This document shows, one piece after another, positions 1 to 64,000 of a stretch of DNA of 64,000 nucleotides. The notes beneath the pieces are model-generated. The model was given only the letters and a program-made list of their open reading frames with translations, was not told the DNA's origin and searched no databases. Position 1 is the stretch's first letter, and each line of letters starts with the position of its first letter. The stretch spans positions 505,316 through 569,315 of the forward strand of contig OZ246394.1 in NCBI GenBank assembly GCA_965230895.1, read 5' to 3'. The position numbers were made by a program, and so were the translations under genes. This DNA is from an uncultured Gammaproteobacteria bacterium. Lineage in GTDB: Bacteria > Patescibacteriota > Microgenomatia > Levybacterales > UBA12049.

Positions 1-39
1 AAGCAGCCGAATAGCGCGACAAATAGGCTTCTTACAGCA

Positions 40-2061
40 TTGACTGTCATTTTTGCCCTCTGGACAGTCGCTAATTATTTTTCTCTTAATTCTTCGTCCG
101 CAGATGCAACACTCTTTTGGATTAGAGCTGTCATGTTTATTACTGCTCCACTTGGACCAGTGCTCTATTTATTCATCAAAGCATTCCCCCATCGAGAACT
201 CCAGATAAATAAATCTTTCCTTTATATATTAACTGGCTTAACTTTATTTGTGATGGCAATTGCATTTACTCCGCTTATTTTCTCAGGTGTAACAATTACA
301 AACCAAATTACTCCAACACCAGCACCTGGAATTGTCTTATTTGCTCTTTTATTCATGGGTCTTCCAATTGTCGGCATCTATGAAATTATCCGTAAGTATA
401 AGAAGGCAGTTGGTGTTGAGAAACAGCAATTAAAATTTCTCGTCTTTGGAATTAGTTTGACATTTATTCTTCTTATTCTTACTAATTTTGTCTTTGTCGT
501 CCTTTTCAAATTATCTGATCTTGTGATTTTTGGACCAATTTTCTCGCTTATTTTTGTTGGATTTATATTCTATGCAATTGTGAAGCATCGCTTACTTGCT
601 ATTAGATTTATCATTGCGAGAACGGTTACCTATTCTTTTTTAATTGCAGTTCTCGCATCCATTTATACATTGGGTGTTTTCTTTATCAGTAGATATATCT
701 TCCAAGAGGAATCAATAACACAACAACGATTTACTTCAGCACTCCTTGCGACATTCATTGTTTTGACATTTGATCCCATAAAAACTGCTGTACAGAAAGC
801 AACCGACCATGTTTTCTTCCGAGGTAAATATAATTCAGATGAACTTATATTAGAACTCACAACAATTATTGCATCAACATTTAAGTTAAAAACACTTACA
901 TCAAATACCATGGCAAAGCTTTTTTCTAAACTGCATATAGAAAAAGGTTCATTTATTATTTATCGAAAACAGCATAAATTCTCAGTCATTACAAAAGGAT
1001 ATAAAAAGCCACCAACATATAGAAAAGAAATTGTCGACCATTTATTTGCATTAAAGCGTATGGTAATTCTTGATGAGGAAAAGGATAAAACAGTTAAACA
1101 GATTATGCATAAGCTCGGTGTAGCTATTGCAGTTCCTCTTTCAGAGCGTGAACAAAACGAAGGATTGCTTCTTCTTGGAAACAAAAAATCTGGAGAAATT
1201 TATACACCGCAAGATATTAAAGTGCTCGAAATCTTTGGCCCACTTATCTCAATTGCTATTCAAAACGCGAAGTCTTATGAAGAAATTAAAGGATTTAATA
1301 AGACATTGAGTGACAAAATCACCATAGCTACAAAAGAGTTACAAGACTCACATGAGAAATTAAAAACACTAGATAAACAAAAAGATAAATTCCTAGGAAT
1401 GGCGTCTCATGAATTAAAAACGCCTATTACGTCTATTAAAGCATTTACACAAGTTCTGTATCGAAGAATTGATCGAGAAAAGCATCAGGATTACGCATCA
1501 CTTCTGGAAAATATTAATACACAAACAGATAAAGTAACTAAGTTAATTAATGATCTTCTTAATGTCAGTAATATTGAAGAAGGTAAACTTGTATTAAAGA
1601 AAGAGATGTTTGATGCAAACGCTTTAGTCGCCAAAACTATTTCCGATATTCAGTACACTACAGATACACACCAAATTATGCGAGAAGGAAAATTGAAAAC
1701 ACAAGTCTATGGTGATGCAGATCGTATAGCTCAAGTTATTGCGAACCTGCTTACCAACGCGATTAAGTATTCACCAAAAGCAGATAAACTGATTGTCAAA
1801 GTTGCTGAAGATAAGAAAAACGCTATATTTACTGTCCAGGATTTCGGACCGGGTATTGAAAAGGGAGATATAGAAAAAGTATTCGAAAGATTTTATCGAA
1901 CAAAGGAACATGAAGAAAGAAATATTGCTGGTTTTGGATTGGGATTGTATATCGCGTCAGAAATTGTGAAACGTCATCATGGAAGAATTTGGGTAACAAG
2001 CCAAAAAGGTAAAGGTGCATCATTTAACTTTACTATACCTCTTTATAAATCAACAAATTAA
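40..2061 (+). CDS. Sensor histidine kinase with polytopic membrane N-terminus and GAF-like linker. It may extend upstream of the window, since there is no in-frame stop before position 40.
   Basis: HisKA H-box MASHELKTPITSIK. HATPase_c G-boxes DFGPGI and GFGLGLYIASEIVKRHHGRIWV. Multiple hydrophobic TM segments in the first 230 aa. Confidence 0.85.
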   Translation: MTVIFALWTVANYFSLNSSSADATLFWIRAVMFITAPLGPVLYLFIKAFPHRELQINKSFLYILTGLTLFVMAIAFTPLIFSGVTITNQITPTPAPGIVLFALLFMGLPIVGIYEIIRKYKKAVGVEKQQLKFLVFGISLTFILLILTNFVFVVLFKLSDLVIFGPIFSLIFVGFIFYAIVKHRLLAIRFIIARTVTYSFLIAVLASIYTLGVFFISRYIFQEESITQQRFTSALLATFIVLTFDPIKTAVQKATDHVFFRGKYNSDELILELTTIIASTFKLKTLTSNTMAKLFSKLHIEKGSFIIYRKQHKFSVITKGYKKPPTYRKEIVDHLFALKRMVILDEEKDKTVKQIMHKLGVAIAVPLSEREQNEGLLLLGNKKSGEIYTPQDIKVLEIFGPLISIAIQNAKSYEEIKGFNKTLSDKITIATKELQDSHEKLKTLDKQKDKFLGMASHELKTPITSIKAFTQVLYRRIDREKHQDYASLLENINTQTDKVTKLINDLLNVSNIEEGKLVLKKEMFDANALVAKTISDIQYTTDTHQIMREGKLKTQVYGDADRIAQVIANLLTNAIKYSPKADKLIVKVAEDKKNAIFTVQDFGPGIEKGDIEKVFERFYRTKEHEERNIAGFGLGLYIASEIVKRHHGRIWVTSQKGKGASFNFTIPLYKSTN

Positions 2062-2116
2062 CTTTCTTACCGAAAACTCACCAAATAAAACAATTTCCGA
2101 TGATACAATATATAGT

Positions 2117-2326
2117 ATGAATGTTCTTGAACGTCCAAAGAAAGGAAGAATTATCGCTGGCGTCGCAGCTGGTATCGCAAATTACTTTCATATCAGAGTT
2201 TTATTCGTGAGAATTATTTGGATATTATTATTTTTGCCAGGTGGTTTCCCAGGACTTTTCCCTTATCTTATTTTATGGCTTCTTATTCCTTCTGAGAAGA
2301 GCAATTCTGAAACCGCAAAAGCATAG
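2117..2326 (+). CDS. PspC-domain membrane protein. The internal ATG at 2117 is the likely start, because the ORF from 2015 overlaps the HK.
   Basis: RPKKGRIIAGVAAGIANYF followed by a TM segment is the typical PspC domain signature. Confidence 0.7.
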   Translation: MNVLERPKKGRIIAGVAAGIANYFHIRVLFVRIIWILLFLPGGFPGLFPYLILWLLIPSEKSNSETAKA

Positions 2327-2355
2327 TCTCACTTGTTTATATAAGCTCAACATTT

Positions 2356-3321
2356 TTGTGCTATGATGCAGATATGAAAACCGCATATAAAAAAGCTGTA
2401 TTTATTATCAATCCTGCAAGCGGACAAGGCGATCCGAACAGAAGAATTAGCGAGATAAAGACTATCGCAAAATCGTATGGATGGACGGGTAAAACACTTT
2501 TAACTACCAAGAAAAAGAATGCTGAAGTTTTGGCCAGAAATGCAATAGCTGATGGAGCGAAGCATATCGTTATTTGTGGCGGCGATGGGACAATTATGGA
2601 AGCTTTACAAGCTGTGATAAATACCCAAGTTGTACTCGGCATTGTCCCACTTGGAACAGGAAATTTACTTGCACAAAACTTAGGTCTGATCTATCCGCTT
2701 GATGAAGCAATCAATATTGCCCTTTTGGGAAAAATACAAAAAATTGATGTAGGGAAGGCAAATGATAAGTTTTTCGCAATTATTGCAGGGATTGGTTTTG
2801 ATGCTGATTTGATGAAAGAAACCAAAAGAGAACTCAAAAGAAAATATGGATTCTTCGCCTATCTTTTCAGTAGTATTAAAGCATTTAATAAGAAATCTGG
2901 CTGGTACGAAGTTTCTGTTGATGGTAAACCCTCAAAGAAGTTTAAAGCAAAGAGTATTATGATTGCCAATATGGGCAAACTACAAGCTGGATTTGAAGCA
3001 GTACCAAATGCACATTATCGAAATGGCATTTTACAAATTGCAATTATTCAAGCTTCGACTCTTCGTTCATTTCTTAATCTTGTCGCAAACGCACTTTTAG
3101 GGACACTACAAAGAAGTCCACATTATACTTTATTAACAGGGAAAAGTGTTCGTGTTTCTCCGTTGCGAGGAGCAAAACCATACCAGTTGGATGGGAACCA
3201 TTTTCCTCCGATAGCGACTCTTGAAGTAGAAATTTTCCCGAAGTCAGTTTCAATACTTGTAACTCCTGACGAAAAGGGTTTAAAAAATAAGCTCCCCTCT
3301 TTATTGCAATTTAAGAAATAG
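2356..3321 (+). CDS. Diacylglycerol-kinase catalytic-domain lipid kinase (YegS/DgkA-like)
   Basis: Motifs ICGGDGT and LGIVPLGTGNLLA typical of the DAGK_cat family. Confidence 0.8.
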   Translation: MCYDADMKTAYKKAVFIINPASGQGDPNRRISEIKTIAKSYGWTGKTLLTTKKKNAEVLARNAIADGAKHIVICGGDGTIMEALQAVINTQVVLGIVPLGTGNLLAQNLGLIYPLDEAINIALLGKIQKIDVGKANDKFFAIIAGIGFDADLMKETKRELKRKYGFFAYLFSSIKAFNKKSGWYEVSVDGKPSKKFKAKSIMIANMGKLQAGFEAVPNAHYRNGILQIAIIQASTLRSFLNLVANALLGTLQRSPHYTLLTGKSVRVSPLRGAKPYQLDGNHFPPIATLEVEIFPKSVSILVTPDEKGLKNKLPSLLQFKK

Positions 3322-3322
3322 C

Positions 3323-3574
3323 GTGTATACTGAAGTGGTTATGTATTATTCACATGATTGCACGTATTGTCACAAAGTATTTTACACGTACAATAGCGAC
3401 CGACACGCTGCTGCTTCTACCTTGTATTATGGTATTAAAAAGCATCTGGTCGATTATAACGAAGATGAAAAAGAACATGAACTTGATGATGGTCCATCAA
3501 TGGATATAGCTCAGATCGAAGGTGCAATGACTGAACTTGCTGATGCTCCTGCAGGAGCATATGAACTAAAATAA
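3323..3574 (+). CDS. Hypothetical small Cys/His-containing protein
   Basis: ORF only. HDCTYCHK may be a zinc-binding motif. Confidence 0.35.
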   Translation: MYTEVVMYYSHDCTYCHKVFYTYNSDRHAAASTLYYGIKKHLVDYNEDEKEHELDDGPSMDIAQIEGAMTELADAPAGAYELK

Positions 3575-3838
3575 TTAGTCTCTCTCCACCGTAATTGTAC
3601 ATTCCACCACAAGGGCAGCGATAGCTCCAACACCTGCAAGTACAGGCGCGATAGCTACACCCACGAGTCCAAGAGTTAATGGGAATACAACAAGAGTTTT
3701 TCCATTTTTATCTTTAATAGTGATTTTTCTGATATTTCCTTCCTTAATTAATTCTTTTACCTTTTTAACAAGGTTTTCTCCATTAACTTCAAAAGATTCT
3801 TCCTTTTTGTTTTCAGTTTTTGTTTTTGCAGCTGGCAT
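3575..3838 (-). CDS. DUF4342 domain protein
   Basis: ITIKDKNGKTLVVFPLTLGLVGVAIAPVLAGVGAIAALVVECTITVER matches the DUF4342 conserved core. Confidence 0.7.
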   Translation of the reverse strand: MPAAKTKTENKKEESFEVNGENLVKKVKELIKEGNIRKITIKDKNGKTLVVFPLTLGLVGVAIAPVLAGVGAIAALVVECTITVERD

Positions 3839-3931
3839 ATAATCACCTCCTTTACGTACTCTATTGTAACACTTCCTATCAATAAAATTGTCATTCTCTG
3901 CAGTCTATCGTATAATAGTTAAGCCCATATT

Positions 3932-5149
3932 GTGAAAATAGGAATATTTACTGACGCTTATCTGCCTCTCCCAAACGGTGTCGCCACAGCGGTCGATAGG
4001 ACTGCACGTGCTTTAGAAAAGCATGGACATGAAGTTACGATAGTTGCTCCCAATGTGCCAGGCTATCAAGATACAGACGATCATATCTACAGACTTCCTT
4101 CTGTTGGATTTTTAGCAACAGGTACAAGATTCGCGCTCCATGTGCCAAATAAAACCCTCCTGCAAATCGTGCAAAAAGAATTTGATGTTATTCATGCTTA
4201 CAATGGTGGTCCAATCAGTCTATTGGCCTGGGAATTGGCAAAAACAAAAAGAATTCCTTATGTCTTTAGTTATTGCACATTGCTTGTGCAATACAAGCAC
4301 TATCTAGGGAAATGGTTGGGCAATGAAGCATTTATGCGCATGCTTAGTCGTGTCATTTGTAATTATTGTGATTACCTTATCGTCCCGACTGAAGCAGTAA
4401 AGAGAGAATTAATAGAGTATGGAGTTGAAAAACCTATGCATGCTCATCCAACTGGAATCGAGCTTGACCTTTACCAATCAGGGAAAAAAGGGTTTATTCG
4501 AAAGAAGCTTGGATTGGGCAAACAAACAAAGATCCTCCTTCATGTCGGTCGATTAGGGAAAGAAAAAGCAATCGATTTTATTATTGATGCATTTGTCCAA
4601 ATTCAAAAGAAAACTCCAGATAGTGTTCTTGTACTTGTAGGTGAGGGTGCTGACAAAGACATTTTGCAGGAGCGAGTTGATCAGGTAGGATTGCATGATA
4701 AAGTTCATTTCCTCGGGGTTTTCTCTCCAGAAAAATTGCCTGATATTTATACAGATGCTGATATTTTTCTCTTTGCTTCACAAACGGAAACGCAAGGACT
4801 TGTAATTCTCGAAGCGCTTGCTTCATCACTTCCGATCGTCGCAGTCAAGGATAATGTGTTCGATGGGATTCTCGAAGATGGAAAGAACAGCTATCTAGTC
4901 AAAAAAGATAAGAACGTTTATGCAGATAAAGTGGTAAAGCTATTGCAGGATGAAAAACTCCGTAAAGAATTTGCAGAACAAAGTTTGAAATCTGCGCAAA
5001 AATTCTCAATTGAGAAGACTGCGATTGAACTCGAAACAATCTTCGAAGAGCTGATTCGTGAATTTGACCAAACGCCTTTAAGCTCTCGCAGAAAATACCT
5101 TTATAAATTCCACGGATTAATGAAGCCATTTTTATTGGTGAGGAAATAA
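3932..5149 (+). CDS. Glycosyltransferase family 4 (GT-B, group 1). GTG start.
   Basis: C-terminal ETQGLVILEALASSLPIVAV motif (E-x7-E). Overall GT4 architecture. Confidence 0.85.
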   Translation: MKIGIFTDAYLPLPNGVATAVDRTARALEKHGHEVTIVAPNVPGYQDTDDHIYRLPSVGFLATGTRFALHVPNKTLLQIVQKEFDVIHAYNGGPISLLAWELAKTKRIPYVFSYCTLLVQYKHYLGKWLGNEAFMRMLSRVICNYCDYLIVPTEAVKRELIEYGVEKPMHAHPTGIELDLYQSGKKGFIRKKLGLGKQTKILLHVGRLGKEKAIDFIIDAFVQIQKKTPDSVLVLVGEGADKDILQERVDQVGLHDKVHFLGVFSPEKLPDIYTDADIFLFASQTETQGLVILEALASSLPIVAVKDNVFDGILEDGKNSYLVKKDKNVYADKVVKLLQDEKLRKEFAEQSLKSAQKFSIEKTAIELETIFEELIREFDQTPLSSRRKYLYKFHGLMKPFLLVRK

Positions 5150-5695
5150 TTAGTGCGTTGGTTCGAGAAGCTTCCAATTATGGGAGACATATGGTTCACT
5201 GCAAAGATTCCTATTAAAACAACATGGTCGTCGCATCCCTTTGTTAAGTTTATCCAGCATAACTTCAAGATGCTTCTGTCGGGTTTCTGCCGTCTTAACA
5301 GCGCGTACCCAACGAATCCAATCCCAACGTGCCATTGGAGTTATATCATGCCAAAGCTCTTCAGCTTTTTCCGATGTCTGTAAAGCTTTTTGTACATCAT
5401 CAGGTACTTCTGGCTCTATCCATTCTTTTGTTGGTTCGAGAGAAACATGTACAGTATCGCCTGCTGAAGCTTTTGCCTGTTTAAGCAAATCTTCATCTGG
5501 TTGAAACCAATGGCTTGGCTTTAGTCCTGGACCATATGTACCATCTGGTTCGAGTAATGTTTTAAACGGGACACCATTAAGAGTTCCCGCAACCATAGTC
5601 ATCCCTCTTGAAGGGAGTTGGACTGACGCTTCGACTGGCAGATGCAAAATCGTCCAGGATTTAATTTTAAAAAGTTTTGTTTCAAATTGAATCAT
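5150..5695 (-). CDS. DUF1905 / YdeI(OmpD-associated) family protein
   Basis: N-terminal DUF1905 beta-barrel (GTLNGVPFKTLLEPDG). C-terminal YdeI-like helix with conserved Trp residues. Confidence 0.7.
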   Translation of the reverse strand: MIQFETKLFKIKSWTILHLPVEASVQLPSRGMTMVAGTLNGVPFKTLLEPDGTYGPGLKPSHWFQPDEDLLKQAKASAGDTVHVSLEPTKEWIEPEVPDDVQKALQTSEKAEELWHDITPMARWDWIRWVRAVKTAETRQKHLEVMLDKLNKGMRRPCCFNRNLCSEPYVSHNWKLLEPTH

Positions 5696-5704
5696 AGCTA
5701 TAGA

Positions 5705-6271
5705 TTATATAACAACCTTTGTTACGTTAAACGTGATACTTGTTCTCATAGATGTAAGTTCTTCAACTTTAGTTCTTTCAAGTTTTATCTTATCTGTATC
5801 TATATTTTCCAAGAGTTTTAGTCCTGATCCAAGGAGCACTGGCATAATATCGACCTGTAGTTCATCGCATAATCCTGAATTAAGACATTGCTGGACAGTA
5901 TTTGCGCCTAAAACTTGAATGTCCTTATCTCCCGCTGCTTTTTTTGCTTGAGAAATGGCGCTTTCAATACCATCGGTTACAAATGTAAAACGGATTTTGC
6001 CATTGCCTTCAGGATACTTTTCAGGAGGATTATGTGTCAGGACAAAAATAGGAGTTTGGAATTCATAGTCATCGTTCGCCCAGGAAAATGGATCTGCCAT
6101 TTCATACACATGCCTTCCCATAATAACAGCACCAGTATCATCAATCATTTTCTGAAAAGAAGGAACCTTATGAAGTTCTCCGAAATCTGGATAGAGCTTA
6201 TCAACACTGCCATTCTTGTCATTAACAAAGCCATCAAATGACATAGCCATACCAGCAATCACTTTTCCCAT
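5705..6271 (-). CDS. Dihydrofolate reductase family protein (RibD C-terminal-like)
   Basis: MGKVIAGMAMSFDGFV, IMGRHVYEM and FVLTHNPP are typical of the RibD_C/DHFR-like family. Confidence 0.75.
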   Translation of the reverse strand: MGKVIAGMAMSFDGFVNDKNGSVDKLYPDFGELHKVPSFQKMIDDTGAVIMGRHVYEMADPFSWANDDYEFQTPIFVLTHNPPEKYPEGNGKIRFTFVTDGIESAISQAKKAAGDKDIQVLGANTVQQCLNSGLCDELQVDIMPVLLGSGLKLLENIDTDKIKLERTKVEELTSMRTSITFNVTKVVI

Positions 6272-6366
6272 ATGGAAATTATAATCTTTTATTAGGACTA
6301 TTCCAAGTCGAAGTCTTGAATGTTAAGCAATTGCTTTACAGGCATAAATAAAATATAATTCCTCAC

Positions 6367-7512
6367 ATGGAAAAACCACGGCCAAGAGAATTAGCTTTTC
6401 ATAAAGAGACTTCAGGAAGGTCTGAATTTACCGTTTTAGATAAAGCTGCATATATTGATCAGCTCCACCAACTAATTCCTCAAGCGCAAAGACGCGTTTG
6501 GTTACAGACGATGACCTTTGATGGGAATGGTCCCTTTGTAGATCTTAAAAATCTTGTTGTAGATTCCGCTACAAGAGGTGTAGATACACGATACACTGTC
6601 GACGCATATCATAAGCTTCTTGTTGCTGGACGTCCATATTACCTTCCAGGCATTAAACCCTCTACTAAGCAAAAGCTGAGAGAAAAAACAGGTGAAAGAA
6701 AAGCTGCATTAGACGAATTTGAGCAGAATAATGTCTTAGTAACTGTTACCAATCCACCAAGCACACTGAAAGAACGAGTTAATCCTGCAAGAGGAAGAAA
6801 TCATATTAAGATGGCAATTATTGATGATGTCGCTTTTGTAGGAGATCTGCATAATTTTGTCAGTAAAGATCAACCTGGTATTATGATAAAAGTAACTGAT
6901 CCATTGCTGGTTAAAGGATTATCAGATGTCTTTACTTCGGCAGCAAAAGGCAGAGGAGGTTCAGATTATGAAATCACTGGGAGCAAGGATACAAAATTAC
7001 TCATTGATACGGGGGTAAACCATCAGTCTCTTATCTTGGACAGAGCTACAGCATTGGCTGATCAAGCAGAATCCTCGATACGTATGCACACACAACATAC
7101 TCCTGATGGTAAAGTCTTAGATGCTCTTCAAAAGGCTCAAGATCGTGGATTAGCTGTTTCAGTAGCAATTGCGGATCCTCAATTGGTGCTTAGACCTCTG
7201 TCAAGATTGTTTGACGCGAGATCACAATTGAAGTTGAAAAGAGCTGGTTATACATTCCCAATCTTAGAAATTTCCAGATGGGTACACTCCAATATTTTAC
7301 TTATTGATCAAGCATTGCCTTCTGCACAAGCAATTGTAGGTACACGATGTTTTTCTGATACGCTTGCAGATTGGGGAACCAATGAAGTTGCATTACAATC
7401 TGAAAATGCAGATTTACTTCAGCAATTAACAGCGCATACGCACAATGTAGAATCTTTAGGAACTCCACGAGATCATAATCGTACTGTAAAGCAAATTGTT
7501 TTTCGTCGGTAA
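6367..7512 (+). CDS. Phospholipase D superfamily protein (one canonical HKD motif, one degenerate)
   Basis: HIKMAIIDDVAFVGDLHN fits HxKx4Dx5-6G..N. Second motif HSNILLID is degenerate. Confidence 0.5.
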   Translation: MEKPRPRELAFHKETSGRSEFTVLDKAAYIDQLHQLIPQAQRRVWLQTMTFDGNGPFVDLKNLVVDSATRGVDTRYTVDAYHKLLVAGRPYYLPGIKPSTKQKLREKTGERKAALDEFEQNNVLVTVTNPPSTLKERVNPARGRNHIKMAIIDDVAFVGDLHNFVSKDQPGIMIKVTDPLLVKGLSDVFTSAAKGRGGSDYEITGSKDTKLLIDTGVNHQSLILDRATALADQAESSIRMHTQHTPDGKVLDALQKAQDRGLAVSVAIADPQLVLRPLSRLFDARSQLKLKRAGYTFPILEISRWVHSNILLIDQALPSAQAIVGTRCFSDTLADWGTNEVALQSENADLLQQLTAHTHNVESLGTPRDHNRTVKQIVFRR

Positions 7513-7529
7513 TCCCGTATAATTCATGT

Positions 7530-8339
7530 ATGGTAAAGATTGCTACATACAACATTCTCTTATCCAGGCATCCTGATGAAATCATAAAGAATATCACTTC
7601 AATGGCTCACGGAGGAGTTGCTATTTTTTGTTTACAGGAAGTTTTAGAGAGTGATGATAATCCTTTTATTATTGAAGAACTGCTTAGTCGCTTGGGTAAG
7701 GATTGGAAAGCAGCTTCCCATGTAGGTGATGGAAAATCATTTCTAGATTTTGGAACAAGTATCATTTGGAATAGTCGAGTTCTCCAACTTGAAAAAACAG
7801 AAAAGATACTGCTTCCTACAGCCAAAAGATTGACCTTTCCAGAATGGGCATTTCATAAACTTGCGGGACTACAAGCCGTGACACCTCCAAGAAGAGCAAT
7901 TAGTTGTTTGTTTAACTCTAATAATAAACAGCTATTAGTAACAAGTGTTCACCTTGATAGTGTTGGCGGAAAAGCTAATCGTTTGAAACAGTTACGCTAC
8001 CTCCTTAGAAAAGCTAATAACAATTATCATATTGTCTGTGGTGATTTTAATAGCTTTGATTTATTGAAAACTGGGCAAGAAGAGAAAAACATACAAAGAG
8101 TACTTGGCGCTACCTATGTTGATGCTACAAAGGATATTGCTTGGAGTGCAGATATTAATCGAATGGATACCCCTAAACATTTTCCATTTTTCATCATGCT
8201 TATTAAGAGCTTACAGATCCACATAAAAAGAAAGCTTGACTATATTTGGGTGAAAAATCTTAACGTGAAAAAATGTAAAGTGTTGGACGCAAAAGGATCA
8301 GATCATCTCCCCGTTATTGCGAATCTCGAATTAAATTAA
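7530..8339 (+). CDS. Endonuclease/exonuclease/phosphatase (EEP) family protein
   Basis: SVHLDS, IVCGDFNS and the C-terminal GSDHLPV catalytic motifs. Confidence 0.8.
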   Translation: MVKIATYNILLSRHPDEIIKNITSMAHGGVAIFCLQEVLESDDNPFIIEELLSRLGKDWKAASHVGDGKSFLDFGTSIIWNSRVLQLEKTEKILLPTAKRLTFPEWAFHKLAGLQAVTPPRRAISCLFNSNNKQLLVTSVHLDSVGGKANRLKQLRYLLRKANNNYHIVCGDFNSFDLLKTGQEEKNIQRVLGATYVDATKDIAWSADINRMDTPKHFPFFIMLIKSLQIHIKRKLDYIWVKNLNVKKCKVLDAKGSDHLPVIANLELN

Positions 8340-8376
8340 TCTTTCTTTCTGCATTTTGGTTAAGTAAAATTGTAGT

Positions 8377-8910
8377 ATGAAACTTATTCTTCTCTATGGA
8401 GCACCCGCTACAGGCAAGTATACAATCGCAACCAAACTTGCTCAAAAAACTGGATATTCCTTTTTGCACAACCATGCCATCCTTAACCCTTTGAGTGAAA
8501 TTTTTGGCTTTGATCATCCTGCTCGAAAGAGACTAGAGAAGGAATTTCGAGTAAGAATAGTTGAGGAAGCCGTTTCTGCAAATATAAACATTATTCTTAC
8601 GGGAGTAATTATGCGAGACAATGAGGGTTTCTATCGAAAATTACTACAAATCGTTGATGAGGCAAAGAATGAGCTATTTTTGGTGCATTTAACTGCTTCA
8701 CAAGATGAACTTCATAAGAGGATAACAAACGATTCAAGAAAGTCATTGAATAAGCTAGTCTCGCAAGAAAAATTAAAAGATTGGCTAGAAAAGTATCCTG
8801 AATCTTTAACAAAATTGGAGTATAAAAAACATTTGACAATTGATACAACGAAGATAGCACCTGATGATGTTGTAGAACAGATTTCAAAACTTTCAATCTT
8901 CACTGAATAG
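8377..8910 (+). CDS. P-loop kinase (AAA_33-like)
   Basis: Walker A GAPATGKYT at the N-terminus. About 175 aa. Confidence 0.65.
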   Translation: MKLILLYGAPATGKYTIATKLAQKTGYSFLHNHAILNPLSEIFGFDHPARKRLEKEFRVRIVEEAVSANINIILTGVIMRDNEGFYRKLLQIVDEAKNELFLVHLTASQDELHKRITNDSRKSLNKLVSQEKLKDWLEKYPESLTKLEYKKHLTIDTTKIAPDDVVEQISKLSIFTE

Positions 8911-8948
8911 TTACACAATAAGAACAAAAAAGCGGCTTCTAGAACTGA

Positions 8949-9458
8949 CTATTTAACATCTACACCAACATATTTGTATAATTTTTGCAGGTTTTCCTCA
9001 ATGGGTTCAACAGAATCAAGTAAAAGATGTGGATACGACCATTCTTCATAGATACCTTTTACTTTTTGTACCTCCTGCCAATCAGCTGGGGTCCATCCTT
9101 CAACCATTTCTGATCTGCTTTTTATTCGTTCTTCCCAGACCTTTTCCTCAGAGCACTTGCAGACAATGAAGTATATTTCAGCATGTGTTTTGCTAGCGAT
9201 TCCAGATATTTGTTCTCTAAGAGATTCTGTAGTAAACACAGCATCAAGAATAATCGAAACATTATTTTGGAGGTTTAGTTTACTTAATTCAAAGAAAACT
9301 TCATACCCAGCTTTACCGTTGAGCGTATCAATTCTTTCAAGACCACGGTCTATGGCATCTTTCGTAATGAGCGCCCATCCGGTTTGTTGAGCCAATCTAT
9401 AACTGAGTGTGCTTTTACCAACACCAGGAGGACCACTAAAAATAACAATCTTAGCCAT
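8949..9458 (-). CDS. P-loop kinase (AAA_33-like), second paralog
   Basis: Walker A GPPGVGKST at the N-terminus. Confidence 0.65.
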   Translation of the reverse strand: MAKIVIFSGPPGVGKSTLSYRLAQQTGWALITKDAIDRGLERIDTLNGKAGYEVFFELSKLNLQNNVSIILDAVFTTESLREQISGIASKTHAEIYFIVCKCSEEKVWEERIKSRSEMVEGWTPADWQEVQKVKGIYEEWSYPHLLLDSVEPIEENLQKLYKYVGVDVK

Positions 9459-9708
9459 ATGAAAATTATACCATCGAGGAATTAACTTGATGCAAAAAAA
9501 GTTTGGGTAAACTACCGAATGATGTTCGAACCTATTTTAGTATTATTTCGGTAGAAGAAAGAGAATTTTTCAAAGCACACCTAGGTATCTTAAAACAAAC
9601 TATTATCTCATGAAATACTTTTCATTTATTGACTTCTAGATTAAATGCTATGCATACCATAATAGTTGTTTTAGCCTCATTATATTGATATAATCCATCA
9701 ACGATATT

Positions 9709-10404
9709 ATGGCTAGACATGAACAAGAGCACACACAAAGAAGAGCGCCTGATGGAAGAGCTTTTTTTGACTCAACAAAAACTAGGGTTGGATTAGAATT
9801 TGCACGAGGGGAGCGTTTTCCATCACCTTACTCAAAAATAGTCCCTAACACAGAAGCGATTAGTAGAGCGGCAGAATGGAGAGCGGGAGGAGAGAGAGTT
9901 GTGATGGTAGACTCTGTTGTAGATATCCCTCATTATCGACATGCAGACTATTTTAGAGCATGTGCAAACTTAGGCAATAGATTAATTGTAAGAGTTGAAG
10001 CTGATGAATTAGTTAAAACCCGTAAAGATCCACGCGGACCTATTGTCCCTTTTGAGGCTCGAGCTTTACACGTAGCACATTATCCATATATTGATGTAGT
10101 TACTGATCAAGTAGTTCATGGTTTAGATTTTCTTGAGGACTTTCAACCAGATGTTCTTGTAAAGTCTGTTACAAGTGGACCACTGATTATCCAACAAATA
10201 GATGAACTCAGTGCACATAGAGAAAGGTATCCAATGGATGTGGTAGTTATGGATCAATTTGCAAATATTGTCGATCCATCAACAGCATATGAAGAAGGTA
10301 CTGCCTACGATGCAGATAAATATGGTTCTGATAAATTATCTGGATCAACAATTAAACAGGAAATTACAAGACGTGTACTTGAAGATCACAGACCAACAAA
10401 CTAG
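9709..10404 (+). CDS. Cytidylyltransferase-like (CTP_transf_like, TagD/RfaE-II fold) protein with a divergent HxGH motif
   Basis: Aligns along TagD/RfaE domain II: VVMVDSVVDIPHYRH ... LGNRLIVRVEADELV ... RGPIVPFEAR ... PDVLVKS. The canonical HxGH is replaced by HYRH. Confidence 0.6.
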   Translation: MARHEQEHTQRRAPDGRAFFDSTKTRVGLEFARGERFPSPYSKIVPNTEAISRAAEWRAGGERVVMVDSVVDIPHYRHADYFRACANLGNRLIVRVEADELVKTRKDPRGPIVPFEARALHVAHYPYIDVVTDQVVHGLDFLEDFQPDVLVKSVTSGPLIIQQIDELSAHRERYPMDVVVMDQFANIVDPSTAYEEGTAYDADKYGSDKLSGSTIKQEITRRVLEDHRPTN

Positions 10405-10413
10405 AATATAAAT

Positions 10414-10830
10414 ATGGATTTTATTCCTCAATCAAAGCAACCTAAAACCTGGGAAGAATTACAAAGTCTTACTGAATATATGTCAGACTGCGACCCACGT
10501 GAATTAAGACTAAAAGAAGATACTCAGTTTTATGATCTATATAAGGAGTTAGTGCCGAGAGAGATTGCTTTAGAGATTATTAAAAGGCAAATTGGAAATA
10601 ATTCTATTGCACTTATTAATAACAATTTTCCATATACAAGGACTTTAGAGTTACTTCCAAAGGTAAAGCATTATTGTTTGTGGTCATTAACGGGTCCACT
10701 GAATGAGGACACTATTAAAGAAGTAGTAGGCTCAAAGTTTCCAAAAAAAGATTGGTGTAAATCAGAGAGAAAACTCAATTTTAAATCCGTCCCTGAAATG
10801 TGGCATTGTCATATATTTGTTAAGAACTAA
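10414..10830 (+). CDS. Hypothetical protein
   Basis: ORF only. Co-directional with and immediately downstream of the cytidylyltransferase-like gene. Confidence 0.4.
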   Translation: MDFIPQSKQPKTWEELQSLTEYMSDCDPRELRLKEDTQFYDLYKELVPREIALEIIKRQIGNNSIALINNNFPYTRTLELLPKVKHYCLWSLTGPLNEDTIKEVVGSKFPKKDWCKSERKLNFKSVPEMWHCHIFVKN

Positions 10831-11978
10831 TATATGCTTGTAAGCATATTTTTTACTTGCTCTGCACTTATAACTACAGGAGTATTAGCTGCTCTGTTAG
10901 TATAAAAACTTTCCTTAACTATTAAGTCTATACCTGACTTAATTATTCCTAATTCTGACAATTTTGTCTTTAAGCCAATTTCTTTAATTAATCTTTTTAT
11001 TAATTCTTCAGCCTCATTATGTGCAGTAACATTTAGAGCTTTTAATAAATCGTGCTCAATTCTTGGAGAAAGCTTAGGAAGAAATAATTTCAGGAATGAT
11101 GGCATTGTTAATGCTACTGCTTGGCCGTGTTGTATATTCCAATGTGCAGTTATCGGATAAGATACCGCATGACAAATAGTTGTTTGAGTATTTGAAAAAG
11201 CCAAACCACTATATAATGAACCTAAAGCCATATTATCTCTTACAAGAACATTGGGAGAATGTACAGCATTGGAAATACTATTAATAATAAGCTCAATAGC
11301 TTTTAAAGAATATCTTCTTGTTACACTATTACTATTTATATTCCAATATGATTCTATTGCTTGGCATAGGGCGTCAATTCCTGATGTAGCTGAGATGGAC
11401 GGGCTTAAATCATCAGTAAGCGAAGGATCTATTATTGCATAGTCAGGAAACATGTATTCGGAAGTAAGTGAGTATTTCTTCTTATCATCACCCCATACAG
11501 TAGCCCATGGTGTCACTTCACTCCCTGTACCTGATGTTGTTGGAACAGCAATTAGTTGTAATCCTTTATGTGTCAGTTGTCTAGATTTGTTTTTAATATA
11601 ATCTTCTAATAATCCATCATGCTCTGCTAATATACATGCAGATTTTACTACATCTATGATTTTGCCACCTCCAATTGCTATCACTGAATCAAACTTATTC
11701 TTTCTTAAATATTTGGCAAGTTCATCAATAGTTTTATTGTTAGATTTTAGGATTTTCCCTGTATACAAAGTAAAACTAATTGCTCTTTTTAGTTGATCAA
11801 ATTTAGCTGTAGTTTTAAAATGCTCTCCACAAACAATTAAAATTGAAGTATCATTTGAAGTGATTTTATTTAACCTTTCTTCTAAGATATCTCTGCCATA
11901 GTATACTTTCACTGGCATAAAGTAATTCTTAGTTTTTTTAGGAGGAATATACATGTTACCTAAATTTTTCAATTTCAT
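10827..11978 (-). CDS. Iron-containing (group III) alcohol dehydrogenase. Candidate phosphonoacetaldehyde reductase (FomC/PhpC-like).
   Basis: Fe-ADH motifs IGGGKIIDVVK and VPTTSGTGSEVTPWA. Overlaps the ppd stop, so it is in the same operon. Confidence 0.75.
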   Translation of the reverse strand: MKLKNLGNMYIPPKKTKNYFMPVKVYYGRDILEERLNKITSNDTSILIVCGEHFKTTAKFDQLKRAISFTLYTGKILKSNNKTIDELAKYLRKNKFDSVIAIGGGKIIDVVKSACILAEHDGLLEDYIKNKSRQLTHKGLQLIAVPTTSGTGSEVTPWATVWGDDKKKYSLTSEYMFPDYAIIDPSLTDDLSPSISATSGIDALCQAIESYWNINSNSVTRRYSLKAIELIINSISNAVHSPNVLVRDNMALGSLYSGLAFSNTQTTICHAVSYPITAHWNIQHGQAVALTMPSFLKLFLPKLSPRIEHDLLKALNVTAHNEAEELIKRLIKEIGLKTKLSELGIIKSGIDLIVKESFYTNRAANTPVVISAEQVKNMLTSIY

Positions 11979-13062
11979 TCATAAACAATTCTTTTACTTC
12001 AGGCGCAGAGTATTTTTCTGAGACACGCATAGATTTATGTGTAGTATTAAAGTTTATTTTAATATGTAGAAACACACTTTTATTTTTAGCTTCTTGTATT
12101 TTAGTTAATGCTGTTTGAAGCTGGTCTTTAGTTTTTACAAGTTCAATTATTTCAAATCCAAATGCTTTTGCTAATAAAGCAAAATTAACCTTTTTTGAAA
12201 CGGTTGGCTGGCAACCTGTACTCTCACACACCTCATTATCTAAAACAATATAAACTAAGTTTTTGTGCTTGTATGGATCAAATGATCCCATACCACCTAA
12301 ATGCATGAGAGATGACGCATCTCCATCCAAAATAATGGTTCTTTCCTTAGTATTTTCAGCGACACCTAATCCAAGGGCTAAAGTATGCCCCATAGATCCC
12401 ATCATATAAAAATCTTTTGTAGGATTCACAGTAAAAGAATCTCTTGAAGGAAATCCTGTTGATGAAATAAATAAAGAATTAGATGCTAACTGCTCTTTTA
12501 TTTTTTGAACAACTTCATATCTATCCATTTCATATCCATTATCCATTGGTTCTAATTTATATTCATCAAAAGTGTTTTTCTTTACAATTAATGCCACTGG
12601 CTTATTCGTTTTTCTAGCTTTAGTAGCCAACCTTTCAATTTGTTCTGAGTATAACTGATCATCTATAATTTCATATGGTATTTGGAATGTGTCCATAATT
12701 TTTTCTAAATTTTCTCCAACGACATCGTGCTCAGGAGCATCTGCACCTACGCCACCTTCACCTCTCCAAGTGACAACATAAAAAACTGGTATTTGATAAA
12801 TCTGATTCAATGAGGTTAACGCATTCAAGGTATTCATTAAGCCTGAATTTTGCATCATGACAATGGGTAGCTTTCCTGTACTCAAATAATGACCAGATGC
12901 TATTCCCATAGCAAGTCCTTCGTTAACAGGATTGATAACATTCATAGAATTAGTCGCTATGATGTAGTTGAGCAAGTTCTTAAAGTAAGAACAAGGAACT
13001 TGAACGAGTGGTCCCAAGTTATTCTTAATTAATGCATTTGTGAAATCTTTTGGTTTAATCAT
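11956..13062 (-). CDS. ppd: Phosphonopyruvate decarboxylase (thiamine-diphosphate dependent)
   Basis: TPP-binding ILDGDASSLMHLGGMGS ... VLDNE. About 370 aa. Directly follows pepM. Confidence 0.75.
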   Translation of the reverse strand: MIKPKDFTNALIKNNLGPLVQVPCSYFKNLLNYIIATNSMNVINPVNEGLAMGIASGHYLSTGKLPIVMMQNSGLMNTLNALTSLNQIYQIPVFYVVTWRGEGGVGADAPEHDVVGENLEKIMDTFQIPYEIIDDQLYSEQIERLATKARKTNKPVALIVKKNTFDEYKLEPMDNGYEMDRYEVVQKIKEQLASNSLFISSTGFPSRDSFTVNPTKDFYMMGSMGHTLALGLGVAENTKERTIILDGDASSLMHLGGMGSFDPYKHKNLVYIVLDNEVCESTGCQPTVSKKVNFALLAKAFGFEIIELVKTKDQLQTALTKIQEAKNKSVFLHIKINFNTTHKSMRVSEKYSAPEVKELFMNEIEKFR

Positions 13063-13899
13063 TTATGTACCCTCTTTATCTCTACTAACAGTTTCAAGCA
13101 TTCCTACTGTCTCAAATAATGTGCTTATTTCTACACATTTTTCTTCAGCTTCTGTTGATCTATCATTCAATAATATACTTTTACATACTTCTTCCATGGC
13201 CTTATATGCTGATCTCAAAAGATGATTTGCATAGATGATAATATTGAATCCTTCTTTCGCTAATTCTGATGCAGTAATCGCATTGTAAGTTGTAGGAACA
13301 CATACTAATACCTTTCCTCTTGTTAAACTTTCAGGAAGTAATTTATATTGTCTTGCAAACTCAATAATTTCATCTGGTGCTTTCGACTTAGAATGAATCA
13401 TTATGCCATCTGCACCCGCCTTTAAAAATGCCTCAGCGCGTGCTATAGCATCTTTGACTGTTTCACCTGAGATTAAACTTTCAAGTCTAGCTACAATCAT
13501 AAAATCATCGCTCTGTTTTGCTTCAATACCTCTTTTTATTTTTCTTGAAAATACTTCAATGCTTTCTAGATTTTGATTTGTTTCCGCAAAACTATTTCTT
13601 TTAGGAAAGACTTTATCTTCGATAATTACCATAGATGCTCCAGCACGCTCCAATCTACGTACTAAGTATTCGAAGTGATTAATATCTCCTCCACTGTCAC
13701 CATCCACAATCATTGGCTTCGTAGTTACATCTAAGATTTGATGAATTGTATGAAGTCTCGAATCAGAGCTAACAAGTTCTATATCTGGCAATCCTTTCGA
13801 AGCAGAATCTGTCAAGCTGCTCTCCCAGAATCCATCAAAAGAATATTCTGCTGAGTTTTTAGTAATACTAATATTAGCAATATAAATTAGAAAAAACAA
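13063..13899 (-). CDS. pepM: Phosphoenolpyruvate phosphomutase (PEP mutase)
   Basis: Diagnostic EDKxxxxxNS motif (IIEDKVFPKRNSF). Extended colinear similarity to known PepM (GFWESSLTDSAS, MIVARLESL, AGADGIMIHSK, IIIYANHLLRS). Confidence 0.9.
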   Translation of the reverse strand: MFFLIYIANISITKNSAEYSFDGFWESSLTDSASKGLPDIELVSSDSRLHTIHQILDVTTKPMIVDGDSGGDINHFEYLVRRLERAGASMVIIEDKVFPKRNSFAETNQNLESIEVFSRKIKRGIEAKQSDDFMIVARLESLISGETVKDAIARAEAFLKAGADGIMIHSKSKAPDEIIEFARQYKLLPESLTRGKVLVCVPTTYNAITASELAKEGFNIIIYANHLLRSAYKAMEEVCKSILLNDRSTEAEEKCVEISTLFETVGMLETVSRDKEGT

Positions 13900-14087
13900 T
13901 AACTAATATATTTTATTAATACATAAATCTATTTTAAAAACACCTGAAGAAGCTTGACTTTAGATTTACTTAAAAAAATTATATGCTTTAGTGAAGTTAA
14001 GAGTAAAAAGTTTAGTTTAGTTTAGCTTGTTCGATCGACCCACACTTTAGATTGATATGACTTGCTAAATTGATTGAGGCAAAATCT

Positions 14088-14163
14088 TGGGGTGGCTGAC
14101 GGGAATCGGACCCGCGACATTCAGTACCACAAACTGACGCTCTACCCCTGAGCTACAGCCACC
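14088..14163 (-). tRNA. tRNA-His (GTG) with encoded G-1 and encoded CCA
   Basis: Cloverleaf folded by hand. Acceptor GTGGCTG/CAGCCAC, D-arm GCTC-AGGGGTA-GAGC, anticodon arm TCAGT-TTGTGGT-ACTGA, discriminator C, 5' extra G pairing with C73. Confidence 0.85.
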
Positions 14164-14164
14164 A

Positions 14165-14410
14165 TTATTTGAAGAGTTCGTTTCTAATTTCTCTTCCGAC
14201 ACCACTTTTAAAGTATTTTTCTAATTCTCTCGCTTCTGCTCTACTTTGAACTATCTCTACATGAACTAATATAAATGGTCCTCTATGCAAGGTTGATGGT
14301 GTTGAATGAGTTCCTTGATTGTGCTGATCCATTCTTCTACCGATATCATTAGTGATACCTGTGTAGAATTTACCATCTTTTACGCTCTTAATTATATAGC
14401 AGAAATACAT
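14165..14410 (-). CDS. Mini GIY-YIG nuclease-domain protein (81 aa), paralog 1
   Basis: YFCYII...GKFYTGIT...RRMDQH matches the GIY-x10-YIG N-terminal motif. Abuts tRNA-His. Confidence 0.8.
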   Translation of the reverse strand: MYFCYIIKSVKDGKFYTGITNDIGRRMDQHNQGTHSTPSTLHRGPFILVHVEIVQSRAEARELEKYFKSGVGREIRNELFK

Positions 14411-14414
14411 AGAT

Positions 14415-14458
14415 CTCTACCCCTGACCTGCCTGCCGTCAGGCAGGGCTACAGCCACC
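14415..14458 (-). repeat. Duplicated copy of tRNA-His nt -1..23 interrupted by a perfect 8-bp/4-nt-loop hairpin. It is a direct repeat of 14140..14163.
   Basis: ctctacccctga + cctgcctgccgtcaggcagg + gctacagccacc. The outer 24 nt are identical to the 5' part of the adjacent tRNA-His gene. Confidence 0.85.
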
Positions 14459-14526
14459 ATTTGTATAGATAAGTATACCAATTTTTGAATTAAGTTTAAA
14501 GTACCAACTTATAGTATAATACTAGC

Positions 14527-15075
14527 ATGAAAGAAGGTTATATAGGCGGTCCAACTGGTGGAGTTCCTGAAACTATTTTTAGACGAAATTTTGGAAAAAA
14601 TCCTGTAAAAGGTGCATCAGGCGCAGAATTGTTTTGTGAAGTTCGTGAAAGAAAGATTGAGGTTAGATCAACAGAAGAGTCTTATAAATGGACGAGATTC
14701 TTTGGTCAAGTTTCATATGACGGAATATTGGGCTTAAATATTTTAAATCGGGGAATTTTTAATAATCAACCACGACATCCTGATGTTTATGCAGCAAAGT
14801 TAGTGGAACGCTTTGTAGAATTTACAGGTGATAACGGATATCCCGTGTCAGCTATTGATGGGAGATGGCTAGAATCTGGAATGAATAGTAAAACATTTAG
14901 AAACTATTTAGATACTATTGCCCAAGAACGAGAAATTAGTCCACAAGACGAATTAGATGCAGCGAGAATGACTTGGACTGGAGCGTTGGCACATCGACTA
15001 GGATATGCGAACACTGAAGTTATTGATAATGGGAGACAGTCAAATGTCGTGTGGGCAAGATTTCGAAGAAGCTAA
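14527..15075 (+). CDS. Hypothetical protein
   Basis: ORF only. No recognisable motif. Confidence 0.4.
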   Translation: MKEGYIGGPTGGVPETIFRRNFGKNPVKGASGAELFCEVRERKIEVRSTEESYKWTRFFGQVSYDGILGLNILNRGIFNNQPRHPDVYAAKLVERFVEFTGDNGYPVSAIDGRWLESGMNSKTFRNYLDTIAQEREISPQDELDAARMTWTGALAHRLGYANTEVIDNGRQSNVVWARFRRS

Positions 15076-15076
15076 G

Positions 15077-15595
15077 TTAATGATTCCTGATTGATTCTTC
15101 TGCACGATCAATATCACTCGCAATATCTAATTCACGGGGGTGTTCTTCATCTTCGTCCATTTGTGTTCCAACAGCTTGTGCAGCATCAAGTGTATCATCA
15201 TCTGAAGTAGGATCAGTTTCACTTCCACTTATAGATTGTTGGCCTTGATTGGATGGATGATTAAATGGCGCAGACTCAGTATTAATCTCATCACTTCCGG
15301 GAGAATCATCTCCAGAAGCATTTTGAATATTAACCGTATAAGGTATACTTCCTCCATGATTTTTATCTGAGGGCATATCTACGTCTTCTTCAGAAGCAAT
15401 GTCCATACTTTCCTTATATTTTGCATCAGACATAGTCCGTGCAGGATAATCTTGCGAAGTTTGTTGTGATGAGTTTTTATTTGATGTTATACCTGATAAA
15501 CCTGTTGCGTCTCCTAGGAAACCTTCGGCATTTGTTGTCGGGTCGAGTGGTTGAGCCATTGCTCCGCCACCCTTTTTACCTTTGTCATTATTCAT
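15077..15595 (-). CDS. Hypothetical acidic Ser/Asp/Glu-rich low-complexity protein
   Basis: ORF with a Gly-rich N-terminus and an acidic disordered body. Confidence 0.4.
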   Translation of the reverse strand: MNNDKGKKGGGAMAQPLDPTTNAEGFLGDATGLSGITSNKNSSQQTSQDYPARTMSDAKYKESMDIASEEDVDMPSDKNHGGSIPYTVNIQNASGDDSPGSDEINTESAPFNHPSNQGQQSISGSETDPTSDDDTLDAAQAVGTQMDEDEEHPRELDIASDIDRAEESIRNH

Positions 15596-15657
15596 AAATC
15601 TTATACTAAAGGCACAGCATAAAATTTATATGATGATTACGTAAAAATGCAGTAAGA

Positions 15658-16455
15658 TTAAAGTGCCGTCTCCTGTATCTTTATTGGAAGATCTATTAAA
15701 TCCAATTTAGTCATAATCTTTCGGATAACAGTTGTCTGGCCAGTAGTATAAATATCGTAAAATCGCTCATTCGTTTTTGTGGCAATCTGATTATTTTCAA
15801 TAATTTGTTTTACTCTCCTTGCTATAGCTGCACCAGAATTGAGTAAATGAACATGTTTCCCAAGATGTTCCTGAATAGCTGTTGCTATCAACGGATAATG
15901 AGTACATCCCAAAGCCAATGTATCAATTTTTTCTTTTTTAAATTTGTCCAATACGTTTTCCAATTGCTCATCGATTTCTTTCCCATAAGTTATTCCTTTC
16001 TCGATGAGAGGAACTAATCCATCTGTTCCATAATTAAAGACTGCGCAATCGTTCGCAAATTCAGCGATAATCTTTTTCTGATAATCACTCTTTGCAGTCT
16101 GCGTTGTTGAAAGTATACCGATACGTTTATTGACTGTTACTTCAGCAGCAGTTTTAACTACAGGAACTGCTCCCACAATCGGAACATGATGATAGTCTTT
16201 ACGTAATTGATCGATGCAAGAGACTGTTATTGTATTGCAAGCGATAACAATAATCTTCACTTCTTTCTTCAGTAAAAAGTTTATGAGTTCTCTCGCGCGA
16301 GAATAAATCTCGTCTTTTGTTTTGGTCCCGTATGGTGTATTTGCAGAATCTCCAATATAGATAATTGATTCGTGAGGAAGCAGCTCGATTATCTCTTTGG
16401 CAACCGTTAAGCCGCCTATTCCTGAATCTAAAATGCCAATTGGTTTGTCATTCAT
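15658..16455 (-). CDS. murI: Glutamate racemase
   Basis: IGILDSGIGGLTV, DSANTPYG, ACNTIT and GCTHYPL catalytic Cys motifs. Confidence 0.92.
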   Translation of the reverse strand: MNDKPIGILDSGIGGLTVAKEIIELLPHESIIYIGDSANTPYGTKTKDEIYSRARELINFLLKKEVKIIVIACNTITVSCIDQLRKDYHHVPIVGAVPVVKTAAEVTVNKRIGILSTTQTAKSDYQKKIIAEFANDCAVFNYGTDGLVPLIEKGITYGKEIDEQLENVLDKFKKEKIDTLALGCTHYPLIATAIQEHLGKHVHLLNSGAAIARRVKQIIENNQIATKTNERFYDIYTTGQTTVIRKIMTKLDLIDLPIKIQETAL

Positions 16456-16500
16456 GAGGTGAGTTATTATTGCATTTTATTTGAATACTTGTCAAAATAA

Positions 16501-16836
16501 TTGCAGAGTCATATGAAACAACAAATTCATGCACCTGAAATGTTCAAATGGGTTTTGGGATTTTTTATATTACTTTGGCTTGCTGGATTTATCCAAATTC
16601 CACTTTTTAATACTCCCCTCTTTCATGTTTTTGGACGTGCATTCACAGTTCATCACTTATTAATTCTTTTGCTCTTAGGATATGCTATCCGGTTTTTGCC
16701 AGGAATTTTGCAAACAATTGTCGCAATCTTTATCGGTATCTGGCTACTTTCAACGTTCATCTTCCCTGCATTTGGAGGAATAGTTTATATTCTTCTTATA
16801 ATACTTGTACTTTATTTACTCTTTTCTTTTATTTAG
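16501..16836 (+). CDS. Small polytopic membrane protein, hypothetical
   Basis: Highly hydrophobic 111-aa ORF. Confidence 0.4.
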   Translation: MQSHMKQQIHAPEMFKWVLGFFILLWLAGFIQIPLFNTPLFHVFGRAFTVHHLLILLLLGYAIRFLPGILQTIVAIFIGIWLLSTFIFPAFGGIVYILLIILVLYLLFSFI

Positions 16837-16839
16837 GTC

Positions 16840-17403
16840 ATGCAACAACTTCATCCGAAAGTATTACTACTTTTCTTTGTTAAAAATTTTCTTGCGACAT
16901 TTTACGTTATTCCTATTTGGTTTATTGCGGTAGCAGTATTCCAACAGGTTTGGGCTGAGGATATATCCTTTTTGCCCCTCGATGATATTGTTTTGATTTT
17001 GTATGGAGCTGGCGTTATTTTCTTTGCCATGCTTATTTTTGCTTGTTATTATTGGGCTGCTTTAACCTTTACTCATTTTACCTATACTCTTGAAAGTGAT
17101 GGATTGCATATTGATCGAGGAGTTTTCTTTAAGAGACATCTTGTCATCGGATACAATCAAATTGAAGATGCAATCGTTTTTATGAACCCTATTGTCGTTC
17201 GAGCGCTCGGGCTTTATACTCTTACGATTAAGACACGACAACAAGAAAATACTGTAGGTATTTTTAATAAATCGATTACAGAAAAAATTCCCGGGCTTAC
17301 GGCAGAGACAGTAAATCAACTACGAAATGATTTAATAAAACTTTCACATGTACAACCTGTTCAGAGAAAATTCTTCGATCCTGTTTCTGGAAAATATCAT
17401 TAA
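16840..17403 (+). CDS. Membrane protein with bacterial PH domain (bPH_2/YdbS-like)
   Basis: Two N-terminal TM segments then YTLESDGLHIDRGVFFKRHLVIGYNQIEDA, typical of DUF304/bPH_2. Confidence 0.6.
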   Translation: MQQLHPKVLLLFFVKNFLATFYVIPIWFIAVAVFQQVWAEDISFLPLDDIVLILYGAGVIFFAMLIFACYYWAALTFTHFTYTLESDGLHIDRGVFFKRHLVIGYNQIEDAIVFMNPIVVRALGLYTLTIKTRQQENTVGIFNKSITEKIPGLTAETVNQLRNDLIKLSHVQPVQRKFFDPVSGKYH

Positions 17404-17423
17404 CACGCAAACTTTCCTCTTGA

Positions 17424-18749
<1,326 letters not shown>

Positions 18750-18820
18750 ATTGAATCTTTTCTGACAATTATTTTCCTCATTGTCATTTTATCGACTTAC
18801 TATTACAATGTAGGGGTAAA

Positions 18821-19819
18821 ATGATTCGGTTGAAAACGCAGGCAAAAACCCGTAGAAAATCCTCAAAAAAAGAAAACTATTTAAAGAAATTATCATTTAA
18901 TTTTGCATCTCAGAGTGTTGTAATTTTTCTTGTTGTAGCGTTCTTTGGTTTTGAAATCTTCCTTGCACCCACTGCAACTGCAGACCAACTTCCTATAACA
19001 AAACCAACCAATGTGACAATTGCATCAAATTTGTTAGTCTCTCCAACACCTGAACCGACAATTTCACTTCCATTAATGGAAGATTTATCTGAATCTTTAA
19101 AACCTGAAATAACTTCAGAAGCTGCAAAAATTGGACCTTCACAGGCAGAAGATTATTGTATGAATGTTCCTGTCGTTATGTACCATCATGTCCAACCACT
19201 TGATATGTCTGATCTTCTTGGCCACAAAGCACTTACACTTGATAGCACAATCTTTGACGAACAAATGCAATATCTTTCTGATCAAGGATATAAAGCACTT
19301 GCTGCTGAAGACCTGGTCAATGCCTTAGAAACAAGACAACCTCTTCCTGAAAAAAGCATTATCATCACAATTGATGACGGCTATGATGATAATTACACAT
19401 ACGCTTTTATGTCTGCAAAAAAGCATCATATGATTATGAATTTTATGATCCCAACTGGACTTATCGGTAAATCAGGATATATGAATTGGGATCATTTGAA
19501 AGAAATGCATGCAAATCCTTACGTTCGAATTTATAACCATACCACATCGCACGCTCCGCTTGGCTTGATTGATAAAGATAAAATCACAATGGAAGTCAAA
19601 ACAGCAAATGAACAGTTGGCCGCAGAACTCGGTTTGGATAATAAAATCGTTACCTATCCTTATGGATCATACGATGATGAGGCCGTCGAGGATCTGAAAG
19701 AACTTGGAATGACAGCAGCTTTTACTACTGATATGGGAACAGAACAATGTCTTTCAAAAATCATGACCCTCCCACGACTCAGAATCGGAAACGCCCCAAT
19801 GAGCGACTACGGTTTCTAA
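18821..19819 (+). CDS. Polysaccharide deacetylase (NodB homology) with N-terminal TM anchor
   Basis: IIITIDDGYDDNYTYAF NodB motif 1. His-containing downstream motifs. Confidence 0.75.
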   Translation: MIRLKTQAKTRRKSSKKENYLKKLSFNFASQSVVIFLVVAFFGFEIFLAPTATADQLPITKPTNVTIASNLLVSPTPEPTISLPLMEDLSESLKPEITSEAAKIGPSQAEDYCMNVPVVMYHHVQPLDMSDLLGHKALTLDSTIFDEQMQYLSDQGYKALAAEDLVNALETRQPLPEKSIIITIDDGYDDNYTYAFMSAKKHHMIMNFMIPTGLIGKSGYMNWDHLKEMHANPYVRIYNHTTSHAPLGLIDKDKITMEVKTANEQLAAELGLDNKIVTYPYGSYDDEAVEDLKELGMTAAFTTDMGTEQCLSKIMTLPRLRIGNAPMSDYGF

Positions 19820-19825
19820 ACCTTC

Positions 19826-19854
19826 GTCATTGCGAGCGTAGCGCGGCAATCTCA
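19826..19854. repeat. Left 29-bp terminal inverted repeat of the GIY-YIG cassette
   Basis: gtcattgcgagcgtagcgcggcaatctca. Its reverse complement recurs at 20149..20177 with one mismatch. Confidence 0.85.
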
Positions 19855-19855
19855 T

Positions 19856-20143
19856 TTAAAGAATCTTCTTATATAAATCTTCCCACTCAGGATTCACGTT
19901 TTCTATTAATATTACTTTCTTTTTTCGCGATCCTGATTTTAATTGTTTTTCTCTAAGAATTGCTTCTTCTATTTCCTGATATTGTTCGTAATAAACTAGT
20001 TTATTGACATTATATTTTTGAGTAAATCCTTTTGTTGTCTTATGTTTATGTTGGTATACACGCTTTAGAAGATCACTACAAACTCCAATATAGAGTGTTG
20101 TATTCCATTCGTTGGTCAATATATAAATATATGAATACTTCAT
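19856..20143 (-). CDS. Mini GIY-YIG nuclease-domain protein (95 aa), paralog 2
   Basis: YSYIYILTNEWNTTLYIGVCSDLLKRVYQH GIY-YIG motif. Flanked by inverted repeats. Confidence 0.8.
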   Translation of the reverse strand: MKYSYIYILTNEWNTTLYIGVCSDLLKRVYQHKHKTTKGFTQKYNVNKLVYYEQYQEIEEAILREKQLKSGSRKKKVILIENVNPEWEDLYKKIL

Positions 20144-20148
20144 TATTG

Positions 20149-20177
20149 TGAGATTGCCACGCTACGCTCGCAATGAC
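20149..20177. repeat. Right 29-bp terminal inverted repeat of the GIY-YIG cassette
   Basis: tgagattgccacgctacgctcgcaatgac is the reverse complement of the left repeat (28/29 match). Confidence 0.85.
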
Positions 20178-20185
20178 GGGTATAC

Positions 20186-21430
20186 TTACACTAGGAACTC
20201 CATATCTCGTACTCCCCCGAAGGCAATTCGATCAATAATAAGATTGTCCATATCAGCCATAGTCCCAGGAACAACAGTAAATTCACCATACTTATCATTA
20301 AGCGTATCTGCAACATCGGCAACCCGACGGGCTTTGCGTGAATCTTCCTCAAAGAGCATTAGCTGACGACTATCATACTCAGATAGTTGATAACAAGAAA
20401 CTCCTAGCTGGGAAACTTTTTTTGCTTCAGGCTGTGCATCAAAAATCTTCATGGCATGCTTATAGAGGTCAAGCGTTGTATATAATTCTGTGTGCATAAG
20501 TCTGCCGCGATGCCACGAAGTATAATCTCTATAGTGAAACCACATATGCACCCCATGCGCGACCAGCCCTTTTTTGCGTAGTCTTCTTCCCATCTTTTCG
20601 CAAAGCTTCATAATCAATCGTGACAATTCCCGATGATCATTAGTCGCAATCTTGATTGCATATTGGTGCCCAATTGATTTCGTCGGAAAGTCACGTTGAT
20701 CAGCCTCATATCCACGCAATTTCTCAAACCATCGACTTCCGATAACACTTCGAAAAACATCCTTATGTAATTTCTTACCTGACGCATGGAAGAAATCTAG
20801 CGGAGTGAGTATCCCATGTGCATTAAGCCGAGCTTGATAGCGGACATTTATCCCGCAAAAATCAAGCAATGTTGCCTCTTTATAGGTTTCAAGTAAATTT
20901 GTGTGATCAATTACTGTTAGTCCGTCAGGCTTGTGAAGTGTCGCCCCCAATTTGGCAAGGAACATATTGGTAGAGATCCCAATACTACATCGTATCCACT
21001 CTCCTATTTCCACTTTCATACGAGCTTTTATTTCTTTAGCTATGGAAACAAGATCAGGTCGTAACTGATGCGCTTCACGAAAATCGAGAATTGCTTCATC
21101 AATAGATTTGGCGGTAACGTCAGGTGTGTAAGAATGAAAAATATTCATAAAGCGTTGGTGGACATCTCTATACTTTGGGGGATCCGGAGTACGGACGACC
21201 ACCTGAGAAGATATTGCCTGGGCATCTTGCACACGCATTCCCATCTTTATACCAATTGCCTTCGCCTCAATTGAGGGGGCTAATATGAATGCATTTGGAG
21301 TTCCATATGCAGCAACGACGACTGGTTTCCCACGAAGAAGAGGATTTGCCTGTTGCTCAATTGAGGCAAAGCACGAGTTGAGATCAATGTGCATGAGTAA
21401 AGGCTTATCGCGGTTAATTAGGGTTTCCAT
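20186..21430 (-). CDS. dinB: DNA polymerase IV (Y-family). Likely start at METLIN (21430), although the ORF continues to 21472.
   Basis: HIDLNSCFASIEQ catalytic motif and Y-family palm/fingers conservation. Sits in a lexA-linked cassette. Confidence 0.88.
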   Translation of the reverse strand: METLINRDKPLLMHIDLNSCFASIEQQANPLLRGKPVVVAAYGTPNAFILAPSIEAKAIGIKMGMRVQDAQAISSQVVVRTPDPPKYRDVHQRFMNIFHSYTPDVTAKSIDEAILDFREAHQLRPDLVSIAKEIKARMKVEIGEWIRCSIGISTNMFLAKLGATLHKPDGLTVIDHTNLLETYKEATLLDFCGINVRYQARLNAHGILTPLDFFHASGKKLHKDVFRSVIGSRWFEKLRGYEADQRDFPTKSIGHQYAIKIATNDHRELSRLIMKLCEKMGRRLRKKGLVAHGVHMWFHYRDYTSWHRGRLMHTELYTTLDLYKHAMKIFDAQPEAKKVSQLGVSCYQLSEYDSRQLMLFEEDSRKARRVADVADTLNDKYGEFTVVPGTMADMDNLIIDRIAFGGVRDMEFLV

Positions 21431-21674
21431 CAGATACCTCCTCCAAAATCCAATGTAAGGTATCAGGATCATGTTTCAATCGAAACGCTAAGGTATCGGA
21501 GCAAACATGAAAGACATGAAAGACCGTACGGCCCTCGCGAACCTTATGGTGATACCCGACCTTCGTAATGAGATAATCCCGACCGTTCCATCTAATCTTA
21601 TATGGAGCGACTTTCCCCTCATGTTGTCTGTAGATTGTAATGACATCAATTTTCTCATGAATCTTTTCTAGCAT
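21414..21674 (-). CDS. Hypothetical 86-aa protein encoded between lexA and dinB. Possible Y-polymerase accessory.
   Basis: ORF overlaps the dinB start by a few codons. Same strand as lexA and dinB. Confidence 0.45.
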   Translation of the reverse strand: MLEKIHEKIDVITIYRQHEGKVAPYKIRWNGRDYLITKVGYHHKVREGRTVFHVFHVCSDTLAFRLKHDPDTLHWILEEVSDGNPN

Positions 21675-21861
21675 GGTAGTTAATAATTCTCACTTGTCCG
21701 CCTCGCTGCCATTGTTGTGGCAATCTATATCTGGATTCGGGTTCTTCAGTTACCGATTTTGTGGTTCCGGCAAAATCGACCACTGATGAACGTATACCTG
21801 TAAAAATAGACTGCCTTTTTAGCGAGACGGGCAACCAAGAATTGAAGGCGAATCCGGCAAT

Positions 21862-22431
21862 TTACAAATACTTCCGGATCACGCTGATGACCACTCCTCC
21901 GATCTCTAAGCTTTCTTTCGGACGAATGATTGGATAATCTTTATTTGCCGGAACTAACTCAATCGCACCATTTCTTTTGAAGTAATACTTTACTGTCCAT
22001 TCATTGTCAACAATTGCTGCCACAATGTCCCCATTTTTAGGTATACGATTTGGATCGACGATTATCTTATCACCCTCACCGATCAGCGCTTCGATCATTG
22101 AATCCCCGGAGACAGTTAGAAAATAGATGTCTCCTTGCACGTCGTACAAATACCGGAATAAATCAATGTTATCGTGATGAGTTTCAAATGCAGGCATTGG
22201 ATAACCTGCTTTAATTGTCCCCAAATGAGGAATTGCGAAGAGATTTTTTGGAAGGAGTTTACCCTTTTCTCCTTTCTCCAAAATCCCTGCTTCTATTAAT
22301 TTAGATATCAATTTAAAACTTGCATTCTTGGAAGAAAATCCAAAGAGTTCAGTCATTTCTTCATAGGTTGGAAGCCGCTTCTCAAAGCGATAAAACTTTC
22401 GTAATTTCTTGATTGCCTCATCGATTTTCAT
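21862..22431 (-). CDS. lexA: LexA repressor (S24 peptidase). True start is likely MKIDEAI at 22431, because the longer ORF reads through its own operator.
   Basis: N-terminal winged-helix domain, GDSM Ser nucleophile, and downstream catalytic Lys. Tandem SOS boxes immediately upstream. Confidence 0.88.
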   Translation of the reverse strand: MKIDEAIKKLRKFYRFEKRLPTYEEMTELFGFSSKNASFKLISKLIEAGILEKGEKGKLLPKNLFAIPHLGTIKAGYPMPAFETHHDNIDLFRYLYDVQGDIYFLTVSGDSMIEALIGEGDKIIVDPNRIPKNGDIVAAIVDNEWTVKYYFKRNGAIELVPANKDYPIIRPKESLEIGGVVISVIRKYL

Positions 22432-22443
22432 ATCTTTTTTGGT

Positions 22444-22490
22444 GAACAGGTGTTTACCAAGACTACTATACAGTGAACAAGTGTTCACTG
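22444..22490. promoter_or_regulatory. Tandem LexA (Cheo-type) boxes: GAACaggtGTTt (22444-22455) and the perfect palindrome cagtGAACaagtGTTCactg (22471-22490)
   Basis: GAAC-N4-GTTC consensus of Gram-positive-type SOS boxes, directly upstream of lexA. Confidence 0.75.
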
Positions 22491-22922
22491 TCAATACCCC
22501 AGTTTAATTCTTTGTTTTGAGGCTAATATCGAGTAAATGTAGATAAAATGTCAGAACTAGTGTATGTTGACAGGCATGAATAATGGGTTTATACTTAAGT
22601 AAGATTCATGTAAGAATCAAATTTTTGCCCCTCCCCGCCTATGGCGAGGCTCGCTTAAGCGGCTTCACGGGATCGACAAAAATTATTTACAGAGATTAAA
22701 TACAGAGCTGACGTTGTAATAGAGTAGATAATGGTTATGGGAGTTCGTTGTAACTGGAGTAAATAGTTTTACGATCAACATTTTCTCATAATGGTATCTT
22801 CTCATTCAATGGAATTACTATAATACTCTATTATATGCTAATTTTGCGTTAATCAGTCAAAATAGCTTGAATAAGAAGTGTTTAATTTTTTGAGCGATAA
22901 AACTATAGGATAAAATTACCTG

Positions 22923-22951
22923 TTGACATTATATGACGACAGTACTATAAT
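22923..22951 (+). promoter_or_regulatory. Consensus sigma-70 promoter TTGACA-17-TATAAT. The predicted transcript is leaderless (ATG 6-7 nt after the -10).
   Basis: TTGACA at 22923-22928, 17-nt spacer, TATAAT at 22946-22951, ATG at 22958. Confidence 0.65.
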
Positions 22952-22957
22952 AAAGAC

Positions 22958-23278
22958 ATGAGCGAACGAATTGGCGCACCATTAGAAGAACAATTAAAGT
23001 CTGCATTGGGTCGTACTGATGCACAAGCACTTCATCATGAATTAAACGGAAAACAAACTCCTGACCTTATCCAAGGAAAAAATGTTTTTGCTATGGAATC
23101 TGTTCCTTCAGACGTAGCAGTCCATCCAGCAACAGCAGCATTAGAAGCAAGAGCACGAAGAAGAGCAGTAGCTGAAAGTACTGGTAAAACAACTGAAGTT
23201 CGAGCTACAGCACTTCCACAAAGTGGAGAAATCTTTGCAGCACGCAGTGGCATCCCAAAACCTCGAATAACTAGATAA
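22958..23278 (+). CDS. Hypothetical Ala/Arg-rich 106-aa protein
   Basis: ORF downstream of a perfect consensus promoter. No recognisable domain. Confidence 0.45.
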   Translation: MSERIGAPLEEQLKSALGRTDAQALHHELNGKQTPDLIQGKNVFAMESVPSDVAVHPATAALEARARRRAVAESTGKTTEVRATALPQSGEIFAARSGIPKPRITR

Positions 23279-23336
23279 AAAACGAGCCTGATCTTTCGAT
23301 CAAGCCCGTTCTACAATAACTTCTTTTGGACAAACA

Positions 23337-23606
23337 TCATACCCTTCTGTGAGTAAATGTTCTGTAAAGCCACAAAAGAACAACTGATCCGAGAAGTGCA
23401 ACGATGAAACTGTATAAGTTAAATCCGCTTACTCCTGTCTGACCAAATGCATTCATGATGAAACCACCGAGGAATGCACCAACGATACCAACAATAATAT
23501 TTCCGAGAATACCTTGTTGTGCATCAGTTCCCATCATCATAGATGCGATCCAACCAACAATTCCTCCGAAAACTACATAAAGTAACAAATCCATATTATT
23601 TATCAC
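23337..23606 (-). CDS. GlsB/YeaQ/YmgE family (transglycosylase-associated) stress membrane protein
   Basis: LLYVVFGGIVGWIASMMMG ... GIVGAFLGGFI glycine-zipper TM repeats. Confidence 0.75.
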   Translation of the reverse strand: MINNMDLLLYVVFGGIVGWIASMMMGTDAQQGILGNIIVGIVGAFLGGFIMNAFGQTGVSGFNLYSFIVALLGSVVLLWLYRTFTHRRV

Positions 23607-23690
23607 CTCCTTCCTTTTTGTTTATCATAAGACTATCTTAACTGGAGGCAGTAAGAAACGGATGAGCCACGTGTAAGAAGAAGATGAGAA

Positions 23691-24509
23691 TTAATTATTT
23701 TCAGGAGAACAGAGCCCACGAACTTCGTTCATGATACGATCACGATCGATCTTGGATAAGTAAAGCATATCCAACAGGTCAGGATGATCCAACACATCTT
23801 TACAAAGAACGATATGATTTTCAAGAAGTGTTGTCTTCTGAGATTGAGATAAAGAAGTTACCATAGTAATAGGATGCAATCCTGAACGCTCAATCATCTC
23901 ACGTAAACTATTTCCAGCCGGATAATCCCAACTAATGACCTTCATCCCTGTGCATTGAGCGTATGTATTTGCATCCACTGTTGTTTTCGTATTTGTGACA
24001 ATCCAAGCTTCGTGCATTGGATTACGGACTTTAACATCTTCAAATCGAGCATGAGTATATAAAGCAACTTGAATTTCAGAACGAGTACCAGGGCTATTAT
24101 GAAACTTCGCTTCAATAGCAGCTGTCTTACCATCTTTCTCAGCCACAATATCTATTTCATGCGTCACACATCGACCGGAAAGTATCTGACGAACTTGCGT
24201 ATTATAGCCTTCTGATTCCAGAAGCTTTGCAACAAAATCTTCAAATGGATACCCACTTGGGCCAAGCATCATAATAGCTTCTTTTAGCGTATAGCGGGCT
24301 TTAATATACGGGGAAGGTGCATGATTAAGAAACTCCATAATATGCTGGTAAATCTCAGCAGTTGAAATACCATCATAAAGCTTACGTTTTACATGACTGA
24401 GGACTTCTCCTTGCAGTGACTGAGGAACTCTTGCCCTACGGATAGAATCCATGACTTTATGTTCACTAAATGGTTCGTACCTTCTGTCTGCTTTAATAAC
24501 ATGGATCAT
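23691..24509 (-). CDS. ATP-cone domain fused to restriction-endonuclease-like (Mrr_cat, PD-(D/E)xK) domain
   Basis: N-terminal VIKADRRYEPFSEHKV is ATP-cone like NrdR. C-terminal HEIDIVAEKDGKTAAIEAKF is a PD-ExK core. Confidence 0.65.
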   Translation of the reverse strand: MIHVIKADRRYEPFSEHKVMDSIRRARVPQSLQGEVLSHVKRKLYDGISTAEIYQHIMEFLNHAPSPYIKARYTLKEAIMMLGPSGYPFEDFVAKLLESEGYNTQVRQILSGRCVTHEIDIVAEKDGKTAAIEAKFHNSPGTRSEIQVALYTHARFEDVKVRNPMHEAWIVTNTKTTVDANTYAQCTGMKVISWDYPAGNSLREMIERSGLHPITMVTSLSQSQKTTLLENHIVLCKDVLDHPDLLDMLYLSKIDRDRIMNEVRGLCSPENN

Positions 24510-24549
24510 ATATTAAGTATAAAAAAGACGGGGTAATAAAGTCAAAAGC

Positions 24550-26931
24550 CTATTTTCTCTCGTATACCCAGAAGCCATCTCGATCAACAGTTTTATGATA
24601 ATTTCCATTCTTTTCCATTGATTTAAGAGTACTATCTGCATAGCTATCTTTATCTGAAATTACCACCATATCAGCTTGGTCAATACCATAAGGTAACACA
24701 TAAATAACTTCTCTTTGCGAGAGATGTGAACCAATATTGTTTGAAGCAGCTACAGTATAATCTTGAGGGATGTGCGATAAGAATTGATCAATAAACTCTC
24801 TATCTGGAAAAGGACGATTGAACATCGCTGTATTAGGCTCTTGAGAGCCAGGCAGTGGACCAAATGCATGGGCCGTATAAATCGAGTTATAGAGAACATA
24901 GATAATGACGAAACTTGCCAAAGTTGTTCCTGAAGAGATATGGTAACGCTTCTCAAAACCTTTCAATGACTTGCTTCGTTCTCCAAGCTTTTGCAGCACC
25001 CAAATACCATAAATTGCACTCAAGAAGATAAAAGGTGTCATCGTCGCTGTATATTGATAATAAATCTGGTACAGGTTGCTATTGCTACTCAAAAGGCTAA
25101 TTAACAAGTCAGGTCCCGCAAAGATAAGGAAGAATGGAAATACATACGATAAATAACCTAACGGTGAGAAAATTTGGGTAATAAAGTGGAACCGATCAGG
25201 CTCAAGAACTTTCATAAGTACTTTATCTGGCTGTAAAATGATAGCTTTTGCAATATCGGTCGTACTGCTTCCGAATCCAGAGTAATATTCAAGGGCAAAA
25301 TGATTTGAACCATGTGCAGCAGGGATTGCGTGTTCGAGAAGGAAAAAGAACATAGCTGTACATACCATAAAGATTCCTGCACCAATGATCCATTTACGAT
25401 GATGAACCGCGACAAGTATGCCGAACAAAGCAATTATTAACCAAATCTGCTCTTTACACATTGCTGCAAGTAAAGCAAAGATAGCAAACCAAATGTATTT
25501 TCGCTTGTAATAAAAATAAAATGTCGCAAGGAGAAACGTCGTAGCAAGGACAACTGCATGGAAATCATAGATATTTGCTCGCTGCACACTTGGATTGATG
25601 AGATACGCAAATGATAAAACCACCGCAATACTTTTATTTTTCAGTACATCCTTTGCAATTAAGAAGATGAAGTATGCTCCAATTGCGATAACTACCGATT
25701 GAATAATCAATAATGTTCGAGGGTCCTGCCATAACGCATACAATGGAGCCAGTAACACAAGAATGAAATCAGCATGGAATGCTAAACGTGAAACTTGCCC
25801 TACACTATCAGGATTGGTCATGATAAAGAAGTTCCCATGAAGCGTATTCCAGACAGTCTGCACCATATTTCCAAGATCAAATCGGCCGGTGTAGTAATTG
25901 TTGTAACGCATGATAGAAGCAGCTGAGATATAGACGGTATAAATTAAGCTAAGGAATATAACAACCAATTCATATGGATTGCGATACATCCATTGTTCAA
26001 ATCGAAGGACAACTGTATGCTTTGATTTATGCCAAAGGTAAAAGAAGAGGATAAACAATAACTCTGCGACAATAAGGATAATTCTGGTAAAGAGTGCTGC
26101 GAAAGCGGCTAAGCCCGATGTAACAAGCTGTGATAAAGCAAAGATAGTAATTCCTTCCCGAACCCCAAATCCTGCTGGTGTAATAATTGAGAGATAGCCA
26201 GCAACAAAAGCGAATGCAAAGACTCCAATCAATTCCCAAACGAGAAGAGGATCTGTCCCAAAAGCAGAACTCATCACAAGATAATTCCCCAACCCAAAGA
26301 AGAATAAACTACAACTACTAATGACAATAAGTCGTAGACTTTCGGTGATAGAAAATGATGGAAGGATGAATTCAAGAACGGATTTTAATTTGCCTGAGAA
26401 ATGTTTCGTTATCTTACGATTAATGCTATACAGCAGCACACCAAGAACCATAATACCCCATCCCACCCAAATCATTTCATCAGCAATGTCTTGAAAGAAA
26501 TATGGAAGCGCGAGAAGTGAGACAACGAAACTCCCTATAACAAATAATTCTGCTTCAATAAGAAGTCCCTTACCCACATCTTTTTTTGCTACTCCTTTCT
26601 TTTCGAATAAAAGTGTTCTCCCCAGGAAAGACCATACATTACCAGGTATATAGCGCTTTAACTCAGACATAGACCACAGATACGCTGATTCTTTCAATGG
26701 AATTGAGTAACCATAGCTTTTAATAATACGATGCCAGATTAAACTTCGGAGTACGTAGAAAACAACTAAACTAAATATACCTGCTCCGAGAAGAAACGGC
26801 TGGATCGTTTGTACATTTGGAAGAATTGATGGAGCTTGATCAAAAAGAATTTTCCCTATGAAGAAAAAGGCAATGATAGAAAGTGGCCATCCGATGATAA
26901 ATTTCAGAAGAGAATAAAGACGAGACTTCAT
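24550..26931 (-). CDS. Large polytopic membrane protein: lysylphosphatidylglycerol-synthase-like TM domain fused to DUF2079
   Basis: About 20 predicted TM segments. RFDLGNMVQTVWNTLHG matches the DUF2079 signature. Confidence 0.6.
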   Translation of the reverse strand: MKSRLYSLLKFIIGWPLSIIAFFFIGKILFDQAPSILPNVQTIQPFLLGAGIFSLVVFYVLRSLIWHRIIKSYGYSIPLKESAYLWSMSELKRYIPGNVWSFLGRTLLFEKKGVAKKDVGKGLLIEAELFVIGSFVVSLLALPYFFQDIADEMIWVGWGIMVLGVLLYSINRKITKHFSGKLKSVLEFILPSFSITESLRLIVISSCSLFFFGLGNYLVMSSAFGTDPLLVWELIGVFAFAFVAGYLSIITPAGFGVREGITIFALSQLVTSGLAAFAALFTRIILIVAELLFILFFYLWHKSKHTVVLRFEQWMYRNPYELVVIFLSLIYTVYISAASIMRYNNYYTGRFDLGNMVQTVWNTLHGNFFIMTNPDSVGQVSRLAFHADFILVLLAPLYALWQDPRTLLIIQSVVIAIGAYFIFLIAKDVLKNKSIAVVLSFAYLINPSVQRANIYDFHAVVLATTFLLATFYFYYKRKYIWFAIFALLAAMCKEQIWLIIALFGILVAVHHRKWIIGAGIFMVCTAMFFFLLEHAIPAAHGSNHFALEYYSGFGSSTTDIAKAIILQPDKVLMKVLEPDRFHFITQIFSPLGYLSYVFPFFLIFAGPDLLISLLSSNSNLYQIYYQYTATMTPFIFLSAIYGIWVLQKLGERSKSLKGFEKRYHISSGTTLASFVIIYVLYNSIYTAHAFGPLPGSQEPNTAMFNRPFPDREFIDQFLSHIPQDYTVAASNNIGSHLSQREVIYVLPYGIDQADMVVISDKDSYADSTLKSMEKNGNYHKTVDRDGFWVYERK

Positions 26932-26968
26932 GGGTGTATTGTACTTGTTTGGCTGAGATTATACAAAC

Positions 26969-27616
26969 CTATCTTGCAGATCCTGATCCATTTGGACTCG
27001 TAGGAATAAGTACTGTTCCACGGCCATTATAGGTAAAGTTTCTTGAGATTGTTTCTGTGTCATCCCCTGCAATACTTTTAACACGAAGCTCAAACTTAAT
27101 TTGTCCTTGAGGTAGATTATAAAGCGCTACAGAACGATCATCATATCCCGACCAACTTCCACCATTAATTCGATAAGACCACGCAGCTTCACAATATCGA
27201 CTGTCATCATAATCAATATCTACCATGACAGGATTATCACTCACGGTATCGTCCTCATCAGGTGTAGAAATAGTAACCGGCCCCAATCCTTTTAAACAAG
27301 GTGCTTCTGTCGCACCAAGAGGTGTCGGTGTCGCGACATCACTTTCTCCAACAGGTTGAGCAAAGAATCCTTGATTTGTTGTAGCACCAGGCATAGGAGT
27401 TGGAGTAGGTTTCCCGTTGAGGTTTTTAAGCGAATTAAAGTTGAGTAACATGACCGTAATAAGTACAGGGATACTAAGGAATGCAGTTACGAATTCAATA
27501 TAAGGTTTATTTTTAAGAAACTTATTTTCCTTCTTTTTCGCTCTCGGAGAAGCTTTCTTAGGAGTTTTTGTAGCTTTAACGGCTTTTGCTTTGGTGGATT
27601 GGGCAGCTTTAGGCAT
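26969..27616 (-). CDS. Hypothetical secreted or membrane-anchored protein with Lys-rich N-terminus
   Basis: Basic N-terminus, one TM segment, Pro/Thr-rich linker. Confidence 0.45.
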   Translation of the reverse strand: MPKAAQSTKAKAVKATKTPKKASPRAKKKENKFLKNKPYIEFVTAFLSIPVLITVMLLNFNSLKNLNGKPTPTPMPGATTNQGFFAQPVGESDVATPTPLGATEAPCLKGLGPVTISTPDEDDTVSDNPVMVDIDYDDSRYCEAAWSYRINGGSWSGYDDRSVALYNLPQGQIKFELRVKSIAGDDTETISRNFTYNGRGTVLIPTSPNGSGSAR

Positions 27617-27714
27617 AATGGAACAGTCTTAGTATTTTTATTGTAGATGAATTTTGTCAGGTTTGTAAATAGATCTTTTGAAATTAGTCATGAAAACTGG
27701 TAAAATGCATGTAC

Positions 27715-27788
27715 GCACCCGTAGCTCAGCTGGATAGAGCACTTGACTTCGGATCAGGGGGTCGGGGGTTCGAATCCCTCCGGGTGTA
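27715..27788 (+). tRNA. tRNA-Arg (TCG)
   Basis: Hand-folded. Acceptor GCACCCG, D-arm GCTC-AGCTGGATA-GAGC, anticodon loop CTTCGGA, T-arm GGGGG-TTCGAAT-CCCTC. No encoded CCA. Confidence 0.8.
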
Positions 27789-27902
27789 CGACGCACCAGT
27801 CGGTGCATCGCTTCGCTGCGATACAAAAAAGCGTTATTTTAAGAAAAATATTCTAAACTGGATGTGCGTCAGGGATGTACCGTATGGTACGTCCCCAAAT
27901 CC

Positions 27903-28163
27903 ATGTTCTACTACGTCTGTATCTTACATAATTATTCAAAAAGTTTTATTTATACGGGTTACTCGGAAGATTTAAAACAAAGACTAACTTCTCATAAAGC
28001 AGGGAAAAATAAATCAACAAAGGCTTTTCTCCCATTAGAACTCATCCATTATGAAGCGTATAAGAGTAAAACTGACGCTAAAAGAAGAGAGTTATACTTT
28101 AAAACCACGAAGGGTAAAACAACGTTAAGAACTATGCTTAAAGACTATTTTAATGGAGATTAA
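27903..28163 (+). CDS. Mini GIY-YIG nuclease-domain protein (86 aa from the internal ATG), paralog 3
   Basis: MFYYVCILHNYSKSFIYTGYSEDLKQRLTSH aligns with the other two paralogs. Lies downstream of tRNA-Arg. Confidence 0.75.
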   Translation: MFYYVCILHNYSKSFIYTGYSEDLKQRLTSHKAGKNKSTKAFLPLELIHYEAYKSKTDAKRRELYFKTTKGKTTLRTMLKDYFNGD

Positions 28164-28255
28164 CTGCAATTGTGTGTTTTGAATATTAAACTGCACCATA
28201 AACTTAATCCCTTTAGGCCTTTCAAGATTCTGTCAATAATTGTATACTTTGAGAA

Positions 28256-29113
28256 ATGGATAGGCAAAACATTATAAATGCTGCATATAATGCGGCAATT
28301 GAAGCAGCTCTCCAAGCGACTGAAGAGATTATCCCCTTTTGGCCTAACCCAAACAACCCCTCTTTTAACAGGCAACTTGCCTTAAAGGTAATTGATAAAG
28401 AAGGTGTTGGTAACTATGCAACAATCGCAGACTTAAGGTCAGAGAAAAAGATTATTGAAGTCATCCAGTCAAAACCACTTTTGAAAGATCATAGTTTTAT
28501 CGGAGAAGAACTGGGAGCGATACAATCAGACGAGAACTGGTATTGGATTATTGATCCAATAGATGGTACACCAAATTTTAGAAATGGTAATCCCGATTTT
28601 GGCATGTGTATTGCTTTATTTAATGGCCAAAAGCCTATACTTGGATTAATAGCTATCCCCGGATTACGGCAAATAGTTATCGCAAAAAGTGATGGAGATG
28701 CAAAGCTGATTACCTATGATGGAAAAGAGTTAGCGAATCTTAAAGAATTAGCTCAATCATATAGCGACCCATTAGAAAAAGCCTTAGTTGGTTACGATTT
28801 AGGATATAGCAATAGAGATGTTCAATTACATGAAATTGCTGATAAAGTGATAACAAGAGTCGGCTATGCATCTGTCCTTGCGTCTTTCTCAACTGGAAAT
28901 TTTCGAGTAGCACAAGGCATGATGGGATTGTATTTTGGTATGAGTCCAACTGTGATGGATATTGCACCAGCAGCAGCCATCATTCCAGCAATAGGAGGAG
29001 TTGTAACAGATATGAAAGGTAAGCAAATTGATTGGAGAGCTGAAAATAGATCGTATATTGGTGCAATAAACCCTCAAATACATCAACAATTTTTAGAAGT
29101 GATAAACGGTTAA
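28256..29113 (+). CDS. Inositol monophosphatase family protein
   Basis: WIIDPIDGTPNF and the upstream DLRSE metal-binding motif. Confidence 0.85.
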   Translation: MDRQNIINAAYNAAIEAALQATEEIIPFWPNPNNPSFNRQLALKVIDKEGVGNYATIADLRSEKKIIEVIQSKPLLKDHSFIGEELGAIQSDENWYWIIDPIDGTPNFRNGNPDFGMCIALFNGQKPILGLIAIPGLRQIVIAKSDGDAKLITYDGKELANLKELAQSYSDPLEKALVGYDLGYSNRDVQLHEIADKVITRVGYASVLASFSTGNFRVAQGMMGLYFGMSPTVMDIAPAAAIIPAIGGVVTDMKGKQIDWRAENRSYIGAINPQIHQQFLEVING

Positions 29114-29115
29114 TT

Positions 29116-29889
29116 ATGGAATTATCAAAAGAATTTTTATTTGATCTACAAAAATCTACTGCACTGCTTGTTCAAGATGTAGGGAATTATGTATATGAAG
29201 AGTGGTTAAAAGAGCATACTGTTTCGTTTAAGGATTTTCGAGATGTAGCAACAGAAGTTGATGTTGAAGCGGAGCGAAGGTTGCGAAATGGTTTACAGAA
29301 ACTATATAGTGATGCTGGATTTATTGTTGAAGAAGGAGAAGATGCAAGAAAAGATTCTTTTAATTGGATCATTGATCCTCTTGATCAAACCAAAAAATAT
29401 GTAGCCAAGCTCCCACTCTTTTTTGTGCAAATTGGATTACTAGATAAAGATGGAGAGTGCATTTTAGGTCATATTTATAATCCCGTATCAAAACAACTTT
29501 TTTCAGCAAGCAAAGACAATGGTGCGTACTTAAATGATAAAAAGTTTATTACAGAAACACGAGATGAGTTTTCCAAAGCAATTGTTGATATTAATTTTAG
29601 TGGAAAGACTGATCTTCCATGGAAATTAGAAAAATTATCTCTTTTAGCAGAGAAATTCTACCGTATACAGATTTCATCAAATGCGTTTTCAGCATACATT
29701 CTCACAGGAGCAGTCGATTGCTTTGTTGCGTTAGCCGACTTAAAAGATCCTGTGGACATTCTTCCAAGAGTAATCATTATGAAAGAAGCAGGATTACAGA
29801 CAGAATATCTTGAAATTGAGGGAAGAAAATTATGGATTGTTGCTGCTCCAAAGCTTTTTGATGAAACGCTTGCTTTGCTAATGAAATAA
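29116..29889 (+). CDS. Inositol monophosphatase-like protein, divergent (DPLDQT)
   Basis: EVDVEAE and WIIDPLDQTKKY. Tandem paralog of the preceding gene. Confidence 0.7.
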   Translation: MELSKEFLFDLQKSTALLVQDVGNYVYEEWLKEHTVSFKDFRDVATEVDVEAERRLRNGLQKLYSDAGFIVEEGEDARKDSFNWIIDPLDQTKKYVAKLPLFFVQIGLLDKDGECILGHIYNPVSKQLFSASKDNGAYLNDKKFITETRDEFSKAIVDINFSGKTDLPWKLEKLSLLAEKFYRIQISSNAFSAYILTGAVDCFVALADLKDPVDILPRVIIMKEAGLQTEYLEIEGRKLWIVAAPKLFDETLALLMK

Positions 29890-29942
29890 CATCTTTAACA
29901 TACTGGTGGAACAAAGTTGAAGAACAAAAATCGAAGAAATAA

Positions 29943-30641
29943 CTACTGAAGATTTACAGAATATACCTTAAATCCATCATCCAAAAGGACACTTATACAA
30001 CTCCCTATTGAGAAAGAAGATGCATTTGAAACTGTTTGGAAAAGATATGCTGGGACGAGAAGCCCTTGTCCACTTTTATCCGCGGTAAAGCTGATATGCC
30101 AAGAAGCATCATTCTTTTCGACAAGTTTGCCATTGATTTGTTTAATATTACCCGATGATTTGGTAATGAAAGATGGTGGCAAATAGATAGTTGAACCTGC
30201 GACAAAAGGTCCGACCCCATTGAGCTGGAGTAACTCATTTACTCGTGATTCATCTTTTAATTGCTCTTTCGCAATAGATTGCATCGAATCTGATTCTTTT
30301 AAGACATATGGCGTAAGATATTCCCATTTTTGAGAAAGACCTGTTTTGGCACAAGTGTTATTTCCCAGGGTTGCGGTCTCATTTTGAGAAGCTGTTGGAG
30401 CATTGGAATCTGGTCCTACCACTGTACTTTGATTGTTTGCAACTGGAGCTTTTAGTGTTGATTCTTGGTTTGCTTGTGCACTGAGTACTTTCTCCGCAGT
30501 ATTTGGTTGGCTATCCACTGAACCTTTACCATAAAAATAGCCGAGAAACCCTACAAGAAAAAGAGAAATTACCCATAAGGAAGTCATCCAATACTTGGAA
30601 TCTCCAGAAGATTCCGAAGGCGTTTCAACTTTTTCTTCCAT
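29943..30641 (-). CDS. Hypothetical membrane-anchored protein with possible LysM-like segment
   Basis: N-terminal TM segment. YVLKESDSMQSIAKEQL is LysM-like. Confidence 0.4.
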   Translation of the reverse strand: MEEKVETPSESSGDSKYWMTSLWVISLFLVGFLGYFYGKGSVDSQPNTAEKVLSAQANQESTLKAPVANNQSTVVGPDSNAPTASQNETATLGNNTCAKTGLSQKWEYLTPYVLKESDSMQSIAKEQLKDESRVNELLQLNGVGPFVAGSTIYLPPSFITKSSGNIKQINGKLVEKNDASWHISFTADKSGQGLLVPAYLFQTVSNASSFSIGSCISVLLDDGFKVYSVNLQ

Positions 30642-30725
30642 TTCTTAAGTATTGCGTGATACGAATGGAAAGTCAAATGTAAACACATATTGACATAAAT
30701 ATACTTATATGTATAATATACGTAT

Positions 30726-31235
30726 ATGCCAAATAAAACAATTTACGTTAGTGATAATGACTTGCCTCTTTTTGACGAAGCGAAAGATATTGCCGGAGAA
30801 GCTGTCTCATCTGTTATCTCTCGTGCACTTCGAGAATATGTCAGTAGACACCGCAAAAAAGCTCAAGGGATGAAAGAGGTATCAGTACTCGTCGGTAAAG
30901 CAAATGCTGAACTTGAAAAGCGATTCGTCGCCGCAAAGATCGGTAATTGGAGTGGCTTTAGCGATGATAAAGAATGGTGGATGGAAGCAACGATCTATCG
31001 TACACAAAAAAATAATTGGGCAGTTAACCTCATAACAGTATGTAAAGCTAGTCTTCTTACAAATAAGCAAGCCTGGAAAGCAAGCGGAGATTATCTGACA
31101 AACCCTCGACATGCTGAACTTATTGTCGGATCTGATGAGAAAGACTTTATAAAGAAGCTTCCGGAAGATCTTTTAGGAATGCTCAGAAATCTTATGGAAA
31201 AAGACGAAAAGCCAGTCGAATTTTTGGATATTTAA
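30726..31235 (+). CDS. EXLDI-family protein (C-terminal EFLDI motif)
   Basis: Protein of about 170 aa ending in ...PVEFLDI. Confidence 0.5.
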   Translation: MPNKTIYVSDNDLPLFDEAKDIAGEAVSSVISRALREYVSRHRKKAQGMKEVSVLVGKANAELEKRFVAAKIGNWSGFSDDKEWWMEATIYRTQKNNWAVNLITVCKASLLTNKQAWKASGDYLTNPRHAELIVGSDEKDFIKKLPEDLLGMLRNLMEKDEKPVEFLDI

Positions 31236-31250
31236 AGGAGGTGAGATGAT

Positions 31251-31403
31251 ATGAATCACAAACATTTAAACGAACTACAGCAAATGCAAGACGCAGAGTA
31301 CGCAATGAGATGGTATGGATGGGGCTCACCTATTGGTTTGAGTATTTTCTTCCTCACACTCGTAGCAATCGCAGCAATTATCAAAATGGTTTTCTTTGCT
31401 TAA
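31251..31403 (+). CDS. Small (50 aa) membrane protein
   Basis: AAGGAGGTG RBS 8 nt upstream of the ATG. One TM helix. Not in the ORF track because it is under 60 aa. Confidence 0.5.
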   Translation: MNHKHLNELQQMQDAEYAMRWYGWGSPIGLSIFFLTLVAIAAIIKMVFFA

Positions 31404-31407
31404 AATG

Positions 31408-31432
31408 GAGAGCCGTTCCGGAGCGGCTCTTT
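31408..31432. terminator. Bidirectional intrinsic terminator hairpin between convergent genes
   Basis: gagagccg ttccggag cggctcttt. GC-rich stem. Confidence 0.5.
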
Positions 31433-31439
31433 AAGGCAA

Positions 31440-32690
31440 TTATTTCAGCATCAATTGTGCTAAACCTAAGAAGACAAAAAATCCAATCACATCAGTAGCT
31501 GTGGTGATAAAGATCGTTGCAGAAGACGCAGGATCCTTACCAAGAGATTTCATAATCATTGGCACGAGTGCTCCAAAGAATCCGGCATTAATTAAGTTAA
31601 TAATCATCGCAATTCCAAGTACCAAACCAAGGGCTGGGCTCTGATTAAAGACAGTTGCAATAACAGCGACGATGACACCATTGATCAAACCATTCACTCC
31701 CCCGGCAATCATTTCATTAATAATGAGTTTCTTACTTGTTCTGAGTTCTACTTCTTTCAAAACTAACCCACGAACAGCTACAGCAAGCGCTTGTGTGCCT
31801 GCATTCCCACCCATTCCAGCCACAATCGGCATATAAACCGCAAGTAATGTGAATTTAGAAATAGTATCTGAAAAAAGTCCCACAACTGAAGCCGCCATAA
31901 ATGCCGTTGCCAAGTTGATAATCAACCATTTGTAACGATACTTTACTTTTGTAAGTGGGCCATCCAATGAACTTTCTTCTTTAGCAACACCGGCAAAGCC
32001 ATACAAATCATGCATTGCGTGCTTATCAATCAATCGGAGTATTTCATTTGAGTGGATAATACCAAGAATATTTTCTTCTCCATCAAGTACAACAACTTTG
32101 TTGTGCGGATTCTTTACAAATGAATTGATAACTTTTGGCACTTCACTGTCATAACGAATGGATGGAATCCTCCGGATAAGTTTTTCATCAACTTCATTGG
32201 ATTTATGAAGAGCCAATGAATATCCTGGAAGTTCTCCAATAAGCTTATTGCCTTCAACCACAAGTATTGAAGGAAATTTTGCATTCTTTTTCTCGTAATC
32301 AGCAATTTCCTCAAGCACAGCAGATAATTTAGTATTTTTAGGAACGATAATGTAATTGAGATGCATTAATCCTGCTGCCGCTTTTGGATTAAATTTAAGG
32401 AGAAACTCAACCTTCTCGCGGACATAATCATTAAGTCGTTCAGTAATCTTTTTAGAACGACTTCCTTGAATTTCCTGAATAAGATCTGTTGCTTTATCTG
32501 GATCCAAAGGATTGAGAAAATTTAAAATTTCTTCGTCGGAAAGTTTTTGAAGCAAATCTCTTTGGATTCGGGTCGAAAGCTTAAGCAAGATATACCCTTG
32601 ACGGGCTGGTTCAATACCTTTAAATAACGTTAATCTTGTACTTGGAGAATTAACAAGCTGGTTTACAAGGCTTCGATCACTTAATGCCAT
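31440..32690 (-). CDS. mgtE: Magnesium transporter MgtE
   Basis: MgtE N-domain, tandem CBS domains, TM domain with GGNAGTQA. Confidence 0.9.
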   Translation of the reverse strand: MALSDRSLVNQLVNSPSTRLTLFKGIEPARQGYILLKLSTRIQRDLLQKLSDEEILNFLNPLDPDKATDLIQEIQGSRSKKITERLNDYVREKVEFLLKFNPKAAAGLMHLNYIIVPKNTKLSAVLEEIADYEKKNAKFPSILVVEGNKLIGELPGYSLALHKSNEVDEKLIRRIPSIRYDSEVPKVINSFVKNPHNKVVVLDGEENILGIIHSNEILRLIDKHAMHDLYGFAGVAKEESSLDGPLTKVKYRYKWLIINLATAFMAASVVGLFSDTISKFTLLAVYMPIVAGMGGNAGTQALAVAVRGLVLKEVELRTSKKLIINEMIAGGVNGLINGVIVAVIATVFNQSPALGLVLGIAMIINLINAGFFGALVPMIMKSLGKDPASSATIFITTATDVIGFFVFLGLAQLMLK

Positions 32691-32796
32691 AACTAATAAT
32701 AATTGTAGTACGTACTCTTGACTGATAGCAAGAGCTAATCGTTCGTTTTCTTATTAGGATTGACCTTCCAAATAATAAGTGTAAAATATACACCAC

Positions 32797-34596
32797 ATGC
32801 GCAAAGTATCTCTACCGATAAGCCGAACCATGAAGTTTCCTATCAGAAGACCATGGATACCTTATATTGTGTTTGTTATCTCACTTATTATCACTATCCT
32901 CGCAACTCTTTTTGTAATGCGCAGCGCTGAAGAACGCGATCGTCTCCGATTTCAAAGCGCTGTAGAACAAACACAAAATACTATTAATAATCGTGTTGAT
33001 ACATATATCGCACTGCTTCGAGGAGGGAGCGGATTACTCGCAGCTCGATCAGATATAACTGATGAAGAGTTCCGATTGTTTGTTGAACGATTACAGCTTA
33101 CCGAACGCTATCCGGGAATCCAAGGACTTGGGTATGCGCAACGAGTTCCAGCAGCTGAAAAAGAAAGTTTTGAGCAATACGCGAGAAGTGAAATTAAAGA
33201 AGATTTCACCATTAATCCTGAAGGTGAACGTGAAGAATATTACCCAGTTCTCTATCTTGAACCAAGAGATCATCTCACAAATGATCGAGCTCCAGGATTT
33301 GATGGCTTCTCTGACCCGATTAGAAGAAATGCTATGGAGAGAGCACGAGATACAGGTTTGAGTGCCGCTTCTGGCAAAGTATTATTATCACAAATCAACG
33401 GCCAGCAAAACCGTGCAGGTTTCTTAATATACTTGCCTGTTTACCAAAATGGCGAAGTACCAGAGACGCTGGCTGAAAAACGTGAGCAAATTGATGGATT
33501 TATATATAGTCCATTTCGAGCTGATACGTTATTCAAAGGGATTTTTGGAGACCAATCCCAACTACTTATAAACTTCCAAATTTATGATGGTATTTACACT
33601 AATGAAGCGCAATTGCTTCACGATTCTCGTACTGGCAGCAGCACTAATAGAAATGATAGCGAAGCTAATCCACGATATGTAACGAAAAGAACAATTGATA
33701 TTGCTGGTGAGAAATGGACAATTATATATGAGAATGATGCACAATTCGAAAACCAATCCCAACGTGGATTGGCTCCGTTTATCTTGGGCTTTGGATTGGT
33801 AATCAGCGGTGTACTCTTTATTTTAAGTAGAGCACAATTCCTTGCAAGAACAGCAGCGGAAAAGACGGCGGTTGAATTACTTAGTTCGCAGAAAGAGCTC
33901 CAAAAAGCTATCGGAATGCGTGATACATTTATCTCAGTAGCATCACATGAATTAAAGACTCCAGTCACCAGTTTGAATGTGTATTTGGAAGTTATGCTTC
34001 GACAATTCAAGAAAGAGAAAAATGAGTCAGCTGTCGTAAACCTTACCAAGATGAAAAAACAAATTGATAAGTTGACGGTGCTTATTCATGATTTGCTTGA
34101 TGTAACGAGAATTCAAACAGGCAAACTTGCTTTTGATGAAGAACTTTTTGATTTATCAGAAATTGTCCACGACATCGTAGAAAATACAAAACCGCTAGCA
34201 AATAAACATGAACTCATAATTGAGAAGAATGATCCAGTACAAGTTTGGGGTGATAAAGACAGGCTTGGACAAGTCATTAGTAATTTCTTAACAAACGCAA
34301 TAAAGTATTCTCCGGACGCGAATAAAATTATCATTCACTCAGAACACACAAAAGATACAGTTATGGTCTCTGTAAAAGACTTTGGTATTGGTATTGAACA
34401 ATCTCATCTTAAAAAGATCTTCAATCGTTTTTATCGCGTAACTGATAGAAATGTACAAACCTTCCCTGGTTTAGGAATCGGATTATATATCTGCCATGAA
34501 ATTATCAAGCGCCATGGTGGAGAAATCAAAGTTGAAAGTAAAAAAGGGAAAGGTTCCCTCTTTAGCTTCTCAATCCCTCTAAAGAAAAAAAGATAA
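32797..34596 (+). CDS. Sensor histidine kinase with extracellular CHASE domain
   Basis: CHASE region (GYAQRVPAAEKESFE...YPVLYLEP), HisKA SVASHELKTPVTS, HATPase_c GLGIGLYICHEIIKRHGG. Confidence 0.85.
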   Translation: MRKVSLPISRTMKFPIRRPWIPYIVFVISLIITILATLFVMRSAEERDRLRFQSAVEQTQNTINNRVDTYIALLRGGSGLLAARSDITDEEFRLFVERLQLTERYPGIQGLGYAQRVPAAEKESFEQYARSEIKEDFTINPEGEREEYYPVLYLEPRDHLTNDRAPGFDGFSDPIRRNAMERARDTGLSAASGKVLLSQINGQQNRAGFLIYLPVYQNGEVPETLAEKREQIDGFIYSPFRADTLFKGIFGDQSQLLINFQIYDGIYTNEAQLLHDSRTGSSTNRNDSEANPRYVTKRTIDIAGEKWTIIYENDAQFENQSQRGLAPFILGFGLVISGVLFILSRAQFLARTAAEKTAVELLSSQKELQKAIGMRDTFISVASHELKTPVTSLNVYLEVMLRQFKKEKNESAVVNLTKMKKQIDKLTVLIHDLLDVTRIQTGKLAFDEELFDLSEIVHDIVENTKPLANKHELIIEKNDPVQVWGDKDRLGQVISNFLTNAIKYSPDANKIIIHSEHTKDTVMVSVKDFGIGIEQSHLKKIFNRFYRVTDRNVQTFPGLGIGLYICHEIIKRHGGEIKVESKKGKGSLFSFSIPLKKKR

Positions 34597-34629
34597 AGTT
34601 TGTCTTATTTGTTATAATAAATCGACTCT

Positions 34630-35919
34630 ATGGAGATTCTTATCGTTATATTCTTAATTATTCTTAACGGGATCTTCGCCATGGCTGAGATTGCAATCGT
34701 ATCATCTCGCAAATCAAAACTCCAACATCTAGCAAACGAAGGAAGTAAACGAGCTCAAGCTGCATTAGAACTATCAAAAAATCCTAACAGGTTCTTATCA
34801 ACCGTTCAGATTGGAATTACACTTATTGGCATATTTGCAGGTGCATTTGGAGGTGCGACTATTGCTGAAAGTTTGTCTGAACAACTTAAGAATATTCCTT
34901 CGATAGCTCAGTATAGTGATGCAGTCGCACTCGGTATTGTGGTAACAGTCATCACTTATCTCTCACTTATTATTGGAGAGCTCGTTCCTAAAAGACTTGC
35001 ACTCTCCCACCCTGAACGATTTGCAATTATTCTTGCACGTCCAATGAATCTTGTTTCTCAGATCACGGCTCCGCTCGTTACACTATTGAGTGTTTCAACC
35101 GATGTCATTCTCCGGATTTTGCGAATCAAGCCAAACACTGAACCATCCGTCAGCGATGAGGAAGTAAGCATGCTTCTGAGAGAAGGTACACAAGTTGGAG
35201 TTTTTGAAATAGCAGAGAAGGACATTGTTGAAAGAACTTTAAAGCTTGGAGATAAAAGAATTCCAGCACTCATGACCCCACGAAAAGAAATTGTCTGGAT
35301 TGATATTGATAGTTCGATGAGAACGATACGAAATACTATTCTTGAATCTTCACTTGCATACTATCCAGTTTGCCGTGACAGTTTGGATAAAGTTGTAGGT
35401 ATCGTTCGATCAGAAGATGTTTTAAGGACCTTTTTAATGGATGAAAAAGTTGACTTAAAGAAATTTCTTATTAAGCCAGTCTTTATTCCTGAAAGTATGG
35501 ATCCATTACAAGTACTTGAAAACTTCAAGAAAACTGGTGTGCATACTGCTTTAGTAATTGATGAATTTGGGAATGTACAGGGACTTTTATCACTCAATGA
35601 TATCCTTGAAGCGATAGTCGGAGACATACCGTCAGTAAATGATATTGATGAAGCAGAGATTGTAAAACGGGATGACAATAGCTGGTTGTTAGATGGTTTA
35701 CTCTCTATTGATGAATTTAAAGAACATTTCCATATTAAGAAGTTACCTGAAGAAAAAGCTGGAGTATTCCATACAATTGGAGGTTTTGTAATGCATCACC
35801 TAGGAAAAATTCCAAATACAGGTGATACTTTTGAATGGGACAAGTTCATTTTTGAAATCGTAGATATGGATGGAAATCGAGTAGATAAAGTGCTTTTGAC
35901 GAAGAAGTTAGAGAAGTAA
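34630..35919 (+). CDS. Hemolysin-family protein (DUF21-CBS-CorC_HlyC transporter-associated)
   Basis: N-terminal 4-TM DUF21, CBS pair, C-terminal CorC_HlyC domain. Confidence 0.85.
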   Translation: MEILIVIFLIILNGIFAMAEIAIVSSRKSKLQHLANEGSKRAQAALELSKNPNRFLSTVQIGITLIGIFAGAFGGATIAESLSEQLKNIPSIAQYSDAVALGIVVTVITYLSLIIGELVPKRLALSHPERFAIILARPMNLVSQITAPLVTLLSVSTDVILRILRIKPNTEPSVSDEEVSMLLREGTQVGVFEIAEKDIVERTLKLGDKRIPALMTPRKEIVWIDIDSSMRTIRNTILESSLAYYPVCRDSLDKVVGIVRSEDVLRTFLMDEKVDLKKFLIKPVFIPESMDPLQVLENFKKTGVHTALVIDEFGNVQGLLSLNDILEAIVGDIPSVNDIDEAEIVKRDDNSWLLDGLLSIDEFKEHFHIKKLPEEKAGVFHTIGGFVMHHLGKIPNTGDTFEWDKFIFEIVDMDGNRVDKVLLTKKLEK

Positions 35920-36684
35920 TTACTTTTTATTTTTTACTTTGTCTACTAATTTTCGAAAAGCCAAAGTTTTCTCTAGTACGACTGCTGTAATGAACACAAA
36001 AAATCCGGCGATATAACCAGCGAGCACATCACTTGGATAATGCACACCTAAGTACACTCTACTGAACCCTACAAAAAGAATAAGAAATGCAGAGATAATG
36101 ACAGCAATCACACTTAAAAGTTTCTTACGAGTAAAGTGATAAATGTAGTAAGAAAGCACTGAGTAAAAAATAAATGCGTTCATAGAATGACCCGATGGAA
36201 AGCTATACGAATCCATAATCATCAGTGGATCAAAATCAGGTCTTGGTCTTTGAAAAATAACTTTTAATATATTATTTAAAAGCACGCCTACCACAAGGAT
36301 TACGATAAACAAGATTGCTTCCCTTTTATGATCTTTCCACGCTAATCCCACAGCAAATAAACTTGCAATAACCAATGTAAATTCCGCACCAAGCATGGTT
36401 CCAAAAACCATAAATTGATTAAATTCTGGAGATCTAAAGGAATAAATATAATGAGAAAGTGCTGTATCAAGAGATTGTGTTTCAAGCTCAAGTACGTCTT
36501 TTGCGATATCTGCAAAAAGGATTAATGAACCGAGACTCAAGATAATACCGATAATTATCTCGATGTAAATTACATGCAGTGATTTCTTTTGAGTGATTTT
36601 CGAAAGATGTTTTGTTATGACTTGTTTACTCATCTTTCTATTATAGCTTGTAGAAACAATTTTAGCTAAGAGTTCATTCCCCAT
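35920..36684 (-). CDS. PAP2 family phosphatase
   Basis: KxxxxxxRP, PSGH and SRxxxxxHxxxD motifs (FQRPRP, SFPSGHS, SRVYLGVHYPSD). Confidence 0.85.
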   Translation of the reverse strand: MGNELLAKIVSTSYNRKMSKQVITKHLSKITQKKSLHVIYIEIIIGIILSLGSLILFADIAKDVLELETQSLDTALSHYIYSFRSPEFNQFMVFGTMLGAEFTLVIASLFAVGLAWKDHKREAILFIVILVVGVLLNNILKVIFQRPRPDFDPLMIMDSYSFPSGHSMNAFIFYSVLSYYIYHFTRKKLLSVIAVIISAFLILFVGFSRVYLGVHYPSDVLAGYIAGFFVFITAVVLEKTLAFRKLVDKVKNKK

Positions 36685-36980
36685 TTTTCAAGAGACTTGA
36701 AGACGCCACTTAATGATTTTCCTTTTTCAGTCAAAGAATATTCTACATGTAATGGGACTTCCGCAAAGACATGCTTATCAATAATGTTCTCTTGCTCAAG
36801 CTCTTGAAGACGTTGCGACAGTGTCTTCGGGCTTATCCCCGGCAATGCACGCTGCAATTCTCCGAAACGATTTTTACCTTCAAATAGATTATGCAACAAG
36901 AGCATAGTCCATTTACTTCCGATAACTTTGAGTGTTTTGGCAACTGCACAGTGATTTAAATCATTACATTGATTTTTCAT
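36666..36980 (-). CDS. HxlR-family transcriptional regulator
   Basis: CAVAKTLKVIGSKWTMLLLHNL...FGELQRAL matches the HxlR wHTH signature. Confidence 0.85.
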   Translation of the reverse strand: MKNQCNDLNHCAVAKTLKVIGSKWTMLLLHNLFEGKNRFGELQRALPGISPKTLSQRLQELEQENIIDKHVFAEVPLHVEYSLTEKGKSLSGVFKSLEKWGMNS

Positions 36981-37078
36981 ACTTCATTTTTTGTAAGTAC
37001 TTTACTAAAGAAAGTTACAATGTTAGTATAACAATATATTAGTGAATAATCAACTAATACAAAAGGAGGTGATACATA

Positions 37079-37693
37079 ATGGATTGGAATACAGTAGCAG
37101 ATCAACAAACACTTGACACTACAGCCGCTGCTTTGAAGGCAAATGGGGTAAATGCAATCATCGTTGAGACTGGCGAAGAGGCAAAAGTGAAAGCATTGGA
37201 GTTATTACCTAAAGGATCTGAAGTTATGACAATGACTTCAGAAACACTCCGAACCCTCGGACTAGAATCTGAAATTAATGATTCGGGTAATTATGATGCG
37301 GTCAAACCAAAACTTGTGAAAATGGATAGAGTAACACAAGCAAGTGAAATGAATAAACTTGGAGCAGGAGCGGACTATTCAATTGGCAGTGTTCACGCTG
37401 TAACACAAGACGGAAAAGTTGTTGTCGCATCAAACTCTGGTAGTCAATTACCTGGATATGTGTATGGTTCACCACATGTTATTTGGGTAGTAGGAGGACA
37501 AAAGGTTGTTAAAAACCTTGACGAAGCAATGACAAGAATTTACGACCATGTTGTTCCTTTGGAAGGAGAACGTGCAAATAAAGCATACAATATTACAACA
37601 GGAACTAATCTCAGTAAACTCTTTATCCTCAATAAAGAAATAAACCCTGAAAGAATTACCATGATTTTGGTAAAAGAAAAACTTGGTTTCTAA
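37079..37693 (+). CDS. LUD-domain (LutC/YkgG-like) protein
   Basis: About 200 aa with a LutC-like Gly-rich segment. Moderate similarity only. Confidence 0.45.
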   Translation: MDWNTVADQQTLDTTAAALKANGVNAIIVETGEEAKVKALELLPKGSEVMTMTSETLRTLGLESEINDSGNYDAVKPKLVKMDRVTQASEMNKLGAGADYSIGSVHAVTQDGKVVVASNSGSQLPGYVYGSPHVIWVVGGQKVVKNLDEAMTRIYDHVVPLEGERANKAYNITTGTNLSKLFILNKEINPERITMILVKEKLGF

Positions 37694-37707
37694 TCTCACA
37701 AAGCTTT

Positions 37708-37734
37708 ACCCTCTCCCGCAAAGGAGAGGGTTTA
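37708..37734. terminator. Bidirectional intrinsic terminator (perfect 9-bp stem)
   Basis: accctctcc cgcaaa ggagagggt followed by ttt. Lies between convergent gene ends. Confidence 0.7.
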
Positions 37735-37749
37735 GTGAGAAAAATCCAC

Positions 37750-39108
37750 TTAAGAATATCGATCAATGTATTCTTTTACTTTGAATTTAGATTTTGCTCC
37801 GTTATAACTCATATAACGAATTTTGCCAAAAATCGCTCTTTCGAACCATGCTCTATCATGAACTCCTCCAATACTCCACGCAATCCCTGTGTAACCATTT
37901 GGATCTCTGCCATCCAAAAAATATTTATCATTGAGAACGTTGGTATGCTTTTGTGCTTCGTCTGCATTTTTGCTCCATTCAAATATCTTCTTTGCCCAAT
38001 ACATGCGCATATACCCGTGCATTTTCCCTCGTGACATCATTTCTTTTTGTGCAGCGTTCCATAAAGGATCATGTGTCTCTGCTCGCTCCAATTCTTTTAA
38101 AGAGTAAATGAATTCTCTTTTGTCTTCTTTATGTTTTTCGTGTGTTTCTTTGGACCAATTTGGATAGCCAATTGGCTTATCATAATTGGCATTGTAGAAA
38201 CAAAAATTGTCTGACAATTCTTTTCGTACAATTAATTCTTCGAGAAACGCTTCTTTTGATTTCGTATGCTCTTTTACATTTTCCATTTCTAACGCTATTC
38301 TTTGTGTTGAAATATGGCCAAAGTGGATATACGGACTAAGCATCGATTGGGCTGATTTGGTGGGATCATTCCTTTCCTCATCATATTTGGCAAGTCTCTT
38401 TTCAATGAAATCCTGCAGCATATTTTCTGCTGCTTCTTCACCAGATTTACACCATTCAATTGCTGGAACAGAATCATCTACCTTAATTGAGGAAGCAATC
38501 TCCTTCCAATCATTCTTTTGCAAAGAAAGTGCAGATCTCGTTTGTTTTTCTAACTTTGGGAAAGAGACAAGAAACTCTTGCAGATGAAAATGAATCTTTG
38601 GACGTAAGGTATATGCCCCAAACTCTTGTTTTGGAGAAGCAATCCAACAAGGGACAATATTATGCGCATCAACTTCATAAAAAGGAACTTTGATCTCTGA
38701 TGCAATTGCGTTATTCCAATTTTGTTTCCAACGCAATGGGTTAAAGTCTGTAAATAAAGCGCCTACATTATTCTTCTTTATAAACTTCGGGATTTCGTCT
38801 TTAGGATCACCGATTAAAAAATAAAAAGGAATATTCTTTTTTGCTAAATGATGTTCTACTTCTTCCAATCCTTGGAGCATGAACTCCACGAGCCGTTCTG
38901 TGTTATTAGCAAATTTCTTTCGTAAACAAAAAACAACTGCAACTGAAGTATTTTTTTCTTTTGCGAATTCGATAGCATGCAATAAAGCCCAATTGTCAAA
39001 AGCTCGTTGGTCTCTACTCATCCAATAAATAACTGAACCTGATTTGTATTCATGATTATTGAGTTCTCTAACGCGTTTGCTATTCATGAGGTTAGTATAC
39101 AATGACAA
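37750..39108 (-). CDS. Deoxyribodipyrimidine photolyase, class II-like
   Basis: VIYWMSRDQRAFDNWALLHA N-terminal motif, FAD-binding C-terminal domain, about 450 aa. Confidence 0.8.
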   Translation of the reverse strand: MSLYTNLMNSKRVRELNNHEYKSGSVIYWMSRDQRAFDNWALLHAIEFAKEKNTSVAVVFCLRKKFANNTERLVEFMLQGLEEVEHHLAKKNIPFYFLIGDPKDEIPKFIKKNNVGALFTDFNPLRWKQNWNNAIASEIKVPFYEVDAHNIVPCWIASPKQEFGAYTLRPKIHFHLQEFLVSFPKLEKQTRSALSLQKNDWKEIASSIKVDDSVPAIEWCKSGEEAAENMLQDFIEKRLAKYDEERNDPTKSAQSMLSPYIHFGHISTQRIALEMENVKEHTKSKEAFLEELIVRKELSDNFCFYNANYDKPIGYPNWSKETHEKHKEDKREFIYSLKELERAETHDPLWNAAQKEMMSRGKMHGYMRMYWAKKIFEWSKNADEAQKHTNVLNDKYFLDGRDPNGYTGIAWSIGGVHDRAWFERAIFGKIRYMSYNGAKSKFKVKEYIDRYS

Positions 39109-39113
39109 TGAAA

Positions 39114-39518
39114 TTATTTTTGAAAGAATTTGGTATGGAGCGATTGGATATATGTTTCGTCTAATTGCATCTTTTTTAACTGAACATCTGATGGAATAAA
39201 ACGATACTGGTCAATGTCTAAAGTGAAATTTTCTAAAATTGTTACTCCTTCGGCAGAAAGCAATTTTCTTTGTACATGTTTATCGTTATATAAATTACCA
39301 TCAATTGAGATACGTCCTGAATTATTAATAACTCTCCACCATGGTAAATCAACTGATGATTCTATACTGCGCAATGTCCAACCGACCTGTCTTGCTGCTC
39401 TAGGAACTCCAATATACGCTGCAACTTGTCCATAACTCATAACCTTACCCTGTGGAATCATACGGACAACTTTGATAACTTTTTCTTTAAATGTCGACAT
39501 TTGCATATATAGTAGCAT
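39114..39518 (-). CDS. Alkyltransferase-like (ATL) protein. MGMT DNA-binding domain lacking the acceptor Cys (PWWRV).
   Basis: YGQVAAYIGVPRAARQVG...LPWWRVINNSGRIS. Trp replaces the Cys of PCHRV, as in E. coli YbaZ-type ATLs. Confidence 0.75.
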   Translation of the reverse strand: MLLYMQMSTFKEKVIKVVRMIPQGKVMSYGQVAAYIGVPRAARQVGWTLRSIESSVDLPWWRVINNSGRISIDGNLYNDKHVQRKLLSAEGVTILENFTLDIDQYRFIPSDVQLKKMQLDETYIQSLHTKFFQK

Positions 39519-39558
39519 ATCCCGTTGAATAGCTGATATACAATGATATAATAAGCCA

Positions 39559-40905
39559 ATGGATATCTGGTCTATTGCAACAACACTTTTTCTTTCAATG
39601 GTTCTTGGAGCCGTTATCGGTTTGGAACGAGAAGTAAATGAGAAAGCTGCTAAAGAATATAAGGGTAAAGATTCAGCAGTTGTTGGACTTCGAAGCTTTT
39701 CTTTTATTGCAATTCTCGGCGCAATCGTTGGGCTACTTTATCCAAACTTTATTGGCCTTTCTCTGCTTATTGGAGCCTCGTTCTTAATACTTCTTCTCAT
39801 TTTTTATGTGATAAATTCTCACCAAACTGATGGGCATGGCATCACGACAGAACTTGGAATGATTTTCAGTTTTGTCATTGGGATCATTCTTGCGATAAAA
39901 CTCTTTCCAGTACAATTGGTATTTGCATTAACAATCGTAATTATTCTTTTGCTTTCTCAAAAAGAAAAAATCAAAGACGTTGTAGAAGATATCCGTAAGC
40001 AGGAAATTAATGCCTTTGTAAGTTTTGCACTGATTGCTATTGTCATTCTTCCCTTCCTTCCGAATACATCATTTGCGATTGCTGATATCCCTGGGATTGG
40101 AGGATTTCTTTCAAATTTCCATGTAAATGTCCAAAAGGTTACAAACATAGATATCGTCAACCCATTCAGTCTGTGGCTTATCGTTGCGTTAATTACTGGT
40201 GTTGATTTAATTGGTTATATTCTGGAAAAGACGCTGGGAACGAAGAAAGGTTGGCTTATTGCAAGTGCTGTCGGAGGTTTCGTTTCATCGACAGCAACGA
40301 CATTGTCGCTCGCGCAAGAAAGTAAAAACCGAAAGCAAATTAACCCACTGATCTCTGCAGCACTTTTATCAAACCTTGTAAGTTTCTTCCAAATTGCCAT
40401 CCTTATTGGAGCTTTAAACGCTTCACTGTTACTCAATTTATCTCCAATCCTTGGACTTATGATATTCGCGACGACTGCTTTGGTTATCTATTTCTTGCGA
40501 GCTAATGAAGTCAAAACCAACACGAAAGAAAAAGTTGTTAAGACTGAGAGAAAAGGCATTATTGATATTGCAGGTGCATTAAAATTCGCATTAATCTACT
40601 TAACCATAAGTATTGTTTCTAAAATAGCACTGGCTTTCTTTGGCAATAGCGGTTTCTTAATTACAACTGGAATTGGAGCACTTGTCGGACTCGACGCTGT
40701 TATGATTAATACGGCTCAACTTGCCGGCCAAACAATTGATTACACCTTGGGAGCAATTGCATTTATCATTGCTAATGGAGTTAACCTATTAGGAAAAACC
40801 TTCTTCAGTTTCCTTCAAGGAAAGAAAGAGTTTGCGATCAAATTTGCAATCAGCGTTGTAGTAATTATCGCTTCAAGTCTTTTTGGATTATTCTTTATGG
40901 CGTAA
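39559..40905 (+). CDS. MgtC/SapB-family N-terminal domain + DUF4010 membrane protein
   Basis: Polytopic TM protein with this architecture. Confidence 0.6.
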   Translation: MDIWSIATTLFLSMVLGAVIGLEREVNEKAAKEYKGKDSAVVGLRSFSFIAILGAIVGLLYPNFIGLSLLIGASFLILLLIFYVINSHQTDGHGITTELGMIFSFVIGIILAIKLFPVQLVFALTIVIILLLSQKEKIKDVVEDIRKQEINAFVSFALIAIVILPFLPNTSFAIADIPGIGGFLSNFHVNVQKVTNIDIVNPFSLWLIVALITGVDLIGYILEKTLGTKKGWLIASAVGGFVSSTATTLSLAQESKNRKQINPLISAALLSNLVSFFQIAILIGALNASLLLNLSPILGLMIFATTALVIYFLRANEVKTNTKEKVVKTERKGIIDIAGALKFALIYLTISIVSKIALAFFGNSGFLITTGIGALVGLDAVMINTAQLAGQTIDYTLGAIAFIIANGVNLLGKTFFSFLQGKKEFAIKFAISVVVIIASSLFGLFFMA

Positions 40906-40910
40906 CGAGA

Positions 40911-41984
40911 TTATCTTCCAAACATTGATAAGAATAATCTAAGAAGCATTGCAAATAACGCCAACAAGAAACCGATAAAGCCCCCTTCTCCATTAATAGG
41001 AGGTAAACCACCATTGCCAGGATCACCAGGGTTTCCCGGGTTATTTGGATCGTCAGGACCACCAGGTTCTCCAGCTCCCGGAGTGGTTGAGATAGTTCCT
41101 CCGCCAGGATTTGGATTATTCGGATCGATAGTTCCAGAAAGACCAGGAGCAGGCGTACCACCACCATTTCCAGGACCATCACCACCTGGTACATCAGTTG
41201 GTGTAGGACGCTGAGTAAGAAATACCGTTGGCGCTAAAACACTAGTAGGTGTTGGTGTAACTGGGAAATTATCTGGCGCTTGTGTTGCGACCCCTGTCGG
41301 ACAGACGTTTCCAAGGCATTGAGGACTTGGAACCCCTGTTATACCAGGATTAGAACCATTTCCTAACATTGGAGTCAGAGAGTTATTAGGATTACCAGCG
41401 AATGCAATTGTCCAATAGGCTGACTGTCCTGAAGCATCGGTTTCAACTGCTACTGCAGCGAGTGTATATGAAGCATTTGTTAAGATAGCATTATCCGGTG
41501 GATCGATCTGCAAACCAGCGATGATTTCATCTGCGGCAGGAGCACCATTAATAATGATTTCATTGTAGTTATTGGTATTTCGAACTCCACAATCTCCAAA
41601 TCGAAGATCCATCGATCGACCTAACGAATCTATCTTCTGAACACTGCCCCGAGAAATCATGTCATGAGTCATCCAAGATGCTTCTTGATTTAAGCTTTGA
41701 TCCCATGTTAGCTGACCTAGGCCTTTTGCTGCTCGATATTGATTAATTCTATTGAAAAGATCTTGTTCGAGTGCAGATGTCTGGAGCTGGACAGAAGTTA
41801 TGCTGCAATCTCCTGCTGCACGCGATCGAATATTTTGAGACTGATTTGCCTGATAAACTGCAACGAACAGTGAGATAAGTAAAACTGTCATTGTGACCAG
41901 GAGATTTATATTTGGTCTTTTGAATACCGGCTGCTTTGAAGCCTTTTTAGGTGCGGGTTTCTTATTTGTATCTTTTTTTGCCAC
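40911..41984 (-). CDS. Secreted CAP(SCP/PR-1)-like domain protein with Pro/Gly-rich linker and C-terminal TM anchor
   Basis: N-terminal TM/signal, YRAAKGLGQLTWDQSLNQEASWMTHDM is CAP-like. PG-rich low-complexity tail. Confidence 0.45.
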   Translation of the reverse strand: MAKKDTNKKPAPKKASKQPVFKRPNINLLVTMTVLLISLFVAVYQANQSQNIRSRAAGDCSITSVQLQTSALEQDLFNRINQYRAAKGLGQLTWDQSLNQEASWMTHDMISRGSVQKIDSLGRSMDLRFGDCGVRNTNNYNEIIINGAPAADEIIAGLQIDPPDNAILTNASYTLAAVAVETDASGQSAYWTIAFAGNPNNSLTPMLGNGSNPGITGVPSPQCLGNVCPTGVATQAPDNFPVTPTPTSVLAPTVFLTQRPTPTDVPGGDGPGNGGGTPAPGLSGTIDPNNPNPGGGTISTTPGAGEPGGPDDPNNPGNPGDPGNGGLPPINGEGGFIGFLLALFAMLLRLFLSMFGR

Positions 41985-42060
41985 ACTCCATTATTGGCTC
42001 AGCATTGCAAAAAATGCAAGCACTAAATACGAAATGAGCTTGTAATGACAGCGTTAATAA

Positions 42061-43794
42061 CTACGGTGTTGCTGTCAAATTTTGAGGGAGTGAAAGAAGT
42101 TCAAAGTCATCTGCTCCAAATGCTCGCGCATCTTGAATTGAAAGAACACCATTCCATGAAACGCTTTTACCAGTAAGTACTTCTGCATACAATGTCGCAA
42201 CGCCTGATGTATCGACAACATACGCTCCATATGTCTGTAATGCTCGACCTATTACCTTACAAGCGTTATTTGAACCACATTTTGCATTCACATCCACAGA
42301 TGCTTTTAATCGGAGCCGCGCTCCTTCAGGAATGTTCGCTGAAGTATTTCGGTTTGAAGCACTGGCATTGTCGGAATGAGTAGCAATATTCTGTGTAATA
42401 CCGTCTGTACCAAGTCCCATTGCATATGCTTTTCCTCGAGTCCATGGATATGCCATAGCAAGAGCATGTTTGATTTCTCCATCTTTCATTTCCTGATATC
42501 GTATACTGCCAGCAACTGCAGATCCACCATATGCTCGAGCACTTCCTGACCATGCTGTTGTTTGATAGCCAAGCCCTGTAGTACTAAGCTTTGAACCAAG
42601 TCCTGCTGACCATGTGCCATTACTTGCTTTTCTCATATCCCAGAATTCATATATTGTGTTATTTGGAACATCCCAAATTGAAAGATGATGATCGCTACCG
42701 ACAGATGTTTTTGCTTGTGCAGGCATTGGCACATTCGTCAAACCTCCCCACCAACCGGTATTGTCACCGACGTTCACTCGTGGAGTCGTACTATCAGCAT
42801 AGTACAACGGAATCCCATAATCAGGATATGACGATGTTCCCTGGATATCAAATCCTGCACCGCGCTGATTGAATGAATACTTCAAACTTCCAACACTTGT
42901 ACTTGAGATCATTGTCGCAGATTGTGGGGCAACTGAACCAATAGCAGGGACATTCCATGCAGAAGTTGCGCTAAACAATTGGCATGGATACGTATTCGCA
43001 TTCATTGTATTCGCAGAAGGAATAATTCCAGTACAACCACTTGTTGGAGTTGGAGAAGCTGTAGGGGTAGGCGTTACAACACTGGTTGGTGTTGGAATAT
43101 CTGTAGGAGTAGGAGTCGCAGTTGGCGTTACGCTTGGAACGTCTGTTGGTGCTGGAGTCGGAGTTGCGGTAGGAACTTGCGTTGGTGTAGCAGTTGGAGG
43201 TACCACCGTAGGAGTCGGAGTTACACCATTGTCTAACACAAGACTGATATCATCAATTTGCATTCTATTACCAGATACAGCATTATTTTGGACAACGTAG
43301 ATTTCAAGTCCAGTTCTCCCTCGATCCATTACTGCAGAAACAGAAATTTGTTGCCATGTTGAGCTAAGAACAACTGCAGCACCCATTGTCGTCTTTTGAG
43401 AGGTTGAACCACCTGATTGTCGAAGAACGACTTGTGCTGTTTTCCCAGAAGCATTTGAAGTCCGAACCCATGCAGTTCCAACATATTTAGCACCAGCTGT
43501 TGGATTGGTAACAGTCGCAGGATTATCATCCATAGTATATGCAGTACCACTCGTCCGAGTAATTTCACATGATGCAGCACCAGAACGTGCAATTGAAGTA
43601 TTACGAGATAAAGAACCTTGCCAGCCAACCCAACTGGAAGTATTTGTATCACAGCCAGGATTTTTAACCAAGTTTGGCCCTGCAGCAGAAGATGTTATAG
43701 GGAAAAACACGGTTAGAAGAAGTGCAAAAATGCCTGTGAAGGCAAATTGGATATATCTTTTATTTTTTAGATTTTTACTCATTGAAAAACTCAC
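42061..43794 (-). CDS. Secreted protein with N-terminal carbohydrate-binding-like domain, Thr/Pro-rich linker and C-terminal domain of unknown function
   Basis: Signal/TM segment, CBM_4_9-like N-terminus, (TPTP)n linker. Confidence 0.45.
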   Translation of the reverse strand: MSFSMSKNLKNKRYIQFAFTGIFALLLTVFFPITSSAAGPNLVKNPGCDTNTSSWVGWQGSLSRNTSIARSGAASCEITRTSGTAYTMDDNPATVTNPTAGAKYVGTAWVRTSNASGKTAQVVLRQSGGSTSQKTTMGAAVVLSSTWQQISVSAVMDRGRTGLEIYVVQNNAVSGNRMQIDDISLVLDNGVTPTPTVVPPTATPTQVPTATPTPAPTDVPSVTPTATPTPTDIPTPTSVVTPTPTASPTPTSGCTGIIPSANTMNANTYPCQLFSATSAWNVPAIGSVAPQSATMISSTSVGSLKYSFNQRGAGFDIQGTSSYPDYGIPLYYADSTTPRVNVGDNTGWWGGLTNVPMPAQAKTSVGSDHHLSIWDVPNNTIYEFWDMRKASNGTWSAGLGSKLSTTGLGYQTTAWSGSARAYGGSAVAGSIRYQEMKDGEIKHALAMAYPWTRGKAYAMGLGTDGITQNIATHSDNASASNRNTSANIPEGARLRLKASVDVNAKCGSNNACKVIGRALQTYGAYVVDTSGVATLYAEVLTGKSVSWNGVLSIQDARAFGADDFELLSLPQNLTATP

Positions 43795-44084
43795 GCCTAA
43801 GACCTTATATCAAATACTATATATAGATGTCAATATAATAAATTGCATTGAGGCTGCAATGGAGAGATAACTGGGTGAGCCACATGGGTCTGGAACATAA
43901 CGTCGCCATAACTCACATTTGACCTATTGTATCAAATCCTCCAATTTTTATCATTATAACTGTCTCATGTCGAGGCGAAACAAGACAAATAAGACACTGT
44001 AAAAAAGCCGTCTCATTTTTTATAATGTGCAGAGTTACAAAAGTCAAATGATATATTTTGAACTATTTATAGTAACCTGCCTTC

Positions 44085-44669
44085 TTGTTCTGCAAAATGA
44101 CATCGGCAGCAAAAACATATATAACTTTTAATAAGAAGCGACTTGCACTTTTTGTCCGTACCTATGCTTTTTATGTCATCGTTTATTACCTGTGGAAGAA
44201 ATATAAGATTAAAGCAAATCTAAAACCAAAAGATCTCCGCAAAAGATATTCCAAACGAGCTGTTCCAGAAATATCAAGACTTGCTAGAATATTGAATCTC
44301 AACTACATAGAACTACGGGAAGCGATTGTGCTGAATAAAACAAAACGATTGGACCGAGAGTTTGCTGATGATAAACAAATAAAACTATATATTTCTGTTG
44401 AAGAAGAGATAATATCACTTGCTAAAGCAAAACAGCAGGAATCTGACTATACAGAACCTGATTATGAGGAAGAGTTCGGATTACTCACCATGGCAGTTGA
44501 AAGGGCTATTGGGAACGCTCTGGATGACGTAGACGATGATCTGGTATTCGAACAACAGTTTGGAGAGTTAAAAAGAAAATATCTCTATTTGTATTACAAA
44601 ACTGCTCATAAATACAAGCTGCCGACAATAAGGATTGTACCATTTGTTATGCGACTTATAATCTCTTAA
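44085..44669 (+). CDS. Hypothetical protein (left edge of the prophage-like island)
   Basis: ORF only. Confidence 0.35.
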   Translation: MFCKMTSAAKTYITFNKKRLALFVRTYAFYVIVYYLWKKYKIKANLKPKDLRKRYSKRAVPEISRLARILNLNYIELREAIVLNKTKRLDREFADDKQIKLYISVEEEIISLAKAKQQESDYTEPDYEEEFGLLTMAVERAIGNALDDVDDDLVFEQQFGELKRKYLYLYYKTAHKYKLPTIRIVPFVMRLIIS

Positions 44670-44704
44670 CAATTACCATCTCCGCTTAATTCTAGGAGGT
44701 ACTA

Positions 44705-45181
44705 TTAAAAAAAGTTATTCAAACCATTCTTGTCTTTAACTCTAATAAACTCAATACAATACCCATAGCTGGATGGAACCATTAATAAGCCATGTCTTAA
44801 TACTGGCTTCCGATTATCCCATTGAGACACAACAGTATTCTTACCAACCAGTCTTCCAGCGTGCTTAAGATCGCCAGAGAGATAGTAAAGGACAATGTCA
44901 CCGGGTATTCGTTTTTCATGAGAACTTAGCTTTTTGACAAATGTAAAATTTTCAATCGCCCTAAGAACTGATGCTTTACCTGCTCTTTCATTTCCGAAAG
45001 CATAACCAAAGCAATTTCCCATTCCATCAGGCTGAGGAGGTTCAAGAAATGCTATAAAGCGTCCGTATCGCTTGGGTAAAGTACTTTGATATTTTTTAGG
45101 ATCTTTGAAATCCGGATTGTCATACATCTTGTCTATCGCTGATATCGTTGTTGGTTGTGGATGTCTTTTATAAGTATTCAT
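44705..45181 (-). CDS. Hypothetical 158-aa protein, last gene of the CD-NTase operon. Possible Cys/His hydrolase.
   Basis: GNCFGYAF ... KHAG spacing is reminiscent of Cys-His catalytic dyads. 9 nt downstream of the 2TM gene. Confidence 0.4.
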   Translation of the reverse strand: MNTYKRHPQPTTISAIDKMYDNPDFKDPKKYQSTLPKRYGRFIAFLEPPQPDGMGNCFGYAFGNERAGKASVLRAIENFTFVKKLSSHEKRIPGDIVLYYLSGDLKHAGRLVGKNTVVSQWDNRKPVLRHGLLMVPSSYGYCIEFIRVKDKNGLNNFF

Positions 45182-45189
45182 AAATTAGT

Positions 45190-45777
45190 TTAGTAGCTTT
45201 TATCAGGTTTTTGAATGTTTTTAATTTTAAGCTCTTTTGGTAGGAATCTGTCAATTTCTTCATCAGACCATGTGAAATCTTCGTTTTGGACAACACCCTT
45301 TTCATTTAATCTTTTTTGTGCTTCTTCGTATTCTTCTCTTCCTGTTTGAGGGGCTAAGTCACAAAGTATTTGGTATTCTCTCAATAAATCGTCACGTTTA
45401 TTAATAATTTCTCTGTCAGAGATACTTTCATTGATAATATCTGTTATTAAAGAAGTATAAGCATTTCTCAGACCGAGATACTTTAGTGCTGAATTTTTAT
45501 AGAGAATGGTTTTATCTTCAAACTTAAAAGACAGTTGAAAAATTAAAAAAATAATTTCTATAACAGAAAGACTAATACCTAAATATCCAAAAATTGGATT
45601 AACAGTCGAAACTGAAAGGACCAAAGTTATTAATACGAGAGAAACCAATACTACGTTTCCTATCTTAACTTTAAAGGCTTTTTTATCCTGAAATTCGGCA
45701 GCAACCTCCTGTACTTTATGAGTAAAAACGGTATTCGCAAAATTCTGTCTTACAATTGATAAATTTTTGATGTCCAT
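45190..45777 (-). CDS. 2TM effector-like protein (SLATT-like architecture)
   Basis: 40-aa cytoplasmic head, two adjacent TM helices (VVLVSLVLITLVLSV / LGISLSVIEIIFLIFQL), about 110-aa helical tail. The ATG is 1 nt after the NTase stop (TAAtATG). Confidence 0.6.
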   Translation of the reverse strand: MDIKNLSIVRQNFANTVFTHKVQEVAAEFQDKKAFKVKIGNVVLVSLVLITLVLSVSTVNPIFGYLGISLSVIEIIFLIFQLSFKFEDKTILYKNSALKYLGLRNAYTSLITDIINESISDREIINKRDDLLREYQILCDLAPQTGREEYEEAQKRLNEKGVVQNEDFTWSDEEIDRFLPKELKIKNIQKPDKSY

Positions 45778-45778
45778 A

Positions 45779-47065
45779 TTATATGGTTCCGATTGGAACA
45801 AATACTCTAGAAAATGCAACGCAAACTCCGTCTTTTATAGCATAACACTCCACATAATGCTCACCCCAATATTTTGTACTCTCAATTTTCTCTTCTTTTC
45901 CCCTATCCGAAGTAATCTCTCCTCTAAGATCACCAGCATTTTGAGCTTCTTCTCCAAAATTTCTCACTTTCCATTTTATCGAATATGGATAAGGAACTGT
46001 ATTTTTAGTTATATGAAATGTTAAGCTTTTCTGCTTTCTCAATAACAGTTTATTAAGAATAATTTCCCCTAGAGATTTTCTTCTAAACCCATTTTGATCC
46101 ACATGTGCATCAATTTTAAAATCAAATCCTGGATTAAGACGAAATGGTTCCTCAAGAAATTCTTCTTTCTCTGACGGATATGATTCCTGAAGCTCTACTA
46201 AGGTCTGATCAAAAGATTTTTCTGATTTTTCTAGCGATGGAAAAGTATCACCGAATATTTTTTTCCATTCAGATACAGCATCTTCAAGTTTATCGTCTTC
46301 CTCAAGCTGCAATGCTTTTTCTGCTCGATTTTTAGCTGTTTCTATATGACTTTTTCTATTTACATTCTGGTTCACATTTATAAAATAAGCAAAAAATTGT
46401 GTGACAAGCGTAGAATAATCACTTTCTGCAGAATAAATAGTGAAGAAGCCTACAACAGCATCTTCTATTTCGTAAGATTTTATACTTATGGAACAGTTTT
46501 CTGTCCATTTCTTGACGATTCTTATCAAAGCTTTCGTTTTTCCTGTTTGGGCATCTGATTCTTTTATTTTCTTTATTTCTGATCTTGGATCCCATTCATC
46601 CCAAGCTCCTCCATTTGCTGTATTTGGGATTAAAAAAGTTCCCTCTACTGCTTCGTTCTCCCATGCAGGTAAAAGCTCAATGTTGTGTGTACCATCTGAA
46701 AACTTGATTAAAACTATCTTTCCCCAAGCTTTTATTATTTCTGTTGTTGTATATTTCTTAGAAAGGATATTTTTTATATCTTGCAAGAGTTGTGATTGCC
46801 CGTTGGATTCATTGTCATCATATTGTTTAAACTTATCTCCGGGCATTATAAATAGAACGTCAACATCTCTAGGAGGTCGAAGATGAGTATGTTTGCCATA
46901 TGATCCAATTAATAATTTTGTGCTACCATCATAATCTTTATTTGGATAATAGTGACTGTGAAGTTTTTTACAAACTCCTACATACTTAGATTTAGCATCT
47001 TTTCTCTGTGCAGAGGTAAGCAAGATGTTTTTATAAAATTTTTCAAAGCATCTTTGAATATTCAT
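45779..47065 (-). CDS. cGAS/DncV-like nucleotidyltransferase (CD-NTase / SMODS-like) with C-terminal extension
   Basis: Pol-beta NTase core LLIGSYGKHTHLRPPRDVDVLFIMP (GS...DhD) and downstream NIELLPAW (hDhhPA-like with Glu). Start overlaps the upstream HTH gene stop (TAATG). Confidence 0.65.
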   Translation of the reverse strand: MNIQRCFEKFYKNILLTSAQRKDAKSKYVGVCKKLHSHYYPNKDYDGSTKLLIGSYGKHTHLRPPRDVDVLFIMPGDKFKQYDDNESNGQSQLLQDIKNILSKKYTTTEIIKAWGKIVLIKFSDGTHNIELLPAWENEAVEGTFLIPNTANGGAWDEWDPRSEIKKIKESDAQTGKTKALIRIVKKWTENCSISIKSYEIEDAVVGFFTIYSAESDYSTLVTQFFAYFINVNQNVNRKSHIETAKNRAEKALQLEEDDKLEDAVSEWKKIFGDTFPSLEKSEKSFDQTLVELQESYPSEKEEFLEEPFRLNPGFDFKIDAHVDQNGFRRKSLGEIILNKLLLRKQKSLTFHITKNTVPYPYSIKWKVRNFGEEAQNAGDLRGEITSDRGKEEKIESTKYWGEHYVECYAIKDGVCVAFSRVFVPIGTI

Positions 47066-47262
47066 TATTTACTTTTTCTATTATAAGGACTTTGGTTTGT
47101 TGGCTTCAAAGAGATATTCAAACTTTGCGCTTTTGATTGTACAGCTCCAGGAGTTCTTCCTACTTTTAGACCAATCACTCTCGTTGGAGTATTTTGCTTT
47201 GCCAGCTGACCCAACTGCTTTTCTTGTGCTGGTGTCCATGCTTTACCTTTGTTATTTGTCAT
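47065..47262 (-). CDS. Small (65 aa) HTH DNA-binding protein
   Basis: WTPAQEKQLGQLAKQNTPTRVIGLKVGRTPGAVQSKAQSL is a helix-turn-helix-like segment. Translationally coupled to the NTase. Confidence 0.5.
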   Translation of the reverse strand: MTNNKGKAWTPAQEKQLGQLAKQNTPTRVIGLKVGRTPGAVQSKAQSLNISLKPTNQSPYNRKSK

Positions 47263-47269
47263 ATGTTAC

Positions 47270-47908
47270 TCACCCACTTTCTTGCCTAACGGCTTTTATT
47301 ACTTGTATTACTTTGCCATTTACGATGAATTCATCATGTTCACTTATATATATTGGCGCATACTTTTTATCTGATTCAGACAATAGGGCAATATTTCCAT
47401 CGACAGAACGATTATATTTCTTTATGTTTGAGCAACCATTAATAATAGAAAGGATGTAATCACCTTTGTTTGGAATTCGTTGATCGCTGTCTATGACAAC
47501 ATAGTCATTTTCTTCTATTGATTTATCATAAATATTAGCTTTATTCATTGAATCGCCCTTTGCGACCAAAGCAAAAATATTTCCTCTCTTCTTTAACAAA
47601 GACTGGGAAACAAGGAGATATTCTTCATCGACTCGACCTTCTGCAATAATTGTTGCAGGTCCACAGTTCGCAGCTCCTACAACAGGTATTTGTACGAAGT
47701 CTGGCTGCATTGATGCACTTTTATCAAGAAATAATTTTATATCCTCACGTGACTTTAGAGAAAGAAGTCCTTTTTTTTGAAGTTGATTAAGGTGGTGTTT
47801 AACAATTTGAGGTTTGTCTTCTCCAATACGTCTACCCAATGGTCGAATGCCAAGATTTAGCACATCTTCTGTCTTTGACAATTCGAGGATCTTTTTTTGT
47901 ATTGGATG
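47270..47908 (-). CDS. LexA/CI-like S24-peptidase repressor (second paralog). Likely start is MHPIQKK, though the ORF runs to 47968.
   Basis: N-terminal LexA-type wHTH, AANCG linker, GDSM Ser nucleophile and downstream Lys (NIKKY). Confidence 0.8.
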   Translation of the reverse strand, partial: HPIQKKILELSKTEDVLNLGIRPLGRRIGEDKPQIVKHHLNQLQKKGLLSLKSREDIKLFLDKSASMQPDFVQIPVVGAANCGPATIIAEGRVDEEYLLVSQSLLKKRGNIFALVAKGDSMNKANIYDKSIEENDYVVIDSDQRIPNKGDYILSIINGCSNIKKYNRSVDGNIALLSESDKKYAPIYISEHDEFIVNGKVIQVIKAVRQESG

Positions 47909-47940
47909 CATAATATATAATATACACGAGTTATAGCTGA

Positions 47941-47993
47941 CCGTCAAGTAATCATTTGACACTGCCATAGTAGTAATTATTCAACTTGACACC
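47941..47993. promoter_or_regulatory. Candidate operator. GTCAA/TTGAC half-sites: inverted pair 47943-47960 and direct TTGACAC repeats at 47956 and 47987.
   Basis: Repeated half-sites in the divergent intergenic region between the S24 repressor and the rightward phage-like operon. Confidence 0.4.
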
Positions 47994-48041
47994 AGCATTG
48001 TTAAGTGGTAATTTGAGATCGAATATACATCTTATAAATTT

Positions 48042-48785
48042 ATGAAAGAAGACTATTTTGCTAAAAAAGCAACACGCATCCGTCAAAGAATAAAAGTTCT
48101 TACCAATATGCCGATTTTCCAAGAAGAAATCAAGCGTTTACGAAAAAAGTGGAATATTCCTTTGAATGGACTAGAAACTGATCAAGATTTAGAAAACTGG
48201 AAAATACAACTAGAGGTTGCAACAGATGATTATGACGAAAGAGAGTGGCCAAAATGCTTGGATGAGATTAAAAAATTGAGACAAGCAGGCAAACATATTG
48301 AAATTGATGAGAAAAGAAAGGAATACCAGTCAAAAAGACCGCTGATAGAGTTTAATGATGACATATGGAGCGTTGTGAGGGAGTATAGACTCTCTCAACG
48401 GTGGAATTCAGGCATCAAACACTATTTGTTAACAAACAGTACTGAAAATTGGGGAATAGCAAATGGAGTATCAATAGTAACCACATGGGCAAATGGCATG
48501 AAATTACTTTCACTTGAGCTCGATGGAGAGACAACACTTATAGACATAAAGCATATGTGGCCGTGGGTAAAAAGAATGCAAAAAGGCTTACTTTCGAAAC
48601 AATTTGATAAATTTCAACCAATCAGGAACTTTGAAAGGGATAAAAGAACTTATGAGCTTGAACAAGACGGAAAAACTCTGGAAGAAATTGCTGAAGCTAT
48701 TAACGTAGAATTTGATAATGCTCTTGTTGAAGGAGAGGTTAAACAAATCATAAAAAGACATAAAAAGCGCCTCAACATTAATTAA
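48042..48785 (+). CDS. Hypothetical protein (first gene of rightward phage-like operon)
   Basis: ORF only. Confidence 0.4.
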   Translation: MKEDYFAKKATRIRQRIKVLTNMPIFQEEIKRLRKKWNIPLNGLETDQDLENWKIQLEVATDDYDEREWPKCLDEIKKLRQAGKHIEIDEKRKEYQSKRPLIEFNDDIWSVVREYRLSQRWNSGIKHYLLTNSTENWGIANGVSIVTTWANGMKLLSLELDGETTLIDIKHMWPWVKRMQKGLLSKQFDKFQPIRNFERDKRTYELEQDGKTLEEIAEAINVEFDNALVEGEVKQIIKRHKKRLNIN

Positions 48786-48819
48786 GCTTAATTGATGTTT
48801 ATACAAAAAGCCCAAGCAT

Positions 48820-50139
48820 GTGTATTATGAAAACATGCAAAACGGAAAACTCTCCAATATTAACGAGCAACTGAAGATCCATTATGTAGTACCTTCTGAA
48901 CTTCAAGCTTCTGAATATAATCCACGCAAGTGGGACGATACTGCCATAAAACATCTTCTTGAAAGTATAAAACGTTTCGGATTGGTTGATCCTATCATCG
49001 TCAATGGAGCAAAGCATCGATTCAATATTGTGATTGGAGGACATTTTAGGCTCAGGATTGCAAAAGATTTAGATTTTAAAACAGTACCCGTAGTGTACGT
49101 TAATATTCCTGATATTAAAAAGGAGCAAGAGTTAAACATTCGCCTCAACCGCAATACAGGAGAATGGGACTTAGAGCTATTGAAAGCGTTTGATATTGGC
49201 CTGCTTTTAGACGTTGGCTTTGATAATAGCGATCTCTCCAATATTTGGGACAATAATCTATCAATTGAAGATGATGAATTTGACATTGATAAAGCAATCG
49301 CAGATGTAAAAGAGCCAAAAACTAGGCTGGGTGACATTATTACTCTTGGTGAACACAGACTCATTTGTGGCGATAGTACAGACCCTGCTGTTGTTGCAAG
49401 GCTCATTGAGAATCATAAGATCAGCATGTTAAATTATGACCCTCCATATAACATAAATCTTAACTACAACAAAGGTGTCGGTGAAAAAGGAAACTATGGT
49501 AGTAAAAAAGTGAATGATAATAAGTCAGCTGATGACTACTGGACATTTCTCAAGAAAGTATTACAAAATGGACTCGCCTACGCATTACCAGATTGCCATG
49601 TCTTTTGCTTTTGCGATCAGTCATATATATGGATACTGCAAAAGCTTTATGCAGAGCTTGGAATAGGGACAAAACGTGTTTGCCTGTGGATCAAAAACAA
49701 TGCCAATATGACGCCACAGATTGCCTTTAATAAAGCATATGAACCTTGTGTATATGGCACAGTCGGTAATCCCTATTTATCCCCCATCCATAATCTCAAT
49801 GAGATACTTAACAAGGAAGTTGGGACGGGGAATCGTTTAACGGACGATATTATGGACATTTTTGACATCTGGCTTGCAAAACGTGTTGCAGGACAGAACT
49901 ACGAACACCCAACCCAGAAACCTCCTACATTATACGAAAAGGCAATTCGCCGCTGCTCAAAACCGGGTGATATTATCCTTGATCTCTTCGGCGGCTCAGG
50001 GAGTCAACTGGTAGCCGCTGAACAACTCAAACGCCGAGCTTTCTTATGCGAAATCGATCCTGTGTTTTGTGATGTCATTGTTGCTCGCTATCAGGAATTA
50101 ACAGGAAAGGAGGCTATTTATGCAGATTCAACCGAATGA
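48820..50139 (+). CDS. ParB-like nuclease domain fused to N6-adenine/N4-cytosine DNA methyltransferase
   Basis: N-terminal ParB/Srx-like (YNPRKWDD...GLVDPIIVN). DPPY motif IV (MLNYDPPYNI). FxGxG motif I (DLFGGSGSQ). Confidence 0.8.
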   Translation: MYYENMQNGKLSNINEQLKIHYVVPSELQASEYNPRKWDDTAIKHLLESIKRFGLVDPIIVNGAKHRFNIVIGGHFRLRIAKDLDFKTVPVVYVNIPDIKKEQELNIRLNRNTGEWDLELLKAFDIGLLLDVGFDNSDLSNIWDNNLSIEDDEFDIDKAIADVKEPKTRLGDIITLGEHRLICGDSTDPAVVARLIENHKISMLNYDPPYNINLNYNKGVGEKGNYGSKKVNDNKSADDYWTFLKKVLQNGLAYALPDCHVFCFCDQSYIWILQKLYAELGIGTKRVCLWIKNNANMTPQIAFNKAYEPCVYGTVGNPYLSPIHNLNEILNKEVGTGNRLTDDIMDIFDIWLAKRVAGQNYEHPTQKPPTLYEKAIRRCSKPGDIILDLFGGSGSQLVAAEQLKRRAFLCEIDPVFCDVIVARYQELTGKEAIYADSTE

Positions 50140-50872
50140 CATTTTTGTATTAGGTTCCCATTACTTAGCTTGTGGAGATGCGTTAGATCTAGAAGTTGTC
50201 AAAAGGCTTATTGGAGATCGAAGCATCTCCCTCATCCTGACTGATATGCCTTACGGGGTTGGCTATGTCGAAAATAAGGGTGATTTCAATCAGCTCAGCA
50301 AGTCAAAAGTAATTGCCAATGATCATGAACAGAGTGAGTCTGACTACAAGAAGTTTACACAAGTATGGCTAGAAATAGTAAAGCCTTATCTTGCTGAGAA
50401 AAACAGTTATTATCTTTTCAACTCCGACAAAATGATTTTTGCGATGAGAGAAGGTCTAAAAGACGCTGGATTTAAGTTTTCCCAGCTACTTGTTTGGATT
50501 AAGAATCATGCCGTTCTGGGACGGCTAAATTACCTACCGCAACATGAATTGATTGCCTATGGTTGGTTTGGCAAACATATATTTATGAAATCACAGGATA
50601 AAAGTGTACTGTTTTGCCCTAAACCAAATAAAAGCCCTCTTCATCCCACAATGAAACCTTTGAGCTTGATTCGGAATCTCATTCTCAACAGTTCTAGAAC
50701 TGAGGAATGGGTGTATGACCCATTTGGAGGCAGTGGTACAACTCTTATCGCATGTGAACAGACAAAACGAAAATGCTTAATGATTGAACTTGATCCTGAG
50801 TATTGCGAGGTCATTATTAAACGCTGGGAAAAAGTAACGAGACAAAAAGCTAGAAAATTGGAAAGGAGATAG
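50120..50872 (+). CDS. DNA methyltransferase (N6_N4 class), second
   Basis: DMPY variant of motif IV. VYDPFGGSGTTLIA motif I. Confidence 0.75.
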   Translation: MQIQPNDIFVLGSHYLACGDALDLEVVKRLIGDRSISLILTDMPYGVGYVENKGDFNQLSKSKVIANDHEQSESDYKKFTQVWLEIVKPYLAEKNSYYLFNSDKMIFAMREGLKDAGFKFSQLLVWIKNHAVLGRLNYLPQHELIAYGWFGKHIFMKSQDKSVLFCPKPNKSPLHPTMKPLSLIRNLILNSSRTEEWVYDPFGGSGTTLIACEQTKRKCLMIELDPEYCEVIIKRWEKVTRQKARKLERR

Positions 50873-50873
50873 T

Positions 50874-51317
50874 ATGGATAATAAAGCATCAAAAACGATT
50901 CAAGACAGACAACAAAAAGAAAAAACACTTCTGATAGATCTGCTTAAAAAGACACCGATTATCCAAGTAGTGTGCGAGAAAGTTGGCATTGCACGAGCTA
51001 CATATTACCGATGGAAGCAAGAGGATGAAGAATTTGCACGACTTGCGGATGAAGCTCTTGTTGAAGGTAGTGGTTTGGTAAATGATATAGCTGAATCACA
51101 GTTTATGTCAGCAATTAAAAATCAAAACCTCACTGCGATCATTTTTTGGCTGAAACACCATCACCCAACATATGCTACCAAAGTTGAAGTAACCGCTCGG
51201 CTGAAAGCGGATAACGAAGTGTTAACTCCAGAGCAAGAAGCTCTGGTTACAAAAGCTTTGAAACTTGCCGCACTTCTTCCAAATAACACAATGGAAACGG
51301 AGGCCAAGCAGTCGTGA
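50874..51317 (+). CDS. Phage terminase small subunit-like protein
   Basis: HTH VCEKVGIARATYYRWKQEDEEF typical of TerS. Start overlaps the upstream stop and the downstream terL start. Confidence 0.65.
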   Translation: MDNKASKTIQDRQQKEKTLLIDLLKKTPIIQVVCEKVGIARATYYRWKQEDEEFARLADEALVEGSGLVNDIAESQFMSAIKNQNLTAIIFWLKHHHPTYATKVEVTARLKADNEVLTPEQEALVTKALKLAALLPNNTMETEAKQS

Positions 51318-52801
51318 TAATACAGCAGTTAACTGATAATGAACTCGAACAAATTAAGAAAAAGCGCTCGGTTCGTCGGATGCTTGCGAAAAATAGTCAC
51401 TATTGGTTCTTCTCTATATACCTTGGTCATTACATAAAATATCCTTTCGCACCCTTTCATCAAGAAATGTTTCAGATGACGGAAGATTTGGGAAATCGTT
51501 TAACCGTACTGATTGCTTTCAGAGGATCAGGAAAGTCTACTATGATGACGCTCTCATATGTTATCTGGGCAATACTTGGTATCCAACAAAAGAAATTTGT
51601 CCTTATATTAAGCCAAACACAAGCACAAGCAAAGCTGCATATGGCAAATATTAAGCATGAACTTGAAAATAACGAACTATTAAAAGCAGATATTGGCCCA
51701 TTTGAAGAACTGAGTGATGAATGGGGCTCGACTACACTTGTGCTTTCAAAGTTTGGCGCACGAATTACCATCGCATCAACAGAACAAAGTATTCGCGGGA
51801 TGCGACATGGAGAACACCGACCTGATCTTGTCATTTGTGATGACGTAGAAGATTTGAATAGTGTCAAAACACGAGAAGGCCGAGATAAAACGTTTCAATG
51901 GCTGACGGGTGAAGTTCTCCCAATCGGAGATCAGAACACGAAAATCTTGATCATTGGTAACTTACTCCATGAAGATAGTCTCTTAATGCGACTTCGAGAA
52001 GGGATAGAAAAACAGAGACTGGAAGGAAAGTTCTTTGCGTATCCGCTTCTTAATATTGAAGATAAAATTGCTTGGCCTGATAAGTTTAAAACGATGCTGG
52101 ATATTGAAAGAGAAAAAGCCAAGATAGGTACGGATTCTGCATGGCACCGAGAATATCTTCTGAGAATTATTTCAGATGCAGATCGAGTTATTCATCCTGA
52201 ATGGATTCAGTACTATGATCGTATCCCATCAGAAACGGATAACGATTTTGAATACACAGCAACAGGTGTTGATCTTGCGATATCGCAGAAAGCGTCAGCA
52301 GATTATACAGCCATGGTAACTGCAAGTGTATTTGCTCAAAATGAAAAACTTCGTGTTTATATATTGCCAAATCCAGTCAATAAACGTATGGGGTTCCCAG
52401 AAACAGTGGAAGTTTCAGTCAACCTTGCAACTGCACTTCAAAGCAGATTATTTATTGAGGATGTCGGCTATCAAAGGTCCCTTATTCAATATTTAGAAAA
52501 TGGACGAAATGTGTCAGCGGAAGGAGTTAAACCAGGGGGACAAGATAAAAGAACAAGGCTTGCATTAGTAACGCACCTTATTCAACAAGGAAAGGTGCTT
52601 TTCCCCCACCATGGAGCAGAAGAACTCATTCAACAGCTAGTGGGCTTTGGCATTGAAAAACATGATGACTTAGCAGATGCATTCGCCATACTGTTACTGA
52701 AAATCATTGAAGAAGATAATAATCCTGCACCAATGGCTTATTTCTTCGACATGGGAGATTTTTATACTCAGGGAAGACATCCACTTTCAGGAGACTGGTA
52801 A
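51314..52801 (+). CDS. Phage terminase large subunit
   Basis: Walker A FRGSGKST, Walker B LVICDDVED, C-terminal RNaseH-like nuclease acidic residues. Confidence 0.8.
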   Translation: MIIQQLTDNELEQIKKKRSVRRMLAKNSHYWFFSIYLGHYIKYPFAPFHQEMFQMTEDLGNRLTVLIAFRGSGKSTMMTLSYVIWAILGIQQKKFVLILSQTQAQAKLHMANIKHELENNELLKADIGPFEELSDEWGSTTLVLSKFGARITIASTEQSIRGMRHGEHRPDLVICDDVEDLNSVKTREGRDKTFQWLTGEVLPIGDQNTKILIIGNLLHEDSLLMRLREGIEKQRLEGKFFAYPLLNIEDKIAWPDKFKTMLDIEREKAKIGTDSAWHREYLLRIISDADRVIHPEWIQYYDRIPSETDNDFEYTATGVDLAISQKASADYTAMVTASVFAQNEKLRVYILPNPVNKRMGFPETVEVSVNLATALQSRLFIEDVGYQRSLIQYLENGRNVSAEGVKPGGQDKRTRLALVTHLIQQGKVLFPHHGAEELIQQLVGFGIEKHDDLADAFAILLLKIIEEDNNPAPMAYFFDMGDFYTQGRHPLSGDW

Positions 52802-52803
52802 AA

Positions 52804-53016
52804 TTAGAAAAGGTCGGCCATTTTAACTTTAAGGACTTTAGCAATCTTTTCTAATACTTCTATAGAGGCAGAATACCTCCCTTGCTCGATATATCCCATA
52901 TATGCTCTACTAATTCCAATTTTTTCGGCTACTTCTTCTTGCGTTAATCCCGTCGTTTTTCTTAGCTTTTGTATCCTTTTGCCAAGAGTTTTCGGTAACT
53001 TTGCATTCTTTCTCAT
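52804..53016 (-). CDS. XRE-family HTH transcriptional regulator
   Basis: LRKTTGLTQEEVAEKIGISRAYMGYIEQGR is a classic Cro/C1 HTH. Confidence 0.85.
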   Translation of the reverse strand: MRKNAKLPKTLGKRIQKLRKTTGLTQEEVAEKIGISRAYMGYIEQGRYSASIEVLEKIAKVLKVKMADLF

Positions 53017-53145
53017 GCCTCAATTATCAGTCTATAACTGCAACATATCCACTTAGTAAGACTTAGCATTTAGCCTCAAATACTACTTGCTTTTACTCTA
53101 AGTTTCGCTTATCATTGTGGTAGAGGTTCGAAAGGAGGTGATTGT

Positions 53146-53577
53146 ATGAAGAAATTTCTTAAATGGGGCGGAATAGCGATTATTATTATCATTTTTATTG
53201 CTGCTTTTAGTGGTGGTGACAAATCTAGTACAAGTACGCAATCGTCTGGAACAGCTCAGGAAAAACAACAAACACCCACAGAAATAACAGCACAACAACT
53301 TGCTGATGATTTTGATAGTAATCAAGTTGCAGCGGAAGCGAAATGGAAAGATAAGCTTGTACAATTTAGTGCTACCATTTCAAATATAACGGATACAGGA
53401 CTTTCATTCTCAAATGTTGCATCCAAGCAATTTTCGACAGCACAGATAAGTTGTCGTGTGAATGACAAGCAACAGCTTTTATCACTCAAAAATGGTGAAA
53501 CAGTTACAGTCAAAGGAATTATTGGAAGCCAAACAATTGGTGTTATTGATATGAGTGACTGTGAAGTTGTGAAATAA
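53146..53577 (+). CDS. Small secreted or membrane-anchored protein, hypothetical
   Basis: AAGGAGGTG RBS, N-terminal TM/signal, Ser/Thr/Gln-rich linker. Confidence 0.45.
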   Translation: MKKFLKWGGIAIIIIIFIAAFSGGDKSSTSTQSSGTAQEKQQTPTEITAQQLADDFDSNQVAAEAKWKDKLVQFSATISNITDTGLSFSNVASKQFSTAQISCRVNDKQQLLSLKNGETVTVKGIIGSQTIGVIDMSDCEVVK

Positions 53578-53588
53578 TCAGTATCTTT

Positions 53589-53634
53589 TAAAAACATTTC
53601 GGGTCAGAGTGTCTATCCTCCGAAATGTTTTTTG
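53589..53634 (+). terminator. Rho-independent terminator
   Basis: aaaacatttcgg ... ccgaaatgtttttt. 12-bp stem followed by a T-run. Confidence 0.75.
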
Positions 53635-53700
53635 TTAATTCAGAAAGCATCTCATATATAACCATTAAACATATTGACAATCATCTACACATTGTAGTAG

Positions 53701-53723
53701 TATATCCCTGCTGGGGGGATATA
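53701..53723. promoter_or_regulatory. CsoR-type operator palindrome overlapping the csoR start
   Basis: tatatccc tgctggg gggatata. 8-bp inverted repeat with a central G/C tract, like known CsoR boxes. Confidence 0.55.
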
Positions 53724-53995
53724 TGGCTTACCAACCGAAAGATCAACAAGAACGCATAGCTCATAGATTAAAGATAGCAAGAGGACACCTAGACAAGGTT
53801 ATTTCTATGGTGGAATCAGACGCATATTGTATCGATACGATGCACCAACTTCAGGCAGTTCAAAGCGGATTAAAAGAAACTGGAAATGTTATTCTTGAGA
53901 ACCACTTAAAGACTTGTGTCGCAGATGCTATTAATAAAGGAAATAAAGAAGAAACGATAAATGAAGTGATGCAAGTGTTTAAAAAAAGGGCTTAG
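53723..53995 (+). CDS. csoR: CsoR/RcnR-family metal-sensing repressor
   Basis: ARGHLDKVISMVE...YCIDTMHQLQAV...HLKTC. W-X-Y-Z ligand pattern with Cys/His/Cys. Confidence 0.85.
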   Translation: MAYQPKDQQERIAHRLKIARGHLDKVISMVESDAYCIDTMHQLQAVQSGLKETGNVILENHLKTCVADAINKGNKEETINEVMQVFKKRA

Positions 53996-53997
53996 TT

Positions 53998-54789
53998 ATG
54001 ATTTTAAAATGGGCAGTTGCTGTCACTGTACTTACAATTATACTATTTGGCGGTTTTATGATAACTCAAATATCCAATACTAATTTAGATACGAAGCAAA
54101 ATATTTCAACGAAGAAAAAAGATGCTTTAGATTCTCTTATCATTTCACCACAATCACCTACCGATAAAGTAATGGTAAATAGTGCAACGTTATCTAAAAA
54201 AGGTTATATCGTTCTTCGAGAGATAGATGGAGAAAAGTTAAGTCAAGTAATAGAAATTAGCAAACCTTTAGATAAAGGTACACATGAAAATATATCAATA
54301 CCTGTAGGAAATGTCGATATTGTAAATAAAGAGCTTATTGTCATGGTATACGAAGACTATGCAAATGACGGTGTCTTTAACGATTTTGATCGACCTTCTC
54401 TCAATGAAGACGGTACGATGATAGCGAATTATATTAAAACTGGAAAATCAATTGCTTCCACAATTACAGAAGGTGACGGTTCAGAAATGATGGGACATAG
54501 CATGGCAGGTATGCAAAGTATGGTGAAAGTGAAATATACAGATAAAGGATTCATTCCAGAAAAGATTGAAGTTACAAAAGGTAGCATGGTTGAATTTGTA
54601 AACGAAAGTAATGCCAATATGTGGGTGGCATCATCACAACATCCTTCACATACAGATTTACCAACGTTTGACCAATTCAAACCAACAAAAAAAGGAAGTA
54701 TTTATCGATACGTTTTTGACAAAAAAGGCAAATGGATGTATCACGATCATATTAATGCAAGTTTAGGTGGAATAGTAACAGTTAATTAA
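53998..54789 (+). CDS. Membrane-anchored protein with C-terminal cupredoxin-like fold lacking the Cys ligand
   Basis: C-terminal EKIEVTKGSMVEFVNES...KGSIYRYVFDKKGKWMYHDHINASLGGIVTV is plastocyanin-like with His/His/Met but no Cys. Confidence 0.5.
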   Translation: MILKWAVAVTVLTIILFGGFMITQISNTNLDTKQNISTKKKDALDSLIISPQSPTDKVMVNSATLSKKGYIVLREIDGEKLSQVIEISKPLDKGTHENISIPVGNVDIVNKELIVMVYEDYANDGVFNDFDRPSLNEDGTMIANYIKTGKSIASTITEGDGSEMMGHSMAGMQSMVKVKYTDKGFIPEKIEVTKGSMVEFVNESNANMWVASSQHPSHTDLPTFDQFKPTKKGSIYRYVFDKKGKWMYHDHINASLGGIVTVN

Positions 54790-54808
54790 AAGTAAAGGAG
54801 GTGAATAT

Positions 54809-55189
54809 ATGAAACAATCTATAATTTATGGAATAATTGGTTTAGTTGTAGGTGGGCTTTTAACCTATGCAATTACTGCTAATAAAACAGAAATGGCTAG
54901 TCAGCCAATTTCTAATACCGCTATGCAGCACGGTGGAGGAAGCAATGGAAGTATGAGTATGTCAGACATGATGGATAGTTTAGAAGGTAAAAAAGGTGAC
55001 GAGTTTGATAAAGCTTTTATCTCAAGCATGATTGAACATCATCAAGGTGCTATTGATATGGCTAAAGCAGCACAGTCGAGTTCAGATCGGCAAGAAATAA
55101 AAGACTTGGCTGACGATATCATTAAAGCTCAAACAACTGAGATTGAAATGATGACAAAATGGCAAAAAGAATGGGGATTTACCCAGTAA
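54809..55189 (+). CDS. DUF305 domain protein (four-helix bundle metal-binding)
   Basis: FISSMIEHHQGAIDMAK ... DIIKAQTTEIEMMTKW matches the DUF305 repeat signature. Confidence 0.8.
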   Translation: MKQSIIYGIIGLVVGGLLTYAITANKTEMASQPISNTAMQHGGGSNGSMSMSDMMDSLEGKKGDEFDKAFISSMIEHHQGAIDMAKAAQSSSDRQEIKDLADDIIKAQTTEIEMMTKWQKEWGFTQ

Positions 55190-55244
55190 TCTTTTTAGGA
55201 GAGGTGCATATCTTGCGCTTCTTCCAAGGAGATAACACAAAATT

Positions 55245-55604
55245 ATGGAACTTGATAAAATTTTAGTAGTACTATTTACACTAGTAGGAATGGGCTTTAC
55301 TTATTGGTTTTTCCTGATGAAAAAAGAAGAGGTTGTTTCTGTTACAGATGCTGTAGATATTACAGTCGAAGGTGGATACTCACCTAATACTATCGCAATA
55401 CCAGTAAATAAAACTACACGAATTTCATTCACAAGAAAAGATCCATCAAGCTGTTTGGAAGAAGTCGTTCTAGGTGATTTTCGTATTAGAAAATATTTAC
55501 CCCTAAATAAAAAAATAACAGTTGAGGTTATACCAAAAAAGAAAGGCGAATTTGGTTTTGCCTGTGGAATGAATATGTTTCATGGGAAAATAATTGTAAA
55601 GTAA
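55245..55604 (+). CDS. Cupredoxin-domain protein (type-1 copper site Cys/His/Met)
   Basis: N-terminal TM segment. C-terminal FACGMNMFHGKIIV with upstream ligand residues. Confidence 0.7.
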   Translation: MELDKILVVLFTLVGMGFTYWFFLMKKEEVVSVTDAVDITVEGGYSPNTIAIPVNKTTRISFTRKDPSSCLEEVVLGDFRIRKYLPLNKKITVEVIPKKKGEFGFACGMNMFHGKIIVK

Positions 55605-55605
55605 T

Positions 55606-55959
55606 ATGATTCAGCTAGATAGTTTTGCACTTTTAATATTTGCTATTCAGGTTTTCCACTCTATTGAAGAGTTAACAACAGGATTTCACAAACGATGGTA
55701 CTTAACCAAACTCTCATTCAAAACGTTTTTAATATTTGAAATTTGTTTTACTCTTTTATGGGGATTGGTAATCTATATCCAAGATTTTCCATTGAGAGAT
55801 AGTTTACTATTATTTTTTATTGCTTTAATGTTCGCAAACGGAGTACAACATGTTGTATGGGCAGGAGCTGAAAAGAAATATGTACCCGGACTTGTTACAG
55901 GAGTCGTTCATATAATCGCATTTTTCTTATTTTATTTTCAATTAGTTAAGTTTGTATGA
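55606..55959 (+). CDS. HXXEE-domain membrane protein
   Basis: [15 protein letters not shown] motif. Four TM helices. Confidence 0.6.
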
Positions 55960-58178
55960 CAGAAATAAAAAAATCATTTCCAATAAAAGGTATGCATTGT
56001 GCATCTTGTGTCAGAGTTACAGAACGTGCTTTGAAGAAAACACCTGGTGTTAAAAATGCAGTTGTTAATTTAGCTACAACAAAAGCAACTGTTACATATG
56101 ATGAGAAAGACTGTACTCCTGAAAAACTTGCTGATTCAATTGCAAAGACAGGTTATACACTTGATCTTGAGGAGAAAAACGAAGAATTGAGAGAAGAAGA
56201 GAAGAAAAAAGTACTAGCGAGTCTCAAGGTAAAAGTTATAGCGAGTTTAACCTCTGGCGCATTACTCCTTTGGGGAAGTTTTCCAGGTCTCATGAATACA
56301 GCTCCAGCACTCTTACAAAATCCTTTCACGCAACTCCTACTTGCTATACCGATTCAATTTTGGGCAGGTCATGAGTTCTATAAAGCAACAATTCCTGCTT
56401 TAAAACATCGTACTGCAAACATGGATACGCTTGTTGCGCTCGGAACAACTGTTGCCTTTGCATATTCTGCCTTTGTAACATTCTTTCCTGAAGTAGTTAT
56501 GAACGTGGGACTTGATCACATGGCGTACTTTGATGTTTCTGTGATCGTCATTGGGCTTATTCTCTTAGGAAGATACTTTGAAGCACAAGCGAAATCAGGA
56601 ACATCCCAGGCAATTAAAAAACTTATCGGATTACAAGCAAAAACAGCACGAGTTATACGTGATGGAAAAGAGTTTGATGTACCATTTGACCAAGTGCTGA
56701 TTGGTGACATGCTTCGTGTGAGACCTGGAGAAAAAATTCCTGTTGATGGAACAGTCATTGATGGTGAATCAAGTATTGATCAGTCTGTTGTTACAGGCGA
56801 AAGTATACCTGTGGATGTCGCTAAAGGAGATACCGTAATAGGTGCAACGATCAATAAAACTGGTTCATTTACCTATAAAGCTATTAAAGTCGGATCAGAT
56901 ACTATGCTTGCGCAAATTATAAAACTTGTTGAAGAAGCGCAAGGCAGTAAAGCACCGATTCAAAAACTTGCAGATGTCGTCTCATCATACTTTGTACCAA
57001 TCGTAATAATGCTTGCGTTCTTAACCTTTGGCGTATGGTATATATTCGGACCTAATCCTGCATTTCTTTTTGCTCTTCTTAATACTGTTGCTGTTCTTAT
57101 CATTGCATGTCCTTGCGCAATGGGTCTGGCTACTCCAACAGCAATTATGGTTGGAACAGGAAAAGGTGCTGAACATGGGATACTGTTTAAAGAAGCATCA
57201 AGTTTGGAAATTGCCAACAAGATTAATGCAATTATATTTGATAAAACAGGGACACTTACAAAAGGTAAACCAGAAGTAACTGATGTTATTCCCGTCAGTA
57301 AGACAAAAAAAGAAGAGATTATACAACTTGCAGCTTCAATCGAAAAAGGATCAGAGCATTCACTAGCTGAGGCAATTGTAAAATGTGCTGAAATACAGAA
57401 AGTAAAAGTTGCCAGTGTTACAAAATTTAATGCAATTGCAGGACATGGTGTAGAAGGAATAGTTGGAAAGAGGAAAGTATTCTTTGGGAATAGACGATTA
57501 ATGGATAGAGAAAAAATTGTCTACAAGAATGTCTCAAAACAAATTGAAGATCTTGAGAATGAAGGCAAAACGGTTATGATTCTTGCAACTGAAGGAAAAC
57601 TTCTTGGACTCGTTGCGGTTGCAGATACTATTAAAGAAACTGCCGTAGAAGGAGTTGCTCAGCTTACAAAACGAGGAATTGAAGTTATTATGATTACTGG
57701 AGACAATGAACGTGCAGCAAAAGCTATTGCTTCACAACTTGGGATTAAGAAAGTATTAGCAGAAGTTCTACCAGACCAGAAAGAAGCTGAGGTGCGTAAA
57801 CTACAAGCTGAAGGCAAACAAGTAGCAATGGTGGGAGATGGTATCAATGATGCACCCGCTATTGCAGCAGCCGATATTGGAATTGCTATGGGGACAGGAA
57901 CAGATATTGCTATTGAAGCGGCTGATATAACTTTAATCAATAAAGATTTACGAAGTGTAGCATCAGCATTTGATCTATCAAAAAAGACAATGCGGACAAT
58001 AAAACTAAATCTCTTTTGGGCATTTGGTTATAATATAGTGCTGATTCCGGTTGCTATGGGTATTCTCTTCCCATTTGGAGGACCACTCCTTAACCCTATT
58101 TTCGCTTCAGTTGCTATGGCTAGTAGTTCAATATCTGTAGTTGCAAATTCGTTACTTTTAAAGCAAGTAAAAATTTGA
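55956..58178 (+). CDS. copA: Copper-translocating P1B-type ATPase
   Basis: N-terminal [14 protein letters not shown] in TM6 (IACPCAMG), [18 protein letters not shown]. Confidence 0.93.
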
Positions 58179-58903
58179 CTAGAACCTCATCTCTTATGCA
58201 AAAGAAAAAAATATTAATTGGATTTATTTTTGTGATCTGTATTGTTATTGGTTCAATCTCATTATTTATATTCTCGTATACGCTAGAATCAAATTCAGAA
58301 AAGTATATTTTCAAGACAGGAAAAAGTCGAATTATCGTTGAGGATGCAAATACAAATAAAGAAATTACTTCAATTAGTCTTTCCTCTACGGAGGAAAACA
58401 TTACAGTAGAACTTTCCCCTCATGACATTCAAATGACACCAAGTAAAAAATATGTTTGGGTAACAGCAAGTGCCTCTCAGGATCAGTTAAGCGCACTTCA
58501 TAAAAATGCGAAAGAACACTTGCATCTGATGATGACAAGCGACCAAGTACTAGTAATTGATCTCAGTACAAATACTGTTAAAAAAAGATTACAAATGGGA
58601 AATAATATACATCTGAGTGATCTCGTCTTTACTCCAGATAATAAGTATACTTACATAGCAGCTGAAAAAGGAAATGCTATTTATAAAATTAATACTTCAA
58701 ATTATACAGTTGAACAAATGATACAACTTCCACCTGAAAGTTTACCTCATGAAATGGCCTTATCGGAAGATACTGAAAGTTTATATACCAGAAATTCTGC
58801 AGGAAGTAATATCTTCGTAATATCAACTAAAAATGATAAATTAATCTCTAAAATGAAAGCTAATGATGCATTAGTAAAATCGATTAATTGGTCAACGCAT
58901 TAA
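58175..58903 (+). CDS. YVTN-type beta-propeller repeat protein with N-terminal TM segment
   Basis: Repeated motifs ([45 protein letters not shown]) typical of YncE-like propellers found in copper loci. Confidence 0.55.
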
Positions 58904-58956
58904 ACAAGTATTTAGAATGATAAATAACTTTCTGGCGTTATTGTAAAACTTATAAC

Positions 58957-59358
58957 ATGTCTGTTATTATATGGACAATGAAATCAGCTACCCTGGGAGA
59001 ATTAGAACAGAAAATCATGGATATACTCTGGGAGCATAAGAGTTGTTCTGGGAGATATGTATTGAAAATACTTGAAAAAGATAAGAAACTTGCCTATACA
59101 ACAGTAGCAACAATAATGCAGCGTCTATTTGATAAAGGTTTACTCACTAGAAAGGAAGATAAAAACGGATACTTATACTCACCAAAAGTTACAAAAGAAA
59201 AATACAGTAAAAGTATTGCACAAACATTTTTAAAGAAATTTATAAATTCTTATGGAGATACTGCTATCGCTTCTTTTGCTGAAAGCGTAGACAACTTGCC
59301 AGAAAAGAAACGACAATATTTTTTAGACATGCTTGAACAGTATGATAAACATAAATAA
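58957..59358 (+). CDS. BlaI/MecI/CopY-family transcriptional repressor
   Basis: LGELEQKIMDILWEH ... YTTVATIMQRLFDKGLLTRK is the penicillinase-repressor wHTH. Confidence 0.85.
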   Translation: MSVIIWTMKSATLGELEQKIMDILWEHKSCSGRYVLKILEKDKKLAYTTVATIMQRLFDKGLLTRKEDKNGYLYSPKVTKEKYSKSIAQTFLKKFINSYGDTAIASFAESVDNLPEKKRQYFLDMLEQYDKHK

Positions 59359-60346
59359 AAACCTTGTTTTATTTTCTGGACTAGTCTTTGCAGCAAGCGG
59401 CCTTTTATTTGCTATCGCTCAGAAACTTTCTCCACTTTTGGATCATGCAGTCTATTATTGTCAATCACTTATTACAACGTATACAGCTCCTATTCCCTAT
59501 TTTTTAAGCATTATCCCGCTTGTCCTGCTTTTTTTACTCGTTGCTATCTCACTCATTAAATTCTTTACTTTAAGTACTAAAGTAACCTTACTGCGACGGA
59601 AATTACATGGCAAAAAAATCATTAGTAAAAAATTACTTTCATTATTGAAATGTCTAGGGCTAGAAAAAAACACAATGATTATCCACTCAGAAAAACCCTT
59701 TGCTTATTGTCTTGGTGTAAAAAATCCAAAAATCTATATCTCGACAGGTCTAATTGCAAAATTAAATCGAAAAGAACTTGAAGTAGTACTACGACATGAG
59801 CAGTATCATCTGGAAAATCACGATACATTTACAATGATTATTGCATCTGTTGCGTATTCGCTTCTTCCATTCTTCCCTTTACTTGGAGATTTTATTAAGA
59901 AATATCGTATAGAAAGAGAAATACAAGCAGACTCATTTGCAATCAACAAAATTGGTAGCCAATACCCTCTTATTTCAGCACTTAGAAAGCTTCTTAAATT
60001 TCCCTCCATAAAGCGTGTAGAGATTGCAGCAATTGCTGACCATGACACTCTTGAGCCAAGAATATATTCGTTACTGGATAAACGTTATAATCGTAGACAA
60101 TATAGAATAAAACATTTAGCAATAACGCTACTTTCTACATTTCTTCTTGGAACTATTATGATAAGTCCCATATACGCAGAAGAAATTCACCATGTAAACC
60201 ACGACGTTGTTATGTTCTGTACAGATGGGGCATGTATGAACTCATGTAAAAGCGAGAAAAATTTAAAAGCGATTCCTGCAACATCAAGCAGTAAAGACCG
60301 ATCAACACAGAAGGCTTCACATATGTATTCTCCTGTTAAAGATTAG
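59333..60346 (+). CDS. BlaR1-like M56 peptidase with Cys/His-rich C-terminal tail (no beta-lactam sensor domain)
   Basis: Four TM helices, zinc-metalloprotease motif LRHEQYHLENHD (HExxH). C-terminus HHVNHD...CTDGACMNSC. Confidence 0.75.
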   Translation: MNSMININKNLVLFSGLVFAASGLLFAIAQKLSPLLDHAVYYCQSLITTYTAPIPYFLSIIPLVLLFLLVAISLIKFFTLSTKVTLLRRKLHGKKIISKKLLSLLKCLGLEKNTMIIHSEKPFAYCLGVKNPKIYISTGLIAKLNRKELEVVLRHEQYHLENHDTFTMIIASVAYSLLPFFPLLGDFIKKYRIEREIQADSFAINKIGSQYPLISALRKLLKFPSIKRVEIAAIADHDTLEPRIYSLLDKRYNRRQYRIKHLAITLLSTFLLGTIMISPIYAEEIHHVNHDVVMFCTDGACMNSCKSEKNLKAIPATSSSKDRSTQKASHMYSPVKD

Positions 60347-60378
60347 CCTGTAGCAATTTTACTCTTGACATCAGTCAT

Positions 60379-60409
60379 CATATCCTACTACACTATGTAG
60401 TAGGATATG
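60379..60409. promoter_or_regulatory. BlaI/MecI-type operator: perfect 13-bp inverted repeat containing TACTACA/TGTAGTA
   Basis: catatcctactac actat gtagtaggatatg. Preceded by TTGACA (60365-60370). Overlaps the ATG of the DsbA-like gene. Confidence 0.7.
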
Positions 60410-61261
60410 CAGAAAAATATTCAACCCATAAAGGATCAAAATACAAAATCAGAAGAAAAGAAATCTTCAGGCTATGTAAATATAGCGATACCTAAATTTG
60501 CACTACCTCGCTCTACCAATGGATATCTCGTTATTGTTTTAATTATTTTTGCATTCCTACTTGGAATGTTAACAAATAAAGTTTTGTATTTAGAAAATGT
60601 TCAAAAATCTGGAGTGAATAGTCTAACAGCGAACAACCCTTCTTTAGATAACGCACAAGCTCCTCAAGCTATTCCTACTGAAGACTTAAGTCCAAAGAAA
60701 GTATCAATTGATGATGATCCAGTCATAGGAGATAAAAATGCAAAAGTTACCATAATCGATTTTACGGATTATGAATGTCCTTTCTGTAAAAAGTATTTTG
60801 ATGAGACATTCGCTCAAATAAAAAAAGAGTATATTGATAGCGGGAAAGTAAAGTATGTCGTAAGAGATTTACCACTGAGCTTTCACCAAAATGCCCCAAA
60901 AGAAGCTGAAGCAGCAGAATGCGCAAGAGAACAGGGTGGAGATGAAGGATATTTCAAATATCACGATGAAATATTTAAAAGGACAACTTCAAATGGTACT
61001 GGTCTAGCACTTAATCAACTCTCAGTTATTGCAAATGATTTAGGGCTCAATGGAGATGAATTGCAGACATGTCTCGATGCTGACAAATATAAAGCAGAAA
61101 TAGAGAAGGATCTAGCAGATGCTGGGAAAGCTGGAGCATCAGGAACACCATCATTTTTTATAGGTAAGTCTTCACCAGACAATATAATTAGCGGCACACC
61201 ACTTATCGGTGCGCAGCCATTTAGTTCGTTCAAAACTGCTATTGATCAACAGCTTCAATAG
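60407..61261 (+). CDS. DsbA-like thioredoxin-fold thiol:disulfide oxidoreductase, membrane-anchored
   Basis: N-terminal TM segment. CPFC active site (ITIIDFTDYECPFCKKYFD). Confidence 0.85.
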   Translation: MQKNIQPIKDQNTKSEEKKSSGYVNIAIPKFALPRSTNGYLVIVLIIFAFLLGMLTNKVLYLENVQKSGVNSLTANNPSLDNAQAPQAIPTEDLSPKKVSIDDDPVIGDKNAKVTIIDFTDYECPFCKKYFDETFAQIKKEYIDSGKVKYVVRDLPLSFHQNAPKEAEAAECAREQGGDEGYFKYHDEIFKRTTSNGTGLALNQLSVIANDLGLNGDELQTCLDADKYKAEIEKDLADAGKAGASGTPSFFIGKSSPDNIISGTPLIGAQPFSSFKTAIDQQLQ

Positions 61262-61327
61262 CTCAAATTTATTTACCAAGCGTAAGTGATTGATAACGAA
61301 ATATATATTTTGAAAGGAGGTGATAAT

Positions 61328-61501
61328 ATGTTTAAAAAACTAACGATAGCAACAGGAGTATTTGCAGTATCAGCAATGGCTGCGGCAACAATGACATTTG
61401 CACAAACAGCAGCACCAACAACAAGCAACACGACAACTGTATCGCCTACAAACAGTGTGGCTATGCCTAGTTCAGCACCAGCAACGGGTAAAGCTGAATA
61501 A
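61328..61501 (+). CDS. Small secreted Thr/Ala-rich protein (57 aa)
   Basis: GAAAGGAGGTG RBS. Signal peptide TIATGVFAVSAMAAATMTFAQ. Confidence 0.5.
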   Translation: MFKKLTIATGVFAVSAMAAATMTFAQTAAPTTSNTTTVSPTNSVAMPSSAPATGKAE

Positions 61502-61537
61502 ATTGGCTTTAACAAAATATAAGGGCATGGTGCGTTA

Positions 61538-62188
61538 ATGACTATTAGCGCATCATGCTCAGAAAAGAAGAATATGAAAAATAAGTTAATAGTAACAATA
61601 GTTATCATTGGTATATCTGTAGGAATTGGCTTTGGAAATTATTTATCAAAAAAAAATACAAGTAACATCGAACAAAAACAAACAGTGCTTTCAGCTCAAA
61701 CAAAAGAAAAGCAAACTGTTACTTCAAATAAACAATCTGAACCAGGTATACCATTAAAGATACAAATACCTAAAATTGATGTTGATGCCAAGATTGAAGC
61801 CGTTGGTAATGACGAGAACGGCAGAATGGATGTACCAAAAGATGCAGATGAAATTGCATGGTATGAACCAGGTTTCCTGCCAGGAAAGGATGGCAACGCA
61901 GTGCTCGCAGGACACTACGATAAAAAAGACGGGTCACCCGCCGTTTTCTGGAAATTAAATAAACTTAAAGAGGGAGATAAAATAATAGTAACTGATGATA
62001 AAGGAGAGAAACGAACCTTTTTTGTAGTTAAAATGGCTAAGTATCCTTATGATAATTTCCCTTTAGGAGAAGTCTTTGGTGATTCTGAGAGACCTATGCT
62101 TAATCTCATTACTTGTCAAGGTTCATGGAATGAAAAGTCAAATACCTACGCGGAAAGGTTAGTTGTCTATGCCCAACAAGAATTATAG
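61538..62188 (+). CDS. Sortase family transpeptidase (possibly class E/F). Alternative start at 61574.
   Basis: N-terminal TM, catalytic His (LAGHYD), LITC Cys motif, Arg in ERLVVYA. Confidence 0.8.
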   Translation: MTISASCSEKKNMKNKLIVTIVIIGISVGIGFGNYLSKKNTSNIEQKQTVLSAQTKEKQTVTSNKQSEPGIPLKIQIPKIDVDAKIEAVGNDENGRMDVPKDADEIAWYEPGFLPGKDGNAVLAGHYDKKDGSPAVFWKLNKLKEGDKIIVTDDKGEKRTFFVVKMAKYPYDNFPLGEVFGDSERPMLNLITCQGSWNEKSNTYAERLVVYAQQEL

Positions 62189-62355
62189 TATTATAAATTG
62201 TTTTGAGTTGATAAAACGAAATTAATCTACTACAATAAGTCGTAGGTATTTATATATGGCAACTTGAAGAAAGTCACTTAGTAATACTCATACTTTTATT
62301 GGGGTTATCAATGTATACCCAAAGAATATTATAGACAAATTAAATATCGAATAAT

Positions 62356-63405
62356 ATGGATTTAATAACAATATTTTTTACAGGTCTTTTTGCTGGAGCA
62401 CTTACCTGTCTTGCTGTGCAAGGCGGATTACTTGCAACTACCCTTGCACAAAGGCATGAGCAAGAGCTACAAGAAAAGACTAAGGGAACTGGTAATGCGC
62501 TTCCCATACTTTCGTTTTTAGTTGCTAAACTTGGTGCATATACATTATTAGGGTTTTTACTAGGAGGTTTTGGTTCTCTATTCCAATTGTCACTTACTGC
62601 TAATATACTATTACAATTTGGCGTTGGTATTTTTATGCTCGGCACAGCATTAAATTTACTTAATGTACACCCAATCTTCCGTTACTTTATTGTACAACCA
62701 CCTCGCTTCTTGACGAGACTCGTGAGAAAAGAATCAAAAAGCAAAAGTGTTTTAGCTCCAGCAATTTTAGGCGCATTTACCGTATTTATTCCATGCGGAA
62801 CTACACAAGCAATGATGGCTCTTGCAATAGCATCTGGCAATCCATTTTCAGGCGCTGCAATTTTGTTTGCATTTGTATTAGGAACATCTCCATTGTTTTT
62901 TACGCTTGGTTATTTGGCAACACGTCTCGGAGAAAGTATGCAACAAAAATTTACTAAAGTTGCTGCATTTACACTCATTCTTCTTGCTATATTTAACCTT
63001 AATAATGTCCTTGCACTTACTGGAAGTAAGGTGACACTTGAAAGTATAGGTAAAGGTTTCTTTTGCGCAGTGAGTTACTGCGAAAGCTCTTCAGCTTATG
63101 CCAGTAATACTAATCCAAGTAATGCAAAAGCACGTCCAGTTAATCAAGCAACAATTACAATTGAGGAGACAGGCTACAACCCAGATAATATAACCGTGAA
63201 AGCAGGATCGCAGGTTACACTTAACATAAAAAACACTGGTGGAGGTGGATGTACACAAGCATTTACATTGCCCAAATATAATATCCAAAAAGTTGTTCCA
63301 ATTGGAACTTCGGATACAATCACCTTTACAGCGCCAAACGAGCCGGGACCACTCACCTTTATGTGTAGCATGGGAATGTATCGTGGAACGATAAACGTCA
63401 TTTAA
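62356..63405 (+). CDS. Polytopic membrane protein (DsbD_2/CcdA-like TM core) fused to C-terminal cupredoxin domain
   Basis: Six or more TM helices, then ITVKAGSQVTLNIKNTGGGGCTQAF...FMCSMGMYRGTINV (Cys/Met ligands). Confidence 0.6.
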   Translation: MDLITIFFTGLFAGALTCLAVQGGLLATTLAQRHEQELQEKTKGTGNALPILSFLVAKLGAYTLLGFLLGGFGSLFQLSLTANILLQFGVGIFMLGTALNLLNVHPIFRYFIVQPPRFLTRLVRKESKSKSVLAPAILGAFTVFIPCGTTQAMMALAIASGNPFSGAAILFAFVLGTSPLFFTLGYLATRLGESMQQKFTKVAAFTLILLAIFNLNNVLALTGSKVTLESIGKGFFCAVSYCESSSAYASNTNPSNAKARPVNQATITIEETGYNPDNITVKAGSQVTLNIKNTGGGGCTQAFTLPKYNIQKVVPIGTSDTITFTAPNEPGPLTFMCSMGMYRGTINVI

Positions 63406-63410
63406 TTATT

Positions 63411-63656
63411 ATGCAAACAGTCAAACTAAAGATATACGGAATGCACTGTACAAGTTGCGCCTTTAATATAGACGGAGAACTTGAGGATAATGAGGGAGTT
63501 AAAGAATCGAAGACAAACTATGCCAAGCAGCAAACAGAAGTTATATTCGATGGAGAAAAAGTATCAGCAAAGCAATTAGTTTCTATTATTAAGAGTTTGG
63601 ACACTGCATATGATGCTGAAATAATTAATATTACACCTTATAGCAAAATACGATGA
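63411..63656 (+). CDS. copZ: Copper chaperone, HMA domain
   Basis: GMHCTSCAFNI metal-binding motif. About 80 aa. Confidence 0.85.
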   Translation: MQTVKLKIYGMHCTSCAFNIDGELEDNEGVKESKTNYAKQQTEVIFDGEKVSAKQLVSIIKSLDTAYDAEIINITPYSKIR

Positions 63657-64000
63657 AAAGAAAAGTGATTTACGCACTTATTATTGCCTTTTTACTTACA
63701 GATATTATTGTCATTGGTTTTGTCCTCAATAAAATGTATAACAAGCCTGAAAAGACTCATTTCCATGCTGGCATCCAAGTGTATGTTAATGGAAAATTGC
63801 AGGACTTTTCAGATGAAAAATATATGAATACCACCCCATGCGCTCTTAAAGAAAACTCAAATGAACATGAATCACCTGAAGAAATCCAAATGGAAAAAGC
63901 ACATCTACATGACAATATAGGCAATGTTGCTCATGCACATTTAACAGGGGGCAAATGGAAAGATCTATTCCAAAATATGAAGTATGATATTGTTTCAAAA
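63653..64000 (+). CDS. Hypothetical membrane protein with His-rich motifs, 3' truncated by the window end
   Basis: ORF start with one TM helix. HLHDNIGNVAHAH segment. Confidence 0.4.
   Translation, partial: MKRKVIYALIIAFLLTDIIVIGFVLNKMYNKPEKTHFHAGIQVYVNGKLQDFSDEKYMNTTPCALKENSNEHESPEEIQMEKAHLHDNIGNVAHAHLTGGKWKDLFQNMKYDIVSK

Follow-up and report, generated by a model that had tools for sequence, protein, structure and literature searches.

Organisation of the locus

The window analysed here is a 64-kb stretch of DNA. Between 44705 and 47968 it carries five closely packed genes on the minus strand, as a first-pass annotation had described, and a reading of the sequence recovered all five open reading frames. 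They are an S24 repressor gene (47270..47911), a gene for a 65-aa protein (47065..47262) that is conserved behind S24, a gene for a 428-aa CD-NTase (SMODS) cyclase with a C-terminal AGS-C domain (45779..47065), a gene for a 195-aa SLATT_4 two-TM CBASS effector (45190..45777), and orf158, which encodes a predicted DUF7689/NlpC-P60-like protein of 158 aa (44705..45181). A divergent control region (47912..48041) containing a promoter and a palindrome lies in front of S24. The S24 reading frame is open back to 47968, the start first assigned to it, and we found that the most likely start is ATG 47911 (213 aa, MHPIQKK...), which is conserved in S24 homologues and used in independent gene calls.

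The gaps along the operon are 7, -1, 1 and 8 nt. The TAATG junction between the 65-aa gene and the cyclase gene and the TAA-t-ATG junction between the cyclase and 2TM genes read as first reported, while the S24 stop lies 7 nt (not 8) from the ATG of the 65-aa gene and the 2TM stop 8 nt (not 9) from orf158. Because the cyclase/2TM junction reads TAA-t-ATG, the 2TM start was placed at ATG 45777 and not at the upstream TTG 45819. No terminator-like sites were found within 44000-48200. Since the gaps are small, this region has no terminator-like site, and S24 is followed within 7 nt by the next gene in 12 of 19 comparable operons, the five genes are probably co-transcribed from the S24 promoter. 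A search for the five-gene operon as a conserved unit returned only identical copies of the window's lineage.

The cyclase and effector form a Type I CBASS core

The motifs on which a CD-NTase assignment had been proposed, GS-x11-DVD (G54 S55 ... D67 V68 D69) and IELLPA (residues 129-134), are present in the 428-aa protein, and G54, S55, D67, D69 and E130 do not vary among 27 homologues. The protein matches SMODS (4.8e-28) and PADLOC Cyclase PDLC00796 (4e-109, residues 1-426 on the 432-position model). When its family profile was compared with the PDB, the best matches were 6p8u/6p82 (nucleotidyltransferase, ~2e-19), with further matches to CD-NTase 9sa4, CdnC, CdnD, AMP-AMP-GMP synthases and cGAS. 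A non-cGAS-like fold was considered for this protein, and the SMODS, PADLOC and PDB profile matches speak against it. The NTase core occupies residues ~1-275 (nt ~46241-47065, minus strand). The C-terminal 250 aa had been called uncharacterised, but they correspond to a known domain, the Ig-like AGS-C (residues 299-425, nt 45791-46171, minus strand; Pfam AGS_C 8.8e-40).

The 2TM partner is of the SLATT type, as had been suggested (Pfam SLATT_4 2.8e-30; NCBIfam SLATT_4 104 bits, cut-off 55; PADLOC Effector 2TM 9.9e-39), and hydropathy gives two adjacent hydrophobic helices at residues ~34-66 and 59-86. We found that the cyclase-effector pair is widely conserved elsewhere. Judged from sequence, the core is a standard two-gene Type I CBASS, and CBASS activity of the pair is presumed. 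AGS-C is found on about 40% of Type I CBASS cyclases, and phage defence by operons with a SLATT effector has been demonstrated (10.1101/2023.05.21.541620; PMC11381338).

The 65-aa protein and orf158

The 65-aa protein matched PHROG 323 ('transcriptional regulator, D5-like'; 3.3e-9) and nothing in Pfam, PADLOC or PDB. We tentatively describe it as a putative Myb/SANT-like HTH protein with a basic C-terminal tail. In L128, L131 and L140, homologues 62-77% identical to it come immediately behind S24, and the cargo differs from one locus to the next; the protein may have a role in regulation.

Direct family searches with orf158 (Pfam, PADLOC, NCBIfam) gave no match, and one close homologue was found among 5.8 billion proteins. 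Remote relatives numbered 72; DUF7689 was matched by 40 of 48 and NLPC_P60 by 11 of 48. Its profile matched Spr/MepS in the PDB (6e-4) with the Cys and His aligned, and Foldseek with the AF2 model (pLDDT 89.7) returned weak top matches, mostly NlpC/P60 (E ~1e-2). We predict that orf158 is a DUF7689, NlpC-P60-like papain-fold Cys-His hydrolase. Judged by eye, its N-terminus is not signal-peptide-like. No other S24 or CBASS locus that was examined has the gene, which appears to be co-transcribed, lineage-specific passenger cargo rather than a conserved part of the system.

The S24 protein resembles a self-cleaving repressor and has a conserved promoter palindrome

An S24/LexA-like protein had been named as the head of the operon, and this proved correct. 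The protein matched Pfam Peptidase_S24 (1.9e-15), PHROG 4 (transcriptional repressor; 2.5e-18) and UmuD'/LexA in the PDB (8.5e-6 to 1e-3), and it scored 73.5 bits against NCBIfam lexA, under the cut-off of 110.95. Its N-terminus gave a sub-threshold match to Pfam LexA_DNA_bind (E 0.016), and a winged HTH is predicted there. The predicted cleavage site is Cys83-Gly84 and the predicted catalytic dyad is Ser121 and Lys164. In alignments of 14 and 20 sequences the Ser and Lys were invariant and the Cys-Gly nearly so. Together these features suggest a LexA-family self-cleaving repressor.

The S24 promoter on the minus strand consists of a -35 TTGACG (47947-47942), a 17-nt spacer and a -10 TATATT (47924-47919). 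The ATG at 47911 follows the -10 after 7 nt, so the transcript should be leaderless or near-leaderless. A palindrome, GTCAA-N8-TTGAC, lies at 47943-47960, and one of its arms is the -35. The same layout (IR, -35 TTGACr, 17-18 nt, TATAnT, 6-8 nt, ATG) was found in all 8 of the closest S24 homologues (identity >=67%), where the palindrome is GTCAA-N8-10-TTGAC and overlaps the consensus -35. It occurs once in the 64-kb window, at the S24 promoter. In 1.83 Mb of fetched loci 22 matches were found, of which 12 are S24 promoter sites; the background rate is about one match per 80 kb. A related second 17-mer, TCAAAT-N4-ACTTAAC (48000-48016), is found close to the region of the divergent rightward promoter. 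We propose that an S24 dimer binds GTCAA-N8-TTGAC, and its effect is probably repression rather than activation, with the sign read from operator geometry alone. A palindrome centred near -40 could also serve a class-II or lambda-PRM-type activator.

The S24 module heads diverse defence operons

In 8 distinct lineages S24 lies directly 5' of a cyclase gene and on its strand. Loci with this adjacency include L004, L005-7, L016, L018, L021, L022 and L047; the loci share descent, so that their counts overstate independent events. The effectors in these loci are of three kinds: SLATT_4, a second SLATT type and patatin. This adjacency and the gaps of at most 7 nt in 12 of 19 operons indicate that the arrangement is not due to chance.

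In related Patescibacteria loci, the window's S24 lineage or a second, more LexA-like lineage stands a few nucleotides before interchangeable cargo: CBASS, Thoeris-like TIR sets, Shedu, OLD/Gabija-like ATPases and unknowns. S24 heads Shedu SduA in L128, ThsB_TIR-SLATT-ThsB_TIR in L129, L132 and L138, ThsB_TIR-ThsA_Macro-ThsB_TIR-NUDIX in L130 and L139, two ThsB_TIR plus 8xMP in L084, and OLD/AriA/GajA-like ATPases in L101. The S24 proteins leading Thoeris-like, Shedu and unknown operons are 67-77% identical to that of the window, and those leading OLD-type ATPases ~40%. S24 relatives without cargo were found in L066-68 and L142, and no S24 adjoins about 12 of the 22 close CBASS relatives that could be evaluated.

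The first-pass observation is confirmed as a whole, while its interpretation is supported in part. The reading as a CBASS variant with its own S24 control does not hold: the same repressor heads Thoeris-like, Shedu and unknown operons, and more distant relatives of it head OLD-type ATPases, which makes it a regulator of general use that has CBASS among its cargoes. DNA-damage control gains support, at the level of sequence, because the cleavage site and the Ser/Lys pair are kept, the linkage recurs in many lineages and the S24 promoter carries a conserved operator.

A proposed damage-responsive immune operon

We consider it rather probable that 44705-47968 is a portable, autorepressed immune operon that is derepressed by RecA-stimulated self-cleavage of S24. 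Its leader would be a two-gene regulator, the S24 repressor and the conserved 65-aa putative HTH protein. An S24 dimer bound to GTCAA-N8-TTGAC, over the -35 of the near-consensus promoter, would hold the whole operon low under autoregulation, with a leaderless mRNA for all five genes starting at this promoter. Cleavage at Cys83-Gly84 would be stimulated by DNA damage or by intermediates of phage replication (RecA-ssDNA filaments), and the operon would be derepressed. From what is known of the families, phage infection would lead the CD-NTase, probably via AGS-C, to make a cyclic (oligo)nucleotide; this would switch on the SLATT_4 two-TM effector, which would permeabilise the membrane and abort infection. 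On this reading damage would induce the operon; RecA dependence of cleavage is presumed, as is RecA in the host, and RecA was not found within the 64-kb window. That the S24 module also stands in front of other defence systems in ultra-small relatives suggests an undescribed switch by which DNA damage controls bacterial immunity. In E. coli, a preprint reports that defence-system expression is negatively correlated with recA transcription, so SOS induction is not a general rule.

The neighbouring mobile element and other explanations

Divergent from the CBASS operon runs the backbone of an element (48042..53577, plus strand). It encodes a 247-aa unknown protein (48042-48785), a ParB_N+N6_N4 methylase (48820-50139), a second methylase (50120-50872), the small (50874-51317) and large (51314-52801) terminase subunits and an OB-fold tRNA_anti-like/Sie-like protein (53146-53577), all on the plus strand, and an XRE HTH protein on the minus strand (52804-53016). 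No portal, capsid, tail or recombinase genes were found in the 64-kb window, nor att-like flanking repeats around the element. The same backbone occurs in ~50 loci, ending with a large serine recombinase. What had been taken for a prophage remnant belongs to a family of compact terminase-bearing integrative elements without virion genes.

S24 might instead be a CI-type master repressor of this element, with CBASS as a 'moron' in the element's immunity operon, comparable to rexAB following cI in phage lambda. CBASS would then be on while the element is quiescent and shield the host from other phages, and repressor cleavage would bring no induction and maybe shut-off. Such a role would fit the divergence of the S24 operon from ParB-methylase/TerS/TerL in the window and in L004, L016, L018, L021, L022, L047, L084, L101, L114, L117, L128, L132 and L140, the second operator-like 17-mer near the rightward promoter region, and the PHROG matches, which are phage repressors. 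The leaderless mRNA and the operator near -40 also resemble lambda PRM, which CI activates and from which a leaderless cI mRNA is made. However, the same S24, promoter, operator and defence cargo occur with no terminase element in view, behind a T4SS/M23 cluster, in L129, L130, L138 and L139, and the copies of S24-TIR-SLATT beside the terminase element (L132) and behind T4SS/M23 (L129, L138) are 78-88% identical. Where enough upstream sequence is available, most TerL-anchored copies of the element have other cargo and no recognisable S24 at that position, so S24 is not a backbone gene. In addition, the near-consensus -35 and -10 should need no activator, and an element without virion genes is not a lambda-like prophage. 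We regard a master-repressor role as unlikely.

Less likely still is that an internal promoter drives CBASS and that the place of CBASS behind S24 is a cargo hotspot with no regulatory meaning. A promoter-like TTGAAG-18-TATAAT (47109-47080) does occur within the 65-aa gene, a short way before the start of the cyclase gene, but such sites are not enriched (13 found against 16 expected in shuffled sequence), and in most operons neighbouring genes are spaced by -4 to 7 nt, too tightly for a separate promoter between them. Varied cargo at the position beside ParB-methylase, and the lack of an adjacent S24 in about half of the close CBASS relatives, would suit a hotspot; against this, S24 is always first and on the strand of its cargo, with L009 the exception, and the S24-plus-cargo unit moves between contexts together.

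The window holds a better candidate for the host LexA in a second S24 gene at 21862-22431, within a LexA-polymerase region at 20.2-22.5 kb. It has an Ala-Gly site, a Y-family (TLS) polymerase gene on its 3' side and, between its -35 and -10, the only GAAC-N4-GTTC box in the 64-kb window. It is very improbable that the CBASS-linked S24 is itself the ordinary LexA, with CBASS inserted into the lexA operon: its close homologues are annotated 'repressor LexA' at source and those of L129, L130, L138 and L139 occupy a syntenic chromosomal position, but it is 29% identical to the second S24, falls short of the NCBIfam lexA cut-off and has a different palindrome, present in the window only at its own promoter.

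Comparison with known systems

The core does not differ from Type I CBASS systems that pair CD-NTase-AGS-C with SLATT, such as EcCdnF04-SLATT6 and the lactococcal plasmid NTase/AGS-C with SLATT PF18186; leaving the CD-NTase clade aside, the two genes and their domain families are the same, and the host here, to judge by the taxonomy of relatives, is a Patescibacteria-type organism.

The damage-responsive autorepressor that we favour shares with LexA and UmuD the S24 Ser-Lys self-cleaving fold, an N-terminal DNA-binding domain and a palindrome at its own promoter. UmuD is cleaved at Cys24-Gly25, also a Cys-Gly site, and dinF is co-transcribed behind lexA in the lexA-dinF operon, much as the defence genes would be behind S24. 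Unlike LexA, the CBASS-linked S24 lies below the NCBIfam lexA cut-off, has the operator GTCAA-N8-10-TTGAC rather than GAAC-N4-GTTC, and appears to be local to one operon rather than global, with a separate bona fide LexA in the same window.

Lambda has a cI-rexA-rexB immunity operon with a leaderless cI mRNA in a divergent arrangement. Here too, as in prophage repressor-linked defence, an S24 repressor is followed by an abortive-infection system on one transcript, with a leaderless repressor mRNA and divergence from the element's other operon. In contrast to lambda, the window's element has no virion genes, S24 plus cargo is also found outside it, and the near-consensus promoter suggests repression rather than CI-type activation.

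SetR of the SXT/R391 ICEs is a repressor inactivated after DNA damage. ImmR/ImmA of ICEBs1 is another mobile-element repressor of this kind (10.1101/2022.04.27.489752). Like these, S24 would be a repressor that is carried on a mobile element and responds to RecA or DNA damage, but they govern excision and transfer genes and not a co-transcribed defence operon.

After DNA damage, CapW, CapH/CapP and CapK/CapS raise the expression of the immune operons beside which they are encoded (PMC9122588, 10.1101/2022.04.27.489752, PMC13373217). Their repressors lose activity through ssDNA binding, proteolysis or phosphorylation (PMC9122588, PMC11662680, 10.1101/2022.04.27.489752, PMC13373217). S24 is likewise encoded beside diverse, interchangeable immune operons. 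It has no sequence relationship to these regulators, and Pfam, PADLOC and NCBIfam showed no WYL, M78 metallopeptidase plus XRE pair, or kinase. Instead, S24 would be sensor and repressor in one, a LexA-type self-cleaving protein that presumably responds to RecA filaments. Its gene opens the operon rather than standing upstream as a separate regulator gene, and the 65-aa partner accompanies it.

The operon and its CBASS core

We found that the operon consists of five minus-strand ORFs: the S24 repressor (ORF 47270-47968), a 65-aa protein (47065-47262), the 428-aa cyclase (45779-47065), the 2TM effector (ORF 45190-45819) and orf158 (44705-45181). The first-pass annotation had described five same-strand genes with coupled junctions, and these are present. 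Read from the sequence, the 65-aa gene meets the cyclase gene at TAATG, a 1-nt overlap, and the cyclase gene meets the 2TM gene at TAA-t-ATG, both as described. Only two gaps had been miscounted by one: the S24 stop precedes the next ATG by 7 nt rather than 8, and orf158 starts 8 nt rather than 9 past the 2TM stop. The TAA-t-ATG junction places the start of the 2TM gene at ATG 45777. For the S24 gene the most probable start is ATG 47911 (MHPIQKK...), the one chosen in independent gene calling on identical contigs and conserved in homologues. No terminator-like sites were found within 44000-48200, and an Rfam scan returned two tRNAs only, leaving the operon without an RNA element. The operon is flanked by orf194 (44085-44669, plus strand), which was found only in the window lineage and has no Pfam or PHROG hit, and by a gene for a 247-aa protein.

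The cyclase matched Pfam SMODS over residues 1-169 (4.8e-28) and the PADLOC Cyclase model end to end (4e-109). A profile of 27 homologues matched CD-NTases in the PDB over residues 2-274, the best being 6p8u/6p82 (~2e-19), followed by 9sa4, AMP-AMP-GMP synthases, CdnD, CdnC and cGAS. The catalytic residues G54, S55, D67, D69 and E130 (GS...DxD...[D/E] pattern) are invariant in the homologues. The SMODS and PDB matches uphold the first reading of this protein as a CD-NTase, and no non-cGAS-like fold emerged. The C-terminal region, which had been called uncharacterised, is the known AGS-C Ig-like domain (Pfam AGS_C, residues 299-425, 8.8e-40), which ~40% of Type I CBASS cyclases are reported to carry (10.1101/2023.05.21.541620). 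Against NCBIfam CBASS_cyclase_b the protein scored 103 bits, below the equivalog cut-off of 200, and it is therefore not that particular equivalog.

The effector matched Pfam SLATT_4 (2.8e-30) and PADLOC Effector 2TM (9.9e-39) and has two adjacent hydrophobic helices, which bears out the earlier call of a SLATT-like 2TM partner; by sequence it had no match in the PDB. Cap2/Cap3 (type II), HORMA/TRIP13 (type III) and QueC/TGT/OGG (type IV) were absent among the five operon proteins and the flanking ORFs. The genes are thus those of a Type I CBASS, a CD-NTase cyclase with an adjacent effector and no type II-IV ancillary genes. Since a lactococcal plasmid is on record with a Type I CBASS of NTase/AGS-C plus SLATT (PF18186) (PMC11381338), this is an already known architecture. 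By its sequence the CBASS core is ordinary, and the interesting part of the locus is the regulatory head.

The last gene, orf158, gave no direct family match and no Pfam hit of its own. Among 5.8 billion proteins it has one close homologue, whose contig breaks off 44 nt upstream and gives no informative context. An exhaustive search gave 72 remote relatives; 48 were scanned, with DUF7689 in 40 and NLPC_P60 in 11. Across these 48, His107 and His130 do not vary and Cys57 hardly does, and the family profile matched Spr/MepS (6e-4) with the conserved Cys and His aligned. A single-sequence AlphaFold model was unusable (pLDDT 33); the alignment-based model reached pLDDT 89.7, and its top Foldseek matches were mostly NlpC/P60 enzymes, though weak (E ~1e-2, TM 0.3-0.4). 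We rejected orf158 as a CBASS component because it has a single close homologue and is absent from all other S24 or CBASS loci examined, and we treat it as a lineage-specific passenger.

The S24 repressor leads interchangeable defence operons

Linkage of S24 to the cyclase was followed in a cyclase-anchored sample of 58 loci (24-62% identity, mostly Patescibacteria MAGs), together with the contexts of matches at 100%, 71% and 62% identity. In eight lineages (window, L004, L005-7, L016, L018, L021, L022, L047) S24 lies directly upstream of the cyclase and shares its strand; in L009 the two are divergent. It was missing from ~12 evaluable close cyclase relatives and from all distant non-Patescibacteria loci. 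The effector behind the cyclase varies and is SLATT_4, a second SLATT type (PADLOC 2e-21 and 2e-15) or a patatin. One relative, L005-L007 (1544-5069), is a five-gene cassette of a LexA-like S24, an 88-aa protein also present in L016, cyclase, SLATT_4 and a 153-aa protein. It lies between ordinary metabolic genes (3-dmu-9_3-mt, GH63, BipA), and no genes of the element were seen there. The Gammaproteobacteria label of its MAGs may reflect a binning error.

At 70% identity or more the homologues of the window S24 form ~45 clusters, versus 4 for the cyclase. Against viral contigs the window S24 gave no loci as a single query and six as a profile, two of them new and informative; metagenome contigs gave four loci only.

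Every close S24 relative that we looked up has a different cargo a few nucleotides downstream. Behind an S24 74% identical to that of the window, L128 carries proteins of 69, 103 and 50 aa and then Shedu SduA (SduA_C; PADLOC 8e-17). L129, L138 and L132 (72-76%) carry ThsB_TIR - SLATT_3/1 - ThsB_TIR, L132 ending inside the module, and L130 and L139 (67-69%) carry ThsB_TIR - ThsA_Macro - ThsB_TIR - NUDIX. In L131 (1605-6674; 70%) proteins of 66, 114, 803, 543 and 235 aa follow, with no assigned family, and in L140/141 (L140 6859-10363; 59%) proteins of 69, 100, 168 and 529 aa, then DUF5677. More distant S24 proteins precede two OLD/AriA/GajA-like ATPase(-TOPRIM) proteins (L101, 41%) or a 310-aa protein without assigned family and then DUF4145 (L114, 1-1416; 38%), and those of L066-68 and L142 (45-48%) have no cargo. 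For the larger cargo proteins tested from L131, L140 and L114, PADLOC gave no hits and Pfam none above threshold. The leaders of these defence operons fall into two S24 subfamilies, the window type and a more LexA-like type, the latter found in L005, L016, L021, L047 and L084; in L084 it precedes two ThsB_TIR proteins and an 8xMP membrane protein. The gap from S24 to the next gene is at most 7 nt in 12 of 19 operons.

Since the same S24 stands ahead of different cargos, it is not a CBASS adaptation but the leader of interchangeable defence operons. The first-pass annotation had seen control by a LexA-family repressor as a feature of a CBASS variant. The unusual regulatory head is real; its tie to CBASS did not hold, since the same repressor also leads Shedu and Thoeris-like operons, and a more distant relative leads OLD/AriA/GajA-like ATPases.

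In L129, L130, L138 and L139 (~5300-11900, locus coordinates) the S24 leader sits in a slot of conserved synteny that comes downstream of T4SS-like genes (TrbC/T4SS pilin, TraC-like, VirB4-like ATPase, M23 peptidase). The slot holds the alternative Thoeris-like cargos TIR-SLATT-TIR or TIR-Macro-TIR-NUDIX; a 77-aa ORF and a PLDc_2 gene border its other end.

The 65-aa protein likewise recurs with other cargos. In L128, L131 and L140 the gene next to S24 encodes a homologue at 62-77% identity, the cargo differing from one locus to the next, and S24 and the 65-aa protein therefore form a conserved two-gene leader. The sole annotation of the 65-aa protein was PHROG 323 "transcriptional regulator, D5-like" (3e-9). 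Neither the single sequence nor a profile matched Pfam or the PDB, Myb/SANT being sub-threshold at E ~1.

The repressor and its putative operator

The window S24 matched Pfam Peptidase_S24 (1.9e-15). It scored 73.5 bits against NCBIfam lexA (TIGR00498; cut-off 110.95), and its N-terminus matched LexA_DNA_bind below threshold (E 0.016, 15.4 bits versus a cut-off of 23.7); some homologues carry a precomputed PF01726 hit. The dyad Ser121 (GDSM) and Lys164 is invariant in our two S24 alignments (14 and 20 sequences), and Cys83-Gly84 (VGAANCGPA) is invariant in the larger and nearly invariant in the smaller. With E. coli LexA as the ruler sequence, the Cys-Gly pair aligns with the LexA Ala84-Gly85 scissile bond. 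UmuD is likewise cleaved at a Cys-Gly site. With the conserved dyad and the Cys-Gly pair, the window S24 looks competent for self-cleavage.

Upstream of the gene, a palindrome GTCAA-N8-TTGAC at 47943-47960 overlaps the -35 (TTGACG) of the S24 promoter, which continues with a 17-nt spacer, TATATT, 7 nt and ATG. All eight homologues with at least 67% S24 identity share the layout of an inverted repeat with a 9-10 nt spacer, TTGACr, 17-18 nt, TATAnT, 6-8 nt and ATG, and the layout is the same in both genomic contexts, regardless of cargo. The palindrome GTCAA-N8-10-TTGAC occurs once in the 64-kb window and 22 times in 1.83 Mb of fetched loci, 12 of the 22 being S24 promoter sites. This conserved layout, and the concentration of the palindrome at S24 promoters, indicates that S24 is autoregulated from a putative operator and that its transcript is probably leaderless. 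A 17-mer, TCAAAT-N4-ACTTRAC, has two copies in the window and is only suggestive as an operator because the pattern was derived from those two copies; the cross-locus palindrome is the stronger evidence for the predicted operator. A palindrome (GTCAAGTAATCATTGAC) nearly identical to the putative window operator lies at 7829-7845 of L104, a terminase-element locus without a recognised S24 nearby; it may be a relic, or a regulator not yet recognised may act there.

The near-consensus promoter, with its -35 itself forming half of the predicted operator, argues for repression. Chief among the rival readings is a lambda-like arrangement, with the cargo expressed in the repressed state. The predicted operator is centred near -40 and could serve a lambda-PRM-type activator, so the sign of regulation is one that we infer; with the promoter as it stands, we regard the lambda-like arrangement as unlikely. 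Repression by S24 is the reading that we carry forward. S24 would autorepress the operon, and RecA-stimulated self-cleavage would lift the repression, a mechanism that the conserved anatomy supports and that we hold to be, on balance, probable.

A compact terminase element beside the operon

Divergent from the operon, at 48042-53577 on the plus strand, lie the 247-aa ORF (48042-48785), a ParB_N-methylase, a second methylase, TerS and TerL (PHROG 38, 7e-79). The 247-aa protein has homologues in the same position beside the ParB-methylase in L105 and L110 and no Pfam or PHROG hit. Past TerL come an XRE-type HTH on the opposite strand, an OB-fold tRNA_anti-like/Sie-like protein, and then copper and redox genes. 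The HTH (70 aa, 52804-53016, minus strand; HTH_3 9e-16) is convergent with the TerL end and sits in the same place in L001, L128 and L140/141.

The surroundings had been called a prophage remnant, a description that we withdraw: apart from the methylases, TerS, TerL, the XRE HTH and the OB-fold protein, the window held no portal, capsid, tail or recombinase genes, and no convincing att-like direct repeats flank the element. In a TerL-anchored sample of 58 viral-contig loci, ~50 showed a compact unit. It is made up of a ParB-methylase, often paired with another methylase, then TerS and TerL, variable cargo in which proteins of ~1000 aa are frequent, and a large serine recombinase; the window copy lacks the recombinase. 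Portal- or capsid-sized genes never follow TerL in these ~50 loci; in genuine phage-like contigs with TerL relatives at 32-35% identity, they come next. A second cargo slot, upstream of the element methylase, has varied contents, of which an S24-led defence operon is one kind. Members of the family were seen in Patescibacteria-type contigs (window 48042-53577; L069-L120, L128, L132, L140). The element could be satellite-like or an otherwise undescribed mobile element; we found no precedent for it in Patescibacteria in the literature searched, coverage of which was incomplete.

The S24-TIR-SLATT module is 78-88% identical between the terminase element (L132) and the T4SS/M23 context (L129, L138), which places the repressor in the cargo module and not in the element backbone. 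A prophage CI/rexAB-like reading was downgraded, since the same S24-plus-cargo module is found outside the terminase element.

The copper/redox cluster (53998-63405) marks the mobile-element end. It comprises DUF7282/cupredoxin, DUF305, cupredoxin, an HXXEE protein, a DsbA-like thioredoxin, DsbD_2-cupredoxin, a P-type heavy-metal ATPase with an HMA domain (55956-58178) and a BlaI-like regulator with a BlaR1/M56 peptidase (58957-60346). At 40911-43794 (minus strand), where G+C is 0.42-0.45 versus ~0.35 around, are two large secreted-looking proteins (357 and 577 aa) with Pro/Thr-rich linkers; in the identical L001 calls they matched a CAP domain and, weakly, CBM_4_9.

A separate, likely host LexA in the window

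A second S24 gene, LexA-type with an Ala-Gly cleavage site, lies at 21862-22431 (minus strand), and its product shares 29% identity with the CBASS-linked S24. The promoter of this second gene is TTGACA-gt-GAACACTTGTTC-actg-TATAGT. In many phyla the canonical SOS box is GAAC-N4-GTTC, and the sole copy of that box in the window, at 22475-22486, falls between this -35 and -10. Behind the gene are an 86-aa ORF (21414-21674, minus) and a Y-family DNA polymerase (20186-21472, minus; PDB Pol IV 1.6e-33). A 95-aa ORF beside the polymerase (19856-20143, minus) looks GIY-YIG-like by eye (YIYILTN...LYIGV).

The segment 20186-22500 (minus) is likely the host LexA/SOS cassette, and its presence suggests a working SOS-type cleavage pathway in the host. 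We rejected the CBASS-linked S24 as the host LexA: the second S24 gene has the GAAC-N4-GTTC box and the Y-family polymerase, and the CBASS-linked protein scores below the TIGR00498 cut-off with a putative operator that differs from GAAC-N4-GTTC. A dedicated paralogue, the CBASS-linked S24 has a predicted operator of its own.

Implications and comparison with known systems

The regulatory head, S24 plus the 65-aa protein, is on present sequence evidence a portable, autoregulated LexA-type leader for interchangeable Patescibacteria defence operons. How toxic abortive-infection systems stay silent yet ready is an active question, and the locus offers a simple testable switch, with a defined putative operator, a cleavage site and a non-cleavable mutant. 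To our knowledge Patescibacteria are almost unstudied experimentally, and the locus gives a first view of their defence regulation. The leader also gives a means of searching the uncharacterised genes behind it for new defence systems. By association with it, the cargos of L131 (114/803/543/235 aa), L140 (100/168/529 aa plus DUF5677) and L114 (310 aa plus DUF4145) are candidate defence systems, and they would be new ones if this holds.

A lambda-type prophage immunity region comes with virion, lysis and replication modules; the window element is without them, and ~50 related elements are without portal or capsid genes. Three unrelated damage-responsive modules are known by immune operons: CapW, CapH/CapP and CapK/CapS are DNA-damage-responsive regulators beside diverse immune operons (PMC9122588, 10.1101/2022.04.27.489752, PMC13373217). 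Their likeness to the S24 leader is functional only. Neither S24 nor the 65-aa protein had Pfam, PADLOC or NCBIfam hits to WYL-WCX, to the pair of XRE HTH and M78 metallopeptidase or to the kinase and repressor pair, and the literature searched, with incomplete coverage, held no precedent for a LexA/S24 regulator of CBASS, Thoeris, Shedu or defence operons. The window locus points to a fourth solution, in which a LexA-type self-cleaving repressor, the oldest damage sensor, is the operon's first gene and moves with the cargo. We tentatively propose, as a serious possibility, that S24 and the 65-aa protein represent a fourth, undescribed class of portable immune-operon switch, in which RecA/LexA-type self-cleavage would drive interchangeable Patescibacteria defence cargo (CBASS, Thoeris-like, Shedu, OLD-type).

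Follow-up and report, generated by a model that had tools for sequence, protein, structure and literature searches.

Genes at the locus

The genes described here lie within a copper island of a Patescibacteria genome, of which one stretch of 64 kb (64,000 nt, hereafter the window) was analysed. Around a repressor gene and a membrane protease gene that overlap each other, the following coding features were annotated by profile searches (Pfam, NCBIfam) and by comparison with related proteins:

53723..53995, forward strand: csoR, gene of a CsoR/RicR-family copper repressor (NCBIfam RicR, E 4e-14, below the exception cutoff)
58978..59358, forward strand: blaI, gene of a BlaI-family winged-helix repressor (126 aa, without a CxC metal motif)
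59342..60346, forward strand: M56/M48 membrane zinc protease gene (PF05569 and PF01435), overlapping blaI by 17 nt
59429..59497, forward strand: predicted extracytoplasmic loop 1 of the protease (residues 30-52; conserved H35-x2-Y-Y-C40-Q-S, predicted beta-hairpin)
59795..59809, forward strand: HEQYH zinc-binding catalytic motif (H152, E153, and H156, invariant columns)
60167..60343, forward strand: predicted extracytoplasmic C-terminal tail of the protease (residues 276-334; conserved E/H/D/M/C motif)
60407..61261, forward strand: dsbA, gene of a DsbA-like membrane-anchored thiol-disulfide oxidoreductase (PF13462 and PF01323; CPFC motif)
62356-63405, forward strand: DsbD_2-cupredoxin fusion gene (Pfam), a probable target
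63411-63656, forward strand: HMA copper-chaperone-like gene (Pfam), a probable target

The run of genes that starts with csoR continues with DUF7282/cupredoxin, DUF305, cupredoxin, HXXEE, copA, and beta-propeller genes (neighbours typed by Pfam). The C..H..C ligand set is visible in the CsoR sequence of the window, and an orthologue in the related locus L001 is 66% identical (PF02583).

The repressor

The reading frame of the repressor (58957-59358) matches PF03965 (Penicillinase_R) with 94.4 bits (E 7.6e-27, cutoff 22.6), and because its relatives start with MK..LGELEQ, the ATG at 58978 was taken as the start of blaI. Staphylococcus aureus BlaI (1sd4) aligns with the repressor at E 5e-11. The BlaI cleavage position N101|F102 aligns with AIAS|FAES of the family repressors, in which the Phe is kept and the Asn is replaced by Ser, and the segment around this position, FGDTAIASFAESI, is the best-conserved stretch of the C-terminal half of the repressor. 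That half has no Cys in any of the 31 family sequences, and the CopY motif CxC-x4-5-CxC is absent from it. A single Cys that is fairly conserved across the family lies in the DNA-binding domain (K-x-C-S). The CopY_TcrY profile (TIGR02698) covers the repressor at profile positions 5-95 of 130 only and scores 51.8 bits, below the equivalog cutoff of 121.95. Of the name BlaI/CopY-type repressor used in the preliminary description, the BlaI part thus stands (PF03965), and the CopY part has to be dropped because the CxC metal motif is absent. With the aligned cleavage site and the adjoining cognate M56 gene the repressor conforms to the BlaI/MecI pattern, cleavage itself being predicted.

The membrane protease, its loop, and its tail

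The reading frame 59333-60346 matches PF05569 (Peptidase_M56) with 53.3 bits against a cutoff of 31 and is also matched by M48. Its start is the ATG at 59342, identical to that of the database protein P0001 (334 aa). Next to the HEQYH motif, the third zinc ligand is probably located within the invariant E193/D197 segment. In the AlphaFold model (pLDDT 84.9), for which the top matches among solved structures are BlaR1 (8exp best, then 8exq and 8exr; Foldseek), the zinc-protease module is confirmed, although the four transmembrane helices initially assigned are better read as three that span the membrane, with a hydrophobic helical hairpin behind the HExxH motif. No Pfam match to a penicillin-binding/transpeptidase domain (PF00905) was found in the protein, the last membrane helix being followed by 59 residues only, and the NCBIfam profile blaR1_generic gives 30.7 against a cutoff of 400. 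The C-terminal end reads ...EEIHHVNHDVVMFCTDGACMNSCKSEK... and is rich in His, Cys, and Met, in agreement with the earlier view that a Cys/His-rich tail replaces the penicillin-binding sensor. Homologues of the protease number 207, and all those with a source-named organism come from Patescibacteria; one of the family proteins, P0003, is a 77% paralogue encoded in the same 1.61 Mb genome.

Both loop 1 and the tail are predicted to be extracytoplasmic, based on the positive-inside rule (there are K/R-rich segments on either side of the cytoplasmic domain) and on the likeness to BlaR1. In the model, loop 1 forms strands 36-42 and 46-50; of the 139 sequences, all carry C40 and 97% carry H35. The tail carries the motif E281-x-H283-H284-x2-H287-D288-x-x-M291-x-C293-x4-C298-x3-C302, followed by a variable linker and a terminal Y-[ST]-P, and is modelled as a hairpin (278-293) and a helix (296-302) with a pLDDT of about 75-79. 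C302 is found in 136/139 sequences, and E281, H283, and D288 are each found in at least 95%. The tail is therefore strongly conserved among homologs, and the refutation that the preliminary description had foreseen for its metal-sensing idea, a tail lacking such conservation, fails.

The outside cysteines behave as pairs. C293 and C298 co-vary (both in 125 sequences, neither in 11, discordant in 3), while C40 and C302 are kept; the subgroup without C293 and C298 still has the His/Asp positions and the C40/C302 pair. Such a pattern would be the signature of two structural disulfides, C293/C298 and C40/C302, for which metal binding is not required, and it fits disulfide pairs as well as metal ligands. 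In distant family members the His cluster of the tail is reduced to a single His. A phmmer search with the tail only against 1.84 billion proteins returned family members and their fragments, plus one spurious match (a 3150-aa Thr/Gly-rich repeat protein), which indicates that the tail is not a module common to other sensor types. More distant CPR M56 proteins in Cu/Dsb islands have a Cys/His-rich loop 1 (CGCTDH..HHP) and Cys-rich tails.

Operators and promoters in the window

The regulatory elements that were located in the window are the following:

53674..53703, forward strand: csoR promoter (TTGACA, 18 nt, TAGTAT; 10/12 matches in the promoter scan)
53681..53701, no strand: second BlaI-type box tcaTCTACAcatTGTAGTAgt, between -35 and -10 of the csoR promoter
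53701..53722, no strand: CsoR-type operator ATATCCCtgctggGGGGATAT, abutting the csoR start codon
58941..58980, forward strand: blaI promoter with an eroded operator (TTGTAA, 18 nt, TATTAT, 7 nt, ATG)
60365..60394, forward strand: dsbA promoter (TTGACA, 18 nt, TACACT; -10 within the box; 10/12 matches in the promoter scan)
60379..60409, no strand: putative primary BlaI-type operator, a perfect 14+3+14 palindrome with the core TACTACA-cta-TGTAGTA
62208..62246, forward strand: promoter (TTGATA, 17 nt, TACAAT) with a third, weaker box TCTACTACAataAGTCGTAGG (62226-62246) that overlaps its -10

The primary operator, CATATCCTACTACA cta TGTAGTAGGATATG, begins 32 nt past the stop codon of the M56 gene, and its last three bases are the ATG of dsbA (60407). 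It was earlier described as a perfect 13-bp inverted repeat downstream of the M56 gene, over the DsbA-like gene start; the perfection and the position are correct, and the arms measure 14 nt. No other perfect inverted repeat with arms of at least 11 and a loop of at most 10 occurs in the 64 kb window, and mononucleotide shuffles yield a mean of 0.37 inverted repeats with such arms. When scored with a matrix trained on other genomes alone, the palindrome reaches 30.2 bits compared with a shuffle maximum of 20.3. On sequence grounds it is a genuine BlaI-type operator to which binding is predicted, and its assignment to the BlaI/MecI type is borne out by the same TACTACA-N3-TGTAGTA box before blaI and dsbA in nearly all related loci.

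The same matrix gives the box in the csoR promoter 20.3 bits, second only to the palindrome in the window and level with the highest score among 50 shuffles; a BlaI-type box between the -35 and -10 elements of csoR is also present in L001 and L005. This box abuts the CsoR box (53681-53701 and 53701-53722, respectively), which upholds the proposal that CsoR and a BlaI-type regulator jointly control the island. An ATATCCC-N5/6-GGGGATAT element precedes csoR in 10 of the 11 other loci examined, where it mostly abuts the start codon; L029 has a diverged GC-tract palindrome in its place. The third box, with 14.8 bits at about the 95th percentile of the shuffle maxima, is borderline on its own, and the orthologues of the gene behind it are preceded by boxes in L022 and L028. 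All three top matrix scores of the window fall within promoters of the island.

The promoter of blaI has the same geometry as in its relatives (TACAAT, 7 nt, ATG), but its operator is an eroded remnant with substitutions at 5 of the 10 positions of the core box (GTTATTATATGGACAATG compared with GCTACAATATGTAGTATG), and no matrix score above zero was obtained 5' of blaI. The usual autoregulatory box before blaI has thus eroded in the genome of the window, so that the pair is probably transcribed either constitutively, from a leaderless promoter of its own, or by read-through from the csoR promoter. The earlier remark that the box does not lie upstream of the regulator pair holds for the 64 kb window, which is atypical in this respect, and is not a rule of the family.

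Conservation across related loci

A set of about 30 related Patescibacteria loci was used for comparison. Perfect core boxes number 58 in 417 kb of family loci compared with 7 in 717 kb of M56 loci outside the family, and at one mismatch the family loci contain 83 boxes compared with 17 in shuffles. Almost all related loci have TACTACA-N3-TGTAGTA directly 5' of blaI and of dsbA, and a minority of them also have it before csoR, P-type ATPase, multicopper-oxidase, or DsbD-cupredoxin genes; genes for a CusB/HlyD-like adaptor with a His-rich end and for DUF305 are also preceded by it. TACA/TGTA half-sites are a signature of the BlaI/MecI/CopY family (PMC7253601). Usually the box carries the -10 element (TACA[AC]T), and a perfect TTGACA occurs 16-19 nt 5' of the box-embedded -10 for 24 of 60 boxes compared with 0.2% of control positions.

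The order blaI-M56-dsbA is conserved in copper islands, near CopA, CsoR, and multicopper oxidases. In the family loci blaI and the M56 gene always occur as a pair (the 17-nt overlap recurs in L001), dsbA follows directly 3' of the M56 gene in about 25 of 31 loci and is the most conserved target, and DsbD_2/cupredoxin and HMA genes come after dsbA in most related loci. A close relative (82%) on a short contig, L087, adjoins a CDF cation-efflux gene and not copA, and some box-linked ATPases have HMBD instead of HMA domains.

Comparison with known systems

The closest precedent is the PetR/PetP pair of Synechocystis and other cyanobacteria, in which a BlaI-family repressor undergoes copper-dependent degradation by a sensor-less M48/M56 protease (bioRxiv 10.1101/2020.07.31.226407, later PNAS 2021; commentary PMC7896320). 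In both pairs the gene of a BlaI-family repressor overlaps that of an M48/M56 protease lacking a penicillin-binding domain; both repressors lack the CopY copper ligands and keep the Phe of the BlaI cleavage site, and copper, the signal of PetR/PetP, is also the proposed signal here. However, PetP, from a different phylum, has no conserved C-terminal tail and its proposed ligands are two Met residues in the TM2-TM3 loop, whereas the Patescibacteria protease has H35/C40 in loop 1 and a tail with His, Cys, and Met. The boxes differ as well (GACN5GTC for PetR, TACTACA-N3-TGTAGTA here), and so do the regulons: PetR governs the petE/petJ cofactor switch (four genes, through activation and repression), the Patescibacteria pair a copper-resistance and thiol-repair island. 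By analogy, the pair described here is a system that is predicted to work like PetRP, with copper-dependent degradation of the repressor, without being its orthologue.

BlaI/BlaR1 and MecI/MecR1 of Staphylococcus and Bacillus belong to the same two families, with the same predicted fold of the protease module, TACA/TGTA dyad operators over promoters (in the Patescibacteria relatives, the blaI box provides autoregulation), and an outside loop and an outside C-terminal element that are placed to communicate. Unlike these systems, the Patescibacteria pair has neither a transpeptidase/PBP sensor nor a beta-lactamase or PBP2a target, and its sensing would be left to a module of about 25 ordered residues, compared with about 250 in the BlaR1 domain. 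CopY/CopR/TcrY of Firmicutes share the winged-helix family, the TACA..TGTA dyad, and copper P-type ATPase and chaperone targets. CopY, however, binds Cu/Zn through its own C-terminal CxC motifs, which the Patescibacteria repressor lacks, and works without proteolysis; moreover, the cop box KACANNTGTM has a 2-nt spacer rather than the 3-nt spacer of the Patescibacteria box.

A transpeptidase domain is found on only about 6% of M56 proteins, and M56 proteins with a short domain-less C-terminus, such as in CenIR of Clostridioides difficile and other atypical BlaIR systems, are the commonest M56 architecture (PMC13492132). CenIR resembles the pair in combining a BlaI-type repressor with an M56 protease whose short C-terminal region matches no known domain. 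The tail of CenR, in contrast, is predicted to be disordered, and its regulon concerns the cell envelope, with no metal or thiol link reported. ScsB, ScsC, and ScsD of Proteobacteria protect envelope proteins against copper-induced thiol damage, and their genes are controlled by two-component envelope stress systems. The Patescibacteria module of a DsbA-like protein, a DsbD-like reductase, and copper-binding domains resembles ScsB/C/D, which differ in having no BlaI/M56 switch and no DsbD_2-cupredoxin fusion.

Proposed mechanism and alternative readings

We lean towards a proteolytic switch of the BlaI/BlaR1 type that has been adapted to copper stress outside the cytoplasm. At the level of sequence, both protein families, the conserved tail and loop, the overlap of operators with promoters, and a regulon of copper and thiol genes are established. 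At rest, BlaI-like dimers would occupy TACTACA-N3-TGTAGTA boxes lying over three core promoters: that of dsbA (the strongest site), that of the DsbD-cupredoxin/HMA unit, and that of the csoR-copA operon, on which CsoR would act as a second repressor. The zinc active site of the M56 sensor would face the cytoplasm, and only loop 1 (H35, C40) and the 59-residue tail would be exposed outside, where the loop-1/tail module would bind copper or its cysteines would be altered through copper-driven oxidation. The activated protease would then cut the repressor near the conserved S|F site, and the genes for thiol repair and copper export would be de-repressed. In the host, an uncultured ultra-small Patescibacteria bacterium, the protease probably destroys the repressor on sensing copper stress outside the cell. 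We infer the proteolysis by M56 from the mechanism of the family; that copper is the signal, and that tail and loop receive it, is suggested by the genomic context and the PetR/PetP precedent.

A copper signal fits the conserved neighbourhood, the box-linked genes, and PetR/PetP, and copper sensing by the M56 tail is likely. More tentatively, the loop-1 hairpin and the short tail, with about 40-50 ordered residues between them, may make up a minimal copper receptor, stapled by disulfides, that gates the protease directly. This receptor (H35, C40; E-x-H-H-x-x-H-D...C-x4-C-x3-C) may stand in for the 250-residue penicillin-binding domain of BlaR1.

As a counterpoint to a copper switch, the most universal target is dsbA and no copper exporter. 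It is conceivable, if rather unlikely, that the pair is a thiol-disulfide sensor for DsbA homeostasis, with copper as an indirect trigger at most. C40-C302 and C293-C298 would then be DsbA/DsbD-like substrates, and once they were not properly oxidised, owing to a shortage of DsbA or to reductive or copper-catalysed mis-oxidation stress, the tail would leave loop 1, the protease would fire, and dsbA would be upregulated. The position of dsbA behind the box and directly 3' of the M56 gene, more universal than that of any copper exporter, agrees with this, as do the two co-varying cysteine pairs and the DsbD_2 reductase fusion as the next most conserved target. However, the subgroup without C293 and C298 keeps its His/Asp positions along with C40/C302, boxes before P-type ATPase, multicopper-oxidase, and csoR genes would be needless for pure redox sensing, and the known sensor-less precedent, PetR/PetP, responds to copper.

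We regard it as improbable that the same proteolytic switch answers to another signal (Zn, Ag, Cd, or a general envelope cue) with a tail that is structural, serving folding or dimerisation. The CDF cation-efflux gene beside the 82% relative and the HMBD domains on some box-linked ATPases point in that direction, and most M56 proteins have short uncharacterised C-termini (PMC13492132). Nevertheless, the steady partners of the pair are of the Cu(I) type (CsoR, CopA with a CPC motif, cupredoxins, multicopper oxidase, and HMA), and the E/H/D/M/C pattern is kept in more than 130 sequences, as is typical of ligand sites and not of packing residues.

A repressor that senses the metal itself in the manner of CopY/CopR, with no proteolysis and with the M56 gene as an unrelated or accessory neighbour, is very improbable: the weak CopY_TcrY likeness and the lone Cys of the DNA-binding domain would suit it, but no member has the C-terminal CxC...CxC, the profile score is far under its cutoff, the overlapping repressor and protease genes are always paired, and it is the segment at the BlaI cleavage position that is best conserved in the C-terminal half. 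Least credible of all is that the 31-nt palindrome is no BlaI-type operator; although as RNA it folds at -20.3 kcal/mol (z-score -7) with the dsbA AUG in the stem, and its outer bases, ATATCC...GGATAT, are similar to the CsoR box ATATCCC...GGGGATAT, a role as intrinsic terminator or as CsoR site was rejected, as there is no U-tract behind the stem, the palindrome is absent from the terminator scan, and the flanks are spaced by 17 nt compared with 6 nt in real CsoR boxes, while against an RNA hairpin that blocks translation of read-through transcripts stands that relatives keep only the inner 7-8 bp half-sites with short stems, that specific letters and not pairing partners are conserved, and that the same box occurs at promoters without an upstream gene. 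A hairpin effect on read-through mRNA could, however, exist alongside operator function.

Implications

A copper-dependent BlaI/M56 switch is already known from PetR/PetP, and the Patescibacteria form is a conserved new variant; our literature search found no paper on a BlaI/M56 copper-island system in Patescibacteria. The system bears on signal perception by those M56 proteases, by far the larger part of the family, that lack a penicillin-binding domain. For PetP, two Met residues were only suggested as copper ligands by its authors (bioRxiv 10.1101/2020.07.31.226407), whereas the family described here offers an unusually clear candidate receptor, namely two short segments outside the membrane in which a few His, Cys, Asp, and Met residues hardly vary. 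Together with a well-defined operator and a compact regulon, this makes the question of M56 sensing testable in a heterologous host.

The analysis also provides a first regulon reconstruction for these ultra-small uncultured bacteria, including the operator, promoters that apparently give leaderless mRNAs, and the double control with CsoR, and it hints that the DsbA/DsbD-cupredoxin module belongs to the copper defence of these bacteria. If the more tentative receptor reading is true, the loop-1/tail module would be the first defined ligand site of any sensor-less M56 protease, and the system would be the first described signal-transduction pathway specific to Patescibacteria, in which copper sensing at the envelope (BlaI/M56) and in the cytoplasm (CsoR) would meet at one promoter.

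Gene content and surroundings of the copper island

The copper island spans 53.6-63.7 kb of the window, and all of its genes lie on a single strand in the following order:

53723-53995, csoR, the first gene
second, after csoR, a gene for a DUF7282/cupredoxin protein
third, a DUF305 gene
fourth, a cupredoxin gene
fifth, between the cupredoxin gene and copA, an HXXEE protein gene
55956-58178, copA, with a CPC motif
between copA and the BlaI-like gene, a beta-propeller protein gene
58978-59358, the BlaI-like gene (PF03965)
59342-60346, the M56 gene (PF05569 and PF01435)
60407-61261, the DsbA-like gene (dsbA), directly after the M56 gene
61286-62188, genes for a small secreted protein and a sortase, between dsbA and the next gene
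62356-63405, a DsbD_2-cupredoxin fusion gene, after the sortase gene
63411-63656, an HMA protein gene, the last

The small secreted protein ends in SSAPATGKAE, an LPXTG-like motif from which the membrane anchor is absent. As dsbA and the DsbD_2-cupredoxin gene are adjacent in L001 and L005 (loci of the same family from other genomes), the insertion of the secreted-protein and sortase genes is lineage-specific. Directly 5' of the island lies a phage-like or mobile segment (44000-53100) with the following genes:

47270-47968, minus strand, a LexA/S24-like repressor
48820-50872, two ParB/methyltransferase-like genes
51314-52801, a large terminase subunit
52804-53016, minus strand, a small XRE-like gene

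In L001, the orthologous island has a serine recombinase beside it, and the copper island may be mobile. A paralogue of the M56 protein with 77% identity and the same tail (P0003) is encoded on the same 1.61 Mb contig, so the genome should contain the switch or the island twice.

The BlaI-like repressor and the M56 protease

The repressor, the M56 protease without a penicillin-binding domain, and the palindrome of the preliminary description were all recovered by Pfam matches and an inverted-repeat search. The BlaI-like protein matches PF03965 with 94.4 bits and aligns with the Staphylococcus aureus BlaI structure 1sd4 over 115 residues, including a highly conserved segment (FGDTAIAS|FAESI) at the BlaI cleavage site N101|F102. 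Its gene overlaps the M56 gene by 17 nt, an overlap also found in L001. Because of the two protein families, the overlap, and the conserved segment, a BlaI/BlaR1-type mechanism is probable by analogy, in which the membrane M56 protease would cut the repressor on signal. The proposed CopY-type identity of the repressor had to be discarded, as the family sequences examined contain no CxC motif and the protein scores 51.8 bits against a cutoff of 121.95 for the CopY family model. A single cysteine in the DNA-binding domain (HKSCSG, motif K-x-C-S; 59050-59056) occurs in roughly three quarters of the family members and not in S. aureus BlaI.

The M56 protein matches PF05569 and PF01435, carries HEQYH at 59795-59809, and continues after its last membrane helix with EEIHHVNHDVVMFCTDGACMNSC, where no penicillin-binding domain was found. 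A search of 5.8 billion proteins delivered 207 homologues, nearly all of about 334 residues; those with a named source all belong to Patescibacteria (Levy-, Woese-, or Daviesbacteria, or "Patescibacteria group"). They share the C-terminal pattern A-[KE]-E-[IL]-H-H-x-x-H-D-V-x-M-x-C-T-D-G-x-C-M-N-S-C ... Y-[ST]-P, and a search with the tail alone among 1.84 billion representative proteins gave no match beyond this group of homologues. Across 139 non-identical sequences, C40 in the first outside loop (loop 1, motif H-x-x-Y-Y-C-Q-S) is invariant, C302 is kept in 136, and E281, H283, and D288 reach a conservation of at least 95%, so the Cys/His-rich tail that had been singled out in one sequence is conserved, against the refuting condition set in the preliminary description; H284 and H287 are kept in closer relatives only. 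Of C293 and C298, 125 sequences have both residues, 11 have neither, and three are discordant. This pairwise presence and absence suggests that the outside cysteines form two pairs, C40-C302 and C293-C298, either as disulfides or as joint ligands.

In the AlphaFold model (pLDDT 84.9), membrane helices are predicted at residues 6-29, 53-89, and 256-274, a helical hairpin (161-204) after the HExxH helix, loop 1 as a beta-hairpin (36-50), and the tail as a hairpin plus short helix (278-302, pLDDT about 75-79) followed by a disordered end. The best matches among solved structures are the cryo-EM structures of S. aureus BlaR1. Lys/Arg-rich segments adjoin the cytoplasmic domain whereas the tail is acidic and His-rich, which, by the positive-inside rule and the BlaR1 topology, would place loop 1 and the tail outside the cell.

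The operator box across relatives

The palindrome at 60379-60409 is, as previously described, a perfect inverted repeat on the start of dsbA, with arms of 14 nt rather than 13 and a 3-nt spacer. It is the sole perfect inverted repeat with arms of at least 11 nt in the 64 kb window (mean of 0.37 in shuffles). About 30 full-length family loci were taken from genomes for comparison. The order blaI-M56-dsbA occurs in about 25 of 31 loci, usually followed by the DsbD_2-cupredoxin and HMA genes and with CopA, CsoR, or multicopper oxidases nearby. Perfect CTACA-N3-TGTAG cores number 58 in 417 kb of family loci versus seven in 717 kb of loci whose M56 genes are only distant relatives; with one mismatch allowed, there are 83 copies versus 17 in shuffles. 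Nearly every family locus has a box immediately 5' of the blaI start codon (...CTACAATATGTAGTATG) and another between the M56 stop codon and dsbA, with the consensus c-TACTACA-[A/C]-T-[A/T]-TGTAGTA-g. TACA/TGTA dyads are a recognised signature of BlaI, MecI, and CopY (PMC7253601), and given this dyad and the position before blaI, the box is very probably the operator of the BlaI-like protein.

The left half of the box and its spacer form TACAAT or TACACT, a -10 element, so that the promoter would be blocked by repressor bound there. In 24 of 60 boxes, a perfect TTGACA is found 16-19 nt 5' of this -10 element, versus 0.2% of control positions. Since the start codon often follows 7 nt past the embedded -10 element, leaderless mRNAs are the probable transcripts of many box-linked genes. 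Many blaI genes have their start 7 nt past the -10 hexamer, and the CsoR operator extends exactly to the csoR ATG (..GGGGATATATGGC; 53701-53725, likewise in L001, L005, L008, and L015), which suggests widespread leaderless transcription of regulator genes in the Patescibacteria examined.

Boxes and promoters in the window

The window was scored with a box matrix trained on other genomes only. The three best sites all lie in island promoters, with none in the other 53 kb (shuffle maxima: median 8.0, 95th percentile 14.1 bits); the second and third had escaped the preliminary description:

60384-60404, 30.2 bits, box in the dsbA promoter
53681-53701, 20.3 bits, box in the csoR promoter
62226-62246, 14.8 bits, box 5' of the DsbD_2-cupredoxin gene

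The csoR-promoter box is located between -35 and -10 and abuts a CsoR-type operator (ATATCCCtgctggGGGGATAT) that in turn abuts the csoR ATG. The earlier proposal of dual CsoR and BlaR1-like control thus holds and, as read from these adjoining sites, is literal at one promoter, that of csoR, in the window's lineage. A CsoR box precedes csoR in 10 of 11 other loci examined (a diverged GC-tract palindrome in L029), and a BlaI box stands beside it in L001 and L005, not in most others. The 62226-62246 box, borderline taken alone, overlaps the -10 of TTGATA-17-TACAAT, and the orthologous gene has boxes in L022 and L028.

Before blaI, the promoter geometry is kept in the window (TTGTAA-18-TATTAT-7-ATG), whereas the box there has substitutions at five of its ten core positions and the matrix gives no score above zero; autoregulation of blaI therefore seems to have been lost in this genome. 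L087, a locus from an 82% relative, shows an intermediate state of the blaI box together with a compensating upstream box. Expression of the blaI-M56 pair may be constitutive or may depend on transcripts reading through from the csoR promoter.

The outer palindrome bases (ATATCC...GGATAT; 60379-60385 and 60403-60409) are not conserved in relatives and mimic CsoR half-sites (ATATCCC...GGGGATAT) at a spacing of 17 nt versus 6 nt, which could reflect chance or a relic of operator recombination. On M56 read-through transcripts, the palindrome RNA (60372-60425) is predicted to fold into a hairpin of -20.3 kcal/mol (z-score -7) in which the dsbA AUG is buried; transcripts from the dsbA promoter would lack its 5' arm. 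The hairpin is a possible second control layer.

Regulon and signal

In relatives, box-linked genes encode DsbA, DsbD_2-cupredoxin, P-type ATPases, multicopper oxidase, DUF305, CsoR, a CusB/HlyD-like adaptor with a His-rich end, and an unknown Cys-rich family. The latter comprises membrane or secreted proteins (L004 9016-10095, L029 8020-9483, L035 10611-12089, and L018 2098-2826) with the motif YRPCCNNS..FPDCNHG and the end GGGCGV; they have no Pfam match and could be new proteins for the handling of copper or thiols. Membrane-anchored His-rich proteins of about 160 residues (HWHP..HQKIHTHP; L004 10162-10644 and L001 11152-11625), also without Pfam match, are encoded between HMA or unknown genes and multicopper oxidase, and one of the two genes has a perfect box upstream. 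In L087, a CDF cation-efflux gene (336-1217, minus strand) is divergent beside a one-mismatch box (1240-1262, CTACTACAcatAGTAGT), which hints that the regulon may touch metals beyond copper in some genomes.

In published work on cyanobacteria, the BlaI-family repressor PetR is degraded in a copper-dependent manner, and this degradation needs PetP, an M48/M56 protease that likewise has no sensor domain. Based on this precedent and the regulon content, we lean towards extracytoplasmic copper being sensed by the module of loop 1 and tail, a reading that also covers copper acting through oxidation of the cysteines in the module. As the main rival we see a sensor of thiol-disulfide state for DsbA homeostasis; it is in keeping with dsbA as a universal target and with the paired cysteines, and we consider it rather unlikely. 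More distant CPR M56 proteins of Cu/Dsb islands, with a Cys/His-rich loop 1 (CGCTDH..HHP) and Cys-rich tails, fit both models alike. L044, L046, and L049 (Doudnabacteria and other CPR) have more distant M56 genes at about 10001 in DsbD/HMA/CopA neighbourhoods, whose products show a different loop 1 (CGCTDHLSFSHHP) and tails with four cysteines, and no TACTACA-N3-TGTAGTA box in their loci, as if the same sensing task had been solved in parallel.

Comparison with known systems

Most of the M56 family does without a penicillin-binding domain, as only about 6% of these proteases carry one (PMC13492132). Together with the copper dependence of PetRP, this means that the general kind of signalling is known already. 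The Patescibacteria switch pairs, like PetRP, an M56-type protease without sensor domain with a BlaI-family repressor and would work like it, but it differs in operator, regulon, and loop residues and is not its ortholog; without a penicillin-binding domain and a CxC motif, it belongs neither to BlaR1 nor to CopY. New are the conserved His/Cys/Met tail and loop motif, the TACTACA-N3-TGTAGTA operator with promoters that appear to give leaderless mRNAs, the Dsb/copper regulon, the juxtaposition with CsoR, and the restriction to Patescibacteria; our literature search found no paper on this copper-island switch. The switch is valuable chiefly for its candidate ligand site, a tractable one for sensor-less M56 proteases.
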